Shown here: positions 1 through 61,873 of the stretch, in pieces
How the letters are laid out: each line of letters begins with the position of its first letter
How positions within the stretch are numbered: position 1 is the stretch's first letter
Source of the DNA: Patescibacteria group bacterium
Lineage (GTDB): Archaea > Nanobdellota > Nanobdellia > Pacearchaeales > GW2011-AR1
NCBI GenBank assembly: GCA_019428815.1
Contig: JAHYJW010000004.1
Coordinates: 1 to 61,873, forward strand
Length of the DNA stretch: 61,873 nucleotides
Reading direction: 5' to 3'
Position numbers and translations under genes: made by a program
The notes under the pieces: generated by a model
Told to the model about the DNA's origin: nothing
Databases searched by the model: none
Seen by the model: only the letters and a program-made list of their open reading frames with translations

Positions 1-493
1 TTGAAGATAAATTAAATTGAATTATCCCTCTTTTAGAATATGAAGGAGACCAGGGATAGATTTCTATTTTAACGTCATTACCATAGTTAGTATTTGGTTG
101 TCCTTGGCTCATAAAAGAATCTGCTAAAGGATAAAATGAATCAGAAAAGTTTTCAGAAGAATTTCTAAAATCATAAGTTACTAAACCTGTAGGATTAAAA
201 AGATTAATTAAAAAAGATCCAGAAAAAAGGAAAATTGAATCTAAAGTTTTATCTAAAAAAACCAGATTTCTCTGGTGAGTCTCTTTTAAGTTTAGGGTAT
301 TCTGAAAAAAGAATACCAAAAATAAAGATAAAATAACCAAAGTTAGAAGTAGGGGCAAAAATTTCTTAGGTTTTTTTTCATTTTGGTATTTACCACGATA
401 TTCACTAATTACACTACCCCCTACTTTTTTAGAATGGTAGATATAGGGGCCATAAATTTTCTCTCCTCTTTTGATATATCTTTTATAAGTCAT
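1..493 (-). CDS. Large surface protein, 5' part (runs off the window): basic GPY N-terminal motif, TM helix, DNRLRE-like domain
   Basis: Manually translated, not in the ORF track: MTYKRYIKRGEKIYGPYIYHSKKVGGSVISEYRG...FLPLLLTLVILSLFLVFFF...ADSFMSQGQPNTNYG...RGIIQFNLSS; open to position 1. Confidence 0.75.
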   Translation of the reverse strand, partial: MTYKRYIKRGEKIYGPYIYHSKKVGGSVISEYRGKYQNEKKPKKFLPLLLTLVILSLFLVFFFQNTLNLKETHQRNLVFLDKTLDSIFLFSGSFLINLFNPTGLVTYDFRNSSENFSDSFYPLADSFMSQGQPNTNYGNDVKIEIYPWSPSYSKRGIIQFNLSS

Positions 494-671
494 ATAAGGT
501 CATCCGAATCATTTTTTAAAAAATTTCAACGAGAATAAAGGGTAGTGTAACTATTTAAAATTAATCTTTCCTTATTAAAAATCCGGCTTTTGTAAACCTT
601 TAATAAAAAAGCTTTTTTATTTTAAGGCCTAAAACCACAAGTTTAATAATCCCTTTTTTCTTTTTTTATTT

Positions 672-2063
672 ATGTTTGAAAAGATTGGAGAATCATTAAG
701 AAAGGCCACAGATAAGATAGCTAACGCCATATTTCTTGATAAAAATCTTTTAGACTCTATAATAAAAGATCTTCAGAGAGCACTTATAGAAGCAGATGTA
801 AATATCTTCCTTGTTAAACAGATATCAGATAAGATTAGAAAGGGCGCATTGGATGAAAGAATTAAAGAGATAGACAAAAAAGAACATGTAATCAAACTCT
901 TACATGAAGAGTTAATGAGCCTCTTAGGAGAACATAAACAATTAAAATTAAAAAAAGAATCTGGAAAACAAGACAGAATTTTACTTTTAGGTCTTTATGG
1001 AACTGGAAAAACAACAACAATTGGGAAAATTGGGAACTATTTCTCAAAAAGAGGAAAAAAAGTCTTACTAGTGGGATTAGATACTCATAGGCCTGCTGCC
1101 CCAGAGCAACTAAAACAAATTGCAGAGAAAAATAAAATTCCATTCCTTATTGATGCTAAAGAAAAAGATCCTTTAAAAATCTGGAAAAAAAATTCTAAGA
1201 GAATAAAAGAACATGAATTAGTAGTTATAGACACTGCAGGACGCCACACCTTAGATAAACCATTAATAAAGGAGATACAAGAACTTACGAAAGAGATTAA
1301 TCCTACAGAAGTAATATTAATTATACCTGCAGATATTGGCCAAGCAGCAAAAAAACAAGCTCAAGAATTTCAAGATGCGGTAAAAATATCAGGAGTAATA
1401 ATTACCAGAATGGATTCTACTGCAAAGGGTGGGGGAGCTTTAACTGCTTGTGCAGAAACAAAAGCTCCAGTTTATTTTATAACAACAGGTGAAAAAATAA
1501 ATGACTTAGAAGAATTTAATCCTAAATCTTTTTTGTCTAGACTTCTAGGAATGGGAGATTTAGAAACATTGATGGAAAAAATAAGAACTATTAGTGATGA
1601 AAAATCACAGAAAAAGGTTCAAGAAAGTCTAAAAGAAGGGAGGTTATCCCTTGAAGATGTTGCAGAACAAGCAAAATCGATGAGTTCTTTAGGAGGATTA
1701 GACAAAATAAAATCCTTAATCCCTGGCTTTTCAAAAATAAGTAAAAAAATCCCTGAAGATTTATTAGAAAATCAAGAAGCAAGGATATCTAAGTGGCCCC
1801 ATATAATTAAATCTATGAATCGTGAAGAAATAGAAAATCCAGAAATACTTGAAAAACAAACGTCGAGAATATCTAGAATTGCAAAGGGGGCAGGAGTGCA
1901 TAACAGTGATATAAGGGCTCTTTTAAAACAGTATAAACTTCTAAACGAAATGATAAAATCTGGAGGTGGAGGAGGTTCAGATATGGGAGATATGTCTCAA
2001 GGTTTAAGTCAAAAACAAATACAAAAATTTGCAAAAAAATTTGGTAAAAAGTTAAGATTTTGA
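672..2063 (+). CDS. srp54: Signal recognition particle protein SRP54
   Basis: ALIEADVN, GLYGTGKTTT, DTHRPAA, DTAGRH and TAKGGGAL motifs; M domain with IIKSM and SRISRIAKGAG. Confidence 0.97.
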   Translation: MFEKIGESLRKATDKIANAIFLDKNLLDSIIKDLQRALIEADVNIFLVKQISDKIRKGALDERIKEIDKKEHVIKLLHEELMSLLGEHKQLKLKKESGKQDRILLLGLYGTGKTTTIGKIGNYFSKRGKKVLLVGLDTHRPAAPEQLKQIAEKNKIPFLIDAKEKDPLKIWKKNSKRIKEHELVVIDTAGRHTLDKPLIKEIQELTKEINPTEVILIIPADIGQAAKKQAQEFQDAVKISGVIITRMDSTAKGGGALTACAETKAPVYFITTGEKINDLEEFNPKSFLSRLLGMGDLETLMEKIRTISDEKSQKKVQESLKEGRLSLEDVAEQAKSMSSLGGLDKIKSLIPGFSKISKKIPEDLLENQEARISKWPHIIKSMNREEIENPEILEKQTSRISRIAKGAGVHNSDIRALLKQYKLLNEMIKSGGGGGSDMGDMSQGLSQKQIQKFAKKFGKKLRF

Positions 2064-2124
2064 AAGATTCACAAAACGATCATTCAAAAAATTCTTTATT
2101 GAATAAAAAGTTTAAAGGATTGAA

Positions 2125-2751
2125 ATGATACAAGAAAGATTAATTCAAAGAGGTTCTGAAGCAGAGATAATCCTAAGGGGGAAGGATGTTATAAAAAGAA
2201 GGATAAAAAAGTCGTATAGAATCCTAGAGTTAGATGAAAAAATAAGAAAATTAAGAACTCGTTCTGAAGCAAAACTCTTAAAAAAAGCTTCTGAGATTAT
2301 AGACACCCCAAAGTTAATTGGGGTAAATGAAAAAGAAAGAGAAATTGTTATGGACTTTATTCCAGGTAAAAGGCTTTCCCGAATATTAAATGAAATGAAT
2401 TTAAAAGAACAAAAAAAGATATGTAGGATTATTGGGGGAAATATTGCAAAAATTCATAGGTTAAATATAATTCATGGAGATATAACCACCTCTAACATGG
2501 TTTTATATGAAAAAGAAAAAACAAAGATTTTCTTTTTGGATTTTGGATTAGGATTCATAAGTCAAAAAAATGAAGATAAAGCGGTAGATATTCATTTATT
2601 GAAACAAGCAATAGAAGCAAAACATTTTCAAAACTGGAAGGAGCTATTCGAAGAGATATGTGAGGGTTATAAAACATATGAAAAAAGTAACGAAGTTTTA
2701 AATCAATTAAGAAAAGTTGAATCGAGAGGTAGATATAAAGAGAAGTATTAA
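2125..2751 (+). CDS. bud32: KEOPS complex kinase Bud32
   Basis: RGSEAEI, RTRSEAKLL, IIHGDITTSN, DFGLG, EDKAVD and C-terminal RGRY. Confidence 0.93.
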   Translation: MIQERLIQRGSEAEIILRGKDVIKRRIKKSYRILELDEKIRKLRTRSEAKLLKKASEIIDTPKLIGVNEKEREIVMDFIPGKRLSRILNEMNLKEQKKICRIIGGNIAKIHRLNIIHGDITTSNMVLYEKEKTKIFFLDFGLGFISQKNEDKAVDIHLLKQAIEAKHFQNWKELFEEICEGYKTYEKSNEVLNQLRKVESRGRYKEKY

Positions 2752-2803
2752 AAATTAAAATTAGAAATCCTTATAAATTGATTTTATATCTTGTTCTTGT
2801 AAT

Positions 2804-2912
2804 AGCCCTGTCGTCTAGCGGTCAAATCTTCAAGTGCTATAAAAGGTACAGAAGAGACTATAGATACAAGCCTTTGGAGCTTGTGACCCAGGTTCGAATC
2901 CTGGCAGGGCTA
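2804..2912 (+). tRNA. tRNA-Gln(TTG) with a 36-nt D-loop intron (about 2826-2861)
   Basis: Acceptor AGCCCTG/CAGGGCT, anticodon arm CAAGC-CTTTGGA-GCTTG, T arm CCAGG-TTCGAAT-CCTGG; removing 2826-2861 gives a 73-nt cloverleaf. Confidence 0.92.
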
Positions 2913-3466
2913 TTTCATCACTTTACCGCCAAAAGTTTGTAAATTAAAATTTATTTTTAATACCCCCTCTTGTTTAAATTAATAATATTTTCTCTTAAGC
3001 AATTTTTCAAACATTAATTCAATTCTATTTAATCTTGGATCTTCTCTTATTTTTCTCCTGCAGATTTCAAAGAGACTAATCCTCCTTAAATACTTCAAGT
3101 TTAATTTTATTTTTATTCTCAATTTCAATGGTAATGTAGATTCTATAATTTTTAATTCCCATTTTTATATCCATTTAATTTAATTTCTAACTCCATAATG
3201 TTTTTGCCCGTTTCTATAAGTTTTTCTTATATATCTTTCATATGCTCTCTCAAGATATTTCAACTTCTTAATGAATTCTCCCCCCCCCAAATCCGAATTA
3301 ATTCAAAATTCATAAAATTCTTTTGATGAAATATTTTTTAAGAATTGTTTAACTCAGAGCTACCAATCGTAAGGGGATAGTCCCGTTCAATAGTTTCATT
3401 TCAGGAGAAATTTTCAAAATTTCAGATACCAAAAAATTTAAATATCTTATTACTTATATAAGTAAG

Positions 3467-4024
3467 ATGTTACTTAATAACAATGTATTCAAGATTTTAT
3501 CAGAATTTTCCGGGGATTATTCTAAAAAAATTTATGGTGGAAAAATAGCAAGAAAACTAAAAATGAATCAAAAAACGGTTTCAAATATTCTTAATTCTCT
3601 TGAAAAGCAAAATATTCTTAAGTATTCTACAGAAGGAAAAAACAAATACTATTTTTTAAATAAACTGAACATTCAAGTTCCTGATTTGTTAAAAATTATA
3701 GAAATTGCGAGGAAAAACGAATTTATTAAAAAATATTCAAATATCAAGGAGCTATTTGTTGAACTTGAGAAAAGATCTTCGGGGATACTTGTCATTTTTG
3801 GGAGTTATGCTAATCTTACAAATAATGAGAAATCAGACTTAGATATTTTCTTAATAGGTAAGATTAAAGAGTTTAACGAATTAGAAGAAAAATATCATAT
3901 AAAAATAAATTTAATTAAATTAAACAAAGATAAGTTTAATAAAGAAGACATTTTCATAAAAGAGGTAATTAAGAATCACATAATTTTAGAAGGAGTTGAG
4001 AAATTTATTGAATTAATATGGTAA
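3467..4024 (+). CDS. wHTH + minimal nucleotidyltransferase (MNT) antitoxin
   Basis: N-terminal HTH (IARKLKMNQKTVSNILNSLEK); FGSYANLTNNEKSDLD fits GSx10DxD. Confidence 0.88.
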   Translation: MLLNNNVFKILSEFSGDYSKKIYGGKIARKLKMNQKTVSNILNSLEKQNILKYSTEGKNKYYFLNKLNIQVPDLLKIIEIARKNEFIKKYSNIKELFVELEKRSSGILVIFGSYANLTNNEKSDLDIFLIGKIKEFNELEEKYHIKINLIKLNKDKFNKEDIFIKEVIKNHIILEGVEKFIELIW

Positions 4025-4464
4025 GTTTAAAATGGTGCTGTAACAAAAAAGAGGGTATTAAACTTATTGAGCCAAACGAAAATCTTTCTGAAGGATACAT
4101 CCAGATGGCTGAAAATGCAATGGGGACAATGAATCGCGAGAAAAGATTAAATATCCAATTTGCAATTTCTGCAGGTTATTATTCTATGTATTATTCTCTT
4201 TATTCTGTTTTAATGAAAATTGGAGTAAAATCTGAAATTCATACGTGCAGCTTAGAGTTTATGAAAAAACTTTTATCCAATTTTTATTCTAAGGAAGATT
4301 GTAAAATAATAGAGATAGCTTTTGAGGTCAGAAATCTTTCGCAGTATTATGTAAATAAGATTATTGCAAAAGAAGACATTGAGTTTATTTTCTTAAAAGC
4401 ACAATATTTCTTAAGTAAATCAAAAGATATTTTATCCAGACTCAATGAAAAAGATATTTTATAA
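4018..4464 (+). CDS. HEPN domain protein (putative toxin)
   Basis: Overlaps the MNT stop; AGYYSMYYS, KSEIHTC and an RNLSQY (Rx4Y) motif. Confidence 0.85.
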   Translation: MVSLKWCCNKKEGIKLIEPNENLSEGYIQMAENAMGTMNREKRLNIQFAISAGYYSMYYSLYSVLMKIGVKSEIHTCSLEFMKKLLSNFYSKEDCKIIEIAFEVRNLSQYYVNKIIAKEDIEFIFLKAQYFLSKSKDILSRLNEKDIL

Positions 4465-4792
4465 ATTAGAAAGCAAATAAAAATGCGGATAAATTAGCAT
4501 TTTGCAGGAATTTCAAAGAGCTAATAGATTGTATAAAAAAACTTAAAGATAACTCCCTTATGTTGATATTGAAGTGGCGGTACTCTAAAAAACTGGGTAT
4601 GAATTCTATTCAACACACTAATTGTAGTAATCTTAAACAAGACTTAAGTTCTTTTGACATTTCTCTTGATTAATCGACTAACCACCCTATACAATCTTCC
4701 CAGATAATATTTATAAATCGTCCCAATCACAAACGCAATAAACCAAAATAACACCCCAAGAAATCGTCGTGGTGATCAGGGGTCTGGCAGGG

Positions 4793-5590
4793 CTATTCAC
4801 CAAAAAACCGTTTATAAAATATTTCCCTGTTTATTTCCTGCCTACTGGGCGTAATACTTCTAAATAAATTCCTAATAGAATCTGAGTGATATTTTTCTTC
4901 AATTAATGCCGCGGCTAATTTCTTATATTCAATGCTCCCTCGAGATCCAGGCTTATGTCTAGTATAGGGTGTCATATTAGAAAGAGATTTTAACATGTTC
5001 TTATCATAAGGAATAACTGCCAATATCGGAACATCTAAGGTATCCTCTACTCCTGCAAAAGAAATTTCAAAATTTTTATGGTGTACCTTGTTTAAAATAA
5101 GTCCTGAAAGAGGAGTGCCTCTTTGTTTTGCAAGATTTATTGCTTTTATTGTTGCACTTAATGTAGGGTGATCCGGAGTAGTAACCACAATAAGTTCATC
5201 TGAAGCTAAAATAACCGCAAGAGTTTCTTCATCAAGAGATGGAGAAGAATCTAATAAGATAACATCATATTTTTTCTTTAAAGATGCAATTCTATTTTTT
5301 AATTGCAAGGGGTTAACATCTATTTTTTCAAAGATTGAAGCGGGCATTATATGAAAATTTTCATGATTATAAATTGCTTCACTAACATCTGCTTTTCTTG
5401 CTAAAACATGATGTAAAGTTTTTTCTGGTTCAATTATATTCAGATGAAGTCCAAGGTTAGGAGAAGAAAGATTTCCATCAATCAATAAAACTTTTTTTCC
5501 AAAATCTGAAATGGCAGAACCTAAAGAAACAACAGAACTAGTTTTCCCAACACCTCCTTTTAAGCTTATAATACCTACTACTTTACCCAT
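4793..5590 (-). CDS. minD: MinD/ParA-family ATPase
   Basis: Deviant Walker A KGGVGKTS, LIDGNLSSPNL, DVILLDSSP. Confidence 0.88.
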   Translation of the reverse strand: MGKVVGIISLKGGVGKTSSVVSLGSAISDFGKKVLLIDGNLSSPNLGLHLNIIEPEKTLHHVLARKADVSEAIYNHENFHIMPASIFEKIDVNPLQLKNRIASLKKKYDVILLDSSPSLDEETLAVILASDELIVVTTPDHPTLSATIKAINLAKQRGTPLSGLILNKVHHKNFEISFAGVEDTLDVPILAVIPYDKNMLKSLSNMTPYTRHKPGSRGSIEYKKLAAALIEEKYHSDSIRNLFRSITPSRQEINREIFYKRFFGE

Positions 5591-5696
5591 AATTTTTCAC
5601 CTATATAAGGAATAATTTAACCGTATTTAAATCTTTTATGTTTTACCTTATAAAGTAGATAACAAAGTTTAAAAACCGGGCATTTCATTTAATAAA

Positions 5697-6062
5697 ATGC
5701 CAAAAAAATCAAACGTAAAAAAAGAAGAAAAAGACAAAATTGAAAAAAAAATCAAGAAGTTATCAAATGAAGAATTTGAAAAAAAAGTCTTAGAACTTGC
5801 AAAGGGAGGGTTAACTTCTGAAAAAATTGGAGAAAAGTTAAGAAAAGAAGGTATTCACCCAAAAGACTATGAAAAAAAGATTTTAAAAATTCTTAAAGAA
5901 AGTGGAGTAGAAATTATCCCAGATGTAAAAAATGTCTCTGAAAAACTAGATAGAATAAAAAAACATTACGAAAAGAATAAACAAGATAAAAGAGCAATGA
6001 GAGATAGAGACAGGGTTTTTTCCCAATTGAGGAGACTTAAGAAGTATCACAAAGTTTCCTAA
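5697..6062 (+). CDS. rps15: 30S ribosomal protein uS15 (S15/S13e), shortened
   Basis: LAKGGLTSEKIGEKLR, KHYEKNKQDK and LRRLKKYH; archaeal synteny with the DHH gene. Confidence 0.85.
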   Translation: MPKKSNVKKEEKDKIEKKIKKLSNEEFEKKVLELAKGGLTSEKIGEKLRKEGIHPKDYEKKILKILKESGVEIIPDVKNVSEKLDRIKKHYEKNKQDKRAMRDRDRVFSQLRRLKKYHKVS

Positions 6063-6164
6063 AACTCAATTTTATTTTAAAAATTATTAAATCTGTTTGA
6101 TTTAATCTAAGGCACGATATAAAAATCGTTAATTAAAAATTAATTTATTTTTAAAGGAGGTAAA

Positions 6165-7496
6165 ATGAATAAAAGTCTTAAAGAAGACATAAAAGTTATA
6201 GCAAAAAAGTTTCTAGAAAAGACTAGTAATGAAGAAATACAGATTATAAGTCATTTTGATACAGATGGAATAACCTCTGCTTCGATAATGATTCAAACAT
6301 TAAAAAAATTAGACATAAGATTTTCTTTAAAAATATTAAAATCCCTAGAAGAAAAATTTATTCCAAGTTTACCTAAAGATAAAATCATCCTCTTTTTAGA
6401 TTTAGCTTCTGGAAGTTTAAATCACTTAAAAAATGCAGGATTAAAAGAGGTTTTTATAATTGATCACCATGAAGTTGTAGAAAAAGTTCCCGAAGGAATA
6501 AACATCATAAATCCCTGGTTTAATGAAAAAGAAAAATTAAGCGGTTCGGGATTAGTTTATTTATTCTGCAATGAACTTGATCAAAATAATACTCATTTAG
6601 GGAAACTAGCTTTATTGGGGATGATAGGTGATATAATGGAATCTCCCTTAGAAAATCTAGGGGATTCTTTAAAACTGAATAAAGATATAAAAAAGATTAA
6701 AGGATTATTAATTTACCCTTATACCCGCCCCTTAAATAAGGTTTTGGAATATAATTCTCAACCCTATATTCCTAGTGTAACTGGAAATCCTTCAGGGGTT
6801 GTTGAACTTCTAAGAGAATGTGGTATTGAACCCCTTAAAGGGAAATATAAAAGTCTTATTGAACTAACTGAAGACGAAATGAAAAGATTAACAACTTCAA
6901 TTATTCTGAGAAGCCCAAGATCGAAAAATAAAGAGATGATAGGAGACATCTTTCTATTAAAATTTTTCAATAAGTTAGAAGACGCTCGTGAGCTAAGTGC
7001 AATGATTAATGCCTGTTCAAGACTCGGTCGGAGTGATATTGCTCTAAAATTCTGTTTAGAAATTCCTGGTTCGAGAAAAGAAGCTGAAGAAATCCATGCG
7101 GAATATAAACAACATCTCATATCTGGATTAAATCTAGTATCCAAAATAGAAAAAGTAGAGGGGAAGGGATTTGTTATAATAAATGTGAGGGATCAAATAA
7201 AAGATACAATAATCGGTACAATTGCTAGTATTTTGCAAAATTCTTTTGGTTATGAAGAAGGGACTATTATCGCTACAATGGCTTATTATGAGGACAAAAT
7301 AAAAGTTTCTGCGAGAAATGTCGGTAGAAGCGGGCGTAATGTAAGAAAGATATTAAATCAGGTTATAAAAGACATCGGTGAAGGAGAAAGTGGAGGACAC
7401 GAGTTTGCAGCAGGGTGTATTGTAAAACAGAAAAAAGAAAAGGAATTAATAGAAAATTTAAAGAAAAATTTAGAAATTGAAATGGTAAAAATTTAG
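6165..7496 (+). CDS. RecJ-like DHH/DHHA1 phosphoesterase
   Basis: SHFDTDG, FLDLASG, IIDHH, GDI, KVSAR and GGHEFAAG motifs. Confidence 0.92.
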   Translation: MNKSLKEDIKVIAKKFLEKTSNEEIQIISHFDTDGITSASIMIQTLKKLDIRFSLKILKSLEEKFIPSLPKDKIILFLDLASGSLNHLKNAGLKEVFIIDHHEVVEKVPEGINIINPWFNEKEKLSGSGLVYLFCNELDQNNTHLGKLALLGMIGDIMESPLENLGDSLKLNKDIKKIKGLLIYPYTRPLNKVLEYNSQPYIPSVTGNPSGVVELLRECGIEPLKGKYKSLIELTEDEMKRLTTSIILRSPRSKNKEMIGDIFLLKFFNKLEDARELSAMINACSRLGRSDIALKFCLEIPGSRKEAEEIHAEYKQHLISGLNLVSKIEKVEGKGFVIINVRDQIKDTIIGTIASILQNSFGYEEGTIIATMAYYEDKIKVSARNVGRSGRNVRKILNQVIKDIGEGESGGHEFAAGCIVKQKKEKELIENLKKNLEIEMVKI

Positions 7497-7632
7497 CTTC
7501 TTCTTCATTCAAAATTAATCTGAATTTTAAAAAATTCCCCCTAATTAATTTTTTATCATTAAAGTTTTAAAGTAAAAGTTTTAGAATAATTCTAATCACA
7601 ACCCTTAAAAACAAGACGAATTAGATATTAAT

Positions 7633-8352
7633 ATGGATATTGGATTAGAAATAGGAGATGTCTTATTATGTACTGTAGATAGGATAGTGGGGACTAATGT
7701 TTTTGTTAAAATCCCCATAAGGGATAAGGAGATTGAGGGGTATCTGGTTACTAGCGAGATTGCCCCGGGAAGAATAAGAAACCTTAGAGATTATGTTTTT
7801 CCTAAGAAAAAAATTGTTTGTAAAGTATTAAGGATTTCTGGGGATAGGATTGAATTATCCTTAAGAAGGGTTAAAAAACAAGAGGAAAAAGAAGTTAAAG
7901 ATAAAGAAAAGCAAGAAAAAAGTTACGAAAGAATTCTAAAGAGTATTATTAGTAATGAAAGTTTGAATATTTTGGGGGATATAAAAAGAACAGGAAGTAT
8001 CTATGATTTTATGCAAAAAGCAAAGGAAAATTCTGAGGAAATTGAAAAGATGTTCGGAAAAGAGAATGCAAAAAAAATAATCGAAATATTAAATTCACAA
8101 AAACAGAAAAAATCTGTTTTGAAAAAAGAGATACAACTTACAACAACTAATATCAGGGGCATTAAAGATATAAAAGAGTTACTGAATCAGTTAAAAGATA
8201 TAGAAATTAAGTACATCTCTGCGGGAAAATATTCATTAAAAAAAGAGTCTGAGGACATTAAAAAAGCAGATCATGAATTATCAGAGATCTTGTCTGAGAT
8301 GGAAAAAAAAGCAAAAATAAAAGAGATGGATTTTAGTGTACAGAAAAAATAA
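7633..8352 (+). CDS. eif2a: Translation initiation factor aIF-2 alpha
   Basis: S1 domain with SEIAPGRIRNLRDYV and IELSLRRV; YISAGKY. Confidence 0.88.
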   Translation: MDIGLEIGDVLLCTVDRIVGTNVFVKIPIRDKEIEGYLVTSEIAPGRIRNLRDYVFPKKKIVCKVLRISGDRIELSLRRVKKQEEKEVKDKEKQEKSYERILKSIISNESLNILGDIKRTGSIYDFMQKAKENSEEIEKMFGKENAKKIIEILNSQKQKKSVLKKEIQLTTTNIRGIKDIKELLNQLKDIEIKYISAGKYSLKKESEDIKKADHELSEILSEMEKKAKIKEMDFSVQKK

Positions 8353-8473
8353 ATCTAAGTTTAGCATTATTCAGAAGTAAAAATAAATCTAAAAAAAATT
8401 ATATTTTTTTATATCGTGAAAATAACAATCACAAAGCTTAAAAGTAGAGATTTTTATCAAATATTATAATAAA

Positions 8474-8890
8474 ATGACAAATAAAGAATTTGGAGAATTC
8501 AATGTCGTATTATTGGGAATTGTTTTTGATACTAAAAAGAGAAAAATCTTAATTGGAAAAAGAGATGAAGATCCCCACATCTCTAAATTAAAATGGTGTT
8601 TTCCGGGGGGGAGATTAGAAGAAGGGGGGAATGTTGAAGAAACGCTTAAAAAGAGGATAAAGGAAAAAACAGGTTTAGACGTTGAAAATTTGGGGTCTAT
8701 TTATTCAAGAGTTCCTCCTGAAAAAGACGATTTATTGTTGATATACTTTCTTTGTGAGGTCACAGGAGGTAAAGAAAAAGCAGGCGATGATTTAAAGGAA
8801 CTGAAATGGGTTAGCCCAGAAGAAGTAGAAAGTCACTTTACAACATCTTTTCACCCTCACGTAAAAGAGTATGTTTTAAATTTAAAGTAA
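8474..8890 (+). CDS. NUDIX-family protein (degenerate Nudix box)
   Basis: WCFPGGRLEEGGNVEETLKKRIKEKTGL; ELKWV. Confidence 0.8.
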   Translation: MTNKEFGEFNVVLLGIVFDTKKRKILIGKRDEDPHISKLKWCFPGGRLEEGGNVEETLKKRIKEKTGLDVENLGSIYSRVPPEKDDLLLIYFLCEVTGGKEKAGDDLKELKWVSPEEVESHFTTSFHPHVKEYVLNLK

Positions 8891-8943
8891 AAAAGGATTA
8901 AAATTAAATTAAAGATTTAATTAATTTAAAAAATCCAAAAAAA

Positions 8944-9528
8944 CTAATTTTCTATATCCGTTTGTTTTTCTTTAGAAAGCTTACCAGAGCTCATATCAAG
9001 ATTATATCTTAAAATATGAACCGGTTTACCATATTTTAAAGCATTAAAAATTGTGTTTTGGGTCCCCGGAGTCATATTAACCTGAAAAGCATATAACTCA
9101 TCACAATCTTTAGCAATTTGTTCATTTCTTGCATAATAACTATCCTTGTTAACCTCTTTACTCCCCCAATCATCTAGGATACAATCTAAGGAGATTTTTT
9201 GAATAAAGTTTAATTGAGATACCAAATCATGAACCCTTTCTTTTTTCACGACTTTTTGGTTAGCTCTCATATAAAGATACTCTGAATAAGTTTTCAGATT
9301 GGTGGGTAAATATAATCTTAATTGATTTTTAATTGCCTCTTCATCCAAATTATCTAAAACTGTTTGAGTGGCAAAATAATCAACCCCCAAAGCTCCTCCT
9401 GTAATAATTCCATTACCTTCTAAAATTATTTCCCTAACTTTATTCTCTACATCTTTTTCAATTTCCGGATGATTATATCTCCAAGAACCACTAATTCCTA
9501 CCCATAAAAAATTCTCTTTATTTTCCAT
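8944..9528 (-). CDS. SLOG-superfamily protein (DprA/Smf/YspA-like)
   Basis: GISGSWR, ITGGALGVD, YYARNEQIA and GTQNTIFNALKYGKPV. Confidence 0.8.
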   Translation of the reverse strand: MENKENFLWVGISGSWRYNHPEIEKDVENKVREIILEGNGIITGGALGVDYFATQTVLDNLDEEAIKNQLRLYLPTNLKTYSEYLYMRANQKVVKKERVHDLVSQLNFIQKISLDCILDDWGSKEVNKDSYYARNEQIAKDCDELYAFQVNMTPGTQNTIFNALKYGKPVHILRYNLDMSSGKLSKEKQTDIEN

Positions 9529-9605
9529 TAAAATCTATTAAGTATTTTGTATATAAAAAAGGAAAAATAAGAGTATTTAAAATTAGAGGTTACTAAGAAT
9601 ATATT

Positions 9606-9737
9606 ATGAAACTTCGAAAATGCCCAAGTTGCAAAACTTATAGCTTAAAGGAAACCTGTAATAAATGTAAAGGGAAAACTTCTATCGCACACTATAAGTT
9701 TATTAAAATAAAAGATTCATTAGAAAAATCAGAATAA
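9606..9737 (+). CDS. nop10: Nop10-like Zn-ribbon protein (43 aa)
   Basis: Manual ORF MKLRKCPSCKTYSLKETCNKCKGKTSIAHYKF...; TTTAAA box about 30 nt upstream; nop10 usually follows aIF2-alpha. Confidence 0.78.
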   Translation: MKLRKCPSCKTYSLKETCNKCKGKTSIAHYKFIKIKDSLEKSE

Positions 9738-9740
9738 TTT

Positions 9741-10979
9741 CTAAAGTAAAGTTTCCTGTTTTTCACCCAGGAGAACCTTTCCGTATTCCCCATCATAACC
9801 TGGTTGGACTTTAATTTTCCCATCCCTATTTTTTAATATAACATCCACTATCTTTTCTTCGACATTTTTAAGAAGTTTTTCTTTGGGAATTTTAAGAAGA
9901 ATCTCAAATTCATTTGGAAATTCTTCTAAAAGTTTGTTGTAAACTTCCCAAGTTTTCTTACTATCAACAGGACTGTTTAAAACCAAAGAGATTACCTCAT
10001 GTAAAGGAAGAATTGTGTAAAATTTTTTCAGATTATCTGGTTTAAAGCCCCTTGGTTTTATTGCAATTTCTTCTACTCTATTTTCAACTCCAATGATCAA
10101 TTGTTTTTTGCATATTGGGCATATATTCCCTAATTCAGTGGTTTTTTTAGGATCACAAGAAAAATTACAAAGGCGATGGCCATCCCGATGATATTTCCCA
10201 TATTCTGGAGGAGTTTCAATAGTAGCCTTTAAGCCCACCCCTGTCCTAATTGCAGTTATAATATTTTTATAACTCAACTCTGGTAAATCAAAAATTGTTG
10301 CCTCTCTACCTAACCTCCAAGGCCAATAAGAATGAGCGTCGGAAAAACTAAGGATGTTTATCTTACCAGAAATAAATTCTTCAAATCTACCAAGCATCTC
10401 TGGATCTGCAGAAATTCCAGATTCAACAGAGTAGATTTTATCAACTTGGTCTTGAAAACATTCTTTTAATGAATCAAATCCCGCTTTACTCCCAAAAACT
10501 CCGAACCAAGGGGTCATGCAATGCGCAAGAGAGATTTCTATCTGATCATCAATTTCTTTTAAATCTTTAACAAAATCTCTAGCGCTCATTCCAAAAATTG
10601 GTCGGCCATCGTAATCCAATCTTCCCTTACTTGATAAAAAATTCGTAATCTTATCTACAACTTTAGAATTTGGGGCAAAAACAAGAAGATGGATAGCTCT
10701 TCTCTTGCCACCCTGGGAATACATTAAACTAATTTCTGTTTGCCATATAAACGGATATCCATTAGAAGTTCTTAGGATACCTTTTTCATCTTCCTTCAAT
10801 TTTTCATCAATTTCTTTTCTCCACAAAGGATGTTGGAAATCACCAGTGCCTAAAAGATTTAATCCTTTTATTTTAGCATATTTTTCTAAGTTTTCTATTG
10901 AAAGATTTTTACTAGTAGCTCTTGAATGTCTAGAATGTATATGTAAATCTGCAATAATCTCCATCTTTTGGGTAAACAA
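9741..10979 (-). CDS. endoQ: Endonuclease Q (PHP domain + Zn finger)
   Basis: ADLHIHSRHSRATS, GTGDFQHP, DGRP, SDAHS, GKYHRDGHRLC, CPIC, PGYDGEYG; PIP-like tail QETLL. Confidence 0.9.
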   Translation of the reverse strand: MFTQKMEIIADLHIHSRHSRATSKNLSIENLEKYAKIKGLNLLGTGDFQHPLWRKEIDEKLKEDEKGILRTSNGYPFIWQTEISLMYSQGGKRRAIHLLVFAPNSKVVDKITNFLSSKGRLDYDGRPIFGMSARDFVKDLKEIDDQIEISLAHCMTPWFGVFGSKAGFDSLKECFQDQVDKIYSVESGISADPEMLGRFEEFISGKINILSFSDAHSYWPWRLGREATIFDLPELSYKNIITAIRTGVGLKATIETPPEYGKYHRDGHRLCNFSCDPKKTTELGNICPICKKQLIIGVENRVEEIAIKPRGFKPDNLKKFYTILPLHEVISLVLNSPVDSKKTWEVYNKLLEEFPNEFEILLKIPKEKLLKNVEEKIVDVILKNRDGKIKVQPGYDGEYGKVLLGEKQETLL

Positions 10980-11044
10980 AAGAAGTTTTTAATAGTTTAT
11001 ATCCCCCGGTCTTATCAAAATAAGATTAATAAAAAATAAAAAAT

Positions 11045-11647
11045 TTATTCAGTAGCTAAAAACGCCCACCATGGCTTTTTTGCTTGTATAACTTCTTCAG
11101 TTTCTGCGTCAATTTGTGCCCTTACTTGCATCTTAGTTTTAAACATAGCCAAAACTCGTGCTTCTTTTTGGGCCTTAACTTCATAAGCTAATTTAGCTTG
11201 CTCTCCATTACCTACCTCTTTTAATTCTATTGAGCAATTATTTTCAGAATTACAAAAGTTTAGTTGTAGTCTCTCAATAGCTCTTTCTGAAGCGGTATTA
11301 GGCATTACTTTAATTTCTGCATTTCTCCCATTGGAAAGTTGAGTTTTAAGTTTTGTCCTGTTTTGAGCAGAGTCATATTCTGAGCCTATTTGCATTTTAG
11401 ACTTAGCTTCAACTCCTCCAACTTGTAACCTAGTTTCATTTCCAACCCCCTCACGAATTTGCATCTGTTCACCTGCCTGATTCATATAGGTCCCTGCTTG
11501 AACTCTTACCTGGTTTTGGTTCAAAGATCCTGTATAATTCTGAGTTCCATTAGCTACCCCTTGCCCATTTCCAGAATTTCCATTAGCTGCTAAAACTAAA
11601 GAACTTGTTATTAAAAAGATTAAGAAAATTAAAAATTCTTTTTTCAT
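11045..11647 (-). CDS. Secreted protein, PepSY-like C-terminus ending KKPWWAFLA
   Basis: Signal peptide, N/G/Q-rich linker, YEV...AQIDAETEEVI; AGGAGG upstream. Confidence 0.7.
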   Translation of the reverse strand: MKKEFLIFLIFLITSSLVLAANGNSGNGQGVANGTQNYTGSLNQNQVRVQAGTYMNQAGEQMQIREGVGNETRLQVGGVEAKSKMQIGSEYDSAQNRTKLKTQLSNGRNAEIKVMPNTASERAIERLQLNFCNSENNCSIELKEVGNGEQAKLAYEVKAQKEARVLAMFKTKMQVRAQIDAETEEVIQAKKPWWAFLATE

Positions 11648-11874
11648 TGTTTTTTACCTCCTTTCAATTGTTCATTTTTATTGAAAGGGATATTTCTTTT
11701 CTTAAAGAGATTGATTGCATAGTTTAATGTTAATTTTTTCATTATAAAATAAATAAAAGACTATTATTAAATTTAATGTTTTTAAAGAATAAAAAAGGTA
11801 TACCAAAATTTCCTATAATCTTTTAATAATTTCTCTTTATCTTTTTATTTCTCTTAAGAATACAATCCATTAAA

Positions 11875-12633
11875 ATGCCTCTACGAGGAAGAAAACAACC
11901 TGTCCAGAAATCTGGGTGTAGTTATTTTATTTGTATAGTAAAAAGAATGTTAACAAGTTAATATATTTTACAGTTTTTACTTTCTTTCTATAGTTCCATC
12001 CCAAGCATAAGGCATTAAATCTCTAAGTTTAACTTTCTTTGATGAAGAGATAATAACCTCAGAATCCCAATTTTTTTTAGAAGTTTGATGAATCATCTCC
12101 CTACATTTTCCACATGGAGGTATAACTTCATATCTCTTTCTTTTTTCATCATACCAAACAGCAACAATTTTTTTAATTATCTTTTCGCCATTAGAAATCA
12201 TTGCCCCTATTGCCTGATACTCTCCACAAGAACCAATACCGCAATAATGTCCAATGCAAACTCCTTGAAATATATTGCCTTTTGAAGTGATCAATGCTGC
12301 ACCAACATCTCCAGTATCAATTAAATTAACTGGTTTTGATTTTACAATAATCTCTTTAGCCTTCTCAATAAGTTCTTTATCCTCTTTTGTTAGATTATAA
12401 GTTTTCATTTCATCCTCTTTTAAAACACAAAAAGAAAAACATATAAAAATCTATCTTAAATCCAAATCTGTGTTTTTATCTTCTGCTTCCAGTTCAGCCC
12501 TCTTCCCTTACATTTATATGGATCTTTTTTTCCGGCCTCATTATTTTATAAGACAAACTGATTTTATAACCAGTTTGTATATACACTTATAAGCCCTGAA
12601 AACAGGACAGGAGGTTGTATGCCCCCACGAGGA
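11875..12633. mobile_element. tRNA-Arg-anchored mini-island (about 0.75 kb) carrying a deaminase
   Basis: ATGCCTCTACGAGGA (11875-11889) vs ATGCCCCCACGAGGA (12619-12633), 13/15 identical; the distal copy pairs perfectly with the tRNA 5' strand. Confidence 0.6.
11977..12408 (-). CDS. Cytidine deaminase (three-Cys, tetrameric CDA/blasticidin-S deaminase-like)
   Basis: VGAALIT, SCGE and PPCGKCREM motifs. Confidence 0.85.
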   Translation of the reverse strand: MKTYNLTKEDKELIEKAKEIIVKSKPVNLIDTGDVGAALITSKGNIFQGVCIGHYCGIGSCGEYQAIGAMISNGEKIIKKIVAVWYDEKRKRYEVIPPCGKCREMIHQTSKKNWDSEVIISSSKKVKLRDLMPYAWDGTIERK

Positions 12634-12692
12634 CTCGAACCCCGATATCTTCCTCCGCAAGGAAGTATTCTATCCAATTGAATTATAGAGGC
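12620..12692 (-). tRNA. tRNA-Arg(GCG)
   Basis: GCCTCTA...CTTCC-TTGCGGA-GGAAG...GGTTCGAGTCC...TGGGGGCA cloverleaf, 73 nt. Confidence 0.93.
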
Positions 12693-12842
12693 ATTAAATT
12701 AACTTAATCTTATCTTCTATTTTATTAACGAGTTATTTTATACTTTTTTTATACTTTTGGGATTTATTTAGGAAAATTAATTGAGGGTTTGCCTAAGAAT
12801 TATTGACTTTTAAAATGAAAAAAAGTTAGTTTATATCCCCTT

Positions 12843-14120
12843 TTAGATTCCCATTAAGAGGTTGTTATATATACTAATGATATTCTCTACAAAGTCTGTA
12901 TCTGCACCAGTAGTACAGCCCCAGCCATTATATCCTCTAAGAGCAGCTAACCACCCAGAGTAAGTCCCATACTTAGGGTATCTTTGAACACAATTATGAA
13001 TCATGGTTTTAAAAGAATTTACGTTTCGATAAGGCCAACTCTCATAAATCCCTCCCCCAAACTCATTATATTTTTCTTTAAAAAGAGCTACCCCCGCTTC
13101 AATATTTTTCTCAGGGTTGTTGATTAGGACATTTTTACATTCTTCTCTATTCTTTGGGAGCCCCCATTTACCACAGGCATTAGCAACATTTATCTGGAAT
13201 AAACCATAACAAGCATGTGTAGATGCTGTATTAGACACGCAGCTACTTTCTTGAATCATTAATGCAACTAGAATAAGGGGATCATCTATCCCCCTTTTTG
13301 TTGACTCGCGAACGATCCATTTAGCATAATTTTTACAATTACTATTTGAACCACAGACACAATTTTTGGGGGTATTAAAAGAATTATAAACTTTATTATC
13401 TCTCGCATAAATCAAAGCATTATAAACTAAATCTTCTTTAGATCGAACTTCTTTTTTAGGAAAAATAGAATTAAAAAAGAAAGAAAAATTCCCAAAAAAT
13501 GAAGTTTCTTCTTCATTAATATCAGAACATCCATCTTCAGATTTTTTATAACTATAAGCAACACCTTCCCCATTAGTATTATGAGATGTTATTTCGATTG
13601 CATAGCCTTTTTTCTTATCCACACAATAAACTTCTGTTTCCCCGGGGTTTAATTTGATTACAAAAGGGGGGCTAAATGATGCTTCAAATTCAAAATTCTC
13701 ATCAACAGATGCAGAGCCAATTCTATCATCAAATGTTGTAATAATAGCCCTCTGTCCAGATCTTAGGGGATTATCAGGAGTTACATCTTTTCTAATTTCT
13801 CCTTGAGGGCAATAACATTCAGGTATATCAAAACCACCCATTTCTGTTTTCCCAAATTCAGAAAACCACTGACAAGTATCTTGATAAGATTTTCCCTCGA
13901 ATCTTAAGACTCTTTCTAAATCACAATAATCAGATTCGCTACCTGATAAACAAGCAAGTTCACAAGCAGTAGCCATAGAGTTAACGTTATCTTTACTAAT
14001 AAACGGGTTAATATTACCCCACCCTAAACTAAATCCCAAAATAAGTATAACCAAAATGACTAAACCTAAAATAATTAAGATTATTGCGTTTACACTAAGA
14101 CTTTGACCTCTTTTTAGCAT
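12843..14120 (-). CDS. Type IV pilin fused to an SLT-type lytic transglycosylase domain
   Basis: Class III signal KRG|QSLS + hydrophobic helix; C-terminal ALMIQESS, YGLFQIN, NPEKNIEAG and ALRGYNG. Confidence 0.82.
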   Translation of the reverse strand: MLKRGQSLSVNAIILIILGLVILVILILGFSLGWGNINPFISKDNVNSMATACELACLSGSESDYCDLERVLRFEGKSYQDTCQWFSEFGKTEMGGFDIPECYCPQGEIRKDVTPDNPLRSGQRAIITTFDDRIGSASVDENFEFEASFSPPFVIKLNPGETEVYCVDKKKGYAIEITSHNTNGEGVAYSYKKSEDGCSDINEEETSFFGNFSFFFNSIFPKKEVRSKEDLVYNALIYARDNKVYNSFNTPKNCVCGSNSNCKNYAKWIVRESTKRGIDDPLILVALMIQESSCVSNTASTHACYGLFQINVANACGKWGLPKNREECKNVLINNPEKNIEAGVALFKEKYNEFGGGIYESWPYRNVNSFKTMIHNCVQRYPKYGTYSGWLAALRGYNGWGCTTGADTDFVENIISIYNNLLMGI

Positions 14121-14282
14121 TTTAAAGAAAAGGTTATCTGATTTATAATTTTTGTGGTAAAAAGATTTTAAAAAAGAGATTTTAAAGAAAGAGGTATCCT
14201 CCTAGGTTTTATGTAATAAATTAAATATCTAAAAAAATTAAGTGTATAAAATTTAAATTAAATTAAAAGAATTAAAAATTTC

Positions 14283-15311
14283 TCAATCAACAATCCCTCC
14301 AACAGTTACATTAAAGACAGTTTCATTATCTGGTAAATCGGGGGAGTCAATCATCTTAGCAACACGACTTCCTGCTTTACCTCTTCTCAAATAAATTCTG
14401 TATGTTGCAGCATGACCTACTATATGGCCCCCAATAGCAGTAGTAGGATCTCCAAAAAGTTGTGCGGGGTTTGCCATTACTTGATTTGTAACATAAACTG
14501 CCAAATTATGAGTTTCAGATAACCTCATAAGTTGATGCATATACCTATTAAGTCTTTGTTGCCTATCTGCTAGTTGGCCTCTTCCAGAAAATTCTGCCCT
14601 AAAATGTGCAGTTAAACTATCAATTATAAGAATTTTTATTGGTTCTCCGTTTTTGATCATTTCAGAAACTTTGTCTAAAAGAAGAATTTGATGATCAGAA
14701 TTAAATGCTCTAGCAACTAGAATATTTTTTAGGACTTTTTCTGGATTTGCTCCAAGATGTTCTGCAATTTGTTTAACCCTTGAGGGTCTAAAAGTACCTT
14801 CAGTGTCAATAAAAACACATTTTCCGCTAACTCCCCCTTTTTCAGGTGGAAGTTGAACATTTACAGCTAAAGTTAATCCTAATTGGGTTTTTCCACTACC
14901 AAAAGCCCCGAAAGCTTCAGTTATTGCCCTTGAAGTAATCCCTCTGCCTCCTAAAAGAGCATTTAAACTTTCACTTCCAGTTGTGATATAATGAATACTC
15001 TCTCTCTTTTTAGCATATTCTGTGCCATCCATAAATCCTAAATCAAGCATCCCTCTTGCAGCTTGAATTGCTTTTCTCGCTACAGCTTCTCCTACTCCTG
15101 CAACATCAGATAAATCAGAGGGGGTCATCACCGCAAGACTCATTAGGTCGTAAATTCCTGCAGCTTCTAGCTTTGCAGAAACAGTGGGCCCAATTCCGGG
15201 AAGGTCTGTAAGTTTAGGTTCTTTATCTTTTCCAGTTTCTTTTTTTAATTCGGGATTAATCTCCTCAGAAACCGCATCTTTAATTTTTGATACTTCTTTT
15301 TTTAAGGTCAT
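14283..15311 (-). CDS. radA: DNA repair and recombination protein RadA
   Basis: N-terminal HhH, GAFGSGKTQ, IDTEGTFRP, IIDSLTAHFRAE, IGGHIVGH. Confidence 0.97.
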   Translation of the reverse strand: MTLKKEVSKIKDAVSEEINPELKKETGKDKEPKLTDLPGIGPTVSAKLEAAGIYDLMSLAVMTPSDLSDVAGVGEAVARKAIQAARGMLDLGFMDGTEYAKKRESIHYITTGSESLNALLGGRGITSRAITEAFGAFGSGKTQLGLTLAVNVQLPPEKGGVSGKCVFIDTEGTFRPSRVKQIAEHLGANPEKVLKNILVARAFNSDHQILLLDKVSEMIKNGEPIKILIIDSLTAHFRAEFSGRGQLADRQQRLNRYMHQLMRLSETHNLAVYVTNQVMANPAQLFGDPTTAIGGHIVGHAATYRIYLRRGKAGSRVAKMIDSPDLPDNETVFNVTVGGIVD

Positions 15312-15400
15312 GATTTTCTAAGCTAAAGTTGATTTATAAAGATTATTTAACTTTGATATAATCTTTAGTTCTTCGTAAAAAGGATTAGTAGCCCCCCTTT

Positions 15401-15832
15401 TCAATCCTCTTCTTTTGTAATTTTTGGAGCTCTATACTCATACCAGCTAACTTTTTTATTGTCAATTGCTTCTTTAAGCTTCTTCTCAGAAGGAGAAAGG
15501 TTGGAATTGCCACTTTTAACCTCTACAAAGACAACTTCTTCAATATTTTTTCCATCCATCCCCTTAAAAACAATTAAATCTATGGGTTTACCCATAAATC
15601 TACATTCTGTAGGGGAAAAAGGAAAATTAGGTAAAAATGGAGCAAGTTGTTCTGAAAATTGGCCTCCAAGAATTGCTCTTGATTTTAATATGGCATCTTT
15701 TCTATGAACAGGAATTTCAGATTCCCAATATTTATCCCTTCTAAAGGCCCCAGCCTTATAACCAAAATAATATGCAAAGATTAGTCCAAATAAAAACAGA
15801 ATAAAAAAAGAGATAATTACTACATCTACCAT
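15401..15832 (-). CDS. Membrane-anchored Holliday junction resolvase-like PD-(D/E)xK endonuclease
   Basis: N-terminal TM; SRAILGGQFSEQLAPF, FMGKPIDLIVF, FVEVKSG. Confidence 0.85.
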   Translation of the reverse strand: MVDVVIISFFILFLFGLIFAYYFGYKAGAFRRDKYWESEIPVHRKDAILKSRAILGGQFSEQLAPFLPNFPFSPTECRFMGKPIDLIVFKGMDGKNIEEVVFVEVKSGNSNLSPSEKKLKEAIDNKKVSWYEYRAPKITKEED

Positions 15833-15865
15833 ATTATTAATATATGAAACCTCTTTTTATTAAAG

Positions 15866-16819
15866 TTATGAATTGGATTTTTCCAGTTTATTAATAGTTT
15901 CTTCCATATCCACTTCATTAACATCTTCAACGATTATTTCTAAATTATTAAAAAAATTGTTTAATTTTATATTACCCGAAAAAATCATTTCTTTACCTAA
16001 AAGGTCTCCTTTTTGTTTAGAAAGTTTTTCTAAGTCTTCAAAATCAGTAATTCCTAATTTATTAAGAGGTTCTTGAAACAAAACCGCACGAATAGACTCT
16101 GTTCCATCGTCAAGAACTAAGGTTAATATGGCCCTTTTTTCAGGAACAACCTTCCCGTGGGTGTTACAATGAAATATATCCCCTTCCTTTTCAACCTTTT
16201 TTTTGCATTCTGGACAAACATTAAAAAATTTAGGTTCGAATGCCTGAACAACAAAAGCTCTTACACTAACACTTTCTCCTTTTAAAAAATTTACAATCTC
16301 CTTTTCTTTGAATACTTTTTTAGTTACAATGTCCTCAATAGTCTCTTTACTTACATTTATTTCCGAAAAGTTTCCTAAATGAATCTCATTGTCTCTCATA
16401 GACCCATTTTTAATTTCAATAACTGTTCCATCTTTGATGTCCCCTTTTTCTATGAGTGCTACATGATTAGTATCCCAAAGAACTACTCGTACATTAGATG
16501 AATCATCTGCAATCCAAAGGTTAACAACTTTTGATTCGTCGCCCCTTTTAGTTTTAAAAGATCTGACAGGGGAAATATTTAATACCTTTCCCAAAACCTT
16601 TACATTTCTCATTCCGGGAAGTAATTCTCCTAGTTTTAGTATCTCATCTTCAAAAGAAACACCTAATTCAGATGCAATAACCTGGGCAGCCCCCTCTTTG
16701 CTGATAAGACCAGAAAGTTTAGATCTTTTTTCTTTTATCTTTTCTTCAATTTCTTCTTTTTTAATTCCTGAGATATTTGAAATTTTTTCAACAATTCTCT
16801 CATAATTTCCACTTGTCAT
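15866..16819 (-). CDS. rpa: Replication protein A-like OB-fold ssDNA-binding protein
   Basis: Two OB folds (ADDSSNVRVVLWD, LDDGTESIRAV) and CPEC...CNTH Zn finger. Confidence 0.85.
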   Translation of the reverse strand: MTSGNYERIVEKISNISGIKKEEIEEKIKEKRSKLSGLISKEGAAQVIASELGVSFEDEILKLGELLPGMRNVKVLGKVLNISPVRSFKTKRGDESKVVNLWIADDSSNVRVVLWDTNHVALIEKGDIKDGTVIEIKNGSMRDNEIHLGNFSEINVSKETIEDIVTKKVFKEKEIVNFLKGESVSVRAFVVQAFEPKFFNVCPECKKKVEKEGDIFHCNTHGKVVPEKRAILTLVLDDGTESIRAVLFQEPLNKLGITDFEDLEKLSKQKGDLLGKEMIFSGNIKLNNFFNNLEIIVEDVNEVDMEETINKLEKSNS

Positions 16820-16926
16820 TAAAGAACAAAAGTATTTCCTTTTTTAAGTATTTTGATAATAAAGGGGGGAAATCTTTTAGGGATAATAAAAAATAAGTTT
16901 ATAAATCCCTTTTCTTAACCTAGATA

Positions 16927-17199
16927 ATGGGGATAGTAATAGTAAAAATAAAGATTATGCCTACATCTTTAGAAGCAAATATTGAAGAAATTCAAAAAAA
17001 TGTAGAAGGACTCTTAGAAAAAGAGGGGACAAAAAATAAGCTTTTTGAGATACAACCAATAGCATTCGGATTAAATGCCTTAATCTTGACTTTTGAATGG
17101 CCAGAAGAAAAGGTTTTAGAAGACTTTGAAAATTCTCTTAGAGAAATAGAGAATGTGGGTTCTATAGAAATAATAGATATGAGAAGAGCTTTAGGTTAA
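16927..17199 (+). CDS. ef1b: Elongation factor 1-beta
   Basis: KIKIMPTS and PIAFGLNAL; 90 aa. Confidence 0.93.
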   Translation: MGIVIVKIKIMPTSLEANIEEIQKNVEGLLEKEGTKNKLFEIQPIAFGLNALILTFEWPEEKVLEDFENSLREIENVGSIEIIDMRRALG

Positions 17200-17255
17200 A
17201 CTAAAAAACCTGATTTAAAAAGGAATTTCTTAGGTACAGACACCAAAAAATTAAG

Positions 17256-17906
17256 ATGTTAGATAGAAAAGAATCAGAAGCAATAAAAAAAGAATTAATC
17301 AGTCATATTGAAAAAAATTTTCCAGAAGATAAAAAAGATTTTGCAAAAAGTCAGATATTATCTATGGAAGATAAACGACTTGAGGAATTTTTAGAAGAAA
17401 ATGGTATCCGTTTGAATACTGAAAAAAAAGATGATAGGGAGGACTCTTCTTGCATTTTCTGTTTGATTGCTTCAAATAAAATAAGATCCTACCCTCTTAA
17501 AGAAGATGAGAATGCTATTGCAGTACTTGAAATAAATCCCCTATCAAAGGGGCATACAATCATAATTCCAAAAAAGCATATCCCTCTTTCAGAAAAAATT
17601 CCTTCTTCAGTTTCTTCTTTTATAAAAGAGCTTACTGAAAGAATAAAAGATAATCTAAATCCTGAAAGAATAGAGGTTATGTTATCAAACATTGAGGGTC
17701 ATGGAATAATCAATTTAATTCCTGTTTATGGAAAAGAAATAAATAAGGAAAGAAAAAAAGCAGATATAAAAGAATTAGAAGAAGTTAAAGAACTTCTTTC
17801 TAGCTCTCAGAAAGAAAAAGTTATAAAAAAAAGCAAAAAAAAGAAAGTGACTCTTATAAATACAAATAAAGAAAAAAGTATCTGGCTACCAAAGAGAATT
17901 CCTTAA
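17256..17906 (+). CDS. HIT-family protein with degenerate histidine triad
   Basis: CIFCLI, INPLSKGHTIIIPKKH; the triad region reads GHGIINLIP. Confidence 0.8.
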   Translation: MLDRKESEAIKKELISHIEKNFPEDKKDFAKSQILSMEDKRLEEFLEENGIRLNTEKKDDREDSSCIFCLIASNKIRSYPLKEDENAIAVLEINPLSKGHTIIIPKKHIPLSEKIPSSVSSFIKELTERIKDNLNPERIEVMLSNIEGHGIINLIPVYGKEINKERKKADIKELEEVKELLSSSQKEKVIKKSKKKKVTLINTNKEKSIWLPKRIP

Positions 17907-18746
17907 AAAACTCCAAAAATTTTCAAATAATCCTAAAAAGATTATAAAAATAAAAATTATAAAGGCTATTAGAAAAACTGGCGAGAAAGCTATTCCTTCT
18001 CTAATTTTTACCCTCTTTTTCTCTTTTTTTATTTTGATTATATCTTCTTTTCTAAGTCCCCCCCAATTTGCTTTGATAAGTCCTCTTTTTAGTTTAACAT
18101 CACGATAAAGCCAGTCTCCTTCTGTTAATTTATTTGTACTAACCGTTTTAACCAAACAAGATTCATCGACTGCCTTGATATAAATATAAAGTTGACATAA
18201 GAATAAGGGGATTAAAAAAAGGATAAAAAGACTTTTTTCAAAAAAACCTAAAAGAATTAAAAAAAAGCTGAACAAAAAAGAAAAATAGACTATTTTTTTA
18301 TTTTTCTTTAATAGATGAAGGAACTCTTTTTTAAAATTATTAAAATTCATAAAACTTAAGAGAATACTAGAAATTAGAGTGTACATTGCACCAATGATAA
18401 AAAAAGAAATTACAAAAAAACCAAAAAATCTCAGATTTTGAAGTAGATTATCTGATATCGGGAGGATTGCTCCTAAAGCAATCATAAGTTTGGCATCTCC
18501 ACCTGCAAAAAACTTACCATAATAAAAAAGATTTCCGATGACAAAGAAGATAGCTAAACCGATTAATCCCTGATAAAATAAAGAGAAGTTATCTGAAAAA
18601 AGACTAAAGAAAAATCTAAATCCTAAAGCAAAGATTATCAAACTAAAGTTTAGCCAATTTGCAATCTCTTTTGTTCTTAAATCTTGGATAGTTGCAAAAA
18701 AAATCCAGATTATTGCTAAAGAAAAAAGGAATATCAAATGTAACAT
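17886..18746 (-). CDS. Prepilin (class III signal) peptidase, A24 family
   Basis: QDLRTKEIAN and FAGGDAKL aspartate motifs, LTEGDWL, multiple TMs. Confidence 0.9.
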   Translation of the reverse strand: MLHLIFLFSLAIIWIFFATIQDLRTKEIANWLNFSLIIFALGFRFFFSLFSDNFSLFYQGLIGLAIFFVIGNLFYYGKFFAGGDAKLMIALGAILPISDNLLQNLRFFGFFVISFFIIGAMYTLISSILLSFMNFNNFKKEFLHLLKKNKKIVYFSFLFSFFLILLGFFEKSLFILFLIPLFLCQLYIYIKAVDESCLVKTVSTNKLTEGDWLYRDVKLKRGLIKANWGGLRKEDIIKIKKEKKRVKIREGIAFSPVFLIAFIIFIFIIFLGLFENFWSFLRNSLW

Positions 18747-18875
18747 ATATAATCTTATGAATTTAGATTTATAAAATGCTCGAACAAAAAAGAAAAATCT
18801 TCGTTTTTTTAAATTAAAGAATAAAAAACCAAAAAATTAATGTCCTTTTTTAATTTGACTATTATCACAAATAAA

Positions 18876-18995
18876 CTAATCTTCTTTACTATGACTTATT
18901 GTTCTTTGTCTTCCACCTTTTTTATAGGGATGTTTTTTTCTATCTTTTTTCTTATCTTTTCTTTTGTTCCTTTGTTGGGGGGTAACATAATCCAT
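18876..18995 (-). CDS. Small basic protein (39 aa)
   Basis: Manual ORF MDYVTPQQRNKRKDKKKDRKKHPYKKGGRQRTISHSKED; AT-rich TATA-like box about 25 nt upstream. Confidence 0.45.
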   Translation of the reverse strand: MDYVTPQQRNKRKDKKKDRKKHPYKKGGRQRTISHSKED

Positions 18996-19091
18996 AAACT
19001 CAAGAAATAAATTTACCTTAATATATTTTTCTTTTTATAAAAAGTATAAAAAGAAAAAATTAGTTATCTGTTCAAAAAACCAACCTTAATC

Positions 19092-19439
19092 TTAAGGGCA
19101 AGTTATTCCGGGACAAGAAGCAATACCATAATGAGTATAATCCCCTTGAGAAAGTTCGTAACAAGTTTTTTCTACAAATTTTACTTCATCTCTATTCTCA
19201 TCTAATAAACCTTCAGCCCTTAATATGCGGTTTAAACCACAATAGTCATACTGATTTCCCATAGAACATGCTAATTGACAATTAGAAACAATCTGGTCTA
19301 CGTTATTTTTCTTAATAAAAGGATTTATTCTCTCCCACCCTAAACTAAATCCTAAAATAAGAATAACCAAAATTACTAAACCCATAATAATTAAAATTAT
19401 TGCGTCTGTACTAAGACCTTGACCTCTTTTATTCTCCAT
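19092..19439 (-). CDS. Type IV pilin, candidate major pilin
   Basis: NKRG|QGLS class III signal, hydrophobic helix, small six-Cys globular domain, own TATA box. Confidence 0.82.
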   Translation of the reverse strand: MENKRGQGLSTDAIILIIMGLVILVILILGFSLGWERINPFIKKNNVDQIVSNCQLACSMGNQYDYCGLNRILRAEGLLDENRDEVKFVEKTCYELSQGDYTHYGIASCPGITCP

Positions 19440-19501
19440 TAATTATTGAGCTCTTCCTTATTTAAAAATGTTTTTATTTAAAGAGATTAAAGATAAAAAG
19501 A

Positions 19502-19858
19502 TTAACCCCCATCTAATTCAAGGAAGAAGATTATATAAGAAGAATCCCTTATATCAGAATAAAAAACATAAGGACCATAAATATCACTTTCTATTAAACT
19601 AAAATACCCCCATTGACTATTTTCATAACCATCTATGATTATGTTCTTTATTTGGGTATTATTAAATCCTAAGTTTTGGTATAAAGAAATTTTCTCTTTT
19701 AAAAGGGTCATTTGTTCGATTCTCGAGACAATCTCAAAATTTCCCTTTGACTTATTAATTGAAATTAAAAAACTTATAAGAGTAAGCATACAAACTGTAA
19801 AAACACCAATAACAAGGATGGTTATAGGAACATTGCCTTTTTTTGATTTTATTATCAT
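19502..19858 (-). CDS. Pilin-like protein
   Basis: KKG|NVPITILVIGV signal + hydrophobic helix. Confidence 0.72.
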   Translation of the reverse strand: MIIKSKKGNVPITILVIGVFTVCMLTLISFLISINKSKGNFEIVSRIEQMTLLKEKISLYQNLGFNNTQIKNIIIDGYENSQWGYFSLIESDIYGPYVFYSDIRDSSYIIFFLELDGG

Positions 19859-19874
19859 TTTTTGAGTGTGCTTA

Positions 19875-20390
19875 TTATGAACAAAAAACTCTCACAAAAT
19901 AAACCCCATTAGAGAGGTAAATAGAGTCTCTATCACATTTATTTGAATCGGAATTTGATAAAACACCGAAAAATGCATTTGCTTTAAGACTATTGGGATA
20001 AGCGTTTCTTGAAAAAATTCCTGCCCAAGTATAAGGATAATTCTCCCCTATAAGGGTTTCATTAAAAATTTCTTTAGCTAAAGAGCCGGTAAATTCATTG
20101 AAATTTTTAGAGTCGCTTAATTCCTTAAAAATTTTTTTTCCTTCAGGGTCTTTTGTTAAAGTATATGCATAAAAAGATTTAGAATTAGGGGTATCCATTA
20201 ATCTTACTTTTGACATTACAGAATAATCTAGCTCTTTCCCCATAAAATCTTGAATGTATCCTCCCGCATTAGAGATAAAGATGAATATTAAAAGAATAGA
20301 GATTATTATAACAGTTGCAATAAACCAAGTTAAGGTTTCTCCTGTTTGTCCGTCTCTTTTAATTTTAAAAAATCTTTTCAAATTAAGCAT
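19875..20390 (-). CDS. Pilin-like protein
   Basis: KRDG|QTGETLTWFIATVIII. Confidence 0.75.
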   Translation of the reverse strand: MLNLKRFFKIKRDGQTGETLTWFIATVIIISILLIFIFISNAGGYIQDFMGKELDYSVMSKVRLMDTPNSKSFYAYTLTKDPEGKKIFKELSDSKNFNEFTGSLAKEIFNETLIGENYPYTWAGIFSRNAYPNSLKANAFFGVLSNSDSNKCDRDSIYLSNGVYFVRVFCS

Positions 20391-20901
20391 TTTTTTCTGT
20401 TTTTTTGATGATAGATAATATCTCTATCTGGTATTTAGTATTATTTTTATCTAAAGCATAAAAACTTCTTTTAGAACAAACCGGAAGATACTCTCCCTCT
20501 AAATCGCAAAAAGTAGTTAATCCTCTATCCCCCTGTTCAAAAGAGTCTATTTTTTCTCCGATAATATCAAAATTAAAGAGGTCTATCTTTAAATAAAATT
20601 GATCATTTTCTTTCCAATTAGAAAAATCTTCTACACTAAAATTTAAAGAACAAATCTTCTCAAAATTCTCTTTGAATTCCTCGCTAAAATGCCCCCCAGA
20701 GTTTATAAGGGAATCATTCAAATATCCTCCATAAGAAAGGCAGTCAGAAATCTTCACTATCAAAAGTTCTACTTCCATATTTCGAACATCGTAGGGTTTA
20801 TTATAAAAAGAAAGGACCATATAGATTATTCCTGCCGCTACTATAAAAATTATAAAAAACCAATAAACAGAAATTAACTTACCCCCATGTTTATACATCA
20901 T
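20383..20901 (-). CDS. Pilin-like protein
   Basis: KHG|GKLISVYWFFIIFIVAAG; DVRNMEVELL; overlapping operon junctions. Confidence 0.72.
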   Translation of the reverse strand: MMYKHGGKLISVYWFFIIFIVAAGIIYMVLSFYNKPYDVRNMEVELLIVKISDCLSYGGYLNDSLINSGGHFSEEFKENFEKICSLNFSVEDFSNWKENDQFYLKIDLFNFDIIGEKIDSFEQGDRGLTTFCDLEGEYLPVCSKRSFYALDKNNTKYQIEILSIIKKTEKNA

Positions 20902-21313
20902 TTTTTTTGTCTATTAAAAAAATATAGCCCTTGTTTAAATTTTCAGATTCTGGAGGAGGAGAAATTCTTCTTACGGATACATCATTAAAAAAAGAATAAC
21001 TATACCCCCCTTTTTCTCTAAGTTTTACAGTTACAATGTTATCCTTAATAGTCACTACTCCTTCATTAAGGTCTACCTTTTCTTTTTCAGCTATTTTTAT
21101 TGCATCTTCCATGTTTAAATAAATCTGCATCCCCGGTTCTGCTGCATCAATCATTAAAGCAATTTTCTTGGAGTAAATTTCTTCTAAATTTGCCCCAGAA
21201 CCAGTTTTAGAAAAAACAAAAACAATTAAAAGAGAAATAAAAACAATGTTTAAAATTATAAAGACGGTATCTTCAATTAAAAGTTCTGCCCCTTTCTTTT
21301 TATTTAAGTTCAT
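20891..21313 (-). CDS. Pilin-like protein
   Basis: KKKG|AELLIEDTVFIILNIVF. Confidence 0.75.
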   Translation of the reverse strand: MNLNKKKGAELLIEDTVFIILNIVFISLLIVFVFSKTGSGANLEEIYSKKIALMIDAAEPGMQIYLNMEDAIKIAEKEKVDLNEGVVTIKDNIVTVKLREKGGYSYSFFNDVSVRRISPPPESENLNKGYIFLIDKKNDV

Positions 21314-21360
21314 TTTAAATTTTATAAATGAGGAAATTTAATCCTGAATTTTACCAAAAC

Positions 21361-22128
21361 TTATCCTGATTTTGAGAGAATGTTATCGCACCCTAAAGAC
21401 GAATAACTTTCAGGGGTAGACTCTAAAATAAGGGGTTTAAGGTACATTGAATCTTCCCAAAACCCAACTATAGGATTATTATGAATACCTGTAATTATAG
21501 AATAATCCTTACTAAAATTAAAGGGGATATGTTCCAACTTGGGAAAGAGTCCTAATTCTATGATAATACCTAAATCATTTTCAGAGTATAAATAATCTAA
21601 ATAAGTTTGTGTAGATGTTTTGGGGGTTTCATTTAAATAATCATAAAGATTTCGGTAGTTTATTACAATTCCGGAATTTTGGATTTTTTCGTCAAATTCA
21701 ATAATAGAACAAACAGCACAGCTAGTTTTACTCGTAAAAATCGTTTCCGAAACATACTTTACTTCTCCTTCTCCAAACATCCACCAACAATCAACCATCT
21801 CTTTTGCAATAGCCTCTAAAATTTCTTTTTTAGGATTCTCCCCCCTAAGATTAATCTTGATAGTTGAAGAAGGATTTGTTTTTTGACATTTTCCTCCACC
21901 AGAGATACAAACAGAGGTGGTAGTACAATCTAAAGGGCCAGAAAAACCTCCAGATTGAGAATTTAAAATAACAGAATTATGGCAAACTTCTTTGAATGTT
22001 TTTCCCCCCAAATTTAACCTTAAAATTAAAAATAAAATTATTATAAAACTGACAATAATAACTATTATAGTCACAAGTTGCTTTGTTGTTAATTCTCCTC
22101 TTTTTGATAAAATTTTTTTAATTCTCAT
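21361..22128 (-). CDS. Cys-rich minor pilin
   Basis: KRG|ELTTKQLVTIIVII; CHNSV, MVDCWWMFGEG, CAVCS. Confidence 0.78.
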   Translation of the reverse strand: MRIKKILSKRGELTTKQLVTIIVIIVSFIIILFLILRLNLGGKTFKEVCHNSVILNSQSGGFSGPLDCTTTSVCISGGGKCQKTNPSSTIKINLRGENPKKEILEAIAKEMVDCWWMFGEGEVKYVSETIFTSKTSCAVCSIIEFDEKIQNSGIVINYRNLYDYLNETPKTSTQTYLDYLYSENDLGIIIELGLFPKLEHIPFNFSKDYSIITGIHNNPIVGFWEDSMYLKPLILESTPESYSSLGCDNILSKSG

Positions 22129-22141
22129 TTGGTCTCTTAAT

Positions 22142-22249
22142 TCAAAAACCCTCCCACCCTAATTTTTTTAAAAGCAGATAAATTCCTGCAAGAGCTAATG
22201 AAAACAAGATAATCCATATTAAATATCTTATCAAAGATTCTATGTCCAT
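22142..22249 (-). CDS. 35-aa single-helix mini protein in the pilin operon
   Basis: Manual ORF MDIESLIRYLIWIILFSLALAGIYLLLKKLGWEGF that fills the intergenic gap. Confidence 0.6.
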   Translation of the reverse strand: MDIESLIRYLIWIILFSLALAGIYLLLKKLGWEGF

Positions 22250-22260
22250 TTAAGTTTAAT

Positions 22261-22785
22261 TTACCCCCTTTTTTGAATAAGTTTACTTGTTTGATTTATT
22301 AATAATTCTATAGAAGGGGGGGTTATTTCTATTGAATTCTTTATCTTAAATCCATCAACCAGACTTAAACAAATACCATCTGATTCACAGCTGTCATGGG
22401 TTTCTTTTTTACAGATACACAAACATGATTCCCAGCCCATAGTCTCGCAAGTTAAGGGTATAACATTAGTTTGTTCTATAGATTCCCACTTTAACGTCAC
22501 CCAATTAAACAATTTTTTGGAGTAAGATTTAGGCCAAGAATGAATAAACCAATCTGTAGGATTATTAATTATGACTTTATCGTTTCCGTCTTGAATTGCC
22601 CCTAAAAGCTCAAGAAGAGAACCTTCTGCTTGTTGTATTTTAATAGAACTCCTCCTACTTGAATAAAGAGAGAATAATAAATATGCTAGAAATAATATAC
22701 AGATTACAGCTATGATTATTTTAAGAGTCTCTTCTGCGAGTAAAAAACCGTTCTTACTTCTAAGATTATCAATTTTCTTTTTCAT
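22261..22785 (-). CDS. Pilin-like protein
   Basis: KNG|FLLAEETLKIIIAVIC; Cys-rich CLCIC region. Confidence 0.75.
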   Translation of the reverse strand: MKKKIDNLRSKNGFLLAEETLKIIIAVICILFLAYLLFSLYSSRRSSIKIQQAEGSLLELLGAIQDGNDKVIINNPTDWFIHSWPKSYSKKLFNWVTLKWESIEQTNVIPLTCETMGWESCLCICKKETHDSCESDGICLSLVDGFKIKNSIEITPPSIELLINQTSKLIQKRG

Positions 22786-22786
22786 T

Positions 22787-22948
22787 TTATTTCAAAATTG
22801 ACAGGATTATATCAATGTTATTATCGCTACTCCTAAAGATTTCCATAAAATGGTCTCTAAAAAAGAAGGAAATTGCTAATACAATAACAACAAATACCAA
22901 AACACCGATGATAATTTTTATAAGATTCTGAATAGTTAGTTCTACCAT
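22787..22948 (-). CDS. 53-aa pilin-like mini protein without a basic leader
   Basis: Manual ORF MVELTIQNLIKIIIGVLVFVVIVLAISFFFRDHFMEIFRSSDNNIDIILSILK. Confidence 0.65.
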   Translation of the reverse strand: MVELTIQNLIKIIIGVLVFVVIVLAISFFFRDHFMEIFRSSDNNIDIILSILK

Positions 22949-22955
22949 TTTTTAT

Positions 22956-23153
22956 TTAAGGCCTTAAAATATCCCACAATTTATCTACTAAAGATACACC
23001 TTTACCCCTTAGTAATGCAATAGCCAAAATCAGTATTACTAAAACTGCTACTGCAATTAAAACCCAAGGTAAATAATCAGATATAATTCCCCTTTTACTT
23101 TTTATTTTAAAAAGTTCCCCTTTTAATTCTTTCAACATAAAAAAAAGAAACAA
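22956..23153 (-). CDS. Short pilin (helix only)
   Basis: KSKRG|IISDYLPWVLIAVAVLVILIL; the true start may be the downstream Met. Confidence 0.7.
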   Translation of the reverse strand: MFLFFMLKELKGELFKIKSKRGIISDYLPWVLIAVAVLVILILAIALLRGKGVSLVDKLWDILRP

Positions 23154-23221
23154 AGGAGTTTAATAAATTTATCTAATTCCTCTAAAATAAAATTAGGATT
23201 TTTATAAAAAAAATAAAAAAT

Positions 23222-25405
23222 TTAGAGTCCCCTTAGAACAATACTTACCAAAATAAAAAGAGTAAGGGTAGCAAAAAGTGCAGTAAAGAAATAAAGGCTT
23301 ATTGCAGAAATAAAAGTTTTTCCAAGACTATTCATTGTTTTTAATTGATCGTCTCCGGAATCTACAATTACTAAAGTTTTAGTTAAGATGTAGGTTATTT
23401 GAATTAAATATACTCCAACAATGATTTGAAGAAAATAAGGGGGAATCATTTGTGAAACTTCAAATATATCTAAAACGCCTCCCAAACCTCCCATGGCAGA
23501 TCCTGCTGCATCACCACTAAAATCTTCTAACTTTAATTTTGTAAGAATCTCTGTAATCATTGAAGCTAAACCAATAACAACCCCTGCAAGTAAAGGTGCA
23601 AGAAAACTCATGTAGGATTTCATGTCTGAGATTACTTCTGCAAGAAGGTCTCTAAGTCTTGCAGTAATCTTATGAATATTCCGAACATATTCCGAGATAC
23701 TCATTAAAGAGACAGTTGCAATATTCAAGCCCTTTTTCACAGATTCAACAAGAATTTTCATACTTATTGAAATTAAATCAGAAGGATAGTAAATTATTGC
23801 ACCCTTTTTAGTATCAAAAATAGCTTTTTCAACACTCATCCCCCCTTGTCTTATGTTGTAGTCTACCTTTCTAAAGAAATCTTCTGTTTTAAGTCCTTTA
23901 GAAGATTCTGCGGTTTTTCCAAAAACAATTTCTGGGGGAACCCCGTTTCCAATACGATTTCCTAATTGGAATAAAGAATTATTAAACTCTAGTTCTAATT
24001 GTTGGGTATTTTCTCTTTCAATAATTAACTCTTTTGTTTTTTCTTTAAACGCTGTGGAAAAGAAAACTACGATTCCTAATGGAAAAAACATTCCCAAAAT
24101 TAATGCCCCAACACCAAAGGGACCTTTGACACCTGCATTTGTTTCCATAATGCCAAAAAGGCTCCCTTCTCCAATAAATCCTAAACCTAATTCTAAAAAA
24201 GTATAATCTTTTTGAAGCCCCATCATTTCTGGGAAAGGAGTGTACTGAAAGATCAAAGGTAAAATACCTAAAATTATGAGGGGTAATGCTAAGAATAAAG
24301 ATTTAACATAAGGTTTTTTACTTTTATATTTATGATAAAGAGGGTTTTTTTCTAGTAAAGAACTATTACCATGTCCCCCAGGTCTTAAAAATGTCACTAA
24401 ATCAGTTCTGTATAAAACAAGGAGGGGAATTAAAATGTTAAATAAAAGAAAAACGTGTGTCCATCTTATCATTCCCCCGAGCATTGCACTTGCAAGAGGT
24501 AAAAGAACCAGTCCTAAAGTTGGGAGTATAATTCCCAACATGTAAATATTTGTTAAAGGACTTTTAACATCATGAGTAAATTTTAACATTTTTTCATAAA
24601 CCCCATCAAGGACTACTTTCAAAGCCTTTTCTAGAGTTTGAATTCTTCTTGTATCATCCGGTTCATATAAGCTACCCTCAATTAAGTGAAAAGACTCTAT
24701 AAATTCACTAGAATAATCTCTCCAATTTTCGAGATAACTATCTAAACTTTCTTTTATAGAAGAAAATTTACCGACTTGAACATCATAAAAAACTTTTTTT
24801 AAATCCAAAGCGAGAGGATATTGTAGGTGTTGTGACGCAAAGGCTATAGCTCTTTCTAAATTAGGGGTGTGTCTCATATAAACAACAACATAAAGAATTG
24901 CAGAGACCATTTGACTACTTGCTTTCAAGCGCCATTTGTTTGCAATTCTTGCTGGATATGCTTTCATAAAGAAAAAAAGAAAAAAAGAGATAATGACAGT
25001 CATAAAAAAGAACAACAAGGGAAAAGCATCTAAATCCCCCTGAATTAAAACAAAAGAAATAGAAATGAATAATCCTAAAAGAAACACTCCCAAAAAAGAC
25101 ATTACTGACAGAGTTAAAGGTTGCCAAGGTTCTAAATCTAGGTGAGAGATTTCTAAACTTTTTTTAATTTGAACAGTGTCTTTTTCAGAAAAATTCATTT
25201 TTATGATATTACCTAAACTCTTACACCATCTTTCATAACGAGATATAGATGGAATCATCTCTTTCCTAAACTTAGTATATTCCTGACTATAACTTTTAGG
25301 GGACATGGCAAAAGAGGTATTTGTTGTAGAAATCTTAGATTTTATTTTATCTCCATATTTCTTCAAAATATCATCAACATTTTTATCTGAGGTATTCATC
25401 ATCAC
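23222..25405 (-). CDS. Type IV pilus membrane platform protein (TadB/TadC/ArlJ-like)
   Basis: Polytopic, with two GspF-like cytoplasmic domains (PNLERAIAFAS; FQLGNRIGNGVPPE); adjacent to the ATPase. Confidence 0.8.
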   Translation of the reverse strand: MMMNTSDKNVDDILKKYGDKIKSKISTTNTSFAMSPKSYSQEYTKFRKEMIPSISRYERWCKSLGNIIKMNFSEKDTVQIKKSLEISHLDLEPWQPLTLSVMSFLGVFLLGLFISISFVLIQGDLDAFPLLFFFMTVIISFFLFFFMKAYPARIANKWRLKASSQMVSAILYVVVYMRHTPNLERAIAFASQHLQYPLALDLKKVFYDVQVGKFSSIKESLDSYLENWRDYSSEFIESFHLIEGSLYEPDDTRRIQTLEKALKVVLDGVYEKMLKFTHDVKSPLTNIYMLGIILPTLGLVLLPLASAMLGGMIRWTHVFLLFNILIPLLVLYRTDLVTFLRPGGHGNSSLLEKNPLYHKYKSKKPYVKSLFLALPLIILGILPLIFQYTPFPEMMGLQKDYTFLELGLGFIGEGSLFGIMETNAGVKGPFGVGALILGMFFPLGIVVFFSTAFKEKTKELIIERENTQQLELEFNNSLFQLGNRIGNGVPPEIVFGKTAESSKGLKTEDFFRKVDYNIRQGGMSVEKAIFDTKKGAIIYYPSDLISISMKILVESVKKGLNIATVSLMSISEYVRNIHKITARLRDLLAEVISDMKSYMSFLAPLLAGVVIGLASMITEILTKLKLEDFSGDAAGSAMGGLGGVLDIFEVSQMIPPYFLQIIVGVYLIQITYILTKTLVIVDSGDDQLKTMNSLGKTFISAISLYFFTALFATLTLFILVSIVLRGL

Positions 25406-25475
25406 TCTTTATTTTTTAGTTCAATAGAAGTAAAGAATTTTACTTAATAAATTTTGGGATAAGGACATTGTGATA

Positions 25476-27788
25476 TTACAATTTCCTTTTTTTAATCTCT
25501 TGATTAAGCCATTTTTGCCATTCTGAAAAAACTCTATCTCCTACCGGCAACCCAATCTCTTGCCTAATTTCATCTGAAATTCTATGGAAAACTTGATTAG
25601 ATAAAGTACTGAATTCTGCTTCTAAAATACGAGGGTTGTTTATTTGATCGGATTTTTTAACAAGTTCTTCCTTTATCCTAGATCTTAATTGAATATTATC
25701 CCAAACTGCATCCCAGTTTCCTGCCCACCCCTTAACGTCTGCAGCAATGTTTTTTATAATCTCCGAATCTCCGTTAATAAGATCCTCTGTTGGTTCAAGT
25801 TGATCTGTTTCAACATTGTATCTAAGAAGGTCTACAAACCCTTTTTCTTCGAGTGGATCCTCCTTCCAATGTTTTCTTACTTCAGATATACTAACTAATC
25901 TCTTAAAAGAATGTAATCCATCTGGGGTTTTGATGGGATTAGCAACAGCGATTATATCTGTAGCCTTAAAACTTGTAGCAGGAACTTCAAGGTCATTAAC
26001 AACTCTATCAAAAACCCCATAAGGACTAGCCCCATGAATAGTTCCCGCAACAACATTTGCTAAAGCTCCGACCCTCATAGCTTCATAAAGTGCTTGGGCT
26101 TCAACACTCCTTACCTCTCCAATTATCAAACAACTATCACCTAATCTTAAGGAGGTTCTAATTCCATCATCTGCAGAAACTTCAGTTGTAGTCTTCAATA
26201 AAGCAGATCTAACCTTCATTCTTAAAACATCATATTTCAGTTTTCTCAAAGATTCAACAGGTAACTCTAAAGAATCTTCTATGATAATAATCCTATATTT
26301 AGGGATTATTTCTAACATTAAACTTCCTAAAAGACTGGTTTTACCACTGGATCTTGTTCCAGCAACAAGCATTGTCCTTGAACCATCAATTAAAAAACTA
26401 AGAAGTCCAGAAGCGAGAGGATTCATCATCTTATTTTTTAAAAAAAGAGGAAAAGTCCAAGGCTCTTCTCTGTGTCTTCTAACAGAATAAGCTAATCCAT
26501 CAGGACTTAAGGGTTCTTGAATAATTGCAATTCTAGCCCTAATTTTACCTATCTCTAGTTGAGTATCCAAAATAGGATTTGATTCATCTAAAGGTCTCCC
26601 TGAGACCAACCGGAATTTTGATGCCCAGGATTCAACATCTTCCTGACTGGGCAAAACATTTGTAATACATTCATCAAATTCTTGATGACGAACAAAAACA
26701 GGAATCATCGAAATTGGAGCATTAAGAGAAATATCCTGTAAGTTTTTATCTTGTAGTAAAACTTCTAAAAGCCCAAAACCAATCGTATGCCTAACTAAAA
26801 TCATAGCCAGTTTATTTAAGTCTAGATAACTAACACGAATTCCTTTTGCCTTTGCAAGGTCTTGTAAAAGATCTTTAGCTATATTAAAAAAAACTTGTCT
26901 TGTTCTCTCGGGGTCTGTAAACTCCTCAGCTTTAGGTTGATGTTCCACCAAAACCCCTCGAGCTAAATTCAGAAGCATGTTATGATCCTCACTTAAAGAA
27001 TTTTCTGGAGGAACTAGGTGATAAAGAAATTTGGGGTCGTTTTTATTTTTTAAAATTGTAACCACAGAAACATCATATTCGTTATTTGAAATTTTATACT
27101 GATCAATCATTTCAGCCTCTTCAGGAAGGTCTGAAACAAGACGAGTAAAAGTAAAATTGGGAATTACATCTGGTTTAAAGAGTTTATAATAAATTTGCCG
27201 ATCTCCTTTTCGATAACCTTCTAGATAAGGTGCAGCATCTCTAAAAAATTTAGATTTTTCAATCATTCCCAGTATTCTCTCTAAGAGATGTAAATAAATA
27301 GAATAATCTAGTCTTGAAGAAACATCCACTTTTTCTATTAAGATTCTATTCTGAATTATTAGTCTTCTTAATTGTGAATAGGCTCCGAAGGGGTCTCTTC
27401 TTAAAAGAATCAAAAACGAGAACATCTCGTTATATCTTTTTGGAAAAAGTTCTTCTTTATTTCTTATTAACTTTTCTCTAGAGAGGATTTTTTCATGCTT
27501 AGAAAGGTAATTATAAATATACGCAATTTCTAGAAGATAGTTAGTTTCATTAGTATCATAATTATAGTTTTTTTGTTGCACAAAAACAACTCTTGAGACA
27601 TTTGGATTTTCTATCAACACCTGGATTGTCCTTTCCATGACTTCATGAGAGTCTGCTATATTTGGAACAAAAGGTGCACCAAGGTAGTTAATATACAAAA
27701 CATCTTCACCACCTTCTCTTTTAACTTCATAAGAATAAATTGGTTTTTCATCTGGATTCTGAACCAAATTTTTTTCTTTCTCAACCAT
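25476..27788 (-). CDS. Type II/IV secretion (pilus assembly) ATPase, CpaF/ArlI family
   Basis: Walker A AGTRSSGKTS, Asp box IEDSLEL, Walker B LIIGEVR, His box GTIHG. Confidence 0.93.
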   Translation of the reverse strand: MVEKEKNLVQNPDEKPIYSYEVKREGGEDVLYINYLGAPFVPNIADSHEVMERTIQVLIENPNVSRVVFVQQKNYNYDTNETNYLLEIAYIYNYLSKHEKILSREKLIRNKEELFPKRYNEMFSFLILLRRDPFGAYSQLRRLIIQNRILIEKVDVSSRLDYSIYLHLLERILGMIEKSKFFRDAAPYLEGYRKGDRQIYYKLFKPDVIPNFTFTRLVSDLPEEAEMIDQYKISNNEYDVSVVTILKNKNDPKFLYHLVPPENSLSEDHNMLLNLARGVLVEHQPKAEEFTDPERTRQVFFNIAKDLLQDLAKAKGIRVSYLDLNKLAMILVRHTIGFGLLEVLLQDKNLQDISLNAPISMIPVFVRHQEFDECITNVLPSQEDVESWASKFRLVSGRPLDESNPILDTQLEIGKIRARIAIIQEPLSPDGLAYSVRRHREEPWTFPLFLKNKMMNPLASGLLSFLIDGSRTMLVAGTRSSGKTSLLGSLMLEIIPKYRIIIIEDSLELPVESLRKLKYDVLRMKVRSALLKTTTEVSADDGIRTSLRLGDSCLIIGEVRSVEAQALYEAMRVGALANVVAGTIHGASPYGVFDRVVNDLEVPATSFKATDIIAVANPIKTPDGLHSFKRLVSISEVRKHWKEDPLEEKGFVDLLRYNVETDQLEPTEDLINGDSEIIKNIAADVKGWAGNWDAVWDNIQLRSRIKEELVKKSDQINNPRILEAEFSTLSNQVFHRISDEIRQEIGLPVGDRVFSEWQKWLNQEIKKRKL

Positions 27789-27902
27789 TTCATAATAAAA
27801 AACGTCTTAGTTTAAAGAGTTTTTGTAAAAAAATTTGATAACTTAGAATATATATCAATAGTAAACACAAAGAAATTTAAACTCCCCTAACTTTAGCCAT
27901 TT

Positions 27903-28250
27903 ATGGCAGAAAAACAGGCGGTATATGAGAATCCTTTTATCGGAGAAACTAACACTAAAATAAGAGATTTAGAAGAAAAAAATATTCTCTTAAAAGATAG
28001 ATTATTGCTTGTTGGTCAAAATCTCATTGAAATAAAAGAAAAAACAAATTCAGAAATACTTGAAATAAAAAAGGACATTGAGATTATAAAAAGAAGTATG
28101 GAAAGACTCACATCTTTTTTAGAAACTGTTTCTTCAGAATTTTCAAAATTTGCGAGAAAAGAAGATTTAGAGATTTTATCTAAACAAGCTAAAATGTTTC
28201 AACCTCTAGAATTTGTAAGAAAAAAAGATTTAAAAAAAATAAAGGGATAA
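27903..28250 (+). CDS. Coiled-coil hypothetical protein
   Basis: Heptad-rich; FARKEDLEIL; divergent from the ATPase; TATA upstream. Confidence 0.7.
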   Translation: MAEKQAVYENPFIGETNTKIRDLEEKNILLKDRLLLVGQNLIEIKEKTNSEILEIKKDIEIIKRSMERLTSFLETVSSEFSKFARKEDLEILSKQAKMFQPLEFVRKKDLKKIKG

Positions 28251-28257
28251 TATTAAA

Positions 28258-29247
28258 ATGGGTGCATTAGAGCAAGTTATTAATTTAAAGAGAAATGGTT
28301 TTTCTGAAAATGAAATTGCTATGAGGTTAGGAGAACAAGGGTTTTATCCTCAACAAATTAATGACGCTTTAAATCAAGCAAGGATAAAAGAAGCAGTTTC
28401 TTCTGGTGCAGAAATGGAAATGGGAGTTGGTCAAGAAGGAATGGAACAATCGGTGGGAACAGGATTAGAGGAAAGTTATGCACCAACAAGTCATACAACA
28501 AACGCAGAAATTCCTGATGAAAGTTTAACACCCCCCCAACCAAGTTCAAGGTTTGGTCCAGGAGCTTTTAAAGGCCCGATGAGGAGAGACTATTCCGAAA
28601 GAGATATTCCTTGGCCAGAAAGAGAAGGGGGCGATGATTATGCTCAAGATTATGGATCTGAAGGAGATTACGATTATCCGGAAAATCAAGAACAGGGGTA
28701 TCCAGAATCCAATTATCCCTCTAACGAACAATCATCTGATTATGAAGAATATCCTGAAGATTATGAAAATTATTCTCAACAAGATTATCCTCCACAAGAT
28801 TATGAAGGGGGAGGTGAAGAAACCGGGGAATATTCTCCTCAGAGTTATGAATATCAAGAATATCCCCAAGGATCTTCTGTTGGGGACACAGACATTACTA
28901 TAGAAATTGCAGAACAAGTATTTTTAGATAAATCAAAAAAAATTCAAGAACAATTAGACAAGTTAAATGAATTTAAGACAACAACTCAAACAAAAGTGGA
29001 TAATATATCAGATAGATTAAAAAGAATAGAGGCTAATATCGACTCACTTCAATCTGAAATTCTTGAGAGAGTAGGAGCTTATGGGAGAGGTCTTGATGGA
29101 GTTAAACAAGAAATGAGTATGATGCAAGACTCTTTTGGAAAAGTTGTTAATACCCTTGCAGATAAATCTGAAAAAAAACTTGTGAGAAGAACTAGAAGAA
29201 CCAAAAAAAGAAAAGTGCCTAATAAAACAAAAAAGAATAAAAAATAA
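28258..29247 (+). CDS. Protein with helical N-domain, acidic Y/E/Q/P-rich linker, coiled coil and basic tail
   Basis: Composition of the translation; follows the upstream gene after a 7-nt gap. Confidence 0.72.
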   Translation: MGALEQVINLKRNGFSENEIAMRLGEQGFYPQQINDALNQARIKEAVSSGAEMEMGVGQEGMEQSVGTGLEESYAPTSHTTNAEIPDESLTPPQPSSRFGPGAFKGPMRRDYSERDIPWPEREGGDDYAQDYGSEGDYDYPENQEQGYPESNYPSNEQSSDYEEYPEDYENYSQQDYPPQDYEGGGEETGEYSPQSYEYQEYPQGSSVGDTDITIEIAEQVFLDKSKKIQEQLDKLNEFKTTTQTKVDNISDRLKRIEANIDSLQSEILERVGAYGRGLDGVKQEMSMMQDSFGKVVNTLADKSEKKLVRRTRRTKKRKVPNKTKKNKK

Positions 29248-29296
29248 GAAGTATCAAAATCTTTTTAAAAAAATAAACCAGATTTCTTAATTTTTA

Positions 29297-29869
29297 TTAA
29301 CCCCCTTGGAAGATGATGGGGTTATGTCCTGGAAGCGTAAATCCCTTTCGCCTCTTATTAGAATCTCCTGAAATAACAATCACCCCTAAGATTACTAAGA
29401 AAATAATCACTCCAATAATTTGAGGCAAATTTTGATATAACATCCAACTATTAGAACTGTCAAACCACCCAAATGTTTGTACTAAAACAACTATAAAGAT
29501 AATCACTGCTACACCCAAAAGGGAATAGTTCTGGTATTTATTCTTTGGATCAAGGAAAAGTCCCACTAATATCATAAATACTAAAAGAACTGCAAGACCA
29601 ATACCCAGTTTGGGAAAGATTTCAGAAAAGAAAGTGGAAACAACATTAAATTGTAAGGCTAAAAGTCCAACTACTAAAGAGATAATTGCATTTACACTTT
29701 TATTATCAAAAACCTTAACTTTAGTCAAAATTCCAAAAACAAGCGCGAAGATTAATAAAAAGGGGAGAACATAAGAAAAAAGGCCCATTTGTTCCCAATC
29801 ATAAAGAAGTGAACCTATCCCTCCTCCAAAAAAACTTCCAACTTGTAAAGACAAAATCTTCTCAAACAT
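29297..29869 (-). CDS. Polytopic membrane protein (paralogue of the next gene)
   Basis: LPFLLIFALVFGILTKVKVF...NAIISLVVGL. Confidence 0.75.
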   Translation of the reverse strand: MFEKILSLQVGSFFGGGIGSLLYDWEQMGLFSYVLPFLLIFALVFGILTKVKVFDNKSVNAIISLVVGLLALQFNVVSTFFSEIFPKLGIGLAVLLVFMILVGLFLDPKNKYQNYSLLGVAVIIFIVVLVQTFGWFDSSNSWMLYQNLPQIIGVIIFLVILGVIVISGDSNKRRKGFTLPGHNPIIFQGG

Positions 29870-29982
29870 AAAATAATTTAGGGAATATTGTTTAAATATG
29901 TTTCGGGATAATATCCATTAAAAAATTAATGAGGGTATATTGATCTTATAAAAAAGAATCATTTAAGGGGGATTAATCAAAC

Positions 29983-30495
29983 CTATTTTTTAGTGTTTCT
30001 TAATATCAAAACTAATGCGATTAAAACAACTGCTATAAACAAAAAGTTTGTCCAAAAACTACTACTCCAAGATTGAGCGAAAAGGAAGTTAAAGATACTA
30101 CCCACAGCTTTAGATTCTTGCCCCATTGACCAGAGTAATCCAAATACAACTGCGATTACAATGACAATTCCTATAATCCACTTCAATCCTTTTGGAGCAT
30201 TACTAAACTGGATTCCATCTTTACCTGCTCCAATAAATCCCCAAAGTAAAAGTGCAACAAACATCACGATTAAAGCAACAGTTAGAAAAAGAATCATATT
30301 TGAAACAACTAACTTAGGAGTAATTGCAGTTACAAATATCAAACCAATAACAAATGCCACTAAAGCATTTAGCTGTTTACCTTCACCCAAAACTTTAGTC
30401 TTTGAAAGAACTCCATAAACTATGAAAAAAACTAAAAGGAATGGGAATGCAAATTGAGTAAAAATCCAATGTTGTAAAATTGTTTCTTCAGCCAT
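29983..30495 (-). CDS. Polytopic membrane protein (paralogue of the previous gene)
   Basis: FPFLLVFFIVYGVLSKTKVL...NALVAFVIGL. Confidence 0.75.
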   Translation of the reverse strand: MAEETILQHWIFTQFAFPFLLVFFIVYGVLSKTKVLGEGKQLNALVAFVIGLIFVTAITPKLVVSNMILFLTVALIVMFVALLLWGFIGAGKDGIQFSNAPKGLKWIIGIVIVIAVVFGLLWSMGQESKAVGSIFNFLFAQSWSSSFWTNFLFIAVVLIALVLILRNTKK

Positions 30496-30633
30496 TTTAA
30501 TTGGTGATTATATAAAGTAAATAATTTAAGAGTATTTAAATTTTCTGGGATTAAGACAGACATTTAATTAGATTATAAAGGGCATCAAAATACAAAGAAT
30601 AATACAGAGTTTATAAAAGAAGGTTCTTAAAAA

Positions 30634-30912
30634 TTAAATTAAGTCTTCAGGCACTTCGTCTATCTCTGGATCTGGACTTGGTAGAGCAGATTTACTAATT
30701 ATAAAAATATCGCTTATTGCCCTCACAAACTGATGGGGTATAATAACACCACGGGCACCTCCAACAAGAGACATAACACTACCCCCCACTTTTATTTTCC
30801 AACCATCTACCTTATTCTCTTGAAGATTCGCTTCTTCTATTTCTCCAAAGTAATCTCCTGAGTCAGTATAAACCTTACAGCCAATTACTTCAGTTATTTT
30901 TTTTATACGCAT
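30634..30912 (-). CDS. PRC-barrel protein (CdpB-like)
   Basis: IGCKVYTDSGDYFGEIEE; VIIPHQFVRAISDIFII. Confidence 0.85.
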   Translation of the reverse strand: MRIKKITEVIGCKVYTDSGDYFGEIEEANLQENKVDGWKIKVGGSVMSLVGGARGVIIPHQFVRAISDIFIISKSALPSPDPEIDEVPEDLI

Positions 30913-31053
30913 ATCTAATTTTAATCAAATTCATTTAAATACTTTTCCGTAATTTAACAGATGTTTTAGAATGTTTTAAGAGAGAAGTTTAAACTGAAAC
31001 ATAACAAAGTTTATAAAAAAATTGAGGTTAATTATATAAAATAAAAAAACAAA

Positions 31054-31680
31054 ATGTTCAAATCACAAGAAGTTTATTCGATATTAGCAGTAATAATTCT
31101 AGTTTCACTTACAATTGGGTTATTTAGGAGTATTAATGACCTATTTTATACTTTTATAGCAGTTTTTTTTGTTTTTTCTTTGAATATTCTAGCTAAAAAG
31201 ATCACTAGTTTTTATTTAGACTCTGAAATAGAAGTCAGAACATGGACCTTAAAAAGATATGGTTTTAGTCCTCAAAGTTATTTTAAAAAAGCTTTACCTT
31301 TAGGAATAATTCTTCCAATTGTTGTTGCAATTATATCCTATGGAAAATTGCTTTGGATGTCTTGTTTAACTTTTGATGTAAAACCCAAGACTTATAGGGC
31401 TGCTAAAAGACATGGATTGTACTCTTATTCTGAAATGGGGGAAGACCATATTGGTTTAATTGCTACATCAGGGGTTTTAGTAAACCTATTTTTTGCTGTA
31501 ATAGGATACCTAATTGGTTTCACAGAATTTTCAAAATTAAACATATACCTTGCTTTTTTCAGTATTTTACCATTATCTGATTTAGATGGAAATAAAATCC
31601 TGTTTGGCAATAAAGTTTTATGGATTTTTCTCGCAACACTAACCGGAATAGGATTAGCATACTCCTTCTTTATGATCTAA
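31054..31680 (+). CDS. M50/site-2-protease-like membrane protein lacking HExxH
   Basis: GLIATSGVLVNL and ILPLSDLDGNKI motifs; the HExxH position reads NILAK. Confidence 0.65.
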   Translation: MFKSQEVYSILAVIILVSLTIGLFRSINDLFYTFIAVFFVFSLNILAKKITSFYLDSEIEVRTWTLKRYGFSPQSYFKKALPLGIILPIVVAIISYGKLLWMSCLTFDVKPKTYRAAKRHGLYSYSEMGEDHIGLIATSGVLVNLFFAVIGYLIGFTEFSKLNIYLAFFSILPLSDLDGNKILFGNKVLWIFLATLTGIGLAYSFFMI

Positions 31681-31766
31681 TTTAAATAGAAATTAAGGAA
31701 AAAAATAACAAAAGACATTTAAACTCTGACTGTCTTTATAAAATAATTAAATTAACCTTTAATAAA

Positions 31767-31964
31767 ATGGCCGAAATGAAAAATAAAAAATTTTTAGGAG
31801 TTCTTGCAGTTATTTTGTTAATCGTGGGATTCTTTTTGTTAAATAGTAGTATTACGGGGAATTTCATTTTAGAATCCTTACCTGCTTTAGAAACTGGGCC
31901 CCTTTTGGGTTTATTTTTTGTTTTATGTTCTGCAGTTATTGCTTTTTACATAATTCGAAAATAA
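31767..31964 (+). CDS. Small two-TM protein with an ITG motif
   Basis: Two hydrophobic helices flanking SSITGNFI. Confidence 0.6.
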   Translation: MAEMKNKKFLGVLAVILLIVGFFLLNSSITGNFILESLPALETGPLLGLFFVLCSAVIAFYIIRK

Positions 31965-32043
31965 ATCAAGATTTATTTTTTAATATTAATTATTTCTTAA
32001 GAGAAACAAGAATCTTTTTATAAGCGGTTATTTTTTCTTATTT

Positions 32044-33609
32044 ATGAAATTTCTAGAAAAGATAACTCCCAGAGATTATCAGGAGAGTATTTTAAAAGCC
32101 TGTATTGAAAAAAATTGTTTAGTTGTTTTACCAACAGGATTAGGAAAAACCCTCATTGCTCTTATGCTTTCTATTAAAAGAATGGAAAGTTTTCCTAGTG
32201 AGAAAGTTGTCTTTTTAGCTCCAACAAGGCCGCTTGTAGAACAGCATTTAAATTTCTTTAAAAAACATTTACCTGAACTTTTTGGAGAAATGCAGTTATT
32301 TACTGGACAGATTCCCCCTGAAAAGAGAAAAACAGTTTGGAGAACTGCTGACATAATTTTTTCAACACCTCAATGTGTAGCAAATGATCTAAAAAATAAT
32401 CTTTATAGTTTAGAAGAAGTTTGTTTATTAATTCAAGATGAAGCCCATAGGTGCATAAGAAACTATGATTACACATATATTGCAAAGAAGTATCTTGAAC
32501 AATCCACAAACCCTAGGATAGTGGGGTTAACTGCGTCTCCGGGAAGTGAAAGGGTAAAAATAAAGGAAATTTGTAATAATCTCCATATCGAAGCTGTTGA
32601 ATTAAGAACCCGAGAAAGTTCAGATGTAAAAGATTATCTACAAGAATTAAAATTTGAAAAGATAATCTTAGAGGTTTCTCCTGAAATGGAACAAATAAGG
32701 GGCGCTTTGAATCGTCTTTTTCAGGAATATGTAAGTGAATTGAGAAATAGAAAAATTTTTTTTGGAAGGCCAACAAAAACAGAATTAATAAAGTTACAAA
32801 AAAAAATTATGCTAAACATTTCTAAAGGGAAAAAAGATTATAACACTCTTCTTGCTTCAAGTGCATGTGCACAGTCTATAAAAATACAACACGCATTAGA
32901 ATTATTAGAAACCCAAACAATTTGGAGTTTTAACAATTATCTAACCGTTTTACTAAAAAAAGCTTTAAAAAAAGAAAATAAAGGCGTTATCAGATTGGCT
33001 TCTAAACCCGAATTTAATTACTCTCTTGCTAAGTCTAAAGACCTTTTAAGAAATGGAATAGAACATCCAAAGGTTCTAAAAATTCAGGATTTAGTAAAAA
33101 AAGAGAAAGAATTAAATGACAAGGGAAAAATAATAATCTTTGCTCAGTTTAGAGATACTGCAAAGATGATTTCTGAAAAACTTAAAGAAATACCGGGTAT
33201 ATCCCCCGAGGTGTTTATAGGTCAGGGTAAAAAAATAGATTCTGATGGAGGAACGATAAAAGGGTTAAATCAAAAAGAACAAAAAGAAATCATAGAGAAT
33301 TTTTCTTCTGGAAAAACAAATGTTCTTTGTGCTACTTCTATTGGAGAAGAGGGGTTAGATATCCCAGAAGTAAATACTGTAATTTTTTATGAACCCGTAC
33401 CCTCTGCTATAAGGGCAATTCAAAGAGCGGGTAGAACAGCGAGATTGATGAAAGGGAAGCTAATTATTCTAATTACAAAAAATACCAGAGATGAAGCTTA
33501 TTTTTATGTTTCAAAGTTTAAAGAAAAGAAGATGCATAACGCAATAAGTTCAATAAAAGAGGGTTTAGCAAAAAAAACAAAAACAGAAAAACAAAGAACG
33601 CTTGAATAA
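32044..33609 (+). CDS. hef: Hef/FANCM-like SF2 helicase (N-terminal part)
   Basis: PRDYQ, LPTGLGKT, DEAHR, GLTASPG, ATSIGEEGLDIP, IQRAGRTAR. Confidence 0.93.
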   Translation: MKFLEKITPRDYQESILKACIEKNCLVVLPTGLGKTLIALMLSIKRMESFPSEKVVFLAPTRPLVEQHLNFFKKHLPELFGEMQLFTGQIPPEKRKTVWRTADIIFSTPQCVANDLKNNLYSLEEVCLLIQDEAHRCIRNYDYTYIAKKYLEQSTNPRIVGLTASPGSERVKIKEICNNLHIEAVELRTRESSDVKDYLQELKFEKIILEVSPEMEQIRGALNRLFQEYVSELRNRKIFFGRPTKTELIKLQKKIMLNISKGKKDYNTLLASSACAQSIKIQHALELLETQTIWSFNNYLTVLLKKALKKENKGVIRLASKPEFNYSLAKSKDLLRNGIEHPKVLKIQDLVKKEKELNDKGKIIIFAQFRDTAKMISEKLKEIPGISPEVFIGQGKKIDSDGGTIKGLNQKEQKEIIENFSSGKTNVLCATSIGEEGLDIPEVNTVIFYEPVPSAIRAIQRAGRTARLMKGKLIILITKNTRDEAYFYVSKFKEKKMHNAISSIKEGLAKKTKTEKQRTLE

Positions 33610-33642
33610 AAATTAGATATTAAAAACATACCACCTATAAAA

Positions 33643-34305
33643 ATGGAAAAGATAATAGTCGACACAAGAGAAAAGAATTTCCATCTAGTTGAAGAATTAG
33701 AATCTTTGGGAATAGAGGTAGAAATAAAACCGTTAAAAGTAGGGGATTATATCGTAAAAGATGTTGTAATAGAAAGAAAAACTATCTCCGATTTTATTAA
33801 TTCAATGTTAAGTAGGCGTCTTTTAATTCAAATAGAAGAACTAATTCAATATCCAAACAGACTTTTGATTATAGAGGGATTTGAAGAACAGGAATTATAC
33901 CCTGATGAAAGTTTGATTATAAATGGGAAAGGAATACACCCAAACTCAATTAGGGGATTTCTTCTTTCAATACTGTTGAAGTATAAAGTTCCTATAATCT
34001 TTACAAAAGATTACAAAGATACTGCTAAATTTTTTTCCGTAATCTTAAAAAGAAAAACTCAAGAAATGTCCCTCAATGCAAATAAAAAAACTCTGAATTC
34101 TAAGGAAAGAAAGGAGTTCATCTTAGAGGGATTTCCAGGAATTGGGCCAAAGACCTCCAAAAAACTCCTTGAAAACTTCGGTACTCTAAAAGAGTTTATC
34201 AATGCGCCAGAAGAAGATTTAAAGAAGATCTTAGGTAAAAAAACAGAAGGAATAAAAAAAATAATTGAGGGGGAGTATAAAGAGGGTTTATATAAAAAGG
34301 ATTAA
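33643..34305 (+). CDS. ERCC4/XPF nuclease + HhH (Hef C-terminal part)
   Basis: IVDTRE, VGDYIV, IERKTISDF, FPGIGPK. Confidence 0.92.
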   Translation: MEKIIVDTREKNFHLVEELESLGIEVEIKPLKVGDYIVKDVVIERKTISDFINSMLSRRLLIQIEELIQYPNRLLIIEGFEEQELYPDESLIINGKGIHPNSIRGFLLSILLKYKVPIIFTKDYKDTAKFFSVILKRKTQEMSLNANKKTLNSKERKEFILEGFPGIGPKTSKKLLENFGTLKEFINAPEEDLKKILGKKTEGIKKIIEGEYKEGLYKKD

Positions 34306-34829
34306 TTTAGGTTATATTCCTCAAGCGTTTTGTATACAGGCCCCTCTTCTTGCATAATTGATTCCTTTAATCTAAAATTTGTGACAGGAAAAATGATTTT
34401 AGGAATTTTTATTCGATTTAAGTTTTCTAAAAAAGACGCTTTATCTTTTATGGTTTTAACTCTAGCAATTGTTAGATGTCCCATAAATCTTTTTTCAATT
34501 GGATAAAAAGAACTTAATCTTTGATCAATTTCCGCTTGTATTTGTTCACAATTTTTTACACTCAACCAAATAATCCTAATAAAATTCTCAGAAAAAACAC
34601 CCACCTTTTCAATTTCTATTTCAAAGGGTTTTATATTAACTTCCTTAAGTTTCTTGGTGATTTCTTCGACTTGTTTTTCTTCGATTTCTCCTATAAACTT
34701 CAAAGTAAGATGCAAATTCCAGGGTTCAATTTTTTTACCTAAAAAATCTGGAAGCTTATCTTGAACAATTTTTATTTTTCTTTGTATTTCTAGGGGTAAG
34801 TCTAAAGAAATGAATACTCTTTTTTTCAT
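34302..34829 (-). CDS. thpR: RNA 2',3'-cyclic phosphodiesterase (2H family)
   Basis: RVFISLD, HLTLKFIGE, HLTIARVK. Confidence 0.92.
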   Translation of the reverse strand: MKKRVFISLDLPLEIQRKIKIVQDKLPDFLGKKIEPWNLHLTLKFIGEIEEKQVEEITKKLKEVNIKPFEIEIEKVGVFSENFIRIIWLSVKNCEQIQAEIDQRLSSFYPIEKRFMGHLTIARVKTIKDKASFLENLNRIKIPKIIFPVTNFRLKESIMQEEGPVYKTLEEYNLN

Positions 34830-34889
34830 TTTTAGTAATAAGCCTCACTGTTAAAGATTTAACTTTATTTTAAAATTTAAAAAGATAAT

Positions 34890-35693
34890 TTAAATTAATT
34901 CTGATAAAATTTTTGCTCCAAGCTTAACTGTCAGGTCCCCCATATCTTTTTCAGGGTTGATTTCTACAATATCTACTCCTCGTAAATTTTTAAGGAGGTT
35001 AATTCTTTGGATAACATACAAAAATTCGCGACTTGTCAATCCCCCTGGTTCTTTAAAAGAGACCCCTGGAGCAAATGCGGGATCAATAATACTCAAATCT
35101 ATTGAAACATAACTCTCTTTATCTCTTAAGAATTCCATTATTGTGTCACAAGAATCTTCTAAATTTTCGTGAAAAGGATTCATAAGCATGAACTTTAGGT
35201 TTCTTTTTTTTAAAAAGGAAATTTCAGAAGAAGAGAAATTTCTAATTCCCACTAAGAAGATATTTTCTGGAGGAAACCCGGTTTTGATTAATTGATTAAC
35301 CCACTCTTTATTTTTAGGAAACTTAGAACCGGATTCAAAGCAGTTAGGAGAAGAATCAAAGACCACTAAACCCGGTTCTTTTTGAATTTTTTTACAATAA
35401 TCCAAAAAAGCTAGGGTTATAGAATAACTAATAGAATGATCCCCTCCAAGAAATATTGTTTTTGGTTTTTCTTCAAATATCTCCAGAGAGTTTTCATAGA
35501 TAAGTTTGTTTGTCAGTTCTAAATTGGAGTTATCTAAGTGTATCTCTTCTAAATCTAAAAGTTTAGTATCTATGAGATTTCCTTTTTCATTATTTGATAT
35601 TTCTTTTAAATTAGAAAGAATCAAATTACCCGATTTTTCACAACCATTTGTTTTTCCAGAACTATTAATCCCAGGAACTTTAACGATAAACAT
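34890..35693 (-). CDS. Arginase/agmatinase-fold protein with degenerate metal site
   Basis: LGGDHSIS, DPAFAPGV, EPGGLTSRE, DIVEINP. Confidence 0.85.
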   Translation of the reverse strand: MFIVKVPGINSSGKTNGCEKSGNLILSNLKEISNNEKGNLIDTKLLDLEEIHLDNSNLELTNKLIYENSLEIFEEKPKTIFLGGDHSISYSITLAFLDYCKKIQKEPGLVVFDSSPNCFESGSKFPKNKEWVNQLIKTGFPPENIFLVGIRNFSSSEISFLKKRNLKFMLMNPFHENLEDSCDTIMEFLRDKESYVSIDLSIIDPAFAPGVSFKEPGGLTSREFLYVIQRINLLKNLRGVDIVEINPEKDMGDLTVKLGAKILSELI

Positions 35694-35749
35694 AATTCTG
35701 AACAGAAAAAAAGGTTTATAATTCTATCCTAAAATTTGCGCAAACAACC

Positions 35750-36955
35750 TCAATCTGGAACAAGAGCAAAGAAACTATTTTTTTCTAGGGGTATTTTTGC
35801 TATCTCTTTTACATCTTCAATTTTTACATCTCTTATATTCTTTTCAAATTCATAAAACTCTTCTATATTCCCGTTTATTTCATAATGGAGTAAATTAGCT
35901 AATTGATTATGAGAATCTTCACAAGAAATATAGTGGTTTCCAATGATTTGTTCTTTTACTTGGGAGAATTCTTCTTCTGTTAGTTCTTTAGAAATCTTCT
36001 CAAATTCATCCAGTATCACCCTTCTACACTCTTCTACTTTCTCTTTTTTTGTTCCAACATAAATTAAACTATAAGCAAAGTCTTTGTTTACTTCTAACTG
36101 AGCCCTAACCGCATAAGCAAGATTACGTTTATCCCTTATTTCTTGGAATAGTCTAGAGGACATTCCCCCTCCCATCAATACCCCCAAGACAATTGCTGCG
36201 TAATTCTTTTTATCCTTAGAAGAAGGGATGTGGTATGCTAAAGCAAAATTTGCCTGGTCTATTCCTTTTCTTTTTTCAATTTTAGAATTGTTCATAATTT
36301 CAATGTTATAAACAGGAACTTGGCCTTCATTTTTTACAAAATTTTTCTCAGCAAAGTCAACAATCTGATTAAAATCTGCATTACCAACTACACAAAGAAT
36401 CATATTATTTGGTTGATAAACCTCTTTAAATCTCTTAATTATATCCCCTCTTGTAATTGAATTTAATGTGTCTGTTGTACCAATTAAGGGGATCCCAAAT
36501 GGAGGCTTATAAAGAAATTTTTGGATTTCCTGAAGAACATATCTAGGCGGACTATCTTGGTACATTTTAATCTCTTCAAAAATAACTTGTCTTTCTTTTT
36601 TTATCTCTTCTGGTTCAAACAAAGGATTTTTGATCATATCACTCAAAACTTCTAAAGCGGTTTCGAGATGTTTACTGGGCATTTTACAATGATAAGCAGT
36701 GATGGATTCATCTGTAAACCCATTTAACTCTCCACCCTTTTTTTCTATTTCTTCTGCAATTTTTTTTGAGTTTCTTTTAGGGGTTCCTTTATATAAAAGA
36801 TGCTCAATAAAATGAGATATTCCTTTATTGGATTCAGATTCATTTATCCCCCCACACCTCACTGCAAAAGCAACACTAACGACAGGGTTTTCTCTTTTTT
36901 CAAAGAGGACAGTCATGCCGTTTTGAAGGACTTTTCTATAAAATAAAGGTTCCAT
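35750..36955 (-). CDS. M16B zinc peptidase
   Basis: HFIEH inverted zinc motif, LNGFT, SSRLFQEIRDKRNLAY. Confidence 0.92.
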   Translation of the reverse strand: MEPLFYRKVLQNGMTVLFEKRENPVVSVAFAVRCGGINESESNKGISHFIEHLLYKGTPKRNSKKIAEEIEKKGGELNGFTDESITAYHCKMPSKHLETALEVLSDMIKNPLFEPEEIKKERQVIFEEIKMYQDSPPRYVLQEIQKFLYKPPFGIPLIGTTDTLNSITRGDIIKRFKEVYQPNNMILCVVGNADFNQIVDFAEKNFVKNEGQVPVYNIEIMNNSKIEKRKGIDQANFALAYHIPSSKDKKNYAAIVLGVLMGGGMSSRLFQEIRDKRNLAYAVRAQLEVNKDFAYSLIYVGTKKEKVEECRRVILDEFEKISKELTEEEFSQVKEQIIGNHYISCEDSHNQLANLLHYEINGNIEEFYEFEKNIRDVKIEDVKEIAKIPLEKNSFFALVPD

Positions 36956-36987
36956 TATATCAGAATAAAAACAGGGTTTTTAAATCT

Positions 36988-37461
36988 TTAATTAAAAAAA
37001 AGCAAATAAGCTCCAATTCCTAAGAATATTAAGAATCCTAAGATTACAATTAACCACATTCCCAACTTTGATTTTTTGGGTTGGGCAACAGAAGAAGTTC
37101 CTTGAGGAACCCCAGGTTGAGTTGTTACAGTTTGGAGGTTAGGTGTTGATTGTTGAGGGGGGTTAGGCAATTGTGGTTGAGAATTTTGAGGTGGAATTTG
37201 TGGGGTTGGTACAGTTTGCGGAGTAGTTGTTGGCTGTTGAGGGGGGTTAGGTAACTGTGATTGAGAATTTTGAGGTGGAATTTGTGGGGTTGGTACGGTT
37301 TGCGGAGTAGTTGTTGGCTGTTGAGGGGGGTTAGGTAACTGTGGTTGAGAATTTTGAGGTGGAATTTGTGGGGTTGATATAGGTTGGCGACCTGTACGAG
37401 GGGATTGAACTCTTCTTGATCTCTGAGTTAAAGGTCTTCGAATATTTGATGGAGGAACCAT
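36988..37461 (-). CDS. Pro/Gln-rich tail-anchored membrane protein
   Basis: Three 28-aa repeats, KKSK, then a C-terminal TM helix. Confidence 0.75.
   Translation of the reverse strand: MVPPSNIRRPLTQRSRRVQSPRTGRQPISTPQIPPQNSQPQLPNPPQQPTTTPQTVPTPQIPPQNSQSQLPNPPQQPTTTPQTVPTPQIPPQNSQPQLPNPPQQSTPNLQTVTTQPGVPQGTSSVAQPKKSKLGMWLIVILGFLIFLGIGAYLLFFN
37125..37377 (-). repeat. Coding tandem repeat, 84 bp x about 3
   Basis: GAGAATTTTGAGGTGGAATTTGTGGGGTTG starts at 37179, 37263 and 37347. Confidence 0.92.
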
Positions 37462-37509
37462 AAATAAAAAAAGAAAGATTATGTTATAAAGTTATCCCTT
37501 CTGGAGTTT

Positions 37510-38313
37510 TCATAGGCTCTTATTTATCTTTTTAAAAATTAAAAATTGTTCACTGCCCATTTTAAATTCATCTAAAACCCAAAAATTTTCTTTTATAAAA
37601 TTTAATATCCAGTATCTCTTTGCTTTAAATTTTGTTCTCTTCACCATACTCTCAACTGGTAAACTAAGGATGAATAAATCAACTAAAGGGGTTAATTCTA
37701 AAAGAAGTTTTTTTGAATAATCTCTACTTAACAATTCTAAAGAGTCTATTACCTTAAATAAAAAAACAATTTTAAAGGATTTTTCTTTTTTTATCAACCT
37801 TTTAAGGAGGTTTAGTTCAAAAAGGCTTAAGTGTATTGAATCACCTAAAAGGTTACTCTTACGAAAATAGATTTTAGCTAAATCAACAAACTGGCCAATG
37901 GATTCAATGACAAAATAACTTAGATTAGATCTCTTTTTATCTATATATGGATAACTGAAAAAATTTACTCCAGATCCAAGGTCAATAATACTAAGTTTTT
38001 CTGATTTTTTAGGAATATGTTTAAAAATCTTTGAATAAATTTCAGGATAGAAATCTATCCTCTCTCTAGTAGAAAGATGTTTTCTTAAAAACCATTCTGG
38101 AGGTTTATCTTCCAAAGATCTCCCTGAAAGAAGTTTTTGACTGCCAAAAGCACCAAAAGTTTTATGTAAAAGTTCTCTTGTGAGCTTAATTTTTTCTTCA
38201 TCTGAAGTTTGCCTATTTTCAAAATGGGAAAAGGCTAAATAAATGTCTTTTTCTCTAAGTTTAGAAAACTCTTTTTTTGAAGATATCTTTTTAATTATCT
38301 CTTCTTTTTCCAT
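37510..38313 (-). CDS. Rmt/ArmA/FmrO-like 16S rRNA m7G methyltransferase homologue
   Basis: HLSTRER, IIDLGSGVNFFS and LFKVIDSLE resemble the family motifs HxSTxER, DxxCGxNP and LLKxxxxLE. Confidence 0.72.
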   Translation of the reverse strand: MEKEEIIKKISSKKEFSKLREKDIYLAFSHFENRQTSDEEKIKLTRELLHKTFGAFGSQKLLSGRSLEDKPPEWFLRKHLSTRERIDFYPEIYSKIFKHIPKKSEKLSIIDLGSGVNFFSYPYIDKKRSNLSYFVIESIGQFVDLAKIYFRKSNLLGDSIHLSLFELNLLKRLIKKEKSFKIVFLFKVIDSLELLSRDYSKKLLLELTPLVDLFILSLPVESMVKRTKFKAKRYWILNFIKENFWVLDEFKMGSEQFLIFKKINKSL

Positions 38314-38437
38314 TCTATTCGATTTAATTAATGTTTAATAAATTTTTTAAGGAAAAGTTGTTTAAAAGATGTATGTAAACTTAACTTAACGCGTTATCAA
38401 AATAAAATCAAAATTTTAAAAAAGTCTTAATATTAAA

Positions 38438-39337
38438 ATGGCCTCAACAAACCAATCTCCCCAATATCAAAAAGCAGAGGGAATGTATTTACAAGCAAGA
38501 AATGATGAAGAAAGACTGAGATATCTTGAAGAAATGATCAGGGAATGTCCCAAACATAAATCTTCTGAAAAAATGCTTGCACAATTAAAAACGAGAAAGA
38601 AGAAACTTTTAGAAAAAATAAACAAAATAAAAAAAAGGGGGAAGGGGAAGAAGGAAGGAATAAAAAAGGAGGATTTACAAGCGGTTATAGTAGGTTTCAC
38701 AAATACCGGAAAATCTTCATTAATTTCTATTTTAACGAATGCTTCTCCAGAGATTACCCCCTACCATTTTACAACAAAAAAACCAGTAATTGGGATGTTA
38801 AACTATGAAGGAACGCCTATTCAAATTATAGAGGTCCCCTCTTTTGAGTCTGAGTATTATGATAGGGGGGTAGTTAATACTGCAGATTTGATTATTATTT
38901 TAGTGACTTCTCTTGAACAAATAGAAAGAATAAAAGAAGACTTAAAAAATGCCCACGGAAAAAAACTGGTAGTATTTAATTTACAGGGTTTTGAAGATGA
39001 AAGGAAAATTAATGCTACATTACAAAGTAAAAGGTATAATTTTATGAGCATCTCAACAAAAAATGGTAAGGGTATTGAAGACTTAAAAGAAAAAATTTTT
39101 CAGAATTTTGAAAAGATTAGAATTTTTACGAAAGAACCGGGAAAGGGAAAATCTCAAAAGCCAATAATTTTAGATTCAGGCACAACAATAAAAGAAATTG
39201 CAGAAAGGATTCTTAAAAATGTAAAAGAAATAAAAGAAATAAAAATTTGGGGTCCTAGTTCCAAATTTCCAGGGCAAAGGGTTGGAATCAAACATATTCT
39301 AAAAGATTTAGATGTTGTAGAATTTAAAACGTATTAA
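38438..39337 (+). CDS. DRG/Obg-family GTPase with TGS domain (shortened)
   Basis: PKHKSSEKM, GFTNTGKSS, YHFTT, IWGPSSKFPGQRVG. Confidence 0.87.
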   Translation: MASTNQSPQYQKAEGMYLQARNDEERLRYLEEMIRECPKHKSSEKMLAQLKTRKKKLLEKINKIKKRGKGKKEGIKKEDLQAVIVGFTNTGKSSLISILTNASPEITPYHFTTKKPVIGMLNYEGTPIQIIEVPSFESEYYDRGVVNTADLIIILVTSLEQIERIKEDLKNAHGKKLVVFNLQGFEDERKINATLQSKRYNFMSISTKNGKGIEDLKEKIFQNFEKIRIFTKEPGKGKSQKPIILDSGTTIKEIAERILKNVKEIKEIKIWGPSSKFPGQRVGIKHILKDLDVVEFKTY

Positions 39338-39359
39338 GAAAAAGAAAAGATTATCAATT

Positions 39360-40337
39360 TTATTGATTTTTCCTTATAAGAGAAATGATCTCCTCTAAAT
39401 ATCTGGATATTGCATTTTTTAAATCAGAAGGATGAATCTTTTCTGATTCAAACATTTTCTCTAATTTAGGATAATCTTCAATTAAAATATCCCCCCCATA
39501 TCTTTTCTCTCTTTTTATTTTCAATTCTCCAAATTGAGGGAAGATAATTGTTTTAGCTATAGACAACAGAGGATTGTTTGTGACGTCTCCTACTTTACAA
39601 TAAGCTCTCCCAATCTTTTTCTCAATATCCTCTTTTTTATCTTTAATAGAGATTAAACTCTCCGGAACAGAACTAGACATCTTTCCCCCAGGTCCCTTAA
39701 GACTCGGAATTATAGGGGTGTACAAATAAACTGCTTCAGGAAGATCAATTTCTTTTCCGATATCTAATCCCAGCATATAAATTTTTCTTTGGTCTGTGCC
39801 TGCAACCACAAAATTAGTTCCTAGTGCATGAACATCTGCTATTTGCATAAGTGGATAAATTATCTGACTTATTCGCGTATTTTCTGTATTTCTTACAACT
39901 TGTTGGATAGAACGAATACCCCTTTGAAGAGTTGTTTTTAATGCTAATTTAAGCACATTCTCCATATATTCTGGTTTTCTTTGAAAATCAGTTCCTTTGA
40001 TAAATTCTGCCTTTAAACCCATAGCTTTGAAAGCTTTTTCCCATTGTTTTACTTGACTATTTACAAAACCCCAATCCCCTTTTTGATTGAGCCAAGTATG
40101 CCAATCAGCAAGAAGAATCTTTATTTTTATCCCTGCTTTTTGAAGATCTAAAAGTTTCATTACAGTTACCAAATGACCAAGATGAATATCTCCTGAACAC
40201 TCATAGCCACAATAAGCAACTCCTTTTTTCATAAAATTTTCAATTTGTTGTACATTTATGATTTCTTCAGTATTCATCTTTATCAGTTCAATTTTCTCAT
40301 CAATTTTTCTTCTCATAGATAAGTTACATACCCCCAA
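39360..40337 (-). CDS. tyrS: Tyrosyl-tRNA synthetase (archaeal type)
   Basis: HLGH, LLADWH, YPLMQIAD, GTDQRK, KMSSS, IHPSDLK. Confidence 0.95.
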   Translation of the reverse strand: MGVCNLSMRRKIDEKIELIKMNTEEIINVQQIENFMKKGVAYCGYECSGDIHLGHLVTVMKLLDLQKAGIKIKILLADWHTWLNQKGDWGFVNSQVKQWEKAFKAMGLKAEFIKGTDFQRKPEYMENVLKLALKTTLQRGIRSIQQVVRNTENTRISQIIYPLMQIADVHALGTNFVVAGTDQRKIYMLGLDIGKEIDLPEAVYLYTPIIPSLKGPGGKMSSSVPESLISIKDKKEDIEKKIGRAYCKVGDVTNNPLLSIAKTIIFPQFGELKIKREKRYGGDILIEDYPKLEKMFESEKIHPSDLKNAISRYLEEIISLIRKNQ

Positions 40338-40400
40338 TTATTAAATGTTTTTGTTCCATTCATTAAAAAGAATAAATATTAAAAAAACCAGAATTACAAA

Positions 40401-40577
40401 TTAAAGAGAGATAGCTTTTTGGGGGCAGGAATTTGCAGCTTTCTTCTCACATACTAAATCTTTGGAGATTTTTTTAACTCTTGCCTTCCCATCAGAAACT
40501 TCAAAACTTTTAGGGCAAATTGAAGCACAAAGTCCACAACCAATACACTTCTCTTCATCAATTTTTACTTTTCCCAT
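40401..40577 (-). CDS. Ferredoxin (58 aa)
   Basis: Manual ORF MGKVKIDEEKCIGCGLCASICPKSF...AANSCPQKAISL; GAGGT upstream. Confidence 0.92.
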   Translation of the reverse strand: MGKVKIDEEKCIGCGLCASICPKSFEVSDGKARVKKISKDLVCEKKAANSCPQKAISL

Positions 40578-41400
40578 TATACCTCCTATCTAATTTTAAT
40601 TCTTGAAAGGTTTCTCTTTCTTTCTGATAAAAGATTCCTAAAGGTATCTTTGATTCTACAGAGACGTAATCAAATTCTTCGGATTTACAAAATGCTTGAG
40701 ATAAATCTTCTTTATTATGCCCAGATTCTTGTAGATTATAAAATCTATTTTCGTAAGTGTTATGATGGAAGATTAAACAAGGTTGAATAATCTCAATAAA
40801 TACAAACCCCTTATGATTTTTTGATTTTTCGAGGATATCCCTAACTTGCTCAGAATTTGCAAATACTCTTGCCACAAAACTTGCTCCAGAAGAAAGCATT
40901 AATTTGAGGGGGTTAAGGGGTAATAAAAAATTTCCAGAAGGATTTGATTTATCGATATACCCTTTTTCAGTCACAGGAGTTGGTTGGCCTAAAGTCAAGG
41001 CAAATACCTGATTATTATGGACTATATATGTAAAATCAGTATTAAATCTCGCGGCATGGATAGTATGTTCGATTCCCTCTGCATAAGCATCTCCATCACC
41101 TGAAAAACCAAAAACTTTCAATTTTGGTTTGGCTAATTTAATTCCAGTACAAGTAGGGGGAACTCTTCCATGAAGGGTATTTGCCCCTGGAAGGTTTAGA
41201 TAATCAAATATCTTAGAATTACAACCAATTCCAGAAACAATTGCAAAATCATCTAATTTTTTTCCTTTTTTTATCTCATTCTCTAAAAAATTTTGAACTC
41301 CAGAAAGTATCTGAAAGTTAAAACATCCCGGACACCAGGTAGGTAAGATAGTTGTTCTTAAAGATTTATTTTTATTTATTTTTGTTTTATCTGAACTCAT
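40558..41400 (-). CDS. 2-oxoacid:ferredoxin oxidoreductase beta subunit
   Basis: TWCPGCFN, SGIGC, LHGR, GDGD TPP motif, GQPTP, QPC. Confidence 0.93.
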   Translation of the reverse strand: MSSDKTKINKNKSLRTTILPTWCPGCFNFQILSGVQNFLENEIKKGKKLDDFAIVSGIGCNSKIFDYLNLPGANTLHGRVPPTCTGIKLAKPKLKVFGFSGDGDAYAEGIEHTIHAARFNTDFTYIVHNNQVFALTLGQPTPVTEKGYIDKSNPSGNFLLPLNPLKLMLSSGASFVARVFANSEQVRDILEKSKNHKGFVFIEIIQPCLIFHHNTYENRFYNLQESGHNKEDLSQAFCKSEEFDYVSVESKIPLGIFYQKERETFQELKLDRRYNGKSKN

Positions 41401-42896
41401 TTTATTCTTTTTTTTATCTCGTTTTTAATTACATCACTAAAAAATTGTCTCCCATCATATTTTAAAATTTTATTTTTTTCAGGGATTACATAACCAAAAT
41501 TTTTAGAGATTAATTTAGAAAATGGTGAGTCGGAGTTGTTTTCAACAACAATAACTTTTTTAGCAGATTTTATTTCTTTTTCTAATTTTTTTGGTAAAGG
41601 TTCAAGATAAGGCACATGGATCATCTTACAATTCAATTCTTTAGTAGCATCTAAAACTGGACCCTTAGTACTCCCCCAAGTTAAAACGAGATTTTTGCTT
41701 TGGGTATTGCCAAAAACTTCAAGGCTATTTAATTTTTCTAATTCTTGAAGGATTTTCTCTCGTTTAAGTTTTCTCCTTTCTGCAGCTTTAAAAAGATCTT
41801 CTGCTTTTTCGCTAATCTCTCCTTTTATATCTGTTTCGTAGCTCGAAAATCTTTTGGGCCAAGAGATGTTTTTTATAGATTTTTTTAATCTTGGTTTTTG
41901 AGTTTCTAAGTAGACACTTTCTGCAAGGTGTTTATCCGAGAGTATTATTCCTGGAACCTTATATTTCTGGGTTAAATAAAATAATTCTGAAACCCTTTCC
42001 ATTGCTTCAGTAGGGTCTCCTGGAGCAACAACTATTCTTGTAAATTCTCCATGTCCAGAACAACAAGCTACATCTAAATCCCCTTGTCCAGTTCCAGTTG
42101 GAAATCCAGTTCCAGGACCAAATCTTTGAGCGAGATAAAAAACAACAGGTATTCCTGAAGCACCAATAAAACTAAGAAATTCAGTCATTAAATCAAAACC
42201 CCCTCCGCTGGTTCCCACCATAACTTTAGCACCAGTAATAGCACTTCCCGTAGCAGCTGCAATATCTGCAATTTCATTTTCTAAACCAACAACATAATGA
42301 GAATTATCCTTTTGTCTTTTAGCTAATTCTACTAACAACCCTGTTGCAGGAGTCATAGGATATGCATAATAAAAATCTAATCCAGATTTGATTGCAGAAA
42401 GAGCAATTGCTTCGCTCCCATCCATTAAAAGAATATTCTTTCTTTTTTTAATTAATGGAAGTTCAATTTTTCTCTTCTCAGAATCATAACCTTTTTTAGC
42501 TTCCTTTAAAGCTTCTTCTGCATTTCTAACCCCTTTAAGATTATTTTCCAGTGAATCAAAACCTAAATTCAATAATTTAAAAATTGCGCCAATATAAAAT
42601 GAATTTTCTTCTCCCTCCTGATAAATAATTGTTTTTTTATGGGTATTTTTTTCATGAATTTTTCTAGAAAGTTTATCTAAAGGAATTAAAATATCAATAC
42701 CAGAGGTATTGCTCATTACCTTCTCTGTTGAGAAAGTAATAGTGTTATAATTATGGCCACCTCGGACCATAGACTGATATTCTCTTGAGCAAAATAAATA
42801 ATAACCTTTTTGCGCCAATCCCTGAGAAATTAAACCTGCAAGAAAATTGGGACCTTGCCCCGCAGGGCCGCCACAAACAATATTCCACCTCATCAT
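41397..42896 (-). CDS. 2-oxoacid:ferredoxin oxidoreductase alpha subunit (gamma-alpha fusion)
   Basis: GGPAGQG, VRGGHN, YPMTPAT, ENEI, TSGGGFDLMTE, HGEF. Confidence 0.93.
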   Translation of the reverse strand: MMRWNIVCGGPAGQGPNFLAGLISQGLAQKGYYLFCSREYQSMVRGGHNYNTITFSTEKVMSNTSGIDILIPLDKLSRKIHEKNTHKKTIIYQEGEENSFYIGAIFKLLNLGFDSLENNLKGVRNAEEALKEAKKGYDSEKRKIELPLIKKRKNILLMDGSEAIALSAIKSGLDFYYAYPMTPATGLLVELAKRQKDNSHYVVGLENEIADIAAATGSAITGAKVMVGTSGGGFDLMTEFLSFIGASGIPVVFYLAQRFGPGTGFPTGTGQGDLDVACCSGHGEFTRIVVAPGDPTEAMERVSELFYLTQKYKVPGIILSDKHLAESVYLETQKPRLKKSIKNISWPKRFSSYETDIKGEISEKAEDLFKAAERRKLKREKILQELEKLNSLEVFGNTQSKNLVLTWGSTKGPVLDATKELNCKMIHVPYLEPLPKKLEKEIKSAKKVIVVENNSDSPFSKLISKNFGYVIPEKNKILKYDGRQFFSDVIKNEIKKRIK

Positions 42897-42970
42897 AAAA
42901 AATAGAGTAAAGGCTATTTAAATCTTACTTGATAATTTTAAAAAAAAATAAAAATAAAAAACAACACAAA

Positions 42971-43564
42971 TCACTTTTTGAATTTGTTAGTAATAAAATA
43001 CTTTTTGCCCTTTATTCCTTTATCGTAAAGCCTCTTAGTATAACCCACATTATCAATTTGATCCTCTTGTATCCCTAGTTCATTTAAAACTTCCAAGATT
43101 TTATTTCGAGCCTTACTAACTTCACTTCTTTTTGCAAGGTATTCAATTTCAAGATAGGTGCCTACATTTTTAACATGATTAATCTCAATTACAACTCTTT
43201 TATCTTTTTTATAAAGATACGATTCTGTATGTTTTCTCTTCTTAACCCATGGTTCAAAACTAAGATCCTCCAAAAGAGCTAAAAAATTCCTCATTTGATC
43301 TCGATTTAGTATCTCAAATTCATATTCTTCTTTTACAACAACGCCCTCTTTCCAAAGTTTTTTAAGATGTTTTTTAAAATTAACAGTATACTTTTTACCG
43401 TCATATCTTATTCTGAATGCTTTTTTAGGATAACCTTTAGGATTAAATGCAAAGTAATCGTCACCCCGGCTTTCTGTTTTTTCATGGATTGCAATGCTTT
43501 TTATAATTTTTCTTAGAAGGGCAACATTATCAATTCGTGCTTTTGTTTCGACCTCTAGTAACAT
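42971..43564 (-). CDS. CYTH-domain protein (class IV adenylate cyclase/triphosphatase-like)
   Basis: EVETK, FRIR, VKKRK, YLEIE, GYTK. Confidence 0.85.
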   Translation of the reverse strand: MLLEVETKARIDNVALLRKIIKSIAIHEKTESRGDDYFAFNPKGYPKKAFRIRYDGKKYTVNFKKHLKKLWKEGVVVKEEYEFEILNRDQMRNFLALLEDLSFEPWVKKRKHTESYLYKKDKRVVIEINHVKNVGTYLEIEYLAKRSEVSKARNKILEVLNELGIQEDQIDNVGYTKRLYDKGIKGKKYFITNKFKK

Positions 43565-43602
43565 TTTTTACCTCTTTTTTGATTTATTCCACTTAAGAAT
43601 TT

Positions 43603-45552
43603 TTACCTTTTAAATCCTTCTTTTATTTTAATCTTTATTTCGTCAATGCACTCCTTATTAACAATAGTAGAGAGTTCACCTAATTCTTCATCTCTTAATA
43701 AAGACTTTAAAATTCTCCTCATTATTTTTCCGGAACGAGTTTTAGGAAGATCTTCTACAAAATAAATTTCTTTAGGCCTTGCAATGGGCCCAATCTGGGT
43801 ATTAACAAGAGAAGTAATTTCTTTACGAATCCTTTCTTCTTTTCTACTCTCTAATTTTTTCTTTGGCATAGCAAATACCACGATTTCTTCACCCTTAATT
43901 TTATCAGGTCTTGAAACAACTGCAACATCTCCGATACTCTTACTCTTATGAATTGCGTGTTCTAACTCCGCTGTTGAAAGCCGATGTCCTGCAACCTTAA
44001 TCACGTCATCACTTCTCCCAAGGATTTTTATAAATCCGTTAGGGTAAAGAACAGCTGCATCTCCTGTAATGTAATAATCCACTTTTTTTCCATTTAATTT
44101 AAAATAAGTTTCTTTGTATTTTTTTTCATTTTTCCAAACTCCCCTCAACATTGCTGGAGAAAAGGGGGGGAATTGAACCAAAAGGCCTTTTCCTTTTTTT
44201 AAAATTCGCCCGGTTTCACTAACAACCCCGTACTTTGTTCCAGGAAGACTTCTTCCCGCAATTCCAGGCATAAAAGGTCCAACACCTGGAAGAGAATTAA
44301 TTACATTTGTTCCAGTTTCAGTTTGCCACCAAGTATCAATAACCGGAAGATTTCCTTTCCCAATTTTTTTGAAGTACCATTTCCAAGTCACTTCATCAAT
44401 TGGTTCCCCTACAGAACCTAAAATTTTCAATGAATCCATTTTTTTAGGAACCCATTTATCTCCCCAAAGAATAAACATTCTTAATGCCGTAGGAGCAGTA
44501 TAAAATGCAGATACTTTATACTTGTTAATTATTTTCCAAAATCTCCCAGGGTTAGGATAATTTGGGATCCCCTCATACATCAAAGTTGTAAAACCATTCA
44601 GTAAAGGACCGTAACATAAATAAGTATGTCCGGTGACCCATCCAATATCTGCAGTACACCAAATTATTTCTCCTTCTTTAAGATTAAAATTCCATTTAGT
44701 GGTATACATTGCTTGAACAGAATACCCCCCGCTTTCGTGAATAACACCTTTAGGTTTCCCAGTTGTCCCAGAAGTATACAAAATAAAAAGGGGTTCATTA
44801 CTTTCCATTGTTTCAGGTTCACAGTATTCACCTGCTTTTAATAAAAGTTCATCGTACCATTCTTGACCTTTTTTTAAAGCTCTTTTTTTATCAAAACGGT
44901 TTATTACGATAGTTCTCTTTAATTTTGTCTCTTTTATTCCTTCTTCTGCCCTTTGGAGTAATTTTTCTTTTTCTCCTTTTCTATAATAACCGTCCGCAGT
45001 TATCAATAATTTTGCTTCTCCATCTAAAACTCTAACTTTAAGTGCATCTGAAGAAAAACCGGAAAAAACAATACTATGAATTGCTCCGATTCTTGCACAT
45101 GCTAACATAGAAATAATAACCTCCGGAATTAAAGGAAGATAAATACAAACCACATCTCCTTTCTTAATTCCTTTTTGTTTTAAAACGTTAGCGAATTTGT
45201 TAACCTCCTTCCAAAGTTCTTTATAAGTATAAATTCTTTCTTTTTCATCCTCTTTTTCTGGAACCCAAATAATCGCTTTGTTATCCCCCAAACGATATAA
45301 ATGTCTATCTAAAGCATTATAACATATATTCAGTTTACCTCCAAGAAACCATTTAAAAAACTCACCTTTTTGTTCGTATCCCTTTTTCCATTTTTCCTTC
45401 CAGGAAATTCCTTCTTCTGCAAGTTTCTCCCAGAATTTTATAGGATCTTTAGCAGCTTCGCCATAAATTTTTTCATCAGAAATCCAGGATTCATTTTTTG
45501 AATCTTTTGTTGGAACATAAAATCTTCCTTTTTTTAAAACCCTCTTTTTCAT
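43603..45552 (-). CDS. acs: Acetyl-CoA synthetase (AMP-forming)
   Basis: YTSGTTGKPKG, TADIGWVTGH, DTWWQTETG, PKTRSGKIMRR. Confidence 0.96.
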   Translation of the reverse strand: MKKRVLKKGRFYVPTKDSKNESWISDEKIYGEAAKDPIKFWEKLAEEGISWKEKWKKGYEQKGEFFKWFLGGKLNICYNALDRHLYRLGDNKAIIWVPEKEDEKERIYTYKELWKEVNKFANVLKQKGIKKGDVVCIYLPLIPEVIISMLACARIGAIHSIVFSGFSSDALKVRVLDGEAKLLITADGYYRKGEKEKLLQRAEEGIKETKLKRTIVINRFDKKRALKKGQEWYDELLLKAGEYCEPETMESNEPLFILYTSGTTGKPKGVIHESGGYSVQAMYTTKWNFNLKEGEIIWCTADIGWVTGHTYLCYGPLLNGFTTLMYEGIPNYPNPGRFWKIINKYKVSAFYTAPTALRMFILWGDKWVPKKMDSLKILGSVGEPIDEVTWKWYFKKIGKGNLPVIDTWWQTETGTNVINSLPGVGPFMPGIAGRSLPGTKYGVVSETGRILKKGKGLLVQFPPFSPAMLRGVWKNEKKYKETYFKLNGKKVDYYITGDAAVLYPNGFIKILGRSDDVIKVAGHRLSTAELEHAIHKSKSIGDVAVVSRPDKIKGEEIVVFAMPKKKLESRKEERIRKEITSLVNTQIGPIARPKEIYFVEDLPKTRSGKIMRRILKSLLRDEELGELSTIVNKECIDEIKIKIKEGFKR

Positions 45553-45700
45553 TTTTTGCTTTTATTTTTTAACTCCGAAGTTTATGATATAAAATTATTT
45601 TAGTTTTTAAAGTTTATTTTAAAGTTTGTAGTTCAATAAAGATTCAATTATTTATGTATCAAATAAATTTAATTTCCCTTTTTCTTTAAGAAAATATTTT

Positions 45701-46708
45701 TTAAGAAGCAGGGTCTCTAACAGCTCCAAATACTATATTCCCGGTACAACTTCCAGCTACGCCCATAGGAACATAAATTCTCCAGAAACTAGGTTTAATG
45801 GCGTTATTAATAACATCATCTGTTCGCTTATTTAAATTAAATTCATAAACATTAACTTCAGTTGTTTTTGTTAAATTTGTATATGTTCCTTCAAATTCTC
45901 CAAAAGAAAGAGCCCCGGGAGTTGATTCAGTTAAATTGAACTTTTCATAGAATATAGAAATAAACCCGATAGCTCCTAGGCTACAATTCATTGCATAATT
46001 ATCCCCAGGAGTCTGCGCATAACCACTTAAAGTCAAATTTAGTTCGACATTACCATAATTAGTTACATTTGCTAATTGTTCATCTGAAACAAAAGTTGCA
46101 TTAACCTGTCCATAATTTATTGAATCTGGAAGCCCAATAGCCAACAGCTCATTAACAGACTGAGTACTACTATTAAAAGTTGTCCAACCCTCTGAATCTG
46201 TAACTAAAACACTTGCATTCCATAATCCTTCGTTGGCATAGTATTCTAAATAAAGGGTACAATTTGATTCAATTTCATACTCGTCCCCATAAGAGGTGTT
46301 TATATCACAACTGATGTTTGTATAATGGATGCTGTTATTATCAGCTCCCCCATAAAGAGAATTAGAATTATCAAAAAATTCTAAAGAAACATTATCTATG
46401 TCTCCTTCCCCATTAAAATCTCTCGCAATAACAATTACTGAAAGAAGAGTCGTAGAATTAGGTGTTAAATCAATAGAATATCCATCATTAATAGTAATAG
46501 ATAATATCTCAGGATAAACATTTCCAATATCCAGTTGAGAATTAACTGTAACATTTTCCCCTATACCCGCAGAAACTCTCGGAAATGAAAATACAAAAAA
46601 AGTACTAATTGCTAAAAATTGTAAAATAGCTAAAGCGAATATCAAGATTCCTAAAAACAAAAATTTCTTACTAATTTTTATTTTTTTATTTTTAAGTTTT
46701 ATTCTCAT
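45701..46708 (-). CDS. Secreted Asn-rich beta protein
   Basis: Signal/TM, many N-x-S/T sequons, C-terminal WRIYVPMGVAGSCTGNIVFGA. Confidence 0.78.
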   Translation of the reverse strand: MRIKLKNKKIKISKKFLFLGILIFALAILQFLAISTFFVFSFPRVSAGIGENVTVNSQLDIGNVYPEILSITINDGYSIDLTPNSTTLLSVIVIARDFNGEGDIDNVSLEFFDNSNSLYGGADNNSIHYTNISCDINTSYGDEYEIESNCTLYLEYYANEGLWNASVLVTDSEGWTTFNSSTQSVNELLAIGLPDSINYGQVNATFVSDEQLANVTNYGNVELNLTLSGYAQTPGDNYAMNCSLGAIGFISIFYEKFNLTESTPGALSFGEFEGTYTNLTKTTEVNVYEFNLNKRTDDVINNAIKPSFWRIYVPMGVAGSCTGNIVFGAVRDPAS

Positions 46709-46794
46709 CTCTTTTTATGAAGCTGCTTAAATTTAAGAAGCTAATTTAATAATGATCTTTTTATTTATAAACTTTACTTTATTTTTAATTTTAA

Positions 46795-47556
46795 TTAGAC
46801 TAATTCTATATAAAGGTAATATGCTGTGGCTCCCTCCCAATCAGAATTTCCTCTTTCAGGAACAATCATCTGAAAATCATATTTATTACCGTCATATCCC
46901 TCAATAGAGTCCTCTAAGATTGTAGTATAGATAAGATTCCCAGGGGAAAGGTAATCAACACCATCAAAAAGAACAACTTCTTGAAAAGATTCGTTTTGCG
47001 AGGTATCGTTTATATAAGTATAAAGAGAAGGGCAGGAATCTGAGAGGATGTGTGTAGTACCTACATAAAAATCATCATGAGTATTCCCCGAAAAAGTAGC
47101 GGTTAAATTATCATTTGGATTTGAATGGTTCAAAATAATATTCTCTGATTCTAAGATATCACTATTTGCACATTTAATCTGGTCCCATTGAACAAGCGTA
47201 TCATTACGTGTTGCATAAACATTTCCAGAGATTGTGGCAAGTTGCCAGTCATATATAGTAGAACCATTACTGTTATCAAGGGTAAATAATCCAAAAACCC
47301 ATCCAACAAATGCTTTCCAACGAGGATTTTGGATTGAAGCAGTGATATTCAAAGAGGAGATATAACCCCCAGATATATTCACCTCTACTCCTGGCAAAGC
47401 TAACTTTGTTTCGTTGCCGGTGATGTTTATTGAATCTGGGCCAGTTTGTTCTGCAACAACAAAAGAAGTAGTTAAAAGAATAACAATTAAAGAGGCTATT
47501 AAAACAATTAGGTTTAAAGGAAAATTTTTCAATTTAATTTTTTTATTTAAATCCAT
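46795..47556 (-). CDS. Secreted surface subunit (paralogue of 47764..48561)
   Basis: WKAFVGWV...IYDW...GNVYAT...YDFQMIVPE...YYLYIELV; GGTGAT RBS. Confidence 0.8.
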   Translation of the reverse strand: MDLNKKIKLKNFPLNLIVLIASLIVILLTTSFVVAEQTGPDSINITGNETKLALPGVEVNISGGYISSLNITASIQNPRWKAFVGWVFGLFTLDNSNGSTIYDWQLATISGNVYATRNDTLVQWDQIKCANSDILESENIILNHSNPNDNLTATFSGNTHDDFYVGTTHILSDSCPSLYTYINDTSQNESFQEVVLFDGVDYLSPGNLIYTTILEDSIEGYDGNKYDFQMIVPERGNSDWEGATAYYLYIELV

Positions 47557-47720
47557 ATCACCACTTTTTAATCATTTATAATAAGTATGTTAAATATATC
47601 TTAATGATTAAGATAATCAGTAAAAAATACTTTATAAATGTTTTTCTGTTTTTGGTATTCTCTTACCTTTATTAAAAATAATTTTAAAAAGAGAATTTAA
47701 AATTTATAAGAATAAAAACT

Positions 47721-47747
47721 GAAAAAGAAAAAGAAAAAGAAAAAGAA
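47721..47747 (-). terminator. (TTTTTC)4 oligo-T tract, probable archaeal terminator
   Basis: GAAAAA x4 on the + strand, just downstream of the 47764 stop codon. Confidence 0.5.
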
Positions 47748-47763
47748 TTTTACACAAAACTAA

Positions 47764-48561
47764 TTATTCTATATCTAAATAGAAATAATAAGTTGTGGTA
47801 TCAATATCGGTTCCCCTCCCATCTTCAAGAACAACCATCTGGAAGTCATGTGAACGGTTATCAAAACCCAATTTCTCAACTTCTAAAAGTGCTGTAAAGA
47901 CTACACTTCTGGAAGTAGGTTCATAAAGAAGTACATTTTGAAAAACCTCTCCTGCTTCATATGTAAGAAGTTTTGCCGTTGGACACAATGCATTAAATTC
48001 TAAGCTCGAGGTATAAAAAACACGATGGTCTTCAGAAATAAATGTATCATTTACACCATCCCCTGCATAACCTGGGATGTTAAACATGTTATGAAGCTGG
48101 GTATAATTAAGACCATTTTGGCTAACTAATCCACTTCCTCCAGGTGTGTTTGGTGTTTCTGCTCCAAATGTTCCGGCAGCAGTAAGATTAAAACACATTA
48201 TATCTAACCATTCTATACCTGTTCCGTTTGTACTTGCATAAACCTGTCCTCTTGGATGTGCTTGACTCCAATTATACATGATATTACTACTTGCATCTGC
48301 TAATCGGATTGTACCGCTAACATTCCCAAAGTAACCTTGCCAGGTCTTAGTAGTTGAAAAACTATGTAGGACTAGTTCTGTTAGATTACCTGCAAAGGCA
48401 TCATGTGATCCTGGAGCTTCGATAGGCGCTGTGGTTGATGAACCCTCTTCTACTCCTGCTCCCTGAATCTCAGCAAAAACAAAAGGAGTCATAGACAAGA
48501 TTAAAACTATACTCGAAACTATCAAAAGAATTCCGTACACACTTTTATTATCTTTTTTCAT
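47764..48561 (-). CDS. Secreted surface subunit, candidate major subunit
   Basis: WQGYFGNVSG...MYNW...GQVYAS...HDFQMVVLE...YYFYLDIE; strong RBS. Confidence 0.8.
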   Translation of the reverse strand: MKKDNKSVYGILLIVSSIVLILSMTPFVFAEIQGAGVEEGSSTTAPIEAPGSHDAFAGNLTELVLHSFSTTKTWQGYFGNVSGTIRLADASSNIMYNWSQAHPRGQVYASTNGTGIEWLDIMCFNLTAAGTFGAETPNTPGGSGLVSQNGLNYTQLHNMFNIPGYAGDGVNDTFISEDHRVFYTSSLEFNALCPTAKLLTYEAGEVFQNVLLYEPTSRSVVFTALLEVEKLGFDNRSHDFQMVVLEDGRGTDIDTTTYYFYLDIE

Positions 48562-48574
48562 ATCACCCCTCCTT
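48562..48574 (-). promoter_or_regulatory. Strong Shine-Dalgarno AAGGAGGGGTGAT
   Basis: Immediately 5' of the ATG at 48561; close to the archaeal GGAGGTGAT consensus. Confidence 0.7.
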
Positions 48575-48744
48575 TTTATTTAGTTTAATTAATAACAAAT
48601 TAGATTAATTAACAATAATCAGTTTATAAATTTTTTGAATTAAGAAGTTTTATTTAACAAACAAAGACAATAACCTGAATATTAAGGAAACTCTCCTTTA
48701 TTAAACAAAAACAAATTTAGAAAAATGGTTAACCCCTATTAATT

Positions 48745-51700
48745 TTAGATTATTTCTGTATAAAAAACAACACTTTTTTTCCCATTACCTCCATATTCTC
48801 TTAAACTCGCGGGGATTCGCATTTCATAATCATAGGTTCCGTAGGTCCCTTCTTGTTGAAGGTTGATTTCAGTTACAAAAACAACATCTTCTTTATCTAA
48901 CCCCCCAAAAGATCCATCGGTGTCTTTAGAATAATCCCATAAAATTCCAGTAAGAAAATTACTACTATTAATAGAAATAGTTATAGGAATATTAAGAATT
49001 TCATTATTGAATACTAACAATGTCGTGGTATTTTTAACCTCTCCCTCTTCTAAATAAAGCTCTGAAATCGAATCCTGAAAATTAGACATATTCAAAAATT
49101 CATCTAGTTTAGAAAAATCCAAAGAAGAAACTCCCCCAGAAACATTTCTTCCTAAAGCTTGAAGATTAAACCAATAAATTAGGGAATCAACATTTGTTGC
49201 ATAAATGTTGCCCCCCTCGTTATTAGTCGCAAACCACCTAATAATCTTTGAACCATTTTGATTTTCTAATTCAAAAGTACTCTCAGAGGTTAGTTCTCCA
49301 TAAAAAAAATGCCAACTACCAACAGTAATTGATTTATTTGCAATGTTGTTTTCTTTTGTCACCTCTTCTATTTCACCGTCCGGATCAATAACCACAAATA
49401 AATTTGAAGTTCCCATAATGGCATTCCACAAAATAGAAAGGGTATAGTTTTCTAAAGCCCCAAAGGGAGCTATGAATAAATCTTCACCAAGCTGAACTCC
49501 GTCTATTTGAGGATCTCCTAAAAAAAATCTGACAGTTACATTTGGTACAGTAACGTTAACTAAGTTATAAAGAACGGCACTTAAATTAACAGTTTCGTTT
49601 TCAACAGGGGAATTAGTATCAAAGGTTATTTCTTCTGAACTTACAAAAAGGTCTGGTAAAGTAACATTAAACATCCTTGTTTCTGACCATTCAAAATTTC
49701 CAGCCTGATCCAAACATGTAACATTCCAAAGATGTTCTCCTAAAGAATAATTTCCAAGAATAACCTCTATAGAAGTCCCATTTTCTAGATTTATCTCTGA
49801 GGCATTTAGAATATTATCTACATAGAGTCTACATCTCAAATTTGGAGAAAAGTTGTCTTGAGCACTAAAATTAAAAAATACTGTTCTCAGGGTATTAGTC
49901 TGATTTAAAGGGTAATTTAAAGAAACAATTGGGGGAGTTAAGTCGATAGTAAAATTAAAAGGTTCTGGTGAGAAGGTATTAAAATCTGGGAAAACATCAG
50001 TACATAAAACAGTCCAATTATGCATTCCCTCTAAAATTCCTTCCACAATAAAAGAGTTATTAATATTTGCAACCAACTCTGGAGAAGAAATTGTTTTATT
50101 AAATCCACCATCTAAATAAAGGGAACAACTCGAAAGACCAATTGCATCTTCTGGAAGATAAATAAATTCAATGGTAGAAGAATTTAAATGTCCGTAATTA
50201 ACAGGTTCAAAAAGAGTTACTTTCGGGGGGGCGTAGATAGTAAAATTTCTTTCCCCACTTAGATTTTGGTTCTTCGCCATATCTCTACATCTTACCTGCC
50301 AAGTGTAGTTTCCATCTGATCTTGAAACATTTAATTGATTCAGGCTTCCGTTGGTTATACTTAAATTTTCATAAATTGGGATTTCATTTAATAAAAAATC
50401 ACAACTTAATGGAAAATCCATGTTATCTATTACTCTAAATTGAAAATTAATTTCGTTCCAATCGAGAGTTTCATTTTTTTCGGGGGATATTAAACTAATT
50501 TCTGGGGGTGCAGTATCTATAGTAAATACCCAAGTTTCTGTATGCCCTTCTAAGTCGGTTTTATCTTTAACTGAAACAAACCAAGAGTAGGTTCCATCTT
50601 CTAAGGTGACTGTAAAATTATTCTCTGCGTCGTTTTCAACAAAGGTTTGATTTGTCATATAAGGTTCACCATTAATCAAAAGCGTTGCATTAGATATATC
50701 GTCATTGTCATCAATCACAAAATAAGTAAGGTTTAGTGTAGAAGAATTATGAAAGGAATTATTTGGAGGAGAAATCAGTTCTACAAGGGGTGCAAAAGAC
50801 AGTATAAAGAATCTTGTTTCTGAAACCTGATAGTTCCCTGCAGGATCTTGACATGTAACATTCCAGTTTTTATTTCCTCCTTCTTCAAAATAAACTTCTC
50901 GGGAAGTAAGTGTTGCATTTGTTGCATTAAAAGAATCAACGACAATGCCATTTACATTTATATCACAAAAAAGATTTTCTGCGAGGTTATCTGTGACTGT
51001 ATAATTAAATTCTACTGTTGAAGAGAAAATATTTTCTTGATCTTCTGGAGAATTAAGGGTTATATTAGGTGACAAAGTATCTACATAAAATTTTCTTTGA
51101 GAAGCAGTTCCCACTAAACCCTGACTATCTGTAACATTAACAGTCCAGTTGTAAATTCCATCACTTAAATTTAAAGTAAAATTATTTATCTCCCCGATGG
51201 TTACAGGAGTTTGGTTTGTCATATAAATTTCCCCATTAATAATTAAAGTAGAATTAACAACTAAATTACTTGAATTATTAACTTGATATTCCAAAAAAAA
51301 TGTTGAGGTATTAAACCAAGTATTATTGGGGGTTATAAGAGTTACATAAGGGGGCATTTCTTCTTCAGTTATTGTAACCTTTCTTGTTGTTTCTCCTATT
51401 TCCAAATCAAAAAGAGAATTTGCAACACATCTTAGATTATTAACAGAGGCTAAGTTACCTCTTAAAGTGAAATTAGTATTTATTAATTCTTGACCAATAT
51501 CCCCTAAATTATGAGGATTTGTTTCTCCTTGTGCTAAAATAAGATTTCCCGAAGAAGAAATATTCTGCCACCCTTGCTGTGAGGTGTTATACTGAAGATA
51601 AACATTAGTCTCAGAACAAAAACCAATAGTACATGAAACTGAACAAGTTGCATTAAACTCTTCACTAGTTGAGATATTAATATCTTCTACAGGATAAATT

Positions 51701-54700
51701 AAATCTGTTTCCAAAAATCCTTCGGTGGTGATATTCAAATCAACCCCAGAATCTGGATCAAAGGGATTATCCCAAATATGGATTAAAGTGGTCTCTCTAC
51801 TAGGATTTCCGTCGGCATTGTAAGCATTTACAAGAAGCATTAAACGATCTTCAGGATTTAAATAAAGGTCTTCGGTTATACAATCTGAAACAGTTTCAGA
51901 AGTATATGCAGAAACAATTTTTCCGCCTGTTCCGTCGTTACCATAAGAACAAATCAGGGTATCTTCGGAAGAGTTAGTTACATAAAGTTTCCAAGTTAAT
52001 CTATATCTATCTATATTAGCTGTGTTTTGGAAAAGAGAGTGAAATGTTACAGGGCTACTTGCATGTATAATCGCACCATTATGGCCCATGTAATAAGAAG
52101 TAGCTTTAACAAGATTAAGAAGTGTCCCGGAATAAGAACTAAAACTTGCAGAATTTGAAGTACCATCTTTAGCACCACTAAGAATTATTTCAGCAAGGGT
52201 ATTTCCCGTAAAATTTTGAGTAAATGTTTCATAAAAAGTTTGGGGAATCATTTCCCGCGAGATATTTATATTAACTATCCAACTCTCGCTCCAACCTATC
52301 AAACCTCCAGCATCAGTACAAGAAACACTCCAGTTATAGGTTCCATTTGAAGCGTAAAGATCAAAGAACAAGGGAGTATCTTTAAAGATTATATAATCTG
52401 TTTGTTTAAGTTCGTCATTTAAGTAAATAGAACAATTTTGAATTGGAGATTCATCTGAAACGTTATATTGAAAAGTTAAGTTGAAATCATTAGTAATTGT
52501 AGATCCATTAGACGGAGAGATTAAATTAACAACTGGCTCTGTAGTATCAAAAGAAAAAGTTCGGTTTGAAAAAGAAAATTCACATCCATTAAAATCGTCA
52601 CAACATTGTATATTCCACAAGTAATTTCCCTGTTGAGAATAAGTTTTATTAAAATAGTTATATTCCCCATTTAGGATTAAGGTTTGATTGGTTTTATTCA
52701 TATGCCAATTTCCTGTAGAATTATCCCAAAGACTACAATTTAGAAAGTTGTCTGAAGAAAGAGGAGTATAATTAAAGATAACATCATAAGAATTTAAAAT
52801 TGCTTGATGAAATGGGGAATTTAAGGTCACAGAAAGATTCCCTAATTCCGGTACTTCATAACTCACATTAAAGAATAAAACGTCAAAAGACCAGGTTCTT
52901 GTTTGCCTGTTATTTGCACTATAAGCTTGAGTTCTTGCCATCGCTCTGGCTCCTGTTGATCCAAAAAAATTAGAACACTGCCAATTAAAATCAGATGTTA
53001 CGTTAATACATTCAAATGAGGTGGGTTCAGAGACATAACAACTTGCAAGAGTATTGCTCGACCAGGTTGTTCCACTATCATTACTAACATCTACATAACA
53101 AGTACTCTCTCCGTCCGGAGCTCCCCAGAACTTATAACAAATTTCAACACTGGTAATGGTTTCACAATCTGTAATCCCGGAATTATAAGAGGCTATTTTT
53201 ATTCCCCCATATTCTCGCGTATTACCAAAACGATAAGATTGGGCGGTTTCGTAATTTGAATCATCACAGCTTACTCTATCCCCTGAAGAAGAACATGAAG
53301 AAGGATAAAATCCCTCACAGTTTAAATCAAAGGTATCCCTATTACCTTGTAAACTCTGTCGTGAACATTCTTGAGCTCTAAGTTCAACGCTTCCCCCAGG
53401 ATATGCGAGAGGGTCAACTATGTAATCAAATTCTAAGGTACCCCCTATAATCTTTAAATCAAAACCATCTTGACTAGAGTCTAAACCAAATAAATAAATT
53501 GAATTTGGGCTATGCTCAGAGATCTCGGTTATCTCTCCTACGATATCTTCCCCACCTAATTCATAAACCTTAATTTGAGGATCTCCAGAGATTATCCTTG
53601 GATAAAATTTAATGTAATTCAAAAAAGATAAATTTTGTTCAAAGATAACTCTCACATATTCTCCATCATTTATGGGGGGGCTCCAGATACCATCTAAGTT
53701 TTTAACTTCCTCATAGATATTTGAAATAAAATTTTTTTCTGAATCTAAATGTTCAGCACTAGCAACCTCAATTATAATCTCAAAGGTTTGGGTTGATAAT
53801 TGTGGGATAACCCATTCAAGATAATCGTAGAACCCGTCCCCATCTTTATCTTGCAAATTAAAACTATCAATAAAAGAATCTTCTTCAACCCAGAAGATTT
53901 TTATTCTAGAGGGATCCCTAATCTTAAAAGAATTTTCTAAAGAGGTAAAAACTAAAACATCTTCGTATAAAGTACTACTTGGACTAGTTGCAGTAATCAT
54001 CTTACCATTAGGAATTTTCTTTTCTTTAGAATAGGGGGCGGGAGTCTCATAAGTGATCCAATATTCTGCGCTAAGATTATCTACATCAAAGGTTACTTGG
54101 ATTTTTTTATTTTCAGAAAAATTTTTCTCTCCTAAAATGTTTAGCCAAGAAAAAAGGTTTTTTATAAAATTTTTTTCTCCTTCAGGGGAGATTACTTCTT
54201 CTTTCATATAAATCTCAAGTTCTTCAGTTTGATTATACAAAATCTTATTTACAAGAATCTTGTCAGATTCTAGGGGGATAAAAAAAGAGAAATTTCCTAA
54301 AAAACTAGGAAACACCTCCTCATTCCAGGATACCGGCTCATCTAGTTTAGTTTTATAATCTAAGGGAGAATTCTGTTCTAAGATAAGGTTACAGGAATTG
54401 TTACAACCTCCTGTTAAAAAAGAACTTTCTTCTTCAATTATTTTTTCCCTAACAGAAAGATACAAATCTTCTCTGCCTTTAGAAGTTTGTAAAGTGAGGG
54501 TATAATTACCTATTTCATTTAAAGGAAAAATAAGAATCTCACTTGAACCTTCTTTTAGATAAGTTGAAGAGGGGGTTTTAACTCTTAAGATAAAATCACC
54601 CTGATCTCTTAAATCTAAACGAAAAAAATCATCAAGATTATAATAAAGGACTGAACCTGCTGAAAAAATCGAAAGATTATTTAAAAGAATTATAAAACAG

Positions 54701-54759
54701 AATAAAAAAAAGACAGATAATGCTAATATCCCCCGTTTGATTAACCTCTTTTTATTCAT
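48745..54759 (-). CDS. Giant surface protein/adhesin (2004 aa): Ig-like repeats, CARDB-like domain, shared C-terminal domain
   Basis: Signal/TM; repeated P-V-L-I-S-P...Y-x-W-x-V-x-C-x-D modules; PDLFVS...VVIDPDGEIEE...NN; ends YDYEMRIP...VVFYTEII. Confidence 0.85.
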   Translation of the reverse strand: MNKKRLIKRGILALSVFFLFCFIILLNNLSIFSAGSVLYYNLDDFFRLDLRDQGDFILRVKTPSSTYLKEGSSEILIFPLNEIGNYTLTLQTSKGREDLYLSVREKIIEEESSFLTGGCNNSCNLILEQNSPLDYKTKLDEPVSWNEEVFPSFLGNFSFFIPLESDKILVNKILYNQTEELEIYMKEEVISPEGEKNFIKNLFSWLNILGEKNFSENKKIQVTFDVDNLSAEYWITYETPAPYSKEKKIPNGKMITATSPSSTLYEDVLVFTSLENSFKIRDPSRIKIFWVEEDSFIDSFNLQDKDGDGFYDYLEWVIPQLSTQTFEIIIEVASAEHLDSEKNFISNIYEEVKNLDGIWSPPINDGEYVRVIFEQNLSFLNYIKFYPRIISGDPQIKVYELGGEDIVGEITEISEHSPNSIYLFGLDSSQDGFDLKIIGGTLEFDYIVDPLAYPGGSVELRAQECSRQSLQGNRDTFDLNCEGFYPSSCSSSGDRVSCDDSNYETAQSYRFGNTREYGGIKIASYNSGITDCETITSVEICYKFWGAPDGESTCYVDVSNDSGTTWSSNTLASCYVSEPTSFECINVTSDFNWQCSNFFGSTGARAMARTQAYSANNRQTRTWSFDVLFFNVSYEVPELGNLSVTLNSPFHQAILNSYDVIFNYTPLSSDNFLNCSLWDNSTGNWHMNKTNQTLILNGEYNYFNKTYSQQGNYLWNIQCCDDFNGCEFSFSNRTFSFDTTEPVVNLISPSNGSTITNDFNLTFQYNVSDESPIQNCSIYLNDELKQTDYIIFKDTPLFFDLYASNGTYNWSVSCTDAGGLIGWSESWIVNINISREMIPQTFYETFTQNFTGNTLAEIILSGAKDGTSNSASFSSYSGTLLNLVKATSYYMGHNGAIIHASSPVTFHSLFQNTANIDRYRLTWKLYVTNSSEDTLICSYGNDGTGGKIVSAYTSETVSDCITEDLYLNPEDRLMLLVNAYNADGNPSRETTLIHIWDNPFDPDSGVDLNITTEGFLETDLIYPVEDINISTSEEFNATCSVSCTIGFCSETNVYLQYNTSQQGWQNISSSGNLILAQGETNPHNLGDIGQELINTNFTLRGNLASVNNLRCVANSLFDLEIGETTRKVTITEEEMPPYVTLITPNNTWFNTSTFFLEYQVNNSSNLVVNSTLIINGEIYMTNQTPVTIGEINNFTLNLSDGIYNWTVNVTDSQGLVGTASQRKFYVDTLSPNITLNSPEDQENIFSSTVEFNYTVTDNLAENLFCDINVNGIVVDSFNATNATLTSREVYFEEGGNKNWNVTCQDPAGNYQVSETRFFILSFAPLVELISPPNNSFHNSSTLNLTYFVIDDNDDISNATLLINGEPYMTNQTFVENDAENNFTVTLEDGTYSWFVSVKDKTDLEGHTETWVFTIDTAPPEISLISPEKNETLDWNEINFQFRVIDNMDFPLSCDFLLNEIPIYENLSITNGSLNQLNVSRSDGNYTWQVRCRDMAKNQNLSGERNFTIYAPPKVTLFEPVNYGHLNSSTIEFIYLPEDAIGLSSCSLYLDGGFNKTISSPELVANINNSFIVEGILEGMHNWTVLCTDVFPDFNTFSPEPFNFTIDLTPPIVSLNYPLNQTNTLRTVFFNFSAQDNFSPNLRCRLYVDNILNASEINLENGTSIEVILGNYSLGEHLWNVTCLDQAGNFEWSETRMFNVTLPDLFVSSEEITFDTNSPVENETVNLSAVLYNLVNVTVPNVTVRFFLGDPQIDGVQLGEDLFIAPFGALENYTLSILWNAIMGTSNLFVVIDPDGEIEEVTKENNIANKSITVGSWHFFYGELTSESTFELENQNGSKIIRWFATNNEGGNIYATNVDSLIYWFNLQALGRNVSGGVSSLDFSKLDEFLNMSNFQDSISELYLEEGEVKNTTTLLVFNNEILNIPITISINSSNFLTGILWDYSKDTDGSFGGLDKEDVVFVTEINLQQEGTYGTYDYEMRIPASLREYGGNGKKSVVFYTEII

Positions 54760-54895
54760 TTTTGTATTTTTAATCTGATAATTCCATTTAATTAAATTTA
54801 TTCTTTAAATTGCCCTATTTTTTTGAAATTCAAAGGTTTATGAAACATCCCCTCTTAAAATATCCCCCAAATATTCAAGATTTTAACAACAGATT

Positions 54896-56992
54896 TTAAG
54901 AGTCTTTTAGGAACTTATGTAAATCCTCTAAAGTTCCATATACTTTCTTTTTTGATGAGTATGGAAGAGATTTATATTTCTCTGATATTTCAAGATAAGT
55001 TTTTTCTGATTCTTCCTTTTTTCCTTTAGAAGAAAAAGATCTTGCTTCATTTGATTTTTGAATAATCTCTTCAACTAACTTAAGAGACCGATTTCTCAAT
55101 TTAATAAATCCTAAATAGAAAACTGCGATTAAAATCAAAAGGACTACTAATGAAACCCCCATAGAAATTTCATCTAAATCTTCTAGTACTAAAAACCCGG
55201 TTATTCCGGTTCCAGATGTTTTAGTTTCAGGAGGAAGGTAAACAATCCCAAATAAAATTTCTTCTAAAGAATCTAATTCTACTTCTTTTTCTATAAAGTA
55301 ACTTATTTCCTTAGTATCTGCAGAAAAAGAAATAACCAATTCTTTAATAGTTTGATAATTTTTATTTTTAATAGACAATTCGGAGATACTTTCAACAACA
55401 CCCCTTGGGAGAACTTCTAAAAAGATAAAACTATCAGTTTTATTTAAGGTTCCTCCAATTTCTCTAATTAAGAGAAATACGTCTTTATCTACGCCCCCCA
55501 TTTGTTGAATATTTATATTAATAGCTCTTGTTTTTACAGAGATTCCTCTTTCTGTTATTATTGCACTAGACTTTCTAATCATCCTGCTATCAAAATTATC
55601 AAGAGCATAGGGAATTATCTCTAGGTATAATCTCTCAATAGTTTCTTCACTAAAAACTTCATCAATTACTCTTTCTTCTTGAATAAAGATATTTTCAGGG
55701 AAATTTTTTCTAAGATTAGCTAATTTAATCCTAGAAGAACTTAACTTATTTTCTAATTCATTCTCATTTAGATTTTGAGTTTTGAATAATTCTATTTCAT
55801 TTTTAATAGAGTTCATATTTGAAAAAGTCCTATCAATTTCTTGGAAGATACCTAATCTCTCAACAATCTCCTTTTTTTCATTTTCAGAATTTTTAAAAGA
55901 AGACTCTATACTTTTCATCTCTGAATAAATGTTTTCTAATTCAATGAGAAGACTTTCTACACGGGGAATTAAAGAAAGAGAAAGGCCTCCTTCGTTAGGA
56001 TTAATGTCTTCTCTTAAAACAGTTACCTCAATTGTTCTAGAAAGATCCCCTATATTTCCTGCATCGTCGACAGCGGAAATTTTATAATAATAAGTTTTAC
56101 CTTTTTCGACAAAGGCATCTAAAAAAGATTTTTTTTCAACAAATCTATAAAAATCGGATTTATCTAATGTAGGGGATTCAGACCTATAAATATTAAATCC
56201 TAAGACGTCTTCTTCTAAATACCACTCCAAAAAAGCTTCGCCTTTTCTTCCTTCGCTTCTAATACTCTGAATAGTGGAAGGCTTTAAAGTATCAATAAGA
56301 AAAACATTTCCAGAGGATATTTTAGTTCCAATTCTTCCCTCTAAGTCTGTTCCTTTAAAAGAAAAAGAACCAACAGCATTGCCCAAATTTCCTGGGATAA
56401 TTAGATAACTAAACCAATTTTGACCAGAGCCAGAAAAAGGAAGAGGGATATAATCGACCCCATTAAAAGAGTATTTGATTTCAGGAACTTCTGAAAGTGA
56501 ACGAGAGGTAGTTAACATTACTTTATAACTCCCCCCCTTCAAAGGCGGGGTTTCTAAAAAAGAGATTCTTGCAGAAACTAAAGGATTAACATAAAAATTT
56601 AATTCTAATTCTGGACTAAAACTGTTTTCATTATCATAAGCACAAATAACATAAAGAGAAAAAATGCCCTGATCTAATCCAAAAAAAGACTTTTCGTGTA
56701 AAAGTCCGTAATTTTCAAAGTTGCCCTCCATTGAGTTGTAATTTTTTCCAGAAGAAGAGTCATATTTGCAAAGGGATTCTTCATTTGTTAAGATTCTTAT
56801 CATCGCATTATTCCATTTCCATCCTCCAAGAGGAATTGAACTTCCAAAATCGTAGGCAAGCGGATCCTCTAGAGAAACATTAAAACTATACTCTAAAACA
56901 GGAGGAGATGATGCAAAAAGATTTTGTGATAAAAAAAGGATTATAAAAAACGAAAGAAATGCCTTAAGTAAAATACGAGATTTATTTTTCAT
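54896..56992 (-). CDS. Membrane-anchored Ig/FN3 + coiled-coil surface protein
   Basis: Signal peptide; FN3 (FNIYRS...TYYYKISAVD); helical stalk; ITG + TM + cytoplasmic tail. Confidence 0.8.
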   Translation of the reverse strand: MKNKSRILLKAFLSFFIILFLSQNLFASSPPVLEYSFNVSLEDPLAYDFGSSIPLGGWKWNNAMIRILTNEESLCKYDSSSGKNYNSMEGNFENYGLLHEKSFFGLDQGIFSLYVICAYDNENSFSPELELNFYVNPLVSARISFLETPPLKGGSYKVMLTTSRSLSEVPEIKYSFNGVDYIPLPFSGSGQNWFSYLIIPGNLGNAVGSFSFKGTDLEGRIGTKISSGNVFLIDTLKPSTIQSIRSEGRKGEAFLEWYLEEDVLGFNIYRSESPTLDKSDFYRFVEKKSFLDAFVEKGKTYYYKISAVDDAGNIGDLSRTIEVTVLREDINPNEGGLSLSLIPRVESLLIELENIYSEMKSIESSFKNSENEKKEIVERLGIFQEIDRTFSNMNSIKNEIELFKTQNLNENELENKLSSSRIKLANLRKNFPENIFIQEERVIDEVFSEETIERLYLEIIPYALDNFDSRMIRKSSAIITERGISVKTRAININIQQMGGVDKDVFLLIREIGGTLNKTDSFIFLEVLPRGVVESISELSIKNKNYQTIKELVISFSADTKEISYFIEKEVELDSLEEILFGIVYLPPETKTSGTGITGFLVLEDLDEISMGVSLVVLLILIAVFYLGFIKLRNRSLKLVEEIIQKSNEARSFSSKGKKEESEKTYLEISEKYKSLPYSSKKKVYGTLEDLHKFLKDS

Positions 56993-58196
56993 GTTTCTTT
57001 AATAAAAATTCAAATTTTTTTAGGTACCTCCTTTTTTCTTTTCGGATACTATAAATTAAAAAGATTAAGGTAAGTATTGCGATTCCATAAATAAAGAGGG
57101 TTAAAAATGCGGGATCAACTCCCCTTTTTTCAACATTCATGATCGCCGCAGATTCAAAGGTCTTTTTTTTATCATAAAAAACCCTCCCCGTAATTATGTG
57201 TCTGCCTGGATCTTCGGGAGTAAAGAAAAAAGTAAAGTTCTCAGTTCCACTTTCGGGGACGATGATTTCCTCGCTTTCTAGAAGCCTAATTATTCTTCCT
57301 CCGAGAGATATTTCACCCTTGAATCTAGCTACTACATTTTTTTCTCCGATATTTTCAAATTCTATTTCAATTGGGACTGTCTCTCTCACTTCTGTCCAAA
57401 GTGTAGTATAAATTCCTTTTATAATCCCCTTTGCTCTTAACTCTCCAGGCTCAAGAATATCAAATGTTAAGAAATCGGAGGCTAAACATTCAATTACTGA
57501 AAATTCTGCCCAATATTGCATCTTATCGAGATAACGACTGGGAAATTTAAAAGATAATTTTTTTTCTTGTGTAGGAGTGATCTCTTCCCCCCGAATAGAT
57601 GATGTATCAATCAAGTTTAACATTTCATTATCCCATATCTCGATTTCTACTAAAGGTTTAAGGCGAATATTTCCTTTATTCAAAACATCAACACTAAAAA
57701 CAATGTCGTCCCCTTGTTCAACAGATTCTACATAAAAATTTCTTGCTCGACAATCAACATATTCAATGTCTGTTACTTCTACAAGGATAGCAACATCAAG
57801 AACAGTTTTAACAAAGCCTGTTGCCATTCCGTCTTCAGTAGGGCTGTCAATAGCATCTACAAAAAGTCTAAGATATCCGGTATAATTTCCGTTAGGCATG
57901 TCTTCTGGAGGAGAAACAGAAACAGTGATCAATTGAGAATTCTCTTTGGAAATCTCAAATTCTGATTGAGAAAAATTAAGCCAACTTGAAATCTGGCCTC
58001 GGGGTTCTAAAGAAACCATTACTAATTCATCAGAACCAAAAGTAACCCGTATATTCCTTTCAGCATATCCCCCCCTTAAGACTCTTTCATAATTTAAATT
58101 TCCGGGACTAACCCCCAAGATAGCTGCACTTGTAGTTTCTACTAAAATAATCAGTATCAAAAAACTAAATAAAATTCTAATTTTCATTTTTTTCAT
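56982..58196 (-). CDS. C-terminally anchored tandem Ig protein, DUF916/DUF3324- or PapD-like
   Basis: Signal peptide, LGVSPG, VSVSPPEDMPNGNYTG, LNKGNI, FENIGE, TM + basic tail. Confidence 0.7.
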   Translation of the reverse strand: MKKMKIRILFSFLILIILVETTSAAILGVSPGNLNYERVLRGGYAERNIRVTFGSDELVMVSLEPRGQISSWLNFSQSEFEISKENSQLITVSVSPPEDMPNGNYTGYLRLFVDAIDSPTEDGMATGFVKTVLDVAILVEVTDIEYVDCRARNFYVESVEQGDDIVFSVDVLNKGNIRLKPLVEIEIWDNEMLNLIDTSSIRGEEITPTQEKKLSFKFPSRYLDKMQYWAEFSVIECLASDFLTFDILEPGELRAKGIIKGIYTTLWTEVRETVPIEIEFENIGEKNVVARFKGEISLGGRIIRLLESEEIIVPESGTENFTFFFTPEDPGRHIITGRVFYDKKKTFESAAIMNVEKRGVDPAFLTLFIYGIAILTLIFLIYSIRKEKRRYLKKFEFLLKKHEK

Positions 58197-58359
58197 TATT
58201 TTTTTTGTCTAATATCCAGTAAATAACAATATTCCTGATTATCTCAGCCTTAGTATTTCCCAGAATTCCTTTATACTTCTCTATTTGTCCAATTTGATGA
58301 GAACTAAATGTTACGGGGATTTTTTCTTTCTTAGACACTTTTGGGGAACCTTTAGACAT
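58177..58359 (-). CDS. Ribbon-helix-helix (CopG-like) regulator
   Basis: IPVTFS beta-strand, two helices with GNTKAEIIRNIV; first gene of the operon. Confidence 0.75.
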   Translation of the reverse strand: MSKGSPKVSKKEKIPVTFSSHQIGQIEKYKGILGNTKAEIIRNIVIYWILDKKNNEKNEN

Positions 58360-58365
58360 CTTTAT

Positions 58366-58408
58366 GTTTACTTTTTAACCTCTTTTAATATTCTTTAAGT
58401 TTACTTTT
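58366..58408 (-). promoter_or_regulatory. Direct repeat AAAAGTAAAC x2, possible RHH operator
   Basis: GTTTACTTTT at 58366-58375 and 58399-58408, 33 bp apart, just upstream of the RHH start. Confidence 0.35.
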
Positions 58409-58687
58409 CAGGAATCTTTTTTATTTAAACCTTTCTAATAAAAAAAGAATAGGCCTAAAATAGCAGATAGATTAAGTTTGCCTAACAATTAGCCTACTGA
58501 AGATTATTTATTCAAATTTTCTTTTATTATACTAAAGGTTATTAGACTTGACATTGTAATTTAAAGAAGTTTCTGAAGCAAAATGAAAGAGTTGTATTTT
58601 TCTAAATCAGAAATTTATTAATTTCGTTCAATAAAGGATGATTGTATATAAAAAAGATATAAATAGCTTAAATATTTATTAGAGAAT

Positions 58688-60787
58688 ATGGTTAAAAAAG
58701 GGGGATTATTCATCTTTTTATCAATAGTCCTAATTGGAATTTCATTTATCACTTTTACTTCCCCAGATGAAGTAGAAACATTATTAGAAGTTCCTGTCTC
58801 TTCACCTCTAGTTTTTGAAGTACCTATACCAAATCAAATTTGGGCCACAAACACAAATCATACAAATGCCTTGAATCTTAACAATCATTTTACCAACTAT
58901 ATGGGAACAAATACTACTTTCAATGTAACTGAAGTAGAAAATATAACCATCCTCATAGATGAAGAAGGTTTTGTTTCATTTTACCCGGATTTAAATTTTG
59001 AGGGAATTAGAGAAGTTGTATTCCACGCACAAGCTGCAGGTATTGTGGGATTATACAATGCAAGTAGTAACTTTGTTCAATTAGAAGTTCTTTTAGATGA
59101 AGAATCACCAAAATGGAGTAATCCTCAAAAGAGTAGAACAGACATATTTCAAAGTGACTTTATCAGATTTTATACAAACTGGACAGATAACCTAGCATTA
59201 GATAGTTTTCTTTTTTCGATAAACCAGGGTTCAGGATGGGTTAATGGATCAAGAGTTTATTTTTCAGGGGTTTCTAATTTTTCTAAACAAACAATCCAGA
59301 TAAGTGCTCCTGGAGGTACTGGGGTTAGTTGGGCATTTTATGCTTGGGACACCTCGGGAAATATAAACCGGACAAGTATTCAAACCTTTACTGTAGAAAT
59401 TACCGAAACTCCAACAGAACCAGGCCCTGGAGAAGAAGTTATTATAGATCCAGAAGAAATAATTTCAGAATTTTCAGTTACCCCCGGAATAATCGAATTA
59501 AAAATGAAACAGGGTGAAGAGATTACCCGATTTTTAAGAATTCAAAATGAGGGAAGAGAATCTTCTAACTTTAAAATTGTTCTAAACGGACTAGAGGAGT
59601 TTTTGGTTTTAGATAAAACAGAAGTAACAATCCCTGGGAGAACTTCTCAGACCATTACCTTAGATTTTAAGGTTGGCGAAAGAACATTTCCGGATTTATA
59701 TTTTGGGTATATTGACATTATCGGAGATAGTAAAACCAGAAGAGTGCCCATAATTCTAGAAATAAATCCCTTAGAAATAGACTTTGAGGTAGGTGTTCAG
59801 GTTAAAAATAAAGACAAACGAGTTTTACCGGGAAAAGAGGTAGAAATTGAAATAAGGATCACAAATCTAGGAGATTATGCAAGGGAAAATGGAACTTTTT
59901 ATTATGCAATAAAGGATGTTTACGGGAAGACACTTGACTTTTCTCAAGAAGAATTTGAATTGAAAGATGAAGAATTCTTTATAAGAACCTTAAAAATTCC
60001 TACTGATACCCTAAAAGGGTATTATATAGTTTATGTTAGAGGAAATTTAGAAAAAGAGACTTCCATTGCAACAGATAATTTTGAAGTAGGAGCAAGATTT
60101 GATGTTGCAGGTTTTATAAAATTAAACTTTATTTTGATTTTAATAATCTTGATCTCTTTAATAACTGCTCTTTTGATTATTCGGAGCCGCAGGAATAGAG
60201 AGAGACTAAAAATCTTAAACTTATATCTTAAAGTAAATGAGTTAAAAGAACTAATAAACCAAAAACAGTTAGATAAAGCAATAGAGTATTACATAAAAAT
60301 TAAATCCGAATATGGTGAACCGGTTTCAGAGAAGATTTTGGATAACAAAGAAAAGCTTAAAGAAGAAATGCAAAGATTAGCAGATAGTTTTGATAAAAAA
60401 AATTCTGGATTAAAAGAGATTTCTAAAGAGGTTGAAGATAATGACAAAGAAAAAAAAGAGGGTGAGGAGATTGAAGAAAAAAATCTAGAAAAGAAAGGTT
60501 CAATTAAAAGGGAGATAGTCAAAGAAAAAATGAACAAAGAAGAAAATATTAAAGATGAGCATTTAATGAATAAAAAAGAAAATGGCGAGGAATTAAAGGA
60601 AGAGAAAGAAAATAAGATAGAGGAAGAGGTAGTTAAGAAACGAGATGGATTAAATGAAAACAAAAAATCTCAGAATAAGATTAAAAATCAAAAATTAAAG
60701 AAAAGTTTGAACAAACCTAAAAAAAGAGGTAATGAAACGAAAAAAAATTCTTTAAAGACTGATAAACCAAAAACAAAGAAAAAATAA
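58688..60787 (+). CDS. Membrane-anchored multi-Ig surface protein with a K/E-rich cytoplasmic tail
   Basis: Signal/TM, cadherin-like FYPDLNFEGIREV, several Ig domains, TM near aa 480, charged tail. Confidence 0.8.
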   Translation: MVKKGGLFIFLSIVLIGISFITFTSPDEVETLLEVPVSSPLVFEVPIPNQIWATNTNHTNALNLNNHFTNYMGTNTTFNVTEVENITILIDEEGFVSFYPDLNFEGIREVVFHAQAAGIVGLYNASSNFVQLEVLLDEESPKWSNPQKSRTDIFQSDFIRFYTNWTDNLALDSFLFSINQGSGWVNGSRVYFSGVSNFSKQTIQISAPGGTGVSWAFYAWDTSGNINRTSIQTFTVEITETPTEPGPGEEVIIDPEEIISEFSVTPGIIELKMKQGEEITRFLRIQNEGRESSNFKIVLNGLEEFLVLDKTEVTIPGRTSQTITLDFKVGERTFPDLYFGYIDIIGDSKTRRVPIILEINPLEIDFEVGVQVKNKDKRVLPGKEVEIEIRITNLGDYARENGTFYYAIKDVYGKTLDFSQEEFELKDEEFFIRTLKIPTDTLKGYYIVYVRGNLEKETSIATDNFEVGARFDVAGFIKLNFILILIILISLITALLIIRSRRNRERLKILNLYLKVNELKELINQKQLDKAIEYYIKIKSEYGEPVSEKILDNKEKLKEEMQRLADSFDKKNSGLKEISKEVEDNDKEKKEGEEIEEKNLEKKGSIKREIVKEKMNKEENIKDEHLMNKKENGEELKEEKENKIEEEVVKKRDGLNENKKSQNKIKNQKLKKSLNKPKKRGNETKKNSLKTDKPKTKKK

Positions 60788-60791
60788 CAAA

Positions 60792-61873
60792 ATGGATTTA
60801 CTAAAAAAAGGGTTGATCCTAATTTTTGTGGTGTCTATCCTTATTTCAAGTAGTTTTATAACTTCTGCAGAAATGGAAGACTCAGAATCTGCTTTTGGAA
60901 ATCCTATCGTCACAGAACAATATGAAATCTCAAGGAGCTGGGTTAAAAGAATAATTTCTGAAGGGCGAATTTTACAGGATAATATAATTATAAAAAACTT
61001 AGGAAGTTCATCAATGAGTGTTTCTTTTATGATAATGGGAGGGGTTGAAGAGATAATTAGCCTTTCTGCAGATGGATTAATCATTGAGCCCTATAATTAT
61101 GAAGAACTAACCTTCCAGATAGTAGGACTAAACGAAGGGGAATACACCGGACATATTTCTTTAACGGGGGGAGTATCTCAAGAAATTCCGGTTTTAATAA
61201 AAGTAAGGGATAAAATAGAAGGGACCCGCTTTTTAATTGAGATAAACTCCTTAAAAGAATCTTACCTCATGGGGGAAGAACTTTTATTTTTGTTGAATAT
61301 AAGAAAATTAATTCAAGATTCCAAAGAAGACATCATAGAAGCAGAGTATTATCTAAAAGGAGGAGGAGAATCTTTTTTTCTTGAGGAAGAGACCTTAAAC
61401 GTTTCGTATTCTACGCAAATAAAAAAAACATTTGAGATACCAAAAAATGTTACAGAAGGAGTTTATAACATTGAATTGATTATGAAGTTAGAAGACGAAA
61501 CAGTTGTTTCAAAATCTCAACTTAAAATAATTTTACCCTTTTGGCTTAAAAAATTTTTGGGAATTCCGTTATGGATAATTATCACCGCTCTAGGGATTGT
61601 TGCTTTAGGGATTGGGGGAACTTTAATCGCGAAAAAAATTCTTGAAAAAAAGAAGAAATATAAAATGAAATTAGAATTTAAAACAATTCCTAAAGCTGGA
61701 GAAAGGTCATTCTATTTAGGAAAGATCGCGGAAACAAATACAAATACTTATTACAATATGGACGATCTTACAACACACATGGTTGTTGCGGGAGCAACAG
61801 GAGGAGGTAAAAGTATCTCTGCCCAGGTTTTTGTTGAGGAGGCATTAAAAAAGAATATTGCTGTTGTAGTTTT
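60792..61873 (+). CDS. Ig-domain/TM/HerA (DUF87)-like ATPase fusion, truncated by the window end
   Basis: Manual ORF MDLLKKGLILIFVV...; Ig-like region, TM PLWIIITALGIVALGIGG, then FYLGKIAE...THMVVAGATGGGKS in frame. Confidence 0.85.
   Translation, partial: MDLLKKGLILIFVVSILISSSFITSAEMEDSESAFGNPIVTEQYEISRSWVKRIISEGRILQDNIIIKNLGSSSMSVSFMIMGGVEEIISLSADGLIIEPYNYEELTFQIVGLNEGEYTGHISLTGGVSQEIPVLIKVRDKIEGTRFLIEINSLKESYLMGEELLFLLNIRKLIQDSKEDIIEAEYYLKGGGESFFLEEETLNVSYSTQIKKTFEIPKNVTEGVYNIELIMKLEDETVVSKSQLKIILPFWLKKFLGIPLWIIITALGIVALGIGGTLIAKKILEKKKKYKMKLEFKTIPKAGERSFYLGKIAETNTNTYYNMDDLTTHMVVAGATGGGKSISAQVFVEEALKKNIAVVV

What the first reader, a model, noticed from the sequence alone, without database searches (positions are those of the whole stretch)
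45701..58359. Candidate new archaeal surface-fibre system organised like WxL/chaperone-usher loci
Seven co-oriented genes: RHH regulator, anchored tandem-Ig chaperone-like protein, FN3/coiled-coil anchor, 2004-aa adhesin, two paralogous ~260-aa secreted subunits and a third secreted beta protein. The two subunits and the adhesin C-terminus share one domain: W-x-x-[YF]-x-G...[YI]-x-W...G-x-[VI]-YA...D-[FY]-[QE]-M-x-[VI]...[YV]-[FL]-Y-x-[DE]-[IL] at the extreme C-terminus. None has a class III signal or C-terminal anchor. Small subunits, a large tip protein with the same terminal domain and an anchored chaperone parallel Firmicute WxL/DUF916 clusters and donor-strand pili. I know of no described archaeal equivalent.
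Basis: partly seen in the sequence, partly recalled or inferred. Interest (0 to 1): 0.85.

Follow-up and report, generated by a model that had tools for sequence, protein, structure and literature searches.

The report
DPANN donor-strand surface fibre locus
A tiny symbiotic (DPANN) archaeon carries a conserved gene set that most likely builds a sugar-coated surface fibre, made of small subunits that clip together strand-into-groove and tipped by a giant adhesin, and the set sits next to an unusual membrane ATPase.

Summary
There are seven co-oriented minus-strand genes. Two are paralogous ~260-aa secreted proteins, B and A (BLASTP E 2e-21). Their domain recurs at the C-terminus of the 2004-aa Ig-repeat protein (hhalign 96%, E 3e-9).

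The family has no Pfam, NCBIfam, PDB-sequence or fold match. It has 1214 cluster representatives, and every named source is a DPANN or unclassified archaeon.

A three-copy model passes its controls (ipSAE 0.60 against 0.00). It lays the N-terminal segment of one subunit against the first long strand and the C-terminal strands of the next. The giant protein lacks that segment, as a tip adhesin would.

The anchored 404-aa protein has a PapD-like first domain. It resembles FimC/Caf1M chaperones and the enterococcal WxL-interacting protein at Z 12-13.

The locus is wider than reported. The divergent genes encode an Ig/TM protein and a membrane FtsK/HerA ATPase cut by the contig end. Long forms of this ATPase carry their own extracellular B-like domain. 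In other lineages the ATPase is fused to giant adhesins.

Best reading: a new, WxL/chaperone-usher-like donor-strand fibre of DPANN archaea, possibly coupled to an ATPase. All support is computational.

The parts
47764..48561 (-). Subunit B (265 aa). It has a Sec-type signal peptide, then a ~40-residue N-terminal extension and a beta-sandwich body ending in the conserved motif Y-Y-F-Y-x-[DE]-[IL]-E-COOH. This is the predicted main fibre subunit.
   Evidence: Family of 353 proteins at E<=1e-3 and 1214 representatives. AF2 pLDDT is 81.3, with residues ~30-60 at low confidence. Six conserved N-x-S/T sequons and two invariant Cys. The three-copy model passes its controls.
48349..48435 (-). Predicted donor segment of B (residues ~43-71, including the nearly invariant A-G-N-V-T-E motif).
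   Evidence: In the best run, residues 43-71 of one copy touch residues 70-100, 244-249 and 255-265 of the next. The segment is conserved yet poorly ordered in the monomer model.
46795..47556 (-). Subunit A (253 aa), a divergent paralogue of B and the second subunit type. It is always the second gene of the giant-B-A-p335 arrangement.
   Evidence: BLASTP against B gives E 2e-21. The family HMM gives 1.5e-67. In the giant-B-A-335 loci the first subunit gene is best matched by window B and the second by window A.
48745..54759 (-). Giant secreted Ig-repeat protein (2004 aa), the predicted distal adhesin.
   Evidence: Pfam Big_7 1.1e-13, Big_13 5.1e-11, CARDB 1.7e-6. Only an N-terminal hydrophobic segment. 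No LPxTG motif.
48748..49332 (-). C-terminal subunit-like domain of the giant protein (residues ~1810-2004). It has the acceptor part but lacks the N-terminal donor segment.
   Evidence: hhalign A1 against A2: 96.1%, E 3.2e-9; subunit columns 71-267 align, but the preceding donor segment does not. The domain follows directly after the CARDB domain.
45701..46708 (-). p335: a secreted two-domain beta-sandwich protein, the conserved third gene after B-A. Possibly a cap, adaptor or terminator; its role is not shown.
   Evidence: Found in 39 of 78 loci. It follows B-B directly in 21 of 78 loci. It is not detectably homologous to B. The Atlas gives unnamed archaeal structural kin plus DUF11/CARDB-like clusters.
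56982..58196 (-). Ig404: signal peptide, three beta-sandwich domains (the first PapD-like/ASH, the third CARDB-like) and a C-terminal TM helix. Candidate membrane-anchored chaperone or assembly factor.
   Evidence: AF2 pLDDT 86.9. VIA: WxLIP 9i1y Z 13.2; Caf1M Z 12.8; FimC Z 12.3 (rmsd 2.4 over 112 residues of 26-144). Pfam per member: ASH in 5 of 11, CARDB in 9 of 11.
54896..56992 (-). p698: a secreted beta-rich protein with a TM segment at 605-634 and a short cytoplasmic tail. Its gene overlaps the end of the Ig404 gene. Candidate membrane anchor or base.
   Evidence: Hydropathy. Always found next to Ig404: 11 of 11 loci with Ig404 also hold p698. No Pfam hit.
58177..58359 (-). 60-aa ORF overlapping the start of the Ig404 gene. 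It may be a small DNA-binding protein, but this is unverified.
   Evidence: No family or PDB hit. A homologue lies in front of Ig404 in L069 only.
58688..60787 (+). up699: divergently transcribed. It has a signal peptide, Ig-like ectodomains, a TM segment (469-502) and a Lys/Glu-rich cytoplasmic tail. It is the partner of the short-form ATPase.
   Evidence: Weak similarity to Ig404 (E 0.003). It sits next to the ATPase in L038, L043, L047, L056, L069 and L072. Hydropathy.
60792..61871 (+). Short-form membrane FtsK/HerA-type ATPase: signal peptide, ~250-aa Ig-like ectodomain, TM segment, then Walker A. It is cut off by the end of the contig.
   Evidence: Pfam DUF87 2e-7, 31.8 bits against a cut-off of 23.2. 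E 1e-46 to the 1243-aa ATPase of L025. Sequence.

Best explanation
The locus encodes a Sec-exported, probably N-glycosylated surface appendage of a DPANN archaeon, assembled by donor-strand complementation.

Proposed assembly (inferred from models and comparative genomics):
- The ~235-residue mature subunits B and A each have an N-terminal extension. This extension inserts into a groove of the preceding subunit. The groove is formed by the subunit's first long strand and its two C-terminal strands.
- The 2004-aa Ig-repeat protein ends in the same domain but lacks the extension. It can therefore only accept a strand, so it sits at the distal tip as the adhesin.
- The anchored 404-aa protein has a PapD-like first domain. 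It is the best candidate for a membrane-bound chaperone or nucleator, like ElrE of WxL pili or the Pam chaperones of CPR bacteria.
- p335 and p698 are candidate cap and anchor proteins.
- The appendage belongs to a larger conserved system. That system includes a membrane FtsK/HerA-type ATPase whose long form carries an extracellular subunit-like domain, and this form may be the cell-proximal anchor.

Shown by calls: the homology relations, the gene-neighbourhood conservation, the membrane topology and the fold similarities.

Inferred only: polymerisation, polarity, chaperone function and coupling to the ATPase.
For: 1. Shared module. B against A: E 2e-21. Subunit profile against giant C-termini: 96.1%, E 3.2e-9, starting after the donor segment.

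2. Three-copy model. Median ipSAE 0.60 (runs 0.14, 0.60, 0.70) against a best control of 0.00. The partner's pLDDT is at least 68, and the runs agree in at least 39% of their contacts. The tool's calibration for this mark: 20 of 30 proteins solved as pairs of one chain and 1 of 23 solved as single chains reached it, and these counts hold only roughly here. Residues 43-71 of one copy lie on residues 70-100, 244-249 and 255-265 of the next. The contact pairs run parallel to strand 73-87 and antiparallel to the last strand (258-260 against 55-53). From my own knowledge, this is the geometry of a complementing Ig G-strand.

3. The three motifs shared by all family members (W-x-G-Y, D-F-[EQ]-M and the C-terminal Y-F-Y-x-E) fall within those interface stretches.

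4. The donor region is nearly invariant (A55, A57, G58, N59, V60, T61, E62) but has low confidence in the monomer model (pLDDT about 50). This is expected of a strand that folds only in trans.

5. Surface location. Each has a single N-terminal hydrophobic segment, and six sequons are conserved in at least 35 of 41 members.

6. Conserved neighbourhood. B-B-p335 in 21 of 78 loci, of which 18 of 21 are preceded by an ORF of at least 900 aa. 70 of 78 loci hold at least one partner gene.

7. Ig404 domain 1 against the chaperones FimC, Caf1M, SfaE, CfaA, SafB and CsuC, and against WxLIP: Z 11.9-13.2.

8. Precedent. WxL pili use the same parts list and so do Pam pili.

9. Link to the ATPase.
- The ATPase domain occurs in 28 of 78 loci, and in 20 of 37 loci of at least 18 kb.
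- The long-form N-terminal domain is homologous to the subunits and includes the donor motif (95.7%, E 1e-8).
- phmmer with that domain also finds two small ORFs (E 4e-7 and 2e-6). The first is labelled B family. I did not check the label of the second.
- Genome-level overlap of the B family and the ATPase is 39 genomes, against 14.6 expected by chance.
- In lineages where no B domain was found, the ATPase is fused to giant Ig-repeat proteins.
Against: - Nothing is experimental. The only polymerisation evidence is one structure-prediction job: one of its three runs failed (0.14), and the copy 1-copy 2 interface was barely formed.
- The subunit fold matched no pilin or any other solved fold. 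The best Foldseek E-value was 0.23. The best VIA Z was 3.9, with none of 48,161 chains reaching Z 5. An 'incomplete Ig fold' is therefore not established.
- The PapD-like fold of Ig404 is shared with many non-chaperone ASH proteins such as Hydin, CEP192 and OCRL. These score as high or higher.
- Ig404 lies near subunit genes in only 11 of 78 loci (5 of 37 long loci). It cannot be a universal, cis-encoded chaperone.
- The window's own ATPase is the short form without a subunit-like domain. The long form lies on another contig of the genome (C6).
- 8 of 78 loci hold subunit-domain genes with none of the partners. Five of these are ~520-590-aa fusion proteins.
- 44 of the 83 B-positive genomes show no ATPase at E<=1e-30.
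Confidence: 0.6

Rival explanations
1. Docking module, not a polymer. The shared domain is a cell-surface attachment module that ties giant adhesins to a membrane base through one or a few strand-swapped contacts. The base could be the long-form ATPase ectodomain, p698 or an envelope layer. The small B/A proteins would then be adaptors or competitors, and no long fibre forms.
For: - The domain sits at the extreme C-terminus of otherwise unanchored giant proteins and at the N-terminus of the membrane ATPase.
- Where the ATPase is fused directly to a giant adhesin, no B domain was found: none in the four fused loci examined, and all 14 ATPase-only genomes lack a B match. The module therefore looks like a connector.
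- Only one of the two possible interfaces was confidently formed in the trimer model.
Against: - Free-standing subunit genes are numerous. Many genomes have 5-12 matches, and 43 of the 74 loci with a family hit hold two family ORFs and 2 hold three. This suits a polymer better than a 1:1 adaptor.
- B and A keep both the donor and the acceptor parts.
- The analogous WxL small proteins polymerise.
Confidence: 0.2
2. Accessory parts of an ATP-driven translocation machine. The core of the system would be the membrane FtsK/HerA ATPase with its cytoplasmic partners (s107, the coiled-coil cc285), working like a conjugation, Ced or type VII machine. The secreted B, A and p335 proteins and the adhesins would serve only to hold or recognise the partner cell.
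For: - The ATPase's best NCBIfam hits are HerA (8e-11), the DNA-translocating ATPase CedD (4.5e-8), TraD, VirB4 and TraC.
- ATPase-s107-cc285 is consecutive in 23 of 78 loci.
- The ATPase occurs without B in 14 of 53 ATPase-positive genomes.
- cc285 follows the fused giant-ATPase genes in two of the four fused loci examined, L084 and L085.
Against: - All NCBIfam scores are far below their cut-offs (for example 40.9 bits against 800).
- No polytopic channel protein or VirB6/CedA-like partner was recognised. The Pfam scan of the neighbours found only an M50B-like protease and a wHTH regulator.
- B, A and p335 have Sec signal peptides and need no dedicated exporter.
- 44 of 83 B-positive genomes show no such ATPase at the threshold used.
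Confidence: 0.12
3. The B family forms a two-dimensional surface coat (an S-layer-like lattice or sheath component) rather than a linear fibre.
For: - The proteins are secreted, sequon-rich beta-sandwich proteins with self-association predicted.
- One weak structural row matched an archaeal S-layer protein (7ptp, Z 3.8).
Against: - That Z value is within noise.
- Neither B nor A has a membrane anchor, and no envelope-binding part was recognised.
- The family is patchy: 83 of 301 genomes of the phylum, and 0 of 13 other genomes of the window's own family. That is unlike an essential envelope layer.
- The predicted contact is head-to-tail.
Confidence: 0.05

Closest known systems
WxL (Elr) pilus of Enterococcus faecalis (bioRxiv 10.64898/2026.10.17.759780). 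I read the abstract, sections 7 and 8 in full, and passages of other sections.
   Same: [quoted passage not shown]
- A large tip adhesin carrying the same module at its C-terminus.
- A chaperone-fold protein held in the membrane by a C-terminal helix, with no outer-membrane usher.
- Ig404 aligns to the solved WxL-interacting protein 9i1y at Z 13.2.
- The predicted donor strand runs antiparallel to the acceptor's last strand, as reported for ElrD.
   Different: - No WxL domain: PF13731 matched 0 of 41 members at E<=10 and nothing in the genome.
- No DUF916. PF11797 matched 1 of 11 members at E 0.17.
- No LPxTG motif or sortase anchor.
- The donor region is ~40 residues here rather than ~15.
- Ig404 has three domains.
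- The host is an archaeon, whereas that study found the WxL system only in Bacillota.
- An FtsK/HerA ATPase, an M50B-like protease and coiled-coil proteins are linked here. The word 'ATPase' does not occur in that paper.
Pam pili of CPR bacteria (Ca. Mycosynbacter amalyticus; PMC13278184, passages read)
   Same: - An ultrasmall episymbiont.
- Donor-strand pilins.
- Two-domain chaperones with a C-terminal TM helix.
- No dedicated trans-envelope machinery proposed.
- A membrane-tethered terminator proposed.
   Different: - Bacterial, not archaeal.
- The Pam pilins have an Ig-like C-terminal domain with a linker donor strand.
- I tested no sequence or fold relation, because I held no Pam sequences.
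- No ATPase is mentioned in the passages I read.
Chaperone-usher pili (Fim, Pap, Caf1, Csu)
   Same: - Domain 1 of Ig404 superposes on domain 1 of FimC, Caf1M, SfaE, CfaA, SafB and CsuC (Z 11.9-12.8, rmsd 2.1-3.3 over 102-119 residues).
- The tip adhesin has a pilin-like C-terminal domain without a donor strand, as in FimH (from my own knowledge).
- The strictly conserved extreme C-terminus of the subunits recalls the C-terminal anchoring of pilins in the chaperone cleft.
   Different: - There is no outer membrane and no usher.
- No Pfam PapD_N hit.
- The subunit fold matched no pilin.
- The chaperone candidate is membrane-anchored and has three domains.
Archaeal donor-strand filaments: Sulfolobus threads (PMC9715654, passages read). 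For cannulae, the Tat-dependent bundling pili and tafi, and bacterial TasA (PMC12518558, PMC12337348, PMC11821415, PMC9674648), I saw only the search listing and the start of each abstract.
   Same: - Archaeal, Sec-exported (threads), glycosylated, with an N-terminal tail donated to the neighbouring subunit.
- The assembly machinery of threads is unknown.
- A neighbouring paralogue is proposed as a cap.
   Different: - No sequence hit of the B family to any PDB chain at E<=1.
- TasA fibre and CanA appear only as noise in Foldseek (E 0.27 and 0.58).
- None of those systems is reported with a giant tip adhesin bearing the subunit domain, a PapD-like anchored protein or an FtsK/HerA ATPase, in what I read.
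Membrane FtsK/HerA-superfamily ATPases of transfer systems: Ced (CedD), conjugative TraD/VirB4/TraB, and type VII EssC. The EssC comparison is from my own knowledge.
   Same: - A P-loop ATPase of the FtsK/HerA superfamily tethered to the membrane and encoded next to surface-structure genes.
- Weak NCBIfam hits to HerA, CedD, TraD, VirB4 and TraC, and PDB HerA hits at 2e-7 to 1e-3.
   Different: - All scores are far below the family cut-offs.
- The ectodomain is large (Ig-like and CarboxypepD_reg-like). In long forms it begins with a fibre-subunit-like domain.
- In other lineages it is a 2000-9400-aa adhesin.

Membership tests
WxL pilus system (Bacillota) | Subunits and tip adhesin carry the WxL domain (Pfam PF13731) | tested here: not met
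   No Pfam hit for B, A or the giant protein at E<=0.1. 0 of 41 family members match WxL at E<=10. PF13731 finds nothing in the whole genome at E<=0.01, while the control genome Lactococcus lactis rings.
WxL pilus system (Bacillota) | A small protein that is essentially the module alone, plus a large protein with the same module at its C-terminus | tested here: met
   Also, 13 of the 36 C-termini tested (ORFs over 1000 aa best matched by the giant protein, window included) match the subunit HMM at E<=1e-4. Several of the other ORFs run to the end of their locus, so their true C-termini were not seen.
WxL pilus system (Bacillota) | DUF916 (PF06030) + DUF3324 (PF11797) membrane-anchored chaperone | tested here: inconclusive
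   Sequence: no PF06030 hit, and PF11797 in 1 of 11 members at E 0.17. Structure: WxLIP 9i1y at Z 13.2, 206 residues aligned, but rmsd 13.1. A C-terminal TM helix is present.
WxL pilus system (Bacillota) | LPxTG base subunit anchored by sortase | tested here: not met
   No LP.TG motif in any of the eight locus proteins.
Chaperone-usher pili | [quoted passage not shown] | tested here: met
   Prediction only. ipSAE 0.60 against a best control of 0.00; residues 43-71 lie on residues 70-100, 244-249 and 255-265. There is no experimental evidence.
Chaperone-usher pili | Pilin has an incomplete Ig fold related to Fim/Pap/Caf1 pilins | tested here: inconclusive
   No Foldseek match at E<=1e-3. Best VIA Z is 3.9 among 48,161 chains, with only partial FN3/Ig-like overlaps of 70-90 residues.
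Chaperone-usher pili | PapD-like two-domain chaperone | tested here: inconclusive
   The fold of domain 1 matches FimC (Z 12.3, rmsd 2.4, 112 residues) and Caf1M (Z 12.5-12.8). However, non-chaperone ASH proteins score equally well, Pfam PapD_N does not match, and subunit binding was not tested.
Chaperone-usher pili | Outer-membrane usher | tested here: not met
   No usher family among the Pfam hits of any locus or neighbour protein. From my own knowledge, archaea have no outer membrane.
Type IV filament (archaeal pili, archaella) | Class III signal peptide with a hydrophobic alpha-helical pilin N-terminus, next to a PilB/T2SSE ATPase | tested here: not met
   The mature B model is all-beta after the signal helix. 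The only T2SSE ATPase of the window lies 20 kb away, at 25476-27788. The signal-peptide type was judged by reading only.
FtsK/HerA superfamily of P-loop ATPases (for ORF 60792-61871 and its long-form relatives) | HerA/DUF87 central domain with a Walker A motif | tested here: met
   DUF87 at 31.8 bits against a cut-off of 23.2 in the window ORF, and at 48.2 bits in L025. The motif G-A-T-G-G-G-K-S is visible. HerA chains of the PDB match at 2e-7 to 1e-3.
HerA DNA-repair helicase, CedD, conjugative coupling ATPases | Scores above the curated NCBIfam cut-offs | tested here: not met
   HerA 40.9 bits against 800; CedD 32.2 against 600; TraD 21.8 against 366.

The most novel reading that the evidence does not exclude
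The fibre would be the extracellular arm of an ATP-powered machine, not a passive pilus.

- A hexameric FtsK/HerA-type membrane ATPase displays, on each protomer, either a giant adhesin (fused forms) or a fibre-subunit domain with its own donor strand (long forms).
- Adhesin-tipped donor-strand fibres would therefore be mechanically and topologically coupled to a cytoplasmic motor and its coiled-coil partners.
- In these host-dependent DPANN archaea such a device could couple attachment to a partner cell with pulling, controlled fibre assembly or release, or the passage of DNA or other macromolecules through the ring of TM helices.

As far as my searches show, this would be the first donor-strand fibre tied to a motor ATPase.
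Probability: 0.25. Interest if true: 0.95.

Novelty: new variant of a known kind. Interest (0 to 1): 0.8.

Why it matters
- Pacearchaeota and Woesearchaeota are abundant and uncultivated, and are presumed to be episymbionts. How they hold on to partner cells is an open question.
- This locus offers a concrete, testable parts list: two subunits, a tip adhesin, a PapD-like anchored factor, a cap/anchor candidate and an ATPase. The family is present in 83 of 301 sampled genomes of the phylum.
- If confirmed, chaperone-guided donor-strand assembly without an usher would extend to the Archaea. It was described in 2026 for CPR bacteria (Pam) and Bacillota (WxL). That would point either to deep ancestry or to repeated convergence on one solution among monoderm or ultrasmall cells.
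- The link between a fibre-subunit domain and an FtsK/HerA ATPase has, as far as my searches show, no described precedent.
- It would also give function to 1214 clusters of 'hypothetical' proteins.

Tried and rejected
Family and fold searches that found nothing
- Pfam, NCBIfam and PHROGs gave no family for B, A, p335 or p698.
- Profile searches of B (A1), p335 (A3) and Ig404 (A4) against PDB sequences gave nothing meaningful. The best hits were 0.2 to a capsid protein and 0.035 to a cohesin.
- Foldseek of the B model against the PDB (best E 0.23) and against viral models (best E 0.034) gave nothing at E<=1e-3.
- The VIA wide search gave a best Z of 3.9.
- The Atlas returned only the protein's own archaeal family for B. 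For p335 it returned unnamed archaeal kin, and WxL at 0.75, which is chance level.

Ideas rejected
- p335 as a divergent subunit: rejected for lack of evidence. hhalign gives 47.7% over 16 columns at the signal-peptide end only.
- Ig404 as a homologue of the ATPase ectodomain: not established by hhalign (32.8%). However, an iterated HMM of the ATPase's membrane-proximal part did pull in up699 and Ig404 ORFs. For that reason I recounted the ATPase with its C-terminal domain alone.
- The ATPaseN HMM drifted onto generic Ig repeats (141 hits) and was dropped from the labels.
- RHH label: no support.
- A viral or mobile origin of B: no PHROG and no BFVD match.
- A T7SS-like reading of the 113-aa helical protein: no Pfam hit.

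Literature
- Searches for this family or system in DPANN archaea found nothing relevant. The term sets were: 'DPANN' + 'donor strand'; 'DPANN'/'HerA'/'surface proteins'; Woesearchaeota/Pacearchaeota/pili/adhesin; archaea/FtsK-HerA/secretion/dark matter; and DPANN/FtsK/cell surface/ATPase.
- PMC4158269 (passages) treats other systems.

Not done
- No RNA or read evidence was sought.
- No WxL, Pam or thread sequences were available to me for a direct profile comparison.
- Supplementary files were not consulted. The SI of the WxL preprint (its detection models and per-phylum hits) could bear on whether archaeal relatives were seen.

Caveat on counts
- The tallies include the window's own genome. 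The tally also includes one unpublished genome (G243). Without G243 the B count is 82 of 300. No other claim rests on it.

Full report
1. What is in the window

The stretch 45701-58359 holds seven ORFs, all on the minus strand, at exactly the coordinates given. In order of transcription they are:
- a 60-aa ORF;
- a 404-aa protein (Ig404);
- a 698-aa protein (p698);
- a 2004-aa protein;
- a 265-aa protein (B);
- a 253-aa protein (A);
- a 335-aa protein (p335).

Downstream lie an acetyl-CoA synthetase and a CyaB-like cyclase. These are not conserved next to the family: 0 of 78 related loci hold either one. The DNA is about 30% G+C throughout.

By a hydropathy scan, B, A, the giant protein and p335 each have a single N-terminal hydrophobic segment. 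Ig404 and p698 have an additional segment near the C-terminus, at 360-385 and 605-634. None has an LPxTG motif.

2. The shared domain is real

- B and A align over nearly their whole length (E 2e-21).
- An HMM of 41 family members scanned against every ORF of the window finds only B, A and the C-terminus of the giant protein (2e-102, 1.5e-67, 6.8e-5; the next ORF scores 0.15).
- I aligned the last 230 residues of 18 giant proteins from related loci. A profile-profile comparison with the subunit alignment gives 96.1% probability, E 3.2e-9, over 173 columns.
- The aligned part starts at the W-x-G-Y motif (residue 74 of B) and runs to the last residue.
- The ~40 residues that precede this motif in the mature subunits have no counterpart in the giant proteins. 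There, the domain follows directly after a CARDB domain.

3. The family

- A word-indexed search found 353 relatives at E<=1e-3. All are unnamed or 'hypothetical', with no Pfam domain. The named sources are Candidatus Pacearchaeota, Nanobdellota and an 'archaeon' bin.
- An exhaustive profile search of 1.84 billion cluster representatives found 1214 at E<=1e-3, 843 at E<=1e-10 and 380 at E<=1e-30. Some of these carry the module at the C-terminus of proteins of 443-1635 residues.
- In one-genome-per-species collections, 306 stretches encode a relative. All 78 loci kept come from Pacearchaeota, Woesearchaeota, Nanoarchaeota, one bin labelled 'Diapherotrites', or unclassified archaeal bins.
- In a sample of 301 genomes of the window's phylum, 83 have the family, and all 83 belong to the window's class. 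None of the 13 other genomes of the window's own family has it. One of the 83 (G243) is unpublished.
- The window's genome (645 kb, 9 contigs, 85% complete) has a third copy on contig C8, 74% identical to B.
- The family has two invariant cysteines, and six N-x-S/T sequons conserved in at least 35 of 41 members. This fits an extracellular N-glycoprotein.

4. Fold

The AF2 model of B (pLDDT 81.3) is an all-beta body from about residue 63. After the signal helix there is a low-confidence stretch over residues ~30-60. Nothing in the PDB or in viral models matches it:
- Foldseek best E 0.23 against the PDB and 0.034 against viral models;
- VIA against 48,161 chains: best Z 3.9, none at Z 5 or above.

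TasA fibre and CanA appear only in the noise. The fold cannot be assigned to any pilin class.

5. Polymerisation test

The job passed:
- median ipSAE 0.60 (runs 0.14, 0.60, 0.70);
- best of three controls 0.00;
- partner pLDDT at least 68;
- the runs agree in at least 39% of their contacts.

The tool's calibration for this mark is 20 of 30 proteins solved as pairs of one chain and 1 of 23 solved as single chains, and it holds only roughly here.

In the best run, residues 43-71 of one copy lie on residues 70-100, 244-249 and 255-265 of the next. The listed pairs run as follows:
- in parallel along strand 73-87 (74 with 57, 78 with 62, 81 with 65, 85 with 69-71);
- antiparallel to the last strand (258 with 55, 260 with 53).

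From my own knowledge, and as described for WxL and chaperone-usher pili, this is the position of a complementing G strand. Three further observations fit:
- the interface stretches contain the three motifs shared by all family members;
- the donor stretch contains the nearly invariant A-x-A-G-N-V-T-E;
- the donor stretch is disordered in the monomer model.

This is a model and not a measurement. One run failed, and the second interface (copy 1 with copy 2) was barely formed.

6. Polarity

A protein with the groove but without the donor segment can only be the first unit of such a chain. That is the giant Ig-repeat protein (Big_7, Big_13 and CARDB domains), which therefore most likely sits at the distal tip. 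FimH in type 1 pili (my own knowledge) and the predicted ElrA in WxL pili occupy the same position.

7. Ig404

- The AF2 model (pLDDT 86.9) shows three beta-sandwich domains and a TM helix.
- Foldseek ranks tandem ASH/Hydin-type arrays first.
- A second look with VIA shows that domain 1 (residues ~22-144) superposes on domain 1 of pilus chaperones:
  - FimC: Z 12.3, rmsd 2.4, 112 residues;
  - Caf1M: Z 12.5-12.8;
  - SfaE, CfaA, SafB and CsuC: Z 11.9-12.2.
- Domains 1-2 superpose on the solved WxL-interacting protein of Enterococcus faecium (9i1y, Z 13.2, 206 residues, rmsd 13.1).
- Non-chaperone ASH domains (CEP192, OCRL) score the same.
- By sequence, family members hit ASH (5 of 11, best 6.7e-6) and CARDB (9 of 11). 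None hits PapD_N or DUF916.

So the fold is right for a chaperone, but the function is untested.

8. Conservation of the neighbourhood

I called ORFs in the 78 loci and labelled them with iterated HMMs.

First arrangement: a large protein of 900-3300 aa, then B, A and p335.
- B-B-p335 is consecutive in 21 of 78 loci.
- 18 of those 21 are preceded by an ORF of at least 900 aa.

Second arrangement, in gene order:
- an ATPase of 1120-1270 aa;
- a 107-aa helical protein (s107);
- a ~285-aa coiled-coil protein (cc285);
- B;
- a ~205-aa wHTH protein;
- a second B-family gene;
- optionally Ig404, p698, a ~105-aa protein and p335;
- a polytopic M50B-like protease;
- a ~455-aa secreted protein;
- a giant protein.

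In this second arrangement ATPase-s107-cc285 is consecutive in 23 of 78 loci.

Counts of loci holding each partner gene, for all 78 loci and for the 37 loci of at least 18 kb:

| Gene | All 78 loci | 37 loci >=18 kb |
|---|---|---|
| p335 | 39 | 21 |
| ORF of at least 900 aa | 44 | 30 |
| ATPase domain | 28 | 20 |
| M50B-like protease | 27 | 15 |
| wHTH protein | 33 | 16 |
| p698 | 18 | 9 |
| Ig404 | 11 | 5 |

All 11 loci with Ig404 also hold p698. Eight loci have none of the partners. Five of those hold ~520-590-aa fusion proteins in a different gene context.

9. The locus is wider than reported

- Divergent from the seven genes lie up699 (58688-60787) and an ORF that runs off the contig (60792-61871).
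- up699 has a signal peptide, Ig-like domains, a TM segment and a Lys/Glu-rich tail.
- The second ORF has a signal peptide, a ~250-residue Ig-like ectodomain, a TM segment and then the start of a HerA/DUF87 P-loop domain with a Walker A motif. It matches the 1243-aa ATPase of L025 at E 1e-46.
- The same up699 + short-ATPase pair sits beside B-A-p335 in L038, L056 and L069.
- The genome also holds a long-form ATPase at the end of contig C6 (E 3e-200). Contig C8 begins inside a cc285 homologue, followed by a 612-aa Ig/TM protein, the third B copy and a 194-aa M50B-like protein with an H-E-F-G-H motif.
- The assembly is thus broken inside this system, and I could not order the pieces.

10. The ATPase carries a subunit-like domain

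- Aligning 18 ATPases exposed B-like motifs at their N-termini.
- hhalign of the subunit profile against the ATPase profile gives 95.7%, E 1e-8, over 177 columns. Subunit columns 51-266 align to ATPase residues 56-246. This time the alignment includes the donor-type motif A-G-x-I-T-E-L-N-I.
- phmmer with that N-terminal domain finds all 17 long forms among the related loci and the window genome's own C6 copy. It also finds two small ORFs at E 4e-7 and 2e-6. The first is labelled B family. I did not check the label of the second.
- The domain follows an N-terminal hydrophobic segment that has no obvious small-x-small cleavage site. It may therefore be an uncleaved signal anchor. I could not decide this.
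- By sequence the ATPase is an unclassified member of the FtsK/HerA superfamily. Its NCBIfam hits are HerA 8e-11, CedD 4.5e-8, then TraD, VirB4 and TraC, all far below their cut-offs. PDB HerA chains match at 2e-7 to 1e-3.

11. Genome-level link and fused forms

- With the C-terminal ATPase domain as query (E<=1e-30), 53 of the same 301 genomes match.
- 39 of these also have the B family, where 14.6 would be expected by chance. Related genomes are not independent, so the nominal P-value overstates the link.
- In 9 of the 14 ATPase-only genomes, the domain lies in an open frame of 2059-9416 residues.
- I fetched four such places. L085 holds a complete 2041-aa protein: a hydrophobic segment at 26-49, Ig-like repeats, a TM segment at 1557-1584, and the ATPase at 1599-1970. 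L083, L084 and L086 hold frames of at least 3380-3506 aa with the same order of parts.
- In L084 and L085 the next gene is a cc285 homologue.
- No B domain was found in any of the four.

By the usual fused-versus-split ('Rosetta stone') logic, this suggests that where the adhesin and the ATPase are separate proteins, the B-type modules connect them.

12. Comparison with what is known

- The closest described systems are the WxL (Elr) pilus and the Pam pilus of CPR bacteria. Both were reported in 2026, and both use membrane-anchored chaperones and no usher.
- Archaeal donor-strand filaments exist, such as threads and cannulae and Tat-dependent pili.
- None of these is related by sequence to the family here. 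In what I read, none has this parts list.
- The WxL study found its system only in Bacillota, among one proteome per genus of 81 phyla.
- My five literature searches found no paper on this DPANN family or on a donor-strand fibre tied to an FtsK/HerA ATPase.

13. Verdict

- The interpretation as a WxL/chaperone-usher-like fibre is the best-supported reading (about 0.6). It holds as a functional analogue, not as family membership.
- The new elements are the wider system and the ATPase with a subunit-like ectodomain.

Noticed in passing
window 25476-27788 (-) and 23222-25405 (-): A 770-aa protein with a T2SSE (PilB/FlaI-type) ATPase domain (Pfam 4e-13) sits next to a 727-aa ORF with no Pfam hit. 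The genome therefore also seems to carry a separate type IV filament system.
   Followed up: partly
window 12843-14120 (-): A 425-aa protein with an SLT lytic transglycosylase domain (Pfam 7.8e-10). A murein-cleaving domain in an archaeon is notable and could point to a bacterial partner or prey.
   Followed up: no
L079 (own genome, contig C8) 3541-4125 and L025 15869-16954: Polytopic membrane proteins with an H-E-F-G-H motif and weak Peptidase_M50B similarity (1.1e-5 and 5.2e-4; the first at 25.7 bits against a cut-off of 26) recur next to subunit genes in 27 of 78 loci. They could be a dedicated processing protease for the subunits.
   Followed up: partly
G000 contigs C4 (right end), C6 (left end), C8 (left end): Three contigs of the window's genome break inside genes of this system: two ATPase paralogues and the coiled-coil gene. 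The assembly probably collapsed on the repeated ATPase domain.
   Followed up: partly
L081 (own genome, contig C7) 70-858 and 937-2928: A third DUF87 ATPase (663 aa) lies next to a von Willebrand A protein (VWA_2 3.4e-15) and beside FtsY. It matches the system's ATPase domain at 38% identity but sits in a different gene context.
   Followed up: no
phylum sample: The subunit family is patchy. It is in 83 of 301 genomes overall, but in 0 of the 13 other genomes of the window's own family, including the one genome of the same genus. This suggests gain by transfer or repeated loss. The nearest homologues outside this genome reach only 49-64% identity, apart from the genome's own C8 copy at 74%.
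   Followed up: no
L055, L062, L068, L074, L078: Proteins of ~520-590 aa carry the subunit module but lie in a different neighbourhood with none of the partner genes. This is a third context for the domain.
   Followed up: no
G077:C10 and G039:C4: The same ATPase domain lies in open frames of 9416 and 8055 residues, among the largest frames seen here. In G277 and G093 the match contains in-frame stop codons.
   Followed up: no

Follow-up and report, generated by a model that had tools for sequence, protein, structure and literature searches.

Proteins of DPANN archaea that join an ectodomain, a transmembrane (TM) helix, an ATPase and a coiled coil in a single chain are already in print. Hamm et al. 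(2019; PMC6642349) term them SPEARE and include versions of 655 and 717 aa; 'similar sequences' are noted there in Woesearchaeota, and uptake of nucleic acids through SPEARE is proposed. Reva/La Cono et al. 2023 (PMC10266531) view the giants as secretion 'straws' with a VirB4/TraG-like ATPase. The order is signal peptide, Ig-like ectodomain, TM helix, cytoplasmic ATPase and coiled coil, and the giants have 3,000-9,409 aa, compared with about 775 aa in the compact form considered here. The compact gene has this same order as far as it is sequenced, and a full-length homologue (P0001, 41% identical) has it completely. The gene is a member of a family already published in its giant form. The original prediction, made from the letters of this DNA alone, set the gene apart from soluble HerA and from CedB/VirD4; the design is, however, not unprecedented.

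Why look at a small version of a known giant? DPANN archaea live attached to other cells and are without most biosynthesis. This family may bear on the route by which they take host material: it alone stands out as a pumping ATPase with a direct link to surface proteins, and together with its gene cluster it occupies about 5% of this 645-kb genome. The compact form shows the indispensable core, consisting of two Ig-like domains, a TM helix, a motor and a coiled coil. It is also small enough to be expressed and solved, which makes the 'straw' idea published for the giants open to experiment.

The window (the whole stretch of DNA that was analysed, 61,873 nt) is a complete contig, C4 of 9. An open reading frame at 60792..61871 (+) has an ATG start and runs for 360 aa as a single frame, stop-free up to the contig end, as had been predicted. 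Since the window is the whole contig, the frame is truncated by the assembly and not by a stop. To judge from its sequence, it is the N-terminal 360 residues of a compact (~750-800 aa) member of the DPANN-archaeal family. The features are as follows, with an AF2 model of P0001 (mean pLDDT 80.3) used for several of them.

60792..61873, + strand: ATPase gene, N-terminal 360 aa, short paralogue (cluster 'c0'); the contig end cuts the gene
60792..60872, + strand: signal peptide, residues ~1-27, hydrophobic core 8-23, ...TSA before the putative cut (hydropathy; P0001 model helix 3-22)
60915..61205, + strand: Ig-like domain 1, residues ~42-138, an ASH/PapD/MSP-like beta-sandwich (approximate borders, transferred from the P0001 model)
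61224..61529, + strand: Ig-like domain 2, residues ~145-246, a membrane-proximal beta-sandwich (approximate borders from the P0001 model)
61563..61634, + strand: single TM helix, residues ~258-281, with a K-rich stretch after it in keeping with the positive-inside rule (hydropathy; P0001 model helix 256-283)
61713..61871, + strand: start of the DUF87/HerA-class P-loop domain, residues 308-360 (Pfam PF01935)
61788-61814, + strand: Walker A, residues 333-341, inside the start of the P-loop domain
61747..61873, + strand: final 127 nt, which recur unchanged, as the reverse complement, at the head of contig C6; here the assembly forks between paralogous ATPase cassettes

Only two hydrophobic stretches are present in the frame (19-aa windows with a mean KD of at least 1.6, starting at residues 1-10 and 246-266). 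Residues 282-300 contain 8 K/R versus 2 D/E, which places the C-terminal part inside the cell, and the density of N-x-S/T sequons in 29 homologues falls from 2.41 per 100 aa ahead of the TM helix to 0.31 beyond it. The ectodomain comprises ~230 residues; a giant adhesin ectodomain of thousands of residues is absent from the window protein. In the P0001 model, a signal helix precedes beta-sandwiches at 38-133 and 141-242, a TM helix at 256-283 and the ATPase domain at 300-570. The first sandwich matches the HYDIN PapD-like domain (2e6j, Z 11.0) and the VAP MSP domain (6tqr, Z 11.5), and the second matches Spo0M (5cl2, Z 13.0) and GH2-type sandwich domains (Z ~11). The series of signal peptide, two Ig-like domains, TM helix and HerA/DUF87-class ATPase that was originally proposed is borne out by hydropathy, by PF01935 and by the P0001 model. 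The family core is made up of two outside Ig-like domains, one TM helix, a cytoplasmic HerA/VirB4-class P-loop ATPase, a coiled-coil end and a disordered K/E-rich tail.

Assignment of the ATPase to the FtsK-HerA superfamily is consistent across the PF01935 score, the Walker A motif and the RecA-like fold of the P0001 model, which is nearest to that of HerA. PF01935 (DUF87/HerA central domain) scores 31.8 bits on the window frame against a cut-off of 23.2, with residues 308-360 aligned to positions 2-57 of the 220 in the profile; the score is 36.1 bits in the genome scan and 44.8 bits for full-length P0001. The Walker A of the window frame is invariant in 27 sequences; in the set of 29 homologues the pattern G-x4-GK is invariant and the S that follows nearly so. 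Further downstream, the 29 full-length homologues share an invariant Walker B (D459-E460-V-H), R483/R486 and S496, and in a profile alignment these match EEAH and REGRK...SQ of Sulfolobus solfataricus HerA. The R of the HerA GRK motif is what we take to be the arginine finger (4d2i). The full-length homologues thus carry apparently intact, active-type catalytic motifs, including the Walker B (DEVH) and the REGRK-aligned arginine motif on which the original prediction depended; the corresponding region of the window gene itself lies outside the assembly, and the expectation is borne out for the full-length members of the family. All seven PDB sequences found at E ≤ 1 are HerA-type, and the Foldseek ATPase matches are the HerA entries 8xau, 4d2i and 9x1m. 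By VIA-align, the P0001 model is closest to HerA 4d2i (Z 24.0, rmsd 3.0, 249 aligned) and DndH-C (Z 23.4), and then come VirB4 4ag5 (Z 22.4), TrwB (Z 17.5), FtsK (Z 16.6) and EccC (Z 15.8). The first strand of the ATPase core begins only ~25 residues past the TM helix, and the part upstream of the helix consists of extracellular beta-sandwiches; a HAS-barrel domain is absent.

The family is widespread. Relatives are encoded in 534 of 600 candidate stretches from species-representative genomes, and among 60 longer homologues the query coverage is 22-99% (at least 82% in 56). The family comprises 447 clusters at 50% identity with E ≤ 1e-30. The 150 of these that were listed represent proteins of 437-6253 aa, and in the large majority the best stretch extends from profile position ~30-50 to ~640-790; in about 20 of the 150, mostly shorter and probably partial proteins, the alignment begins later. 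Of 260 proteins with a length of 2161-5000 aa, 120 were listed; the ATPase region (351 aa) is 46-62% identical to these over 94-100% of its length, and three of them are from Nanohaloarchaea/Nanosalina. The window frame aligns into the ectodomain of 119 of these 120, from residue 70 or earlier in 56, with an identity over the whole frame of ~25-40%, versus the 46-62% of the ATPase region. According to these alignments, the two Ig-like domains, the TM helix and the ATPase make up the constant C-terminal core, shared with nanohaloarchaeal SPEARE-type giants. The idea that the Ig-like pair is a chance feature of the window gene was dropped, as both domains belong to the conserved core. Within this family of membrane proteins, found in tiny, symbiotic DPANN archaea, the window gene encodes the smallest form.

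Distribution is patchy. An ATPase-bearing match is found in about 37 of 201 sampled genomes of the phylum, and in the four other genomes of the same taxonomic family the matches are to the ectodomain part only; in two of the four (L079 and L080) they are ATPase-less two-Ig proteins. In a FastTree tree, which is rooted on one long branch (the genome's own C7 paralogue, 1.37) and was used only for the clustering of short and long forms, the window gene falls in a Pace/Woesearchaeota clade.

The gene is situated in a conserved surface-protein cluster of ~35 kb that holds two convergent ATPase paralogues, the second one longer. Neighbouring genes in the window are the following.

58688..60787, + strand: 'c2' upstream partner, 699 aa; a signal peptide and an N-terminal domain precede the two-Ig module (residues 258-471), which leads into a TM helix and, in the cytoplasm, a coiled coil with a K/E-rich tail; no ATPase
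58177..58359, - strand: 60-aa ORF between divergent genes, assigned by position only (small ORFs of 70-97 aa, c18, lie here in 10 related loci)
56982..58196, - strand: 'c10', 404-aa single-pass surface protein (19 of 76 related loci)
54896..56992, - strand: 'c1', 698-aa surface protein with a C-terminal TM helix (28 of 76 loci; the representative has PKD/CarboxypepD_reg-like domains)
48745..54759, - strand: 2004-aa Ig-repeat surface protein (Big_7, Big_13, CARDB)
45701..48561, - strand: three small exported proteins, c7 at 45701-46708 and c3 at 46795-47556 and 47764-48561 (19 of 76 loci each)

In 19-50 of 76 related loci, the ATPase has homologues of the surface-protein genes at 45.7-58.4 kb in its vicinity, so the suspected association with this cluster is real. 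Within it a trio is conserved: an ATPase-less twin, then the ATPase, then a small cytosolic partner. The twin is c2, whose stop lies 4 nt before the start of the ATPase frame. Similarity of the Ig domains to those of the upstream gene had been suspected, and a profile comparison (hhalign) of the ATPase ectodomain with the c2 family confirms it with a probability of 99.1% and E 2e-18 over 210 columns, at c2 residues 258-471. Of 37 short forms, 31 have a c2 gene as their immediate upstream neighbour in the same orientation, and in 26 of the 31 it overlaps the ATPase gene. A complex prediction for ATPase residues 30-300 (ectodomain plus TM helix) with c2 residues 255-545 (two-Ig module plus TM helix), with a score of 0.00 and a mark of 0.32, speaks neither for nor against contact. 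The genes downstream of the ATPases (c21, c23, c15 and c12) share one common domain (hhalign 97.1-99.1%), and in 15 of the 37 short forms a gene of this type is the immediate downstream neighbour of the ATPase in the same orientation. A c21-like gene opens contig C8 of this genome. The first Ig-like domain of c10 resembles that of the ATPase ectodomain (85.2%, E 6e-6, 74 columns). The ectodomain module was also sought in c1, c5, c6, c7, c3, c29, c30, c17 and c25, where the hhalign probability is 8.5% or less.

The ATPase-less twin directly upstream, the small cytosolic partner family downstream and the ~35-kb conserved cluster with its two convergent paralogues are new here; no description of the twin, of the downstream family or of the second, longer paralogue was found in the published literature. 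Searches for archaeal membrane DUF87 proteins with Ig-like domains returned no paper, and those for DPANN transmembrane HerA proteins none that is relevant by title or abstract. HerA occurs in PMC9938205 only as a surname in the acknowledgements, and the terms giant, SPEARE, surface protein and DUF87 do not occur in a Nanobdellota preprint of 2026. The coiled-coil loci described in the Hamm preprint of 2023 are type IV pilus loci and do not correspond to the window cluster.

Could the gene be an artefact, i.e. a frameshift fusion, an assembly chimera or a dead fragment? The frame runs to the contig end, the bin is 85% complete, and contigs C4 and C6 share 127 nt at their ends. Over their 230-nt overlap, however, C4 and C6 are 85% identical and exact only in these last 127 nt, and the junction of ectodomain, TM helix and ATPase sits in sequence that differs between them. 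The C6 paralogue has the same layout (38% identity over 324 aa that reach from the ectodomain through the TM helix into the start of the ATPase), and the same collinear architecture recurs in hundreds of independent assemblies. Another genome (G073) shows the same double break at the ATPase cassette, and relatives in which both paralogous cassettes are assembled have exact runs of 534, 245 and 143 nt between them. The fusion is genuine, as the original prediction assumed, and an artefact is extremely unlikely. The shared 127 nt is an assembly fork between paralogous ATPase cassettes, and the 3' part of the window gene was lost there. No 5'-open ATPase frame is present at any of the genome's 18 contig ends; a profile search of the whole genome yields ATPase matches only on C4 and C6, plus a third paralogue on C7, and an exact search of metagenome contigs with the last 80 nt gives 0 matches. 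The recurrent exact identity between paralogous cassettes accounts for the frequent breaks in these genes in metagenome assemblies and for their being overlooked in annotation.

What might the protein do? We put at about one in two the probability that the family is the membrane-anchored ring translocase of a cell-contact apparatus, passing a polymer at the surface or host-contact site. By analogy with the FtsK-HerA superfamily, the ATPase would form a ring, probably a hexamer, and this would be pressed against the inner face of the membrane, with only the short stretch from TM helix to core, and no HAS-barrel, in between. A passage would be made or gated by the TM helices, perhaps together with those of the twin, the Ig-like domains would form an outer collar, and ATP hydrolysis would drive the polymer (protein or DNA) through the assembly. 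In the giant relatives the same core would carry adhesin arms; as the minimal form is without them, the task of the motor is probably more than holding its own ectodomain. Ring, channel and substrate are all suggested by superfamily membership. With one TM helix per subunit there is little from which to build a pore, and no polytopic channel partner is strictly linked, the candidates being loosely associated (SpoIIM-like c14 in 14 loci, the c24 membrane protein family in 7). The function originally suggested, a contact-dependent conduit for DNA or protein or else an assembly motor, is the same hypothesis as that put forward in PMC10266531.

The ATP might instead be spent on mechanical work at the surface, to insert, mount, tension or release surface proteins (c1, c2, c10 and the 2004-aa protein) or, in the giants, their own adhesin arm, with no substrate passed between cells. 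Exported or single-pass surface proteins predominate in the cluster, and giant relatives have adhesin-type Pfam domains. The ATPase shares its two-Ig module with c2, partly with c10 and with the stand-alone proteins of family-mates, which fits co-assembly in one surface array. Yet the FtsK-HerA ATPases characterised so far pull DNA or protein through their central pore, and to our knowledge none acts as an anchor or tensioner; moreover, the minimal form has no adhesin to mount, and Sec export of signal-peptide proteins requires no additional motor. Such a motor is conceivable, though we consider it rather improbable. A dedicated DNA importer or exporter, like crenarchaeal Ced or a conjugative coupling protein, could bring host DNA to a nucleotide-poor symbiont or serve exchange on contact. 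The best sequence and fold matches are indeed DNA translocases (HerA and DndH, with TrwB/FtsK further down), the best NCBIfam match is 'DNA-translocating ATPase CedD', and the SPEARE uptake proposal in PMC6642349 points the same way. The CedD match, however, reaches 40.6 bits where the cut-off is 600, and is confined to the Walker A region; a CedA-like polytopic partner, a relaxase and a nuclease were not seen in 20 cluster representatives, and the fold match is about equally good to VirB4 and EccC, ATPases of protein or nucleoprotein secretion. We consider a pump reserved for DNA unlikely.

The least probable function is that of a receptor-like regulatory ATPase, in which binding of a ligand or host by the ectodomain would switch a cytoplasmic ATPase that signals or remodels partners (the coiled-coil c4, the small partner family), without transport. 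The single-pass layout is receptor-like, the cytoplasmic coiled coil and small partners are conserved, and wHTH and small DNA-binding-like genes are present in the cluster. Against this, we know of no precedent in the FtsK-HerA superfamily, and conservation of the ATPase core across phyla far exceeds that of the ectodomain (46-62% identity, compared with ~25-40% for the whole window frame aligned to the giants), a pattern typical of a machine part; we regard such a role as very improbable. The ring translocase remains the preferred reading. A bolder extension of it is that twin, ATPase and small partner form the minimal unit of a new archaeal envelope-translocation system, distinct from type IV, Ced and type VII, with the SPEARE giants as the same pore plus adhesin arms. 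This is speculative and we lean against it; if true, the trio would be the long-sought conduit for exchange of protein or DNA between DPANN episymbiont and host.

How does the family compare with known machines? Archaeal HerA (S. solfataricus 4d2i, T. kodakarensis 9x1l), the translocase of HerA-NurA end resection, is the best profile and fold match of the ATPase core, and its Walker A, its Walker B (an acidic pair, then x-H) and its R-x-x-R-K-x-G...SQ motif align with the family. Unlike canonical HerA, the family is membrane-anchored, has an ectodomain and is without the HAS-barrel; the NCBIfam HerA equivalog models give 30.2 bits against a cut-off of 800 and 25.5 against 970, and NurA, Mre11 and Rad50 are not among the Pfam matches of the window neighbours or of the 20 cluster representatives. 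VirB4 and VirD4-TrwB (TrwB as 1e9r in the fold comparison) belong to the same superfamily, and TrwB-type coupling proteins are likewise ring ATPases, anchored in the membrane through N-terminal TM helices. The present family differs from them in its ectodomain. Pfam finds no CagE_TrbE_VirB N-domain in P0001, P0029, P0033 or P0023, the AAA_10 and TrwB_AAD_bind matches are below their own cut-offs, VirB4-type NCBIfam models reach 15-25 bits against cut-offs of 325-590, and the 20 scanned cluster representatives contain no T4SS, Ced or T7SS component.

Ced of Crenarchaeota also has a membrane-associated archaeal HerA-class ATPase, which is proposed to move DNA, and its model NF053655 is the top NCBIfam match at the low score given above; a CedA-type partner is not found in the cluster representatives. 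Type VII EccC/EssC is an FtsK-like ATPase tethered by its own TM helices as part of a protein-export channel. The window family differs in having one ATPase domain and not three or four, in a TM helix that follows an ectodomain, and in being archaeal, with no Esx-type genes. The closest likeness is to the SPEARE-type giants, which have a homologous ATPase module and two membrane-proximal Ig-like domains, the comparison having been made with nanohaloarchaeal accessions other than the named SPEAREs. The compact form consists of the constant core only, without the adhesin, propeller or protease-like modules of SPEARE giants, and it is set apart from them by its Pace/Woesearchaeota clade, its fixed ATPase-less twin, its small downstream partners and its second, longer paralogue.

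Is the fusion of an ectodomain with a HerA-class ATPase at the end of the contig genuine? A single open frame (60792..61871, +) starts with ATG, 4 nt past the stop codon of an upstream gene for 699 aa (58688..60787), and runs stop-free for 360 aa up to the window end. It is truncated by the assembly, as the window is the entire contig C4 of a genome of 644,994 bp in nine contigs (85.18% complete, 0.43% contamination, ~30% G+C). Hydrophobic stretches are found only at residues ~1-28 and ~246-284; the second is followed at residues 282-300 by 8 K/R vs 2 D/E, and sequons in 29 homologues, a further topology signal, number 2.41 per 100 aa outside vs 0.31 inside. The Pfam DUF87/HerA central domain begins within the frame (residues 308-360, profile positions 2-57 of 220; 31.8 bits vs a cut-off of 23.2), with Walker A at residues 333-341. 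Hydropathy, Pfam and Walker A data thus match the architecture of the original prediction: a signal peptide, Ig domains, a TM helix and the start of a HerA/DUF87 motor.

The predicted fusion itself proves real, neither frameshift nor chimera, on three lines of sequence comparison. Contig C6 of the same genome opens with a paralogue (minus strand, 782-aa open frame, larger ectodomain) that shares 38% identity over 324 aa, from the two Ig-like domains through the TM helix into the ATPase start. Among longer proteins, 60 homologues (631-1726 aa) came up in Pace-, Woese- and Nanoarchaeia assemblies, annotated simply as 'DUF87 domain-containing protein'; in 56 the match extends over 82% or more of the query, including the ectodomain. 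In contigs of a one-genome-per-species set, at least 534 stretches also encode a relative (534 of the 600 pattern matches listed). An HMM built from 29 compact members retrieves 3996 cluster representatives at E <= 1e-3, 1835 at 1e-10 and 447 at 1e-30. C4 and C6 overlap by 230 nt at 85% identity, exact in the last 127 nt only; a chimeric join is excluded because the ectodomain-TM-ATPase junction sits where the two sequences differ.

Why does the contig break here? Over its final 127 nt, C4 matches the reverse-complemented C6 head exactly, the pattern of an assembly graph with two paths into one shared node. A 5'-open ATPase frame is absent from all contig ends of the genome, and, apart from C4 and C6, a profile search of the genome turned up just one paralogue, a third and different one on C7. 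Where relatives have both paralogues assembled, DNA identity between the ATPase cassettes is 73-88.5%, with exact runs of 534 nt (L014/L045, one assembly), 245 nt (L030) and 143 nt (L006/L031), and shorter ones of 67, 58 and 52 nt; in these three cases the compact (short) and larger-ectodomain (long) forms have cassettes 79-88.5% identical. Exact runs in diverged cassettes are best read as patchy gene conversion, which the comparison suggests is recurrent between the two motors. Another genome of the phylum, G073, has the same double break: on its contigs C6, C11 and C12, a pair of N-terminal pieces stops at contig ends at profile position 383 and two separate C-terminal pieces cover profile 612-788, the ATPase cassette missing. 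In the window genome, contig C8 (6.7 kb, both ends open) carries, in this order, members of clusters c4, c29, c3, c24 and c5 along one strand, with a c21-like gene on the opposite strand, the neighbours expected of the ATPase cluster from synteny in relatives. A likely scaffold is C4(+), gap, C8(-), gap, C6(+), with the ATPase genes convergent; by the same synteny the full cluster would be roughly 35 kb. On C8 a 194-aa frame (3541-4125, +) matches the c24 family, hydrophobic proteins of ~365 aa with an H-E-G-G-H motif in the representative, over 166 residues only, and may be a shortened copy. Other contig ends of the genome have sequence in common (C1 head/C3 head, C2 head/C3 tail, C2 tail/C5 head). 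Two large surface-protein genes, on C1 and C3 (minus strand), differ at the N-terminus and have the same C-terminal sequence; such ends might be more assembly forks within genes of this kind, or variants in the population.

The motor motifs were surveyed in an alignment of the 29 compact members, numbered by the homologue P0001. Invariant are the glycines and lysine of Walker A (the next serine nearly so), the F-D-P-T-x-Q-W-x-G segment, Walker B (D459-E460-V-H), G-G-x-G-x-G-F-x-Q-x-E-R, R483, R486 and S496, as are most positions of K-A-N-I-x-x-E-x-Q-x-R-T...D-L. Searched against PDB sequences, the profile has seven matches at E <= 1, every one HerA-type: 4d2i (3.4e-8), 9c1m, 8wiv, 9x1l, 8xau, 8ziq and YjgR 11kk. 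Walker B aligns on HerA EEAH, and R483/R486...S-Q on HerA REGRK...SQ; the R of GRK in 4d2i we take to be the trans-acting arginine finger. Walker B and the arginine motif are present throughout the 29 full-length homologues, so the lack of them that the original prediction had named as a danger is not seen in the family. Curated models score far below their cut-offs: 40.6 bits vs 600 for CedD, 25-30 bits vs 800-970 for HerA. P0001 has a sub-family ResIII match over the P-loop region.

The third paralogue (C7:19889-21880, +; 663 aa) lies outside the window in a different gene context. It has an N-terminal TM helix only, no ectodomain, a ~190-aa cytoplasmic linker and then the same ATPase (profile 292-727, E 2.5e-113), with altered motifs: Walker B is C-E-D-V-H, and the second arginine of R-x-x-R-K-x-G is replaced. 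On C1, a 446-aa open frame holds a fourth DUF87 match (100660-101271, -; 43 bits, profile 18-205), which may represent the ordinary, soluble HerA-like ATPase of the genome.

An AF2 model built on the same alignment for P0001 (775 aa, 41% identity to the window ORF) has a mean pLDDT of 80.3, and >90 across most of the ATPase.

Predicted features of P0001 (AF2 model, residues)
3-22, signal helix
38-133, beta-sandwich 1
141-242, beta-sandwich 2
256-283, TM helix
300-570, ATPase domain
576-686, four long helices
687-775, disordered tail

Foldseek matches of the ATPase are the HerA entries 8xau, 4d2i, 9x1m and 8woc.

VIA-align comparison with 48,161 representative chains
HerA 4d2i, Z 24.0 (rmsd 3.0, 249 aligned)
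DndH C-domain, Z 23.4
VirB4 4ag5, Z 22.4
TrwB, Z 17.5
FtsK, Z 16.6
EccC, Z 15.8

As fold matches of a predicted structure, HerA, DndH and VirB4 are close to tied; sequence profiles favour HerA/DUF87. Unlike HerA, the protein is without a HAS-barrel, and ~25 residues lead from the TM helix to the ATPase core. Ig-like domain 1 resembles ASH/PapD/MSP sandwiches (Z about 11-12) and domain 2 Spo0M and GH2-type sandwiches (Z 11-13).

ORFs were called and clustered in 76 related loci. Of 37 short forms, 31 have a member of c2, the family of the 699-aa gene, as the immediate upstream gene in the same orientation (three have no upstream ORF in the locus), and in 26 of the 31 it overlaps the ATPase gene, start calls being ATG-only. 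The two-Ig module of the ATPase recurs in c2 immediately ahead of the TM helix (hhalign 99.1%, E 2e-18, 210 columns), followed by a coiled coil and a K/E-rich tail, no ATPase; c2 is an ATPase-less twin. Among the 22 long forms whose Walker A could be recognised, 16 have a c1 surface protein in its place. Downstream families c21, c23, c15 and c12 have one common C-terminal domain (hhalign 97.1-99.1%), and the c12 N-domain recurs as the tail of some ATPases (98.1%); 15 of the 37 short forms have such a gene next downstream in the same orientation. Co-occurrence with the 45.7-58.4 kb cluster, a check that the prediction had proposed, is borne out.

Window genes with homologues near the ATPase
45701-46708, 46795-47556, 47764-48561 and 56982-58196, in 19 of 76 loci
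54896-56992, in 28 of 76 loci
48745-54759 (-), 2004-aa Ig-repeat protein, in 50 of 76 loci, a count that may in part reflect shared Ig repeats rather than orthology

The 2004-aa protein, mid-cluster, has Big_7, Big_13 and CARDB domains. Pfam matches are few in the cluster families scanned: PKD/CarboxypepD_reg/CARDB-type sandwiches, a SpoIIM-like membrane protein and a wHTH, with T4SS, Ced, pilus and nuclease families absent. Directly beside the surface cluster, 40558-45552 (-) encodes POR, POR_N and TPP_enzyme_C (pyruvate:ferredoxin oxidoreductase-type subunits) and an AMP-forming acetyl-CoA synthetase.

The family is widespread but patchy: 47 of 201 evenly sampled phylum genomes match at E <= 1e-20, the ATPase part in ~37 by our count of the matches listed, and the four other genomes of the window's family match the ectodomain part only. 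Two of these four encode stand-alone two-Ig-TM proteins of 347-440 aa (L079:362-1444; L080:405-1448 and 1414-2736), with a signal peptide or anchor, the same module, a TM helix, a short tail and no ATPase.

Of interest is the relation to giant proteins. The ATPase region of a long homologue (P0029, residues 735-1085) matches 260 proteins of 2161-5000 aa. In the 120 of these that were listed, identity is 46-62% over 94-100% of the region; they represent Woese-, Pace-, Aenigmat-, Micr- and Hadarchaeales assemblies together with Nanohaloarchaea (P0074, P0144 from Ca. Nanosalina, P0158). All 120 can be aligned with the window ORF: 119 of the alignments begin before residue 250 and therefore reach into the ectodomain, and 56 begin at residue <=70, covering both Ig-like domains. 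Among the best 150 of the 447 representatives (437-6253 aa), the large majority match in one stretch, profile ~30-50 to ~640-790, at the C-terminal end where the protein is long and complete; ~20 start later and are mostly shorter, probably partial. By these alignments the invariant module consists of the Ig-like domain pair, the TM helix, the ATPase and the helices; the N-terminal rest of the giants is variable cargo and the window gene the bare module. In a quick tree of unsure root, compact and ~1200-1400-aa forms cluster together among the giants (9 label changes vs a shuffled mean of 48.8).

Beyond the observed architecture, topology signals, homologue motifs, superfamily, conserved trio (twin, ATPase and downstream partner) and cluster, what might the protein do? 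The ATPase would form a ring against the membrane, a passage might run through or beside the TM helices, and a polymer would be moved by ATP; together these steps are given a probability of about 0.5. A surface-assembly or mechanical role is a tentative second reading, and a DNA-specific pump is unlikely. A receptor-like regulator, which the ectodomain and TM helix might bring to mind, is very improbable, and an artefact, set beside the paralogue and the many homologues, is scarcely credible.

The literature searches brought up no paper on the compact Pace/Woesearchaeota forms or their cluster, although the supplements of PMC6642349 may include some. Hamm et al. 2019 (PMC6642349) describe the SPEARE surface proteins of Nanohaloarchaeota: most of each protein is extracellular, a TM helix lies close to the C-terminus, and the part inside the cell is conserved and read as a type III restriction enzyme. 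Versions range from 8,553 down to 655 aa, one of 717 aa, and 'similar sequences' are noted for Woesearchaeota and other DPANN lineages. In the re-annotation by Reva/La Cono et al. 2023 (PMC10266531) the domain becomes a VirB4/TraG-like ATPase with a coiled coil after it, and the giants are proposed to be secretion 'straws'. The ectodomain-TM-ATPase design is thus already known. The window gene is soundly observed as a new, minimal member of a described family, its proposed function being an inference; not unprecedented, it is of value in defining the core that SPEARE-like giants carry and in offering a tractable target.
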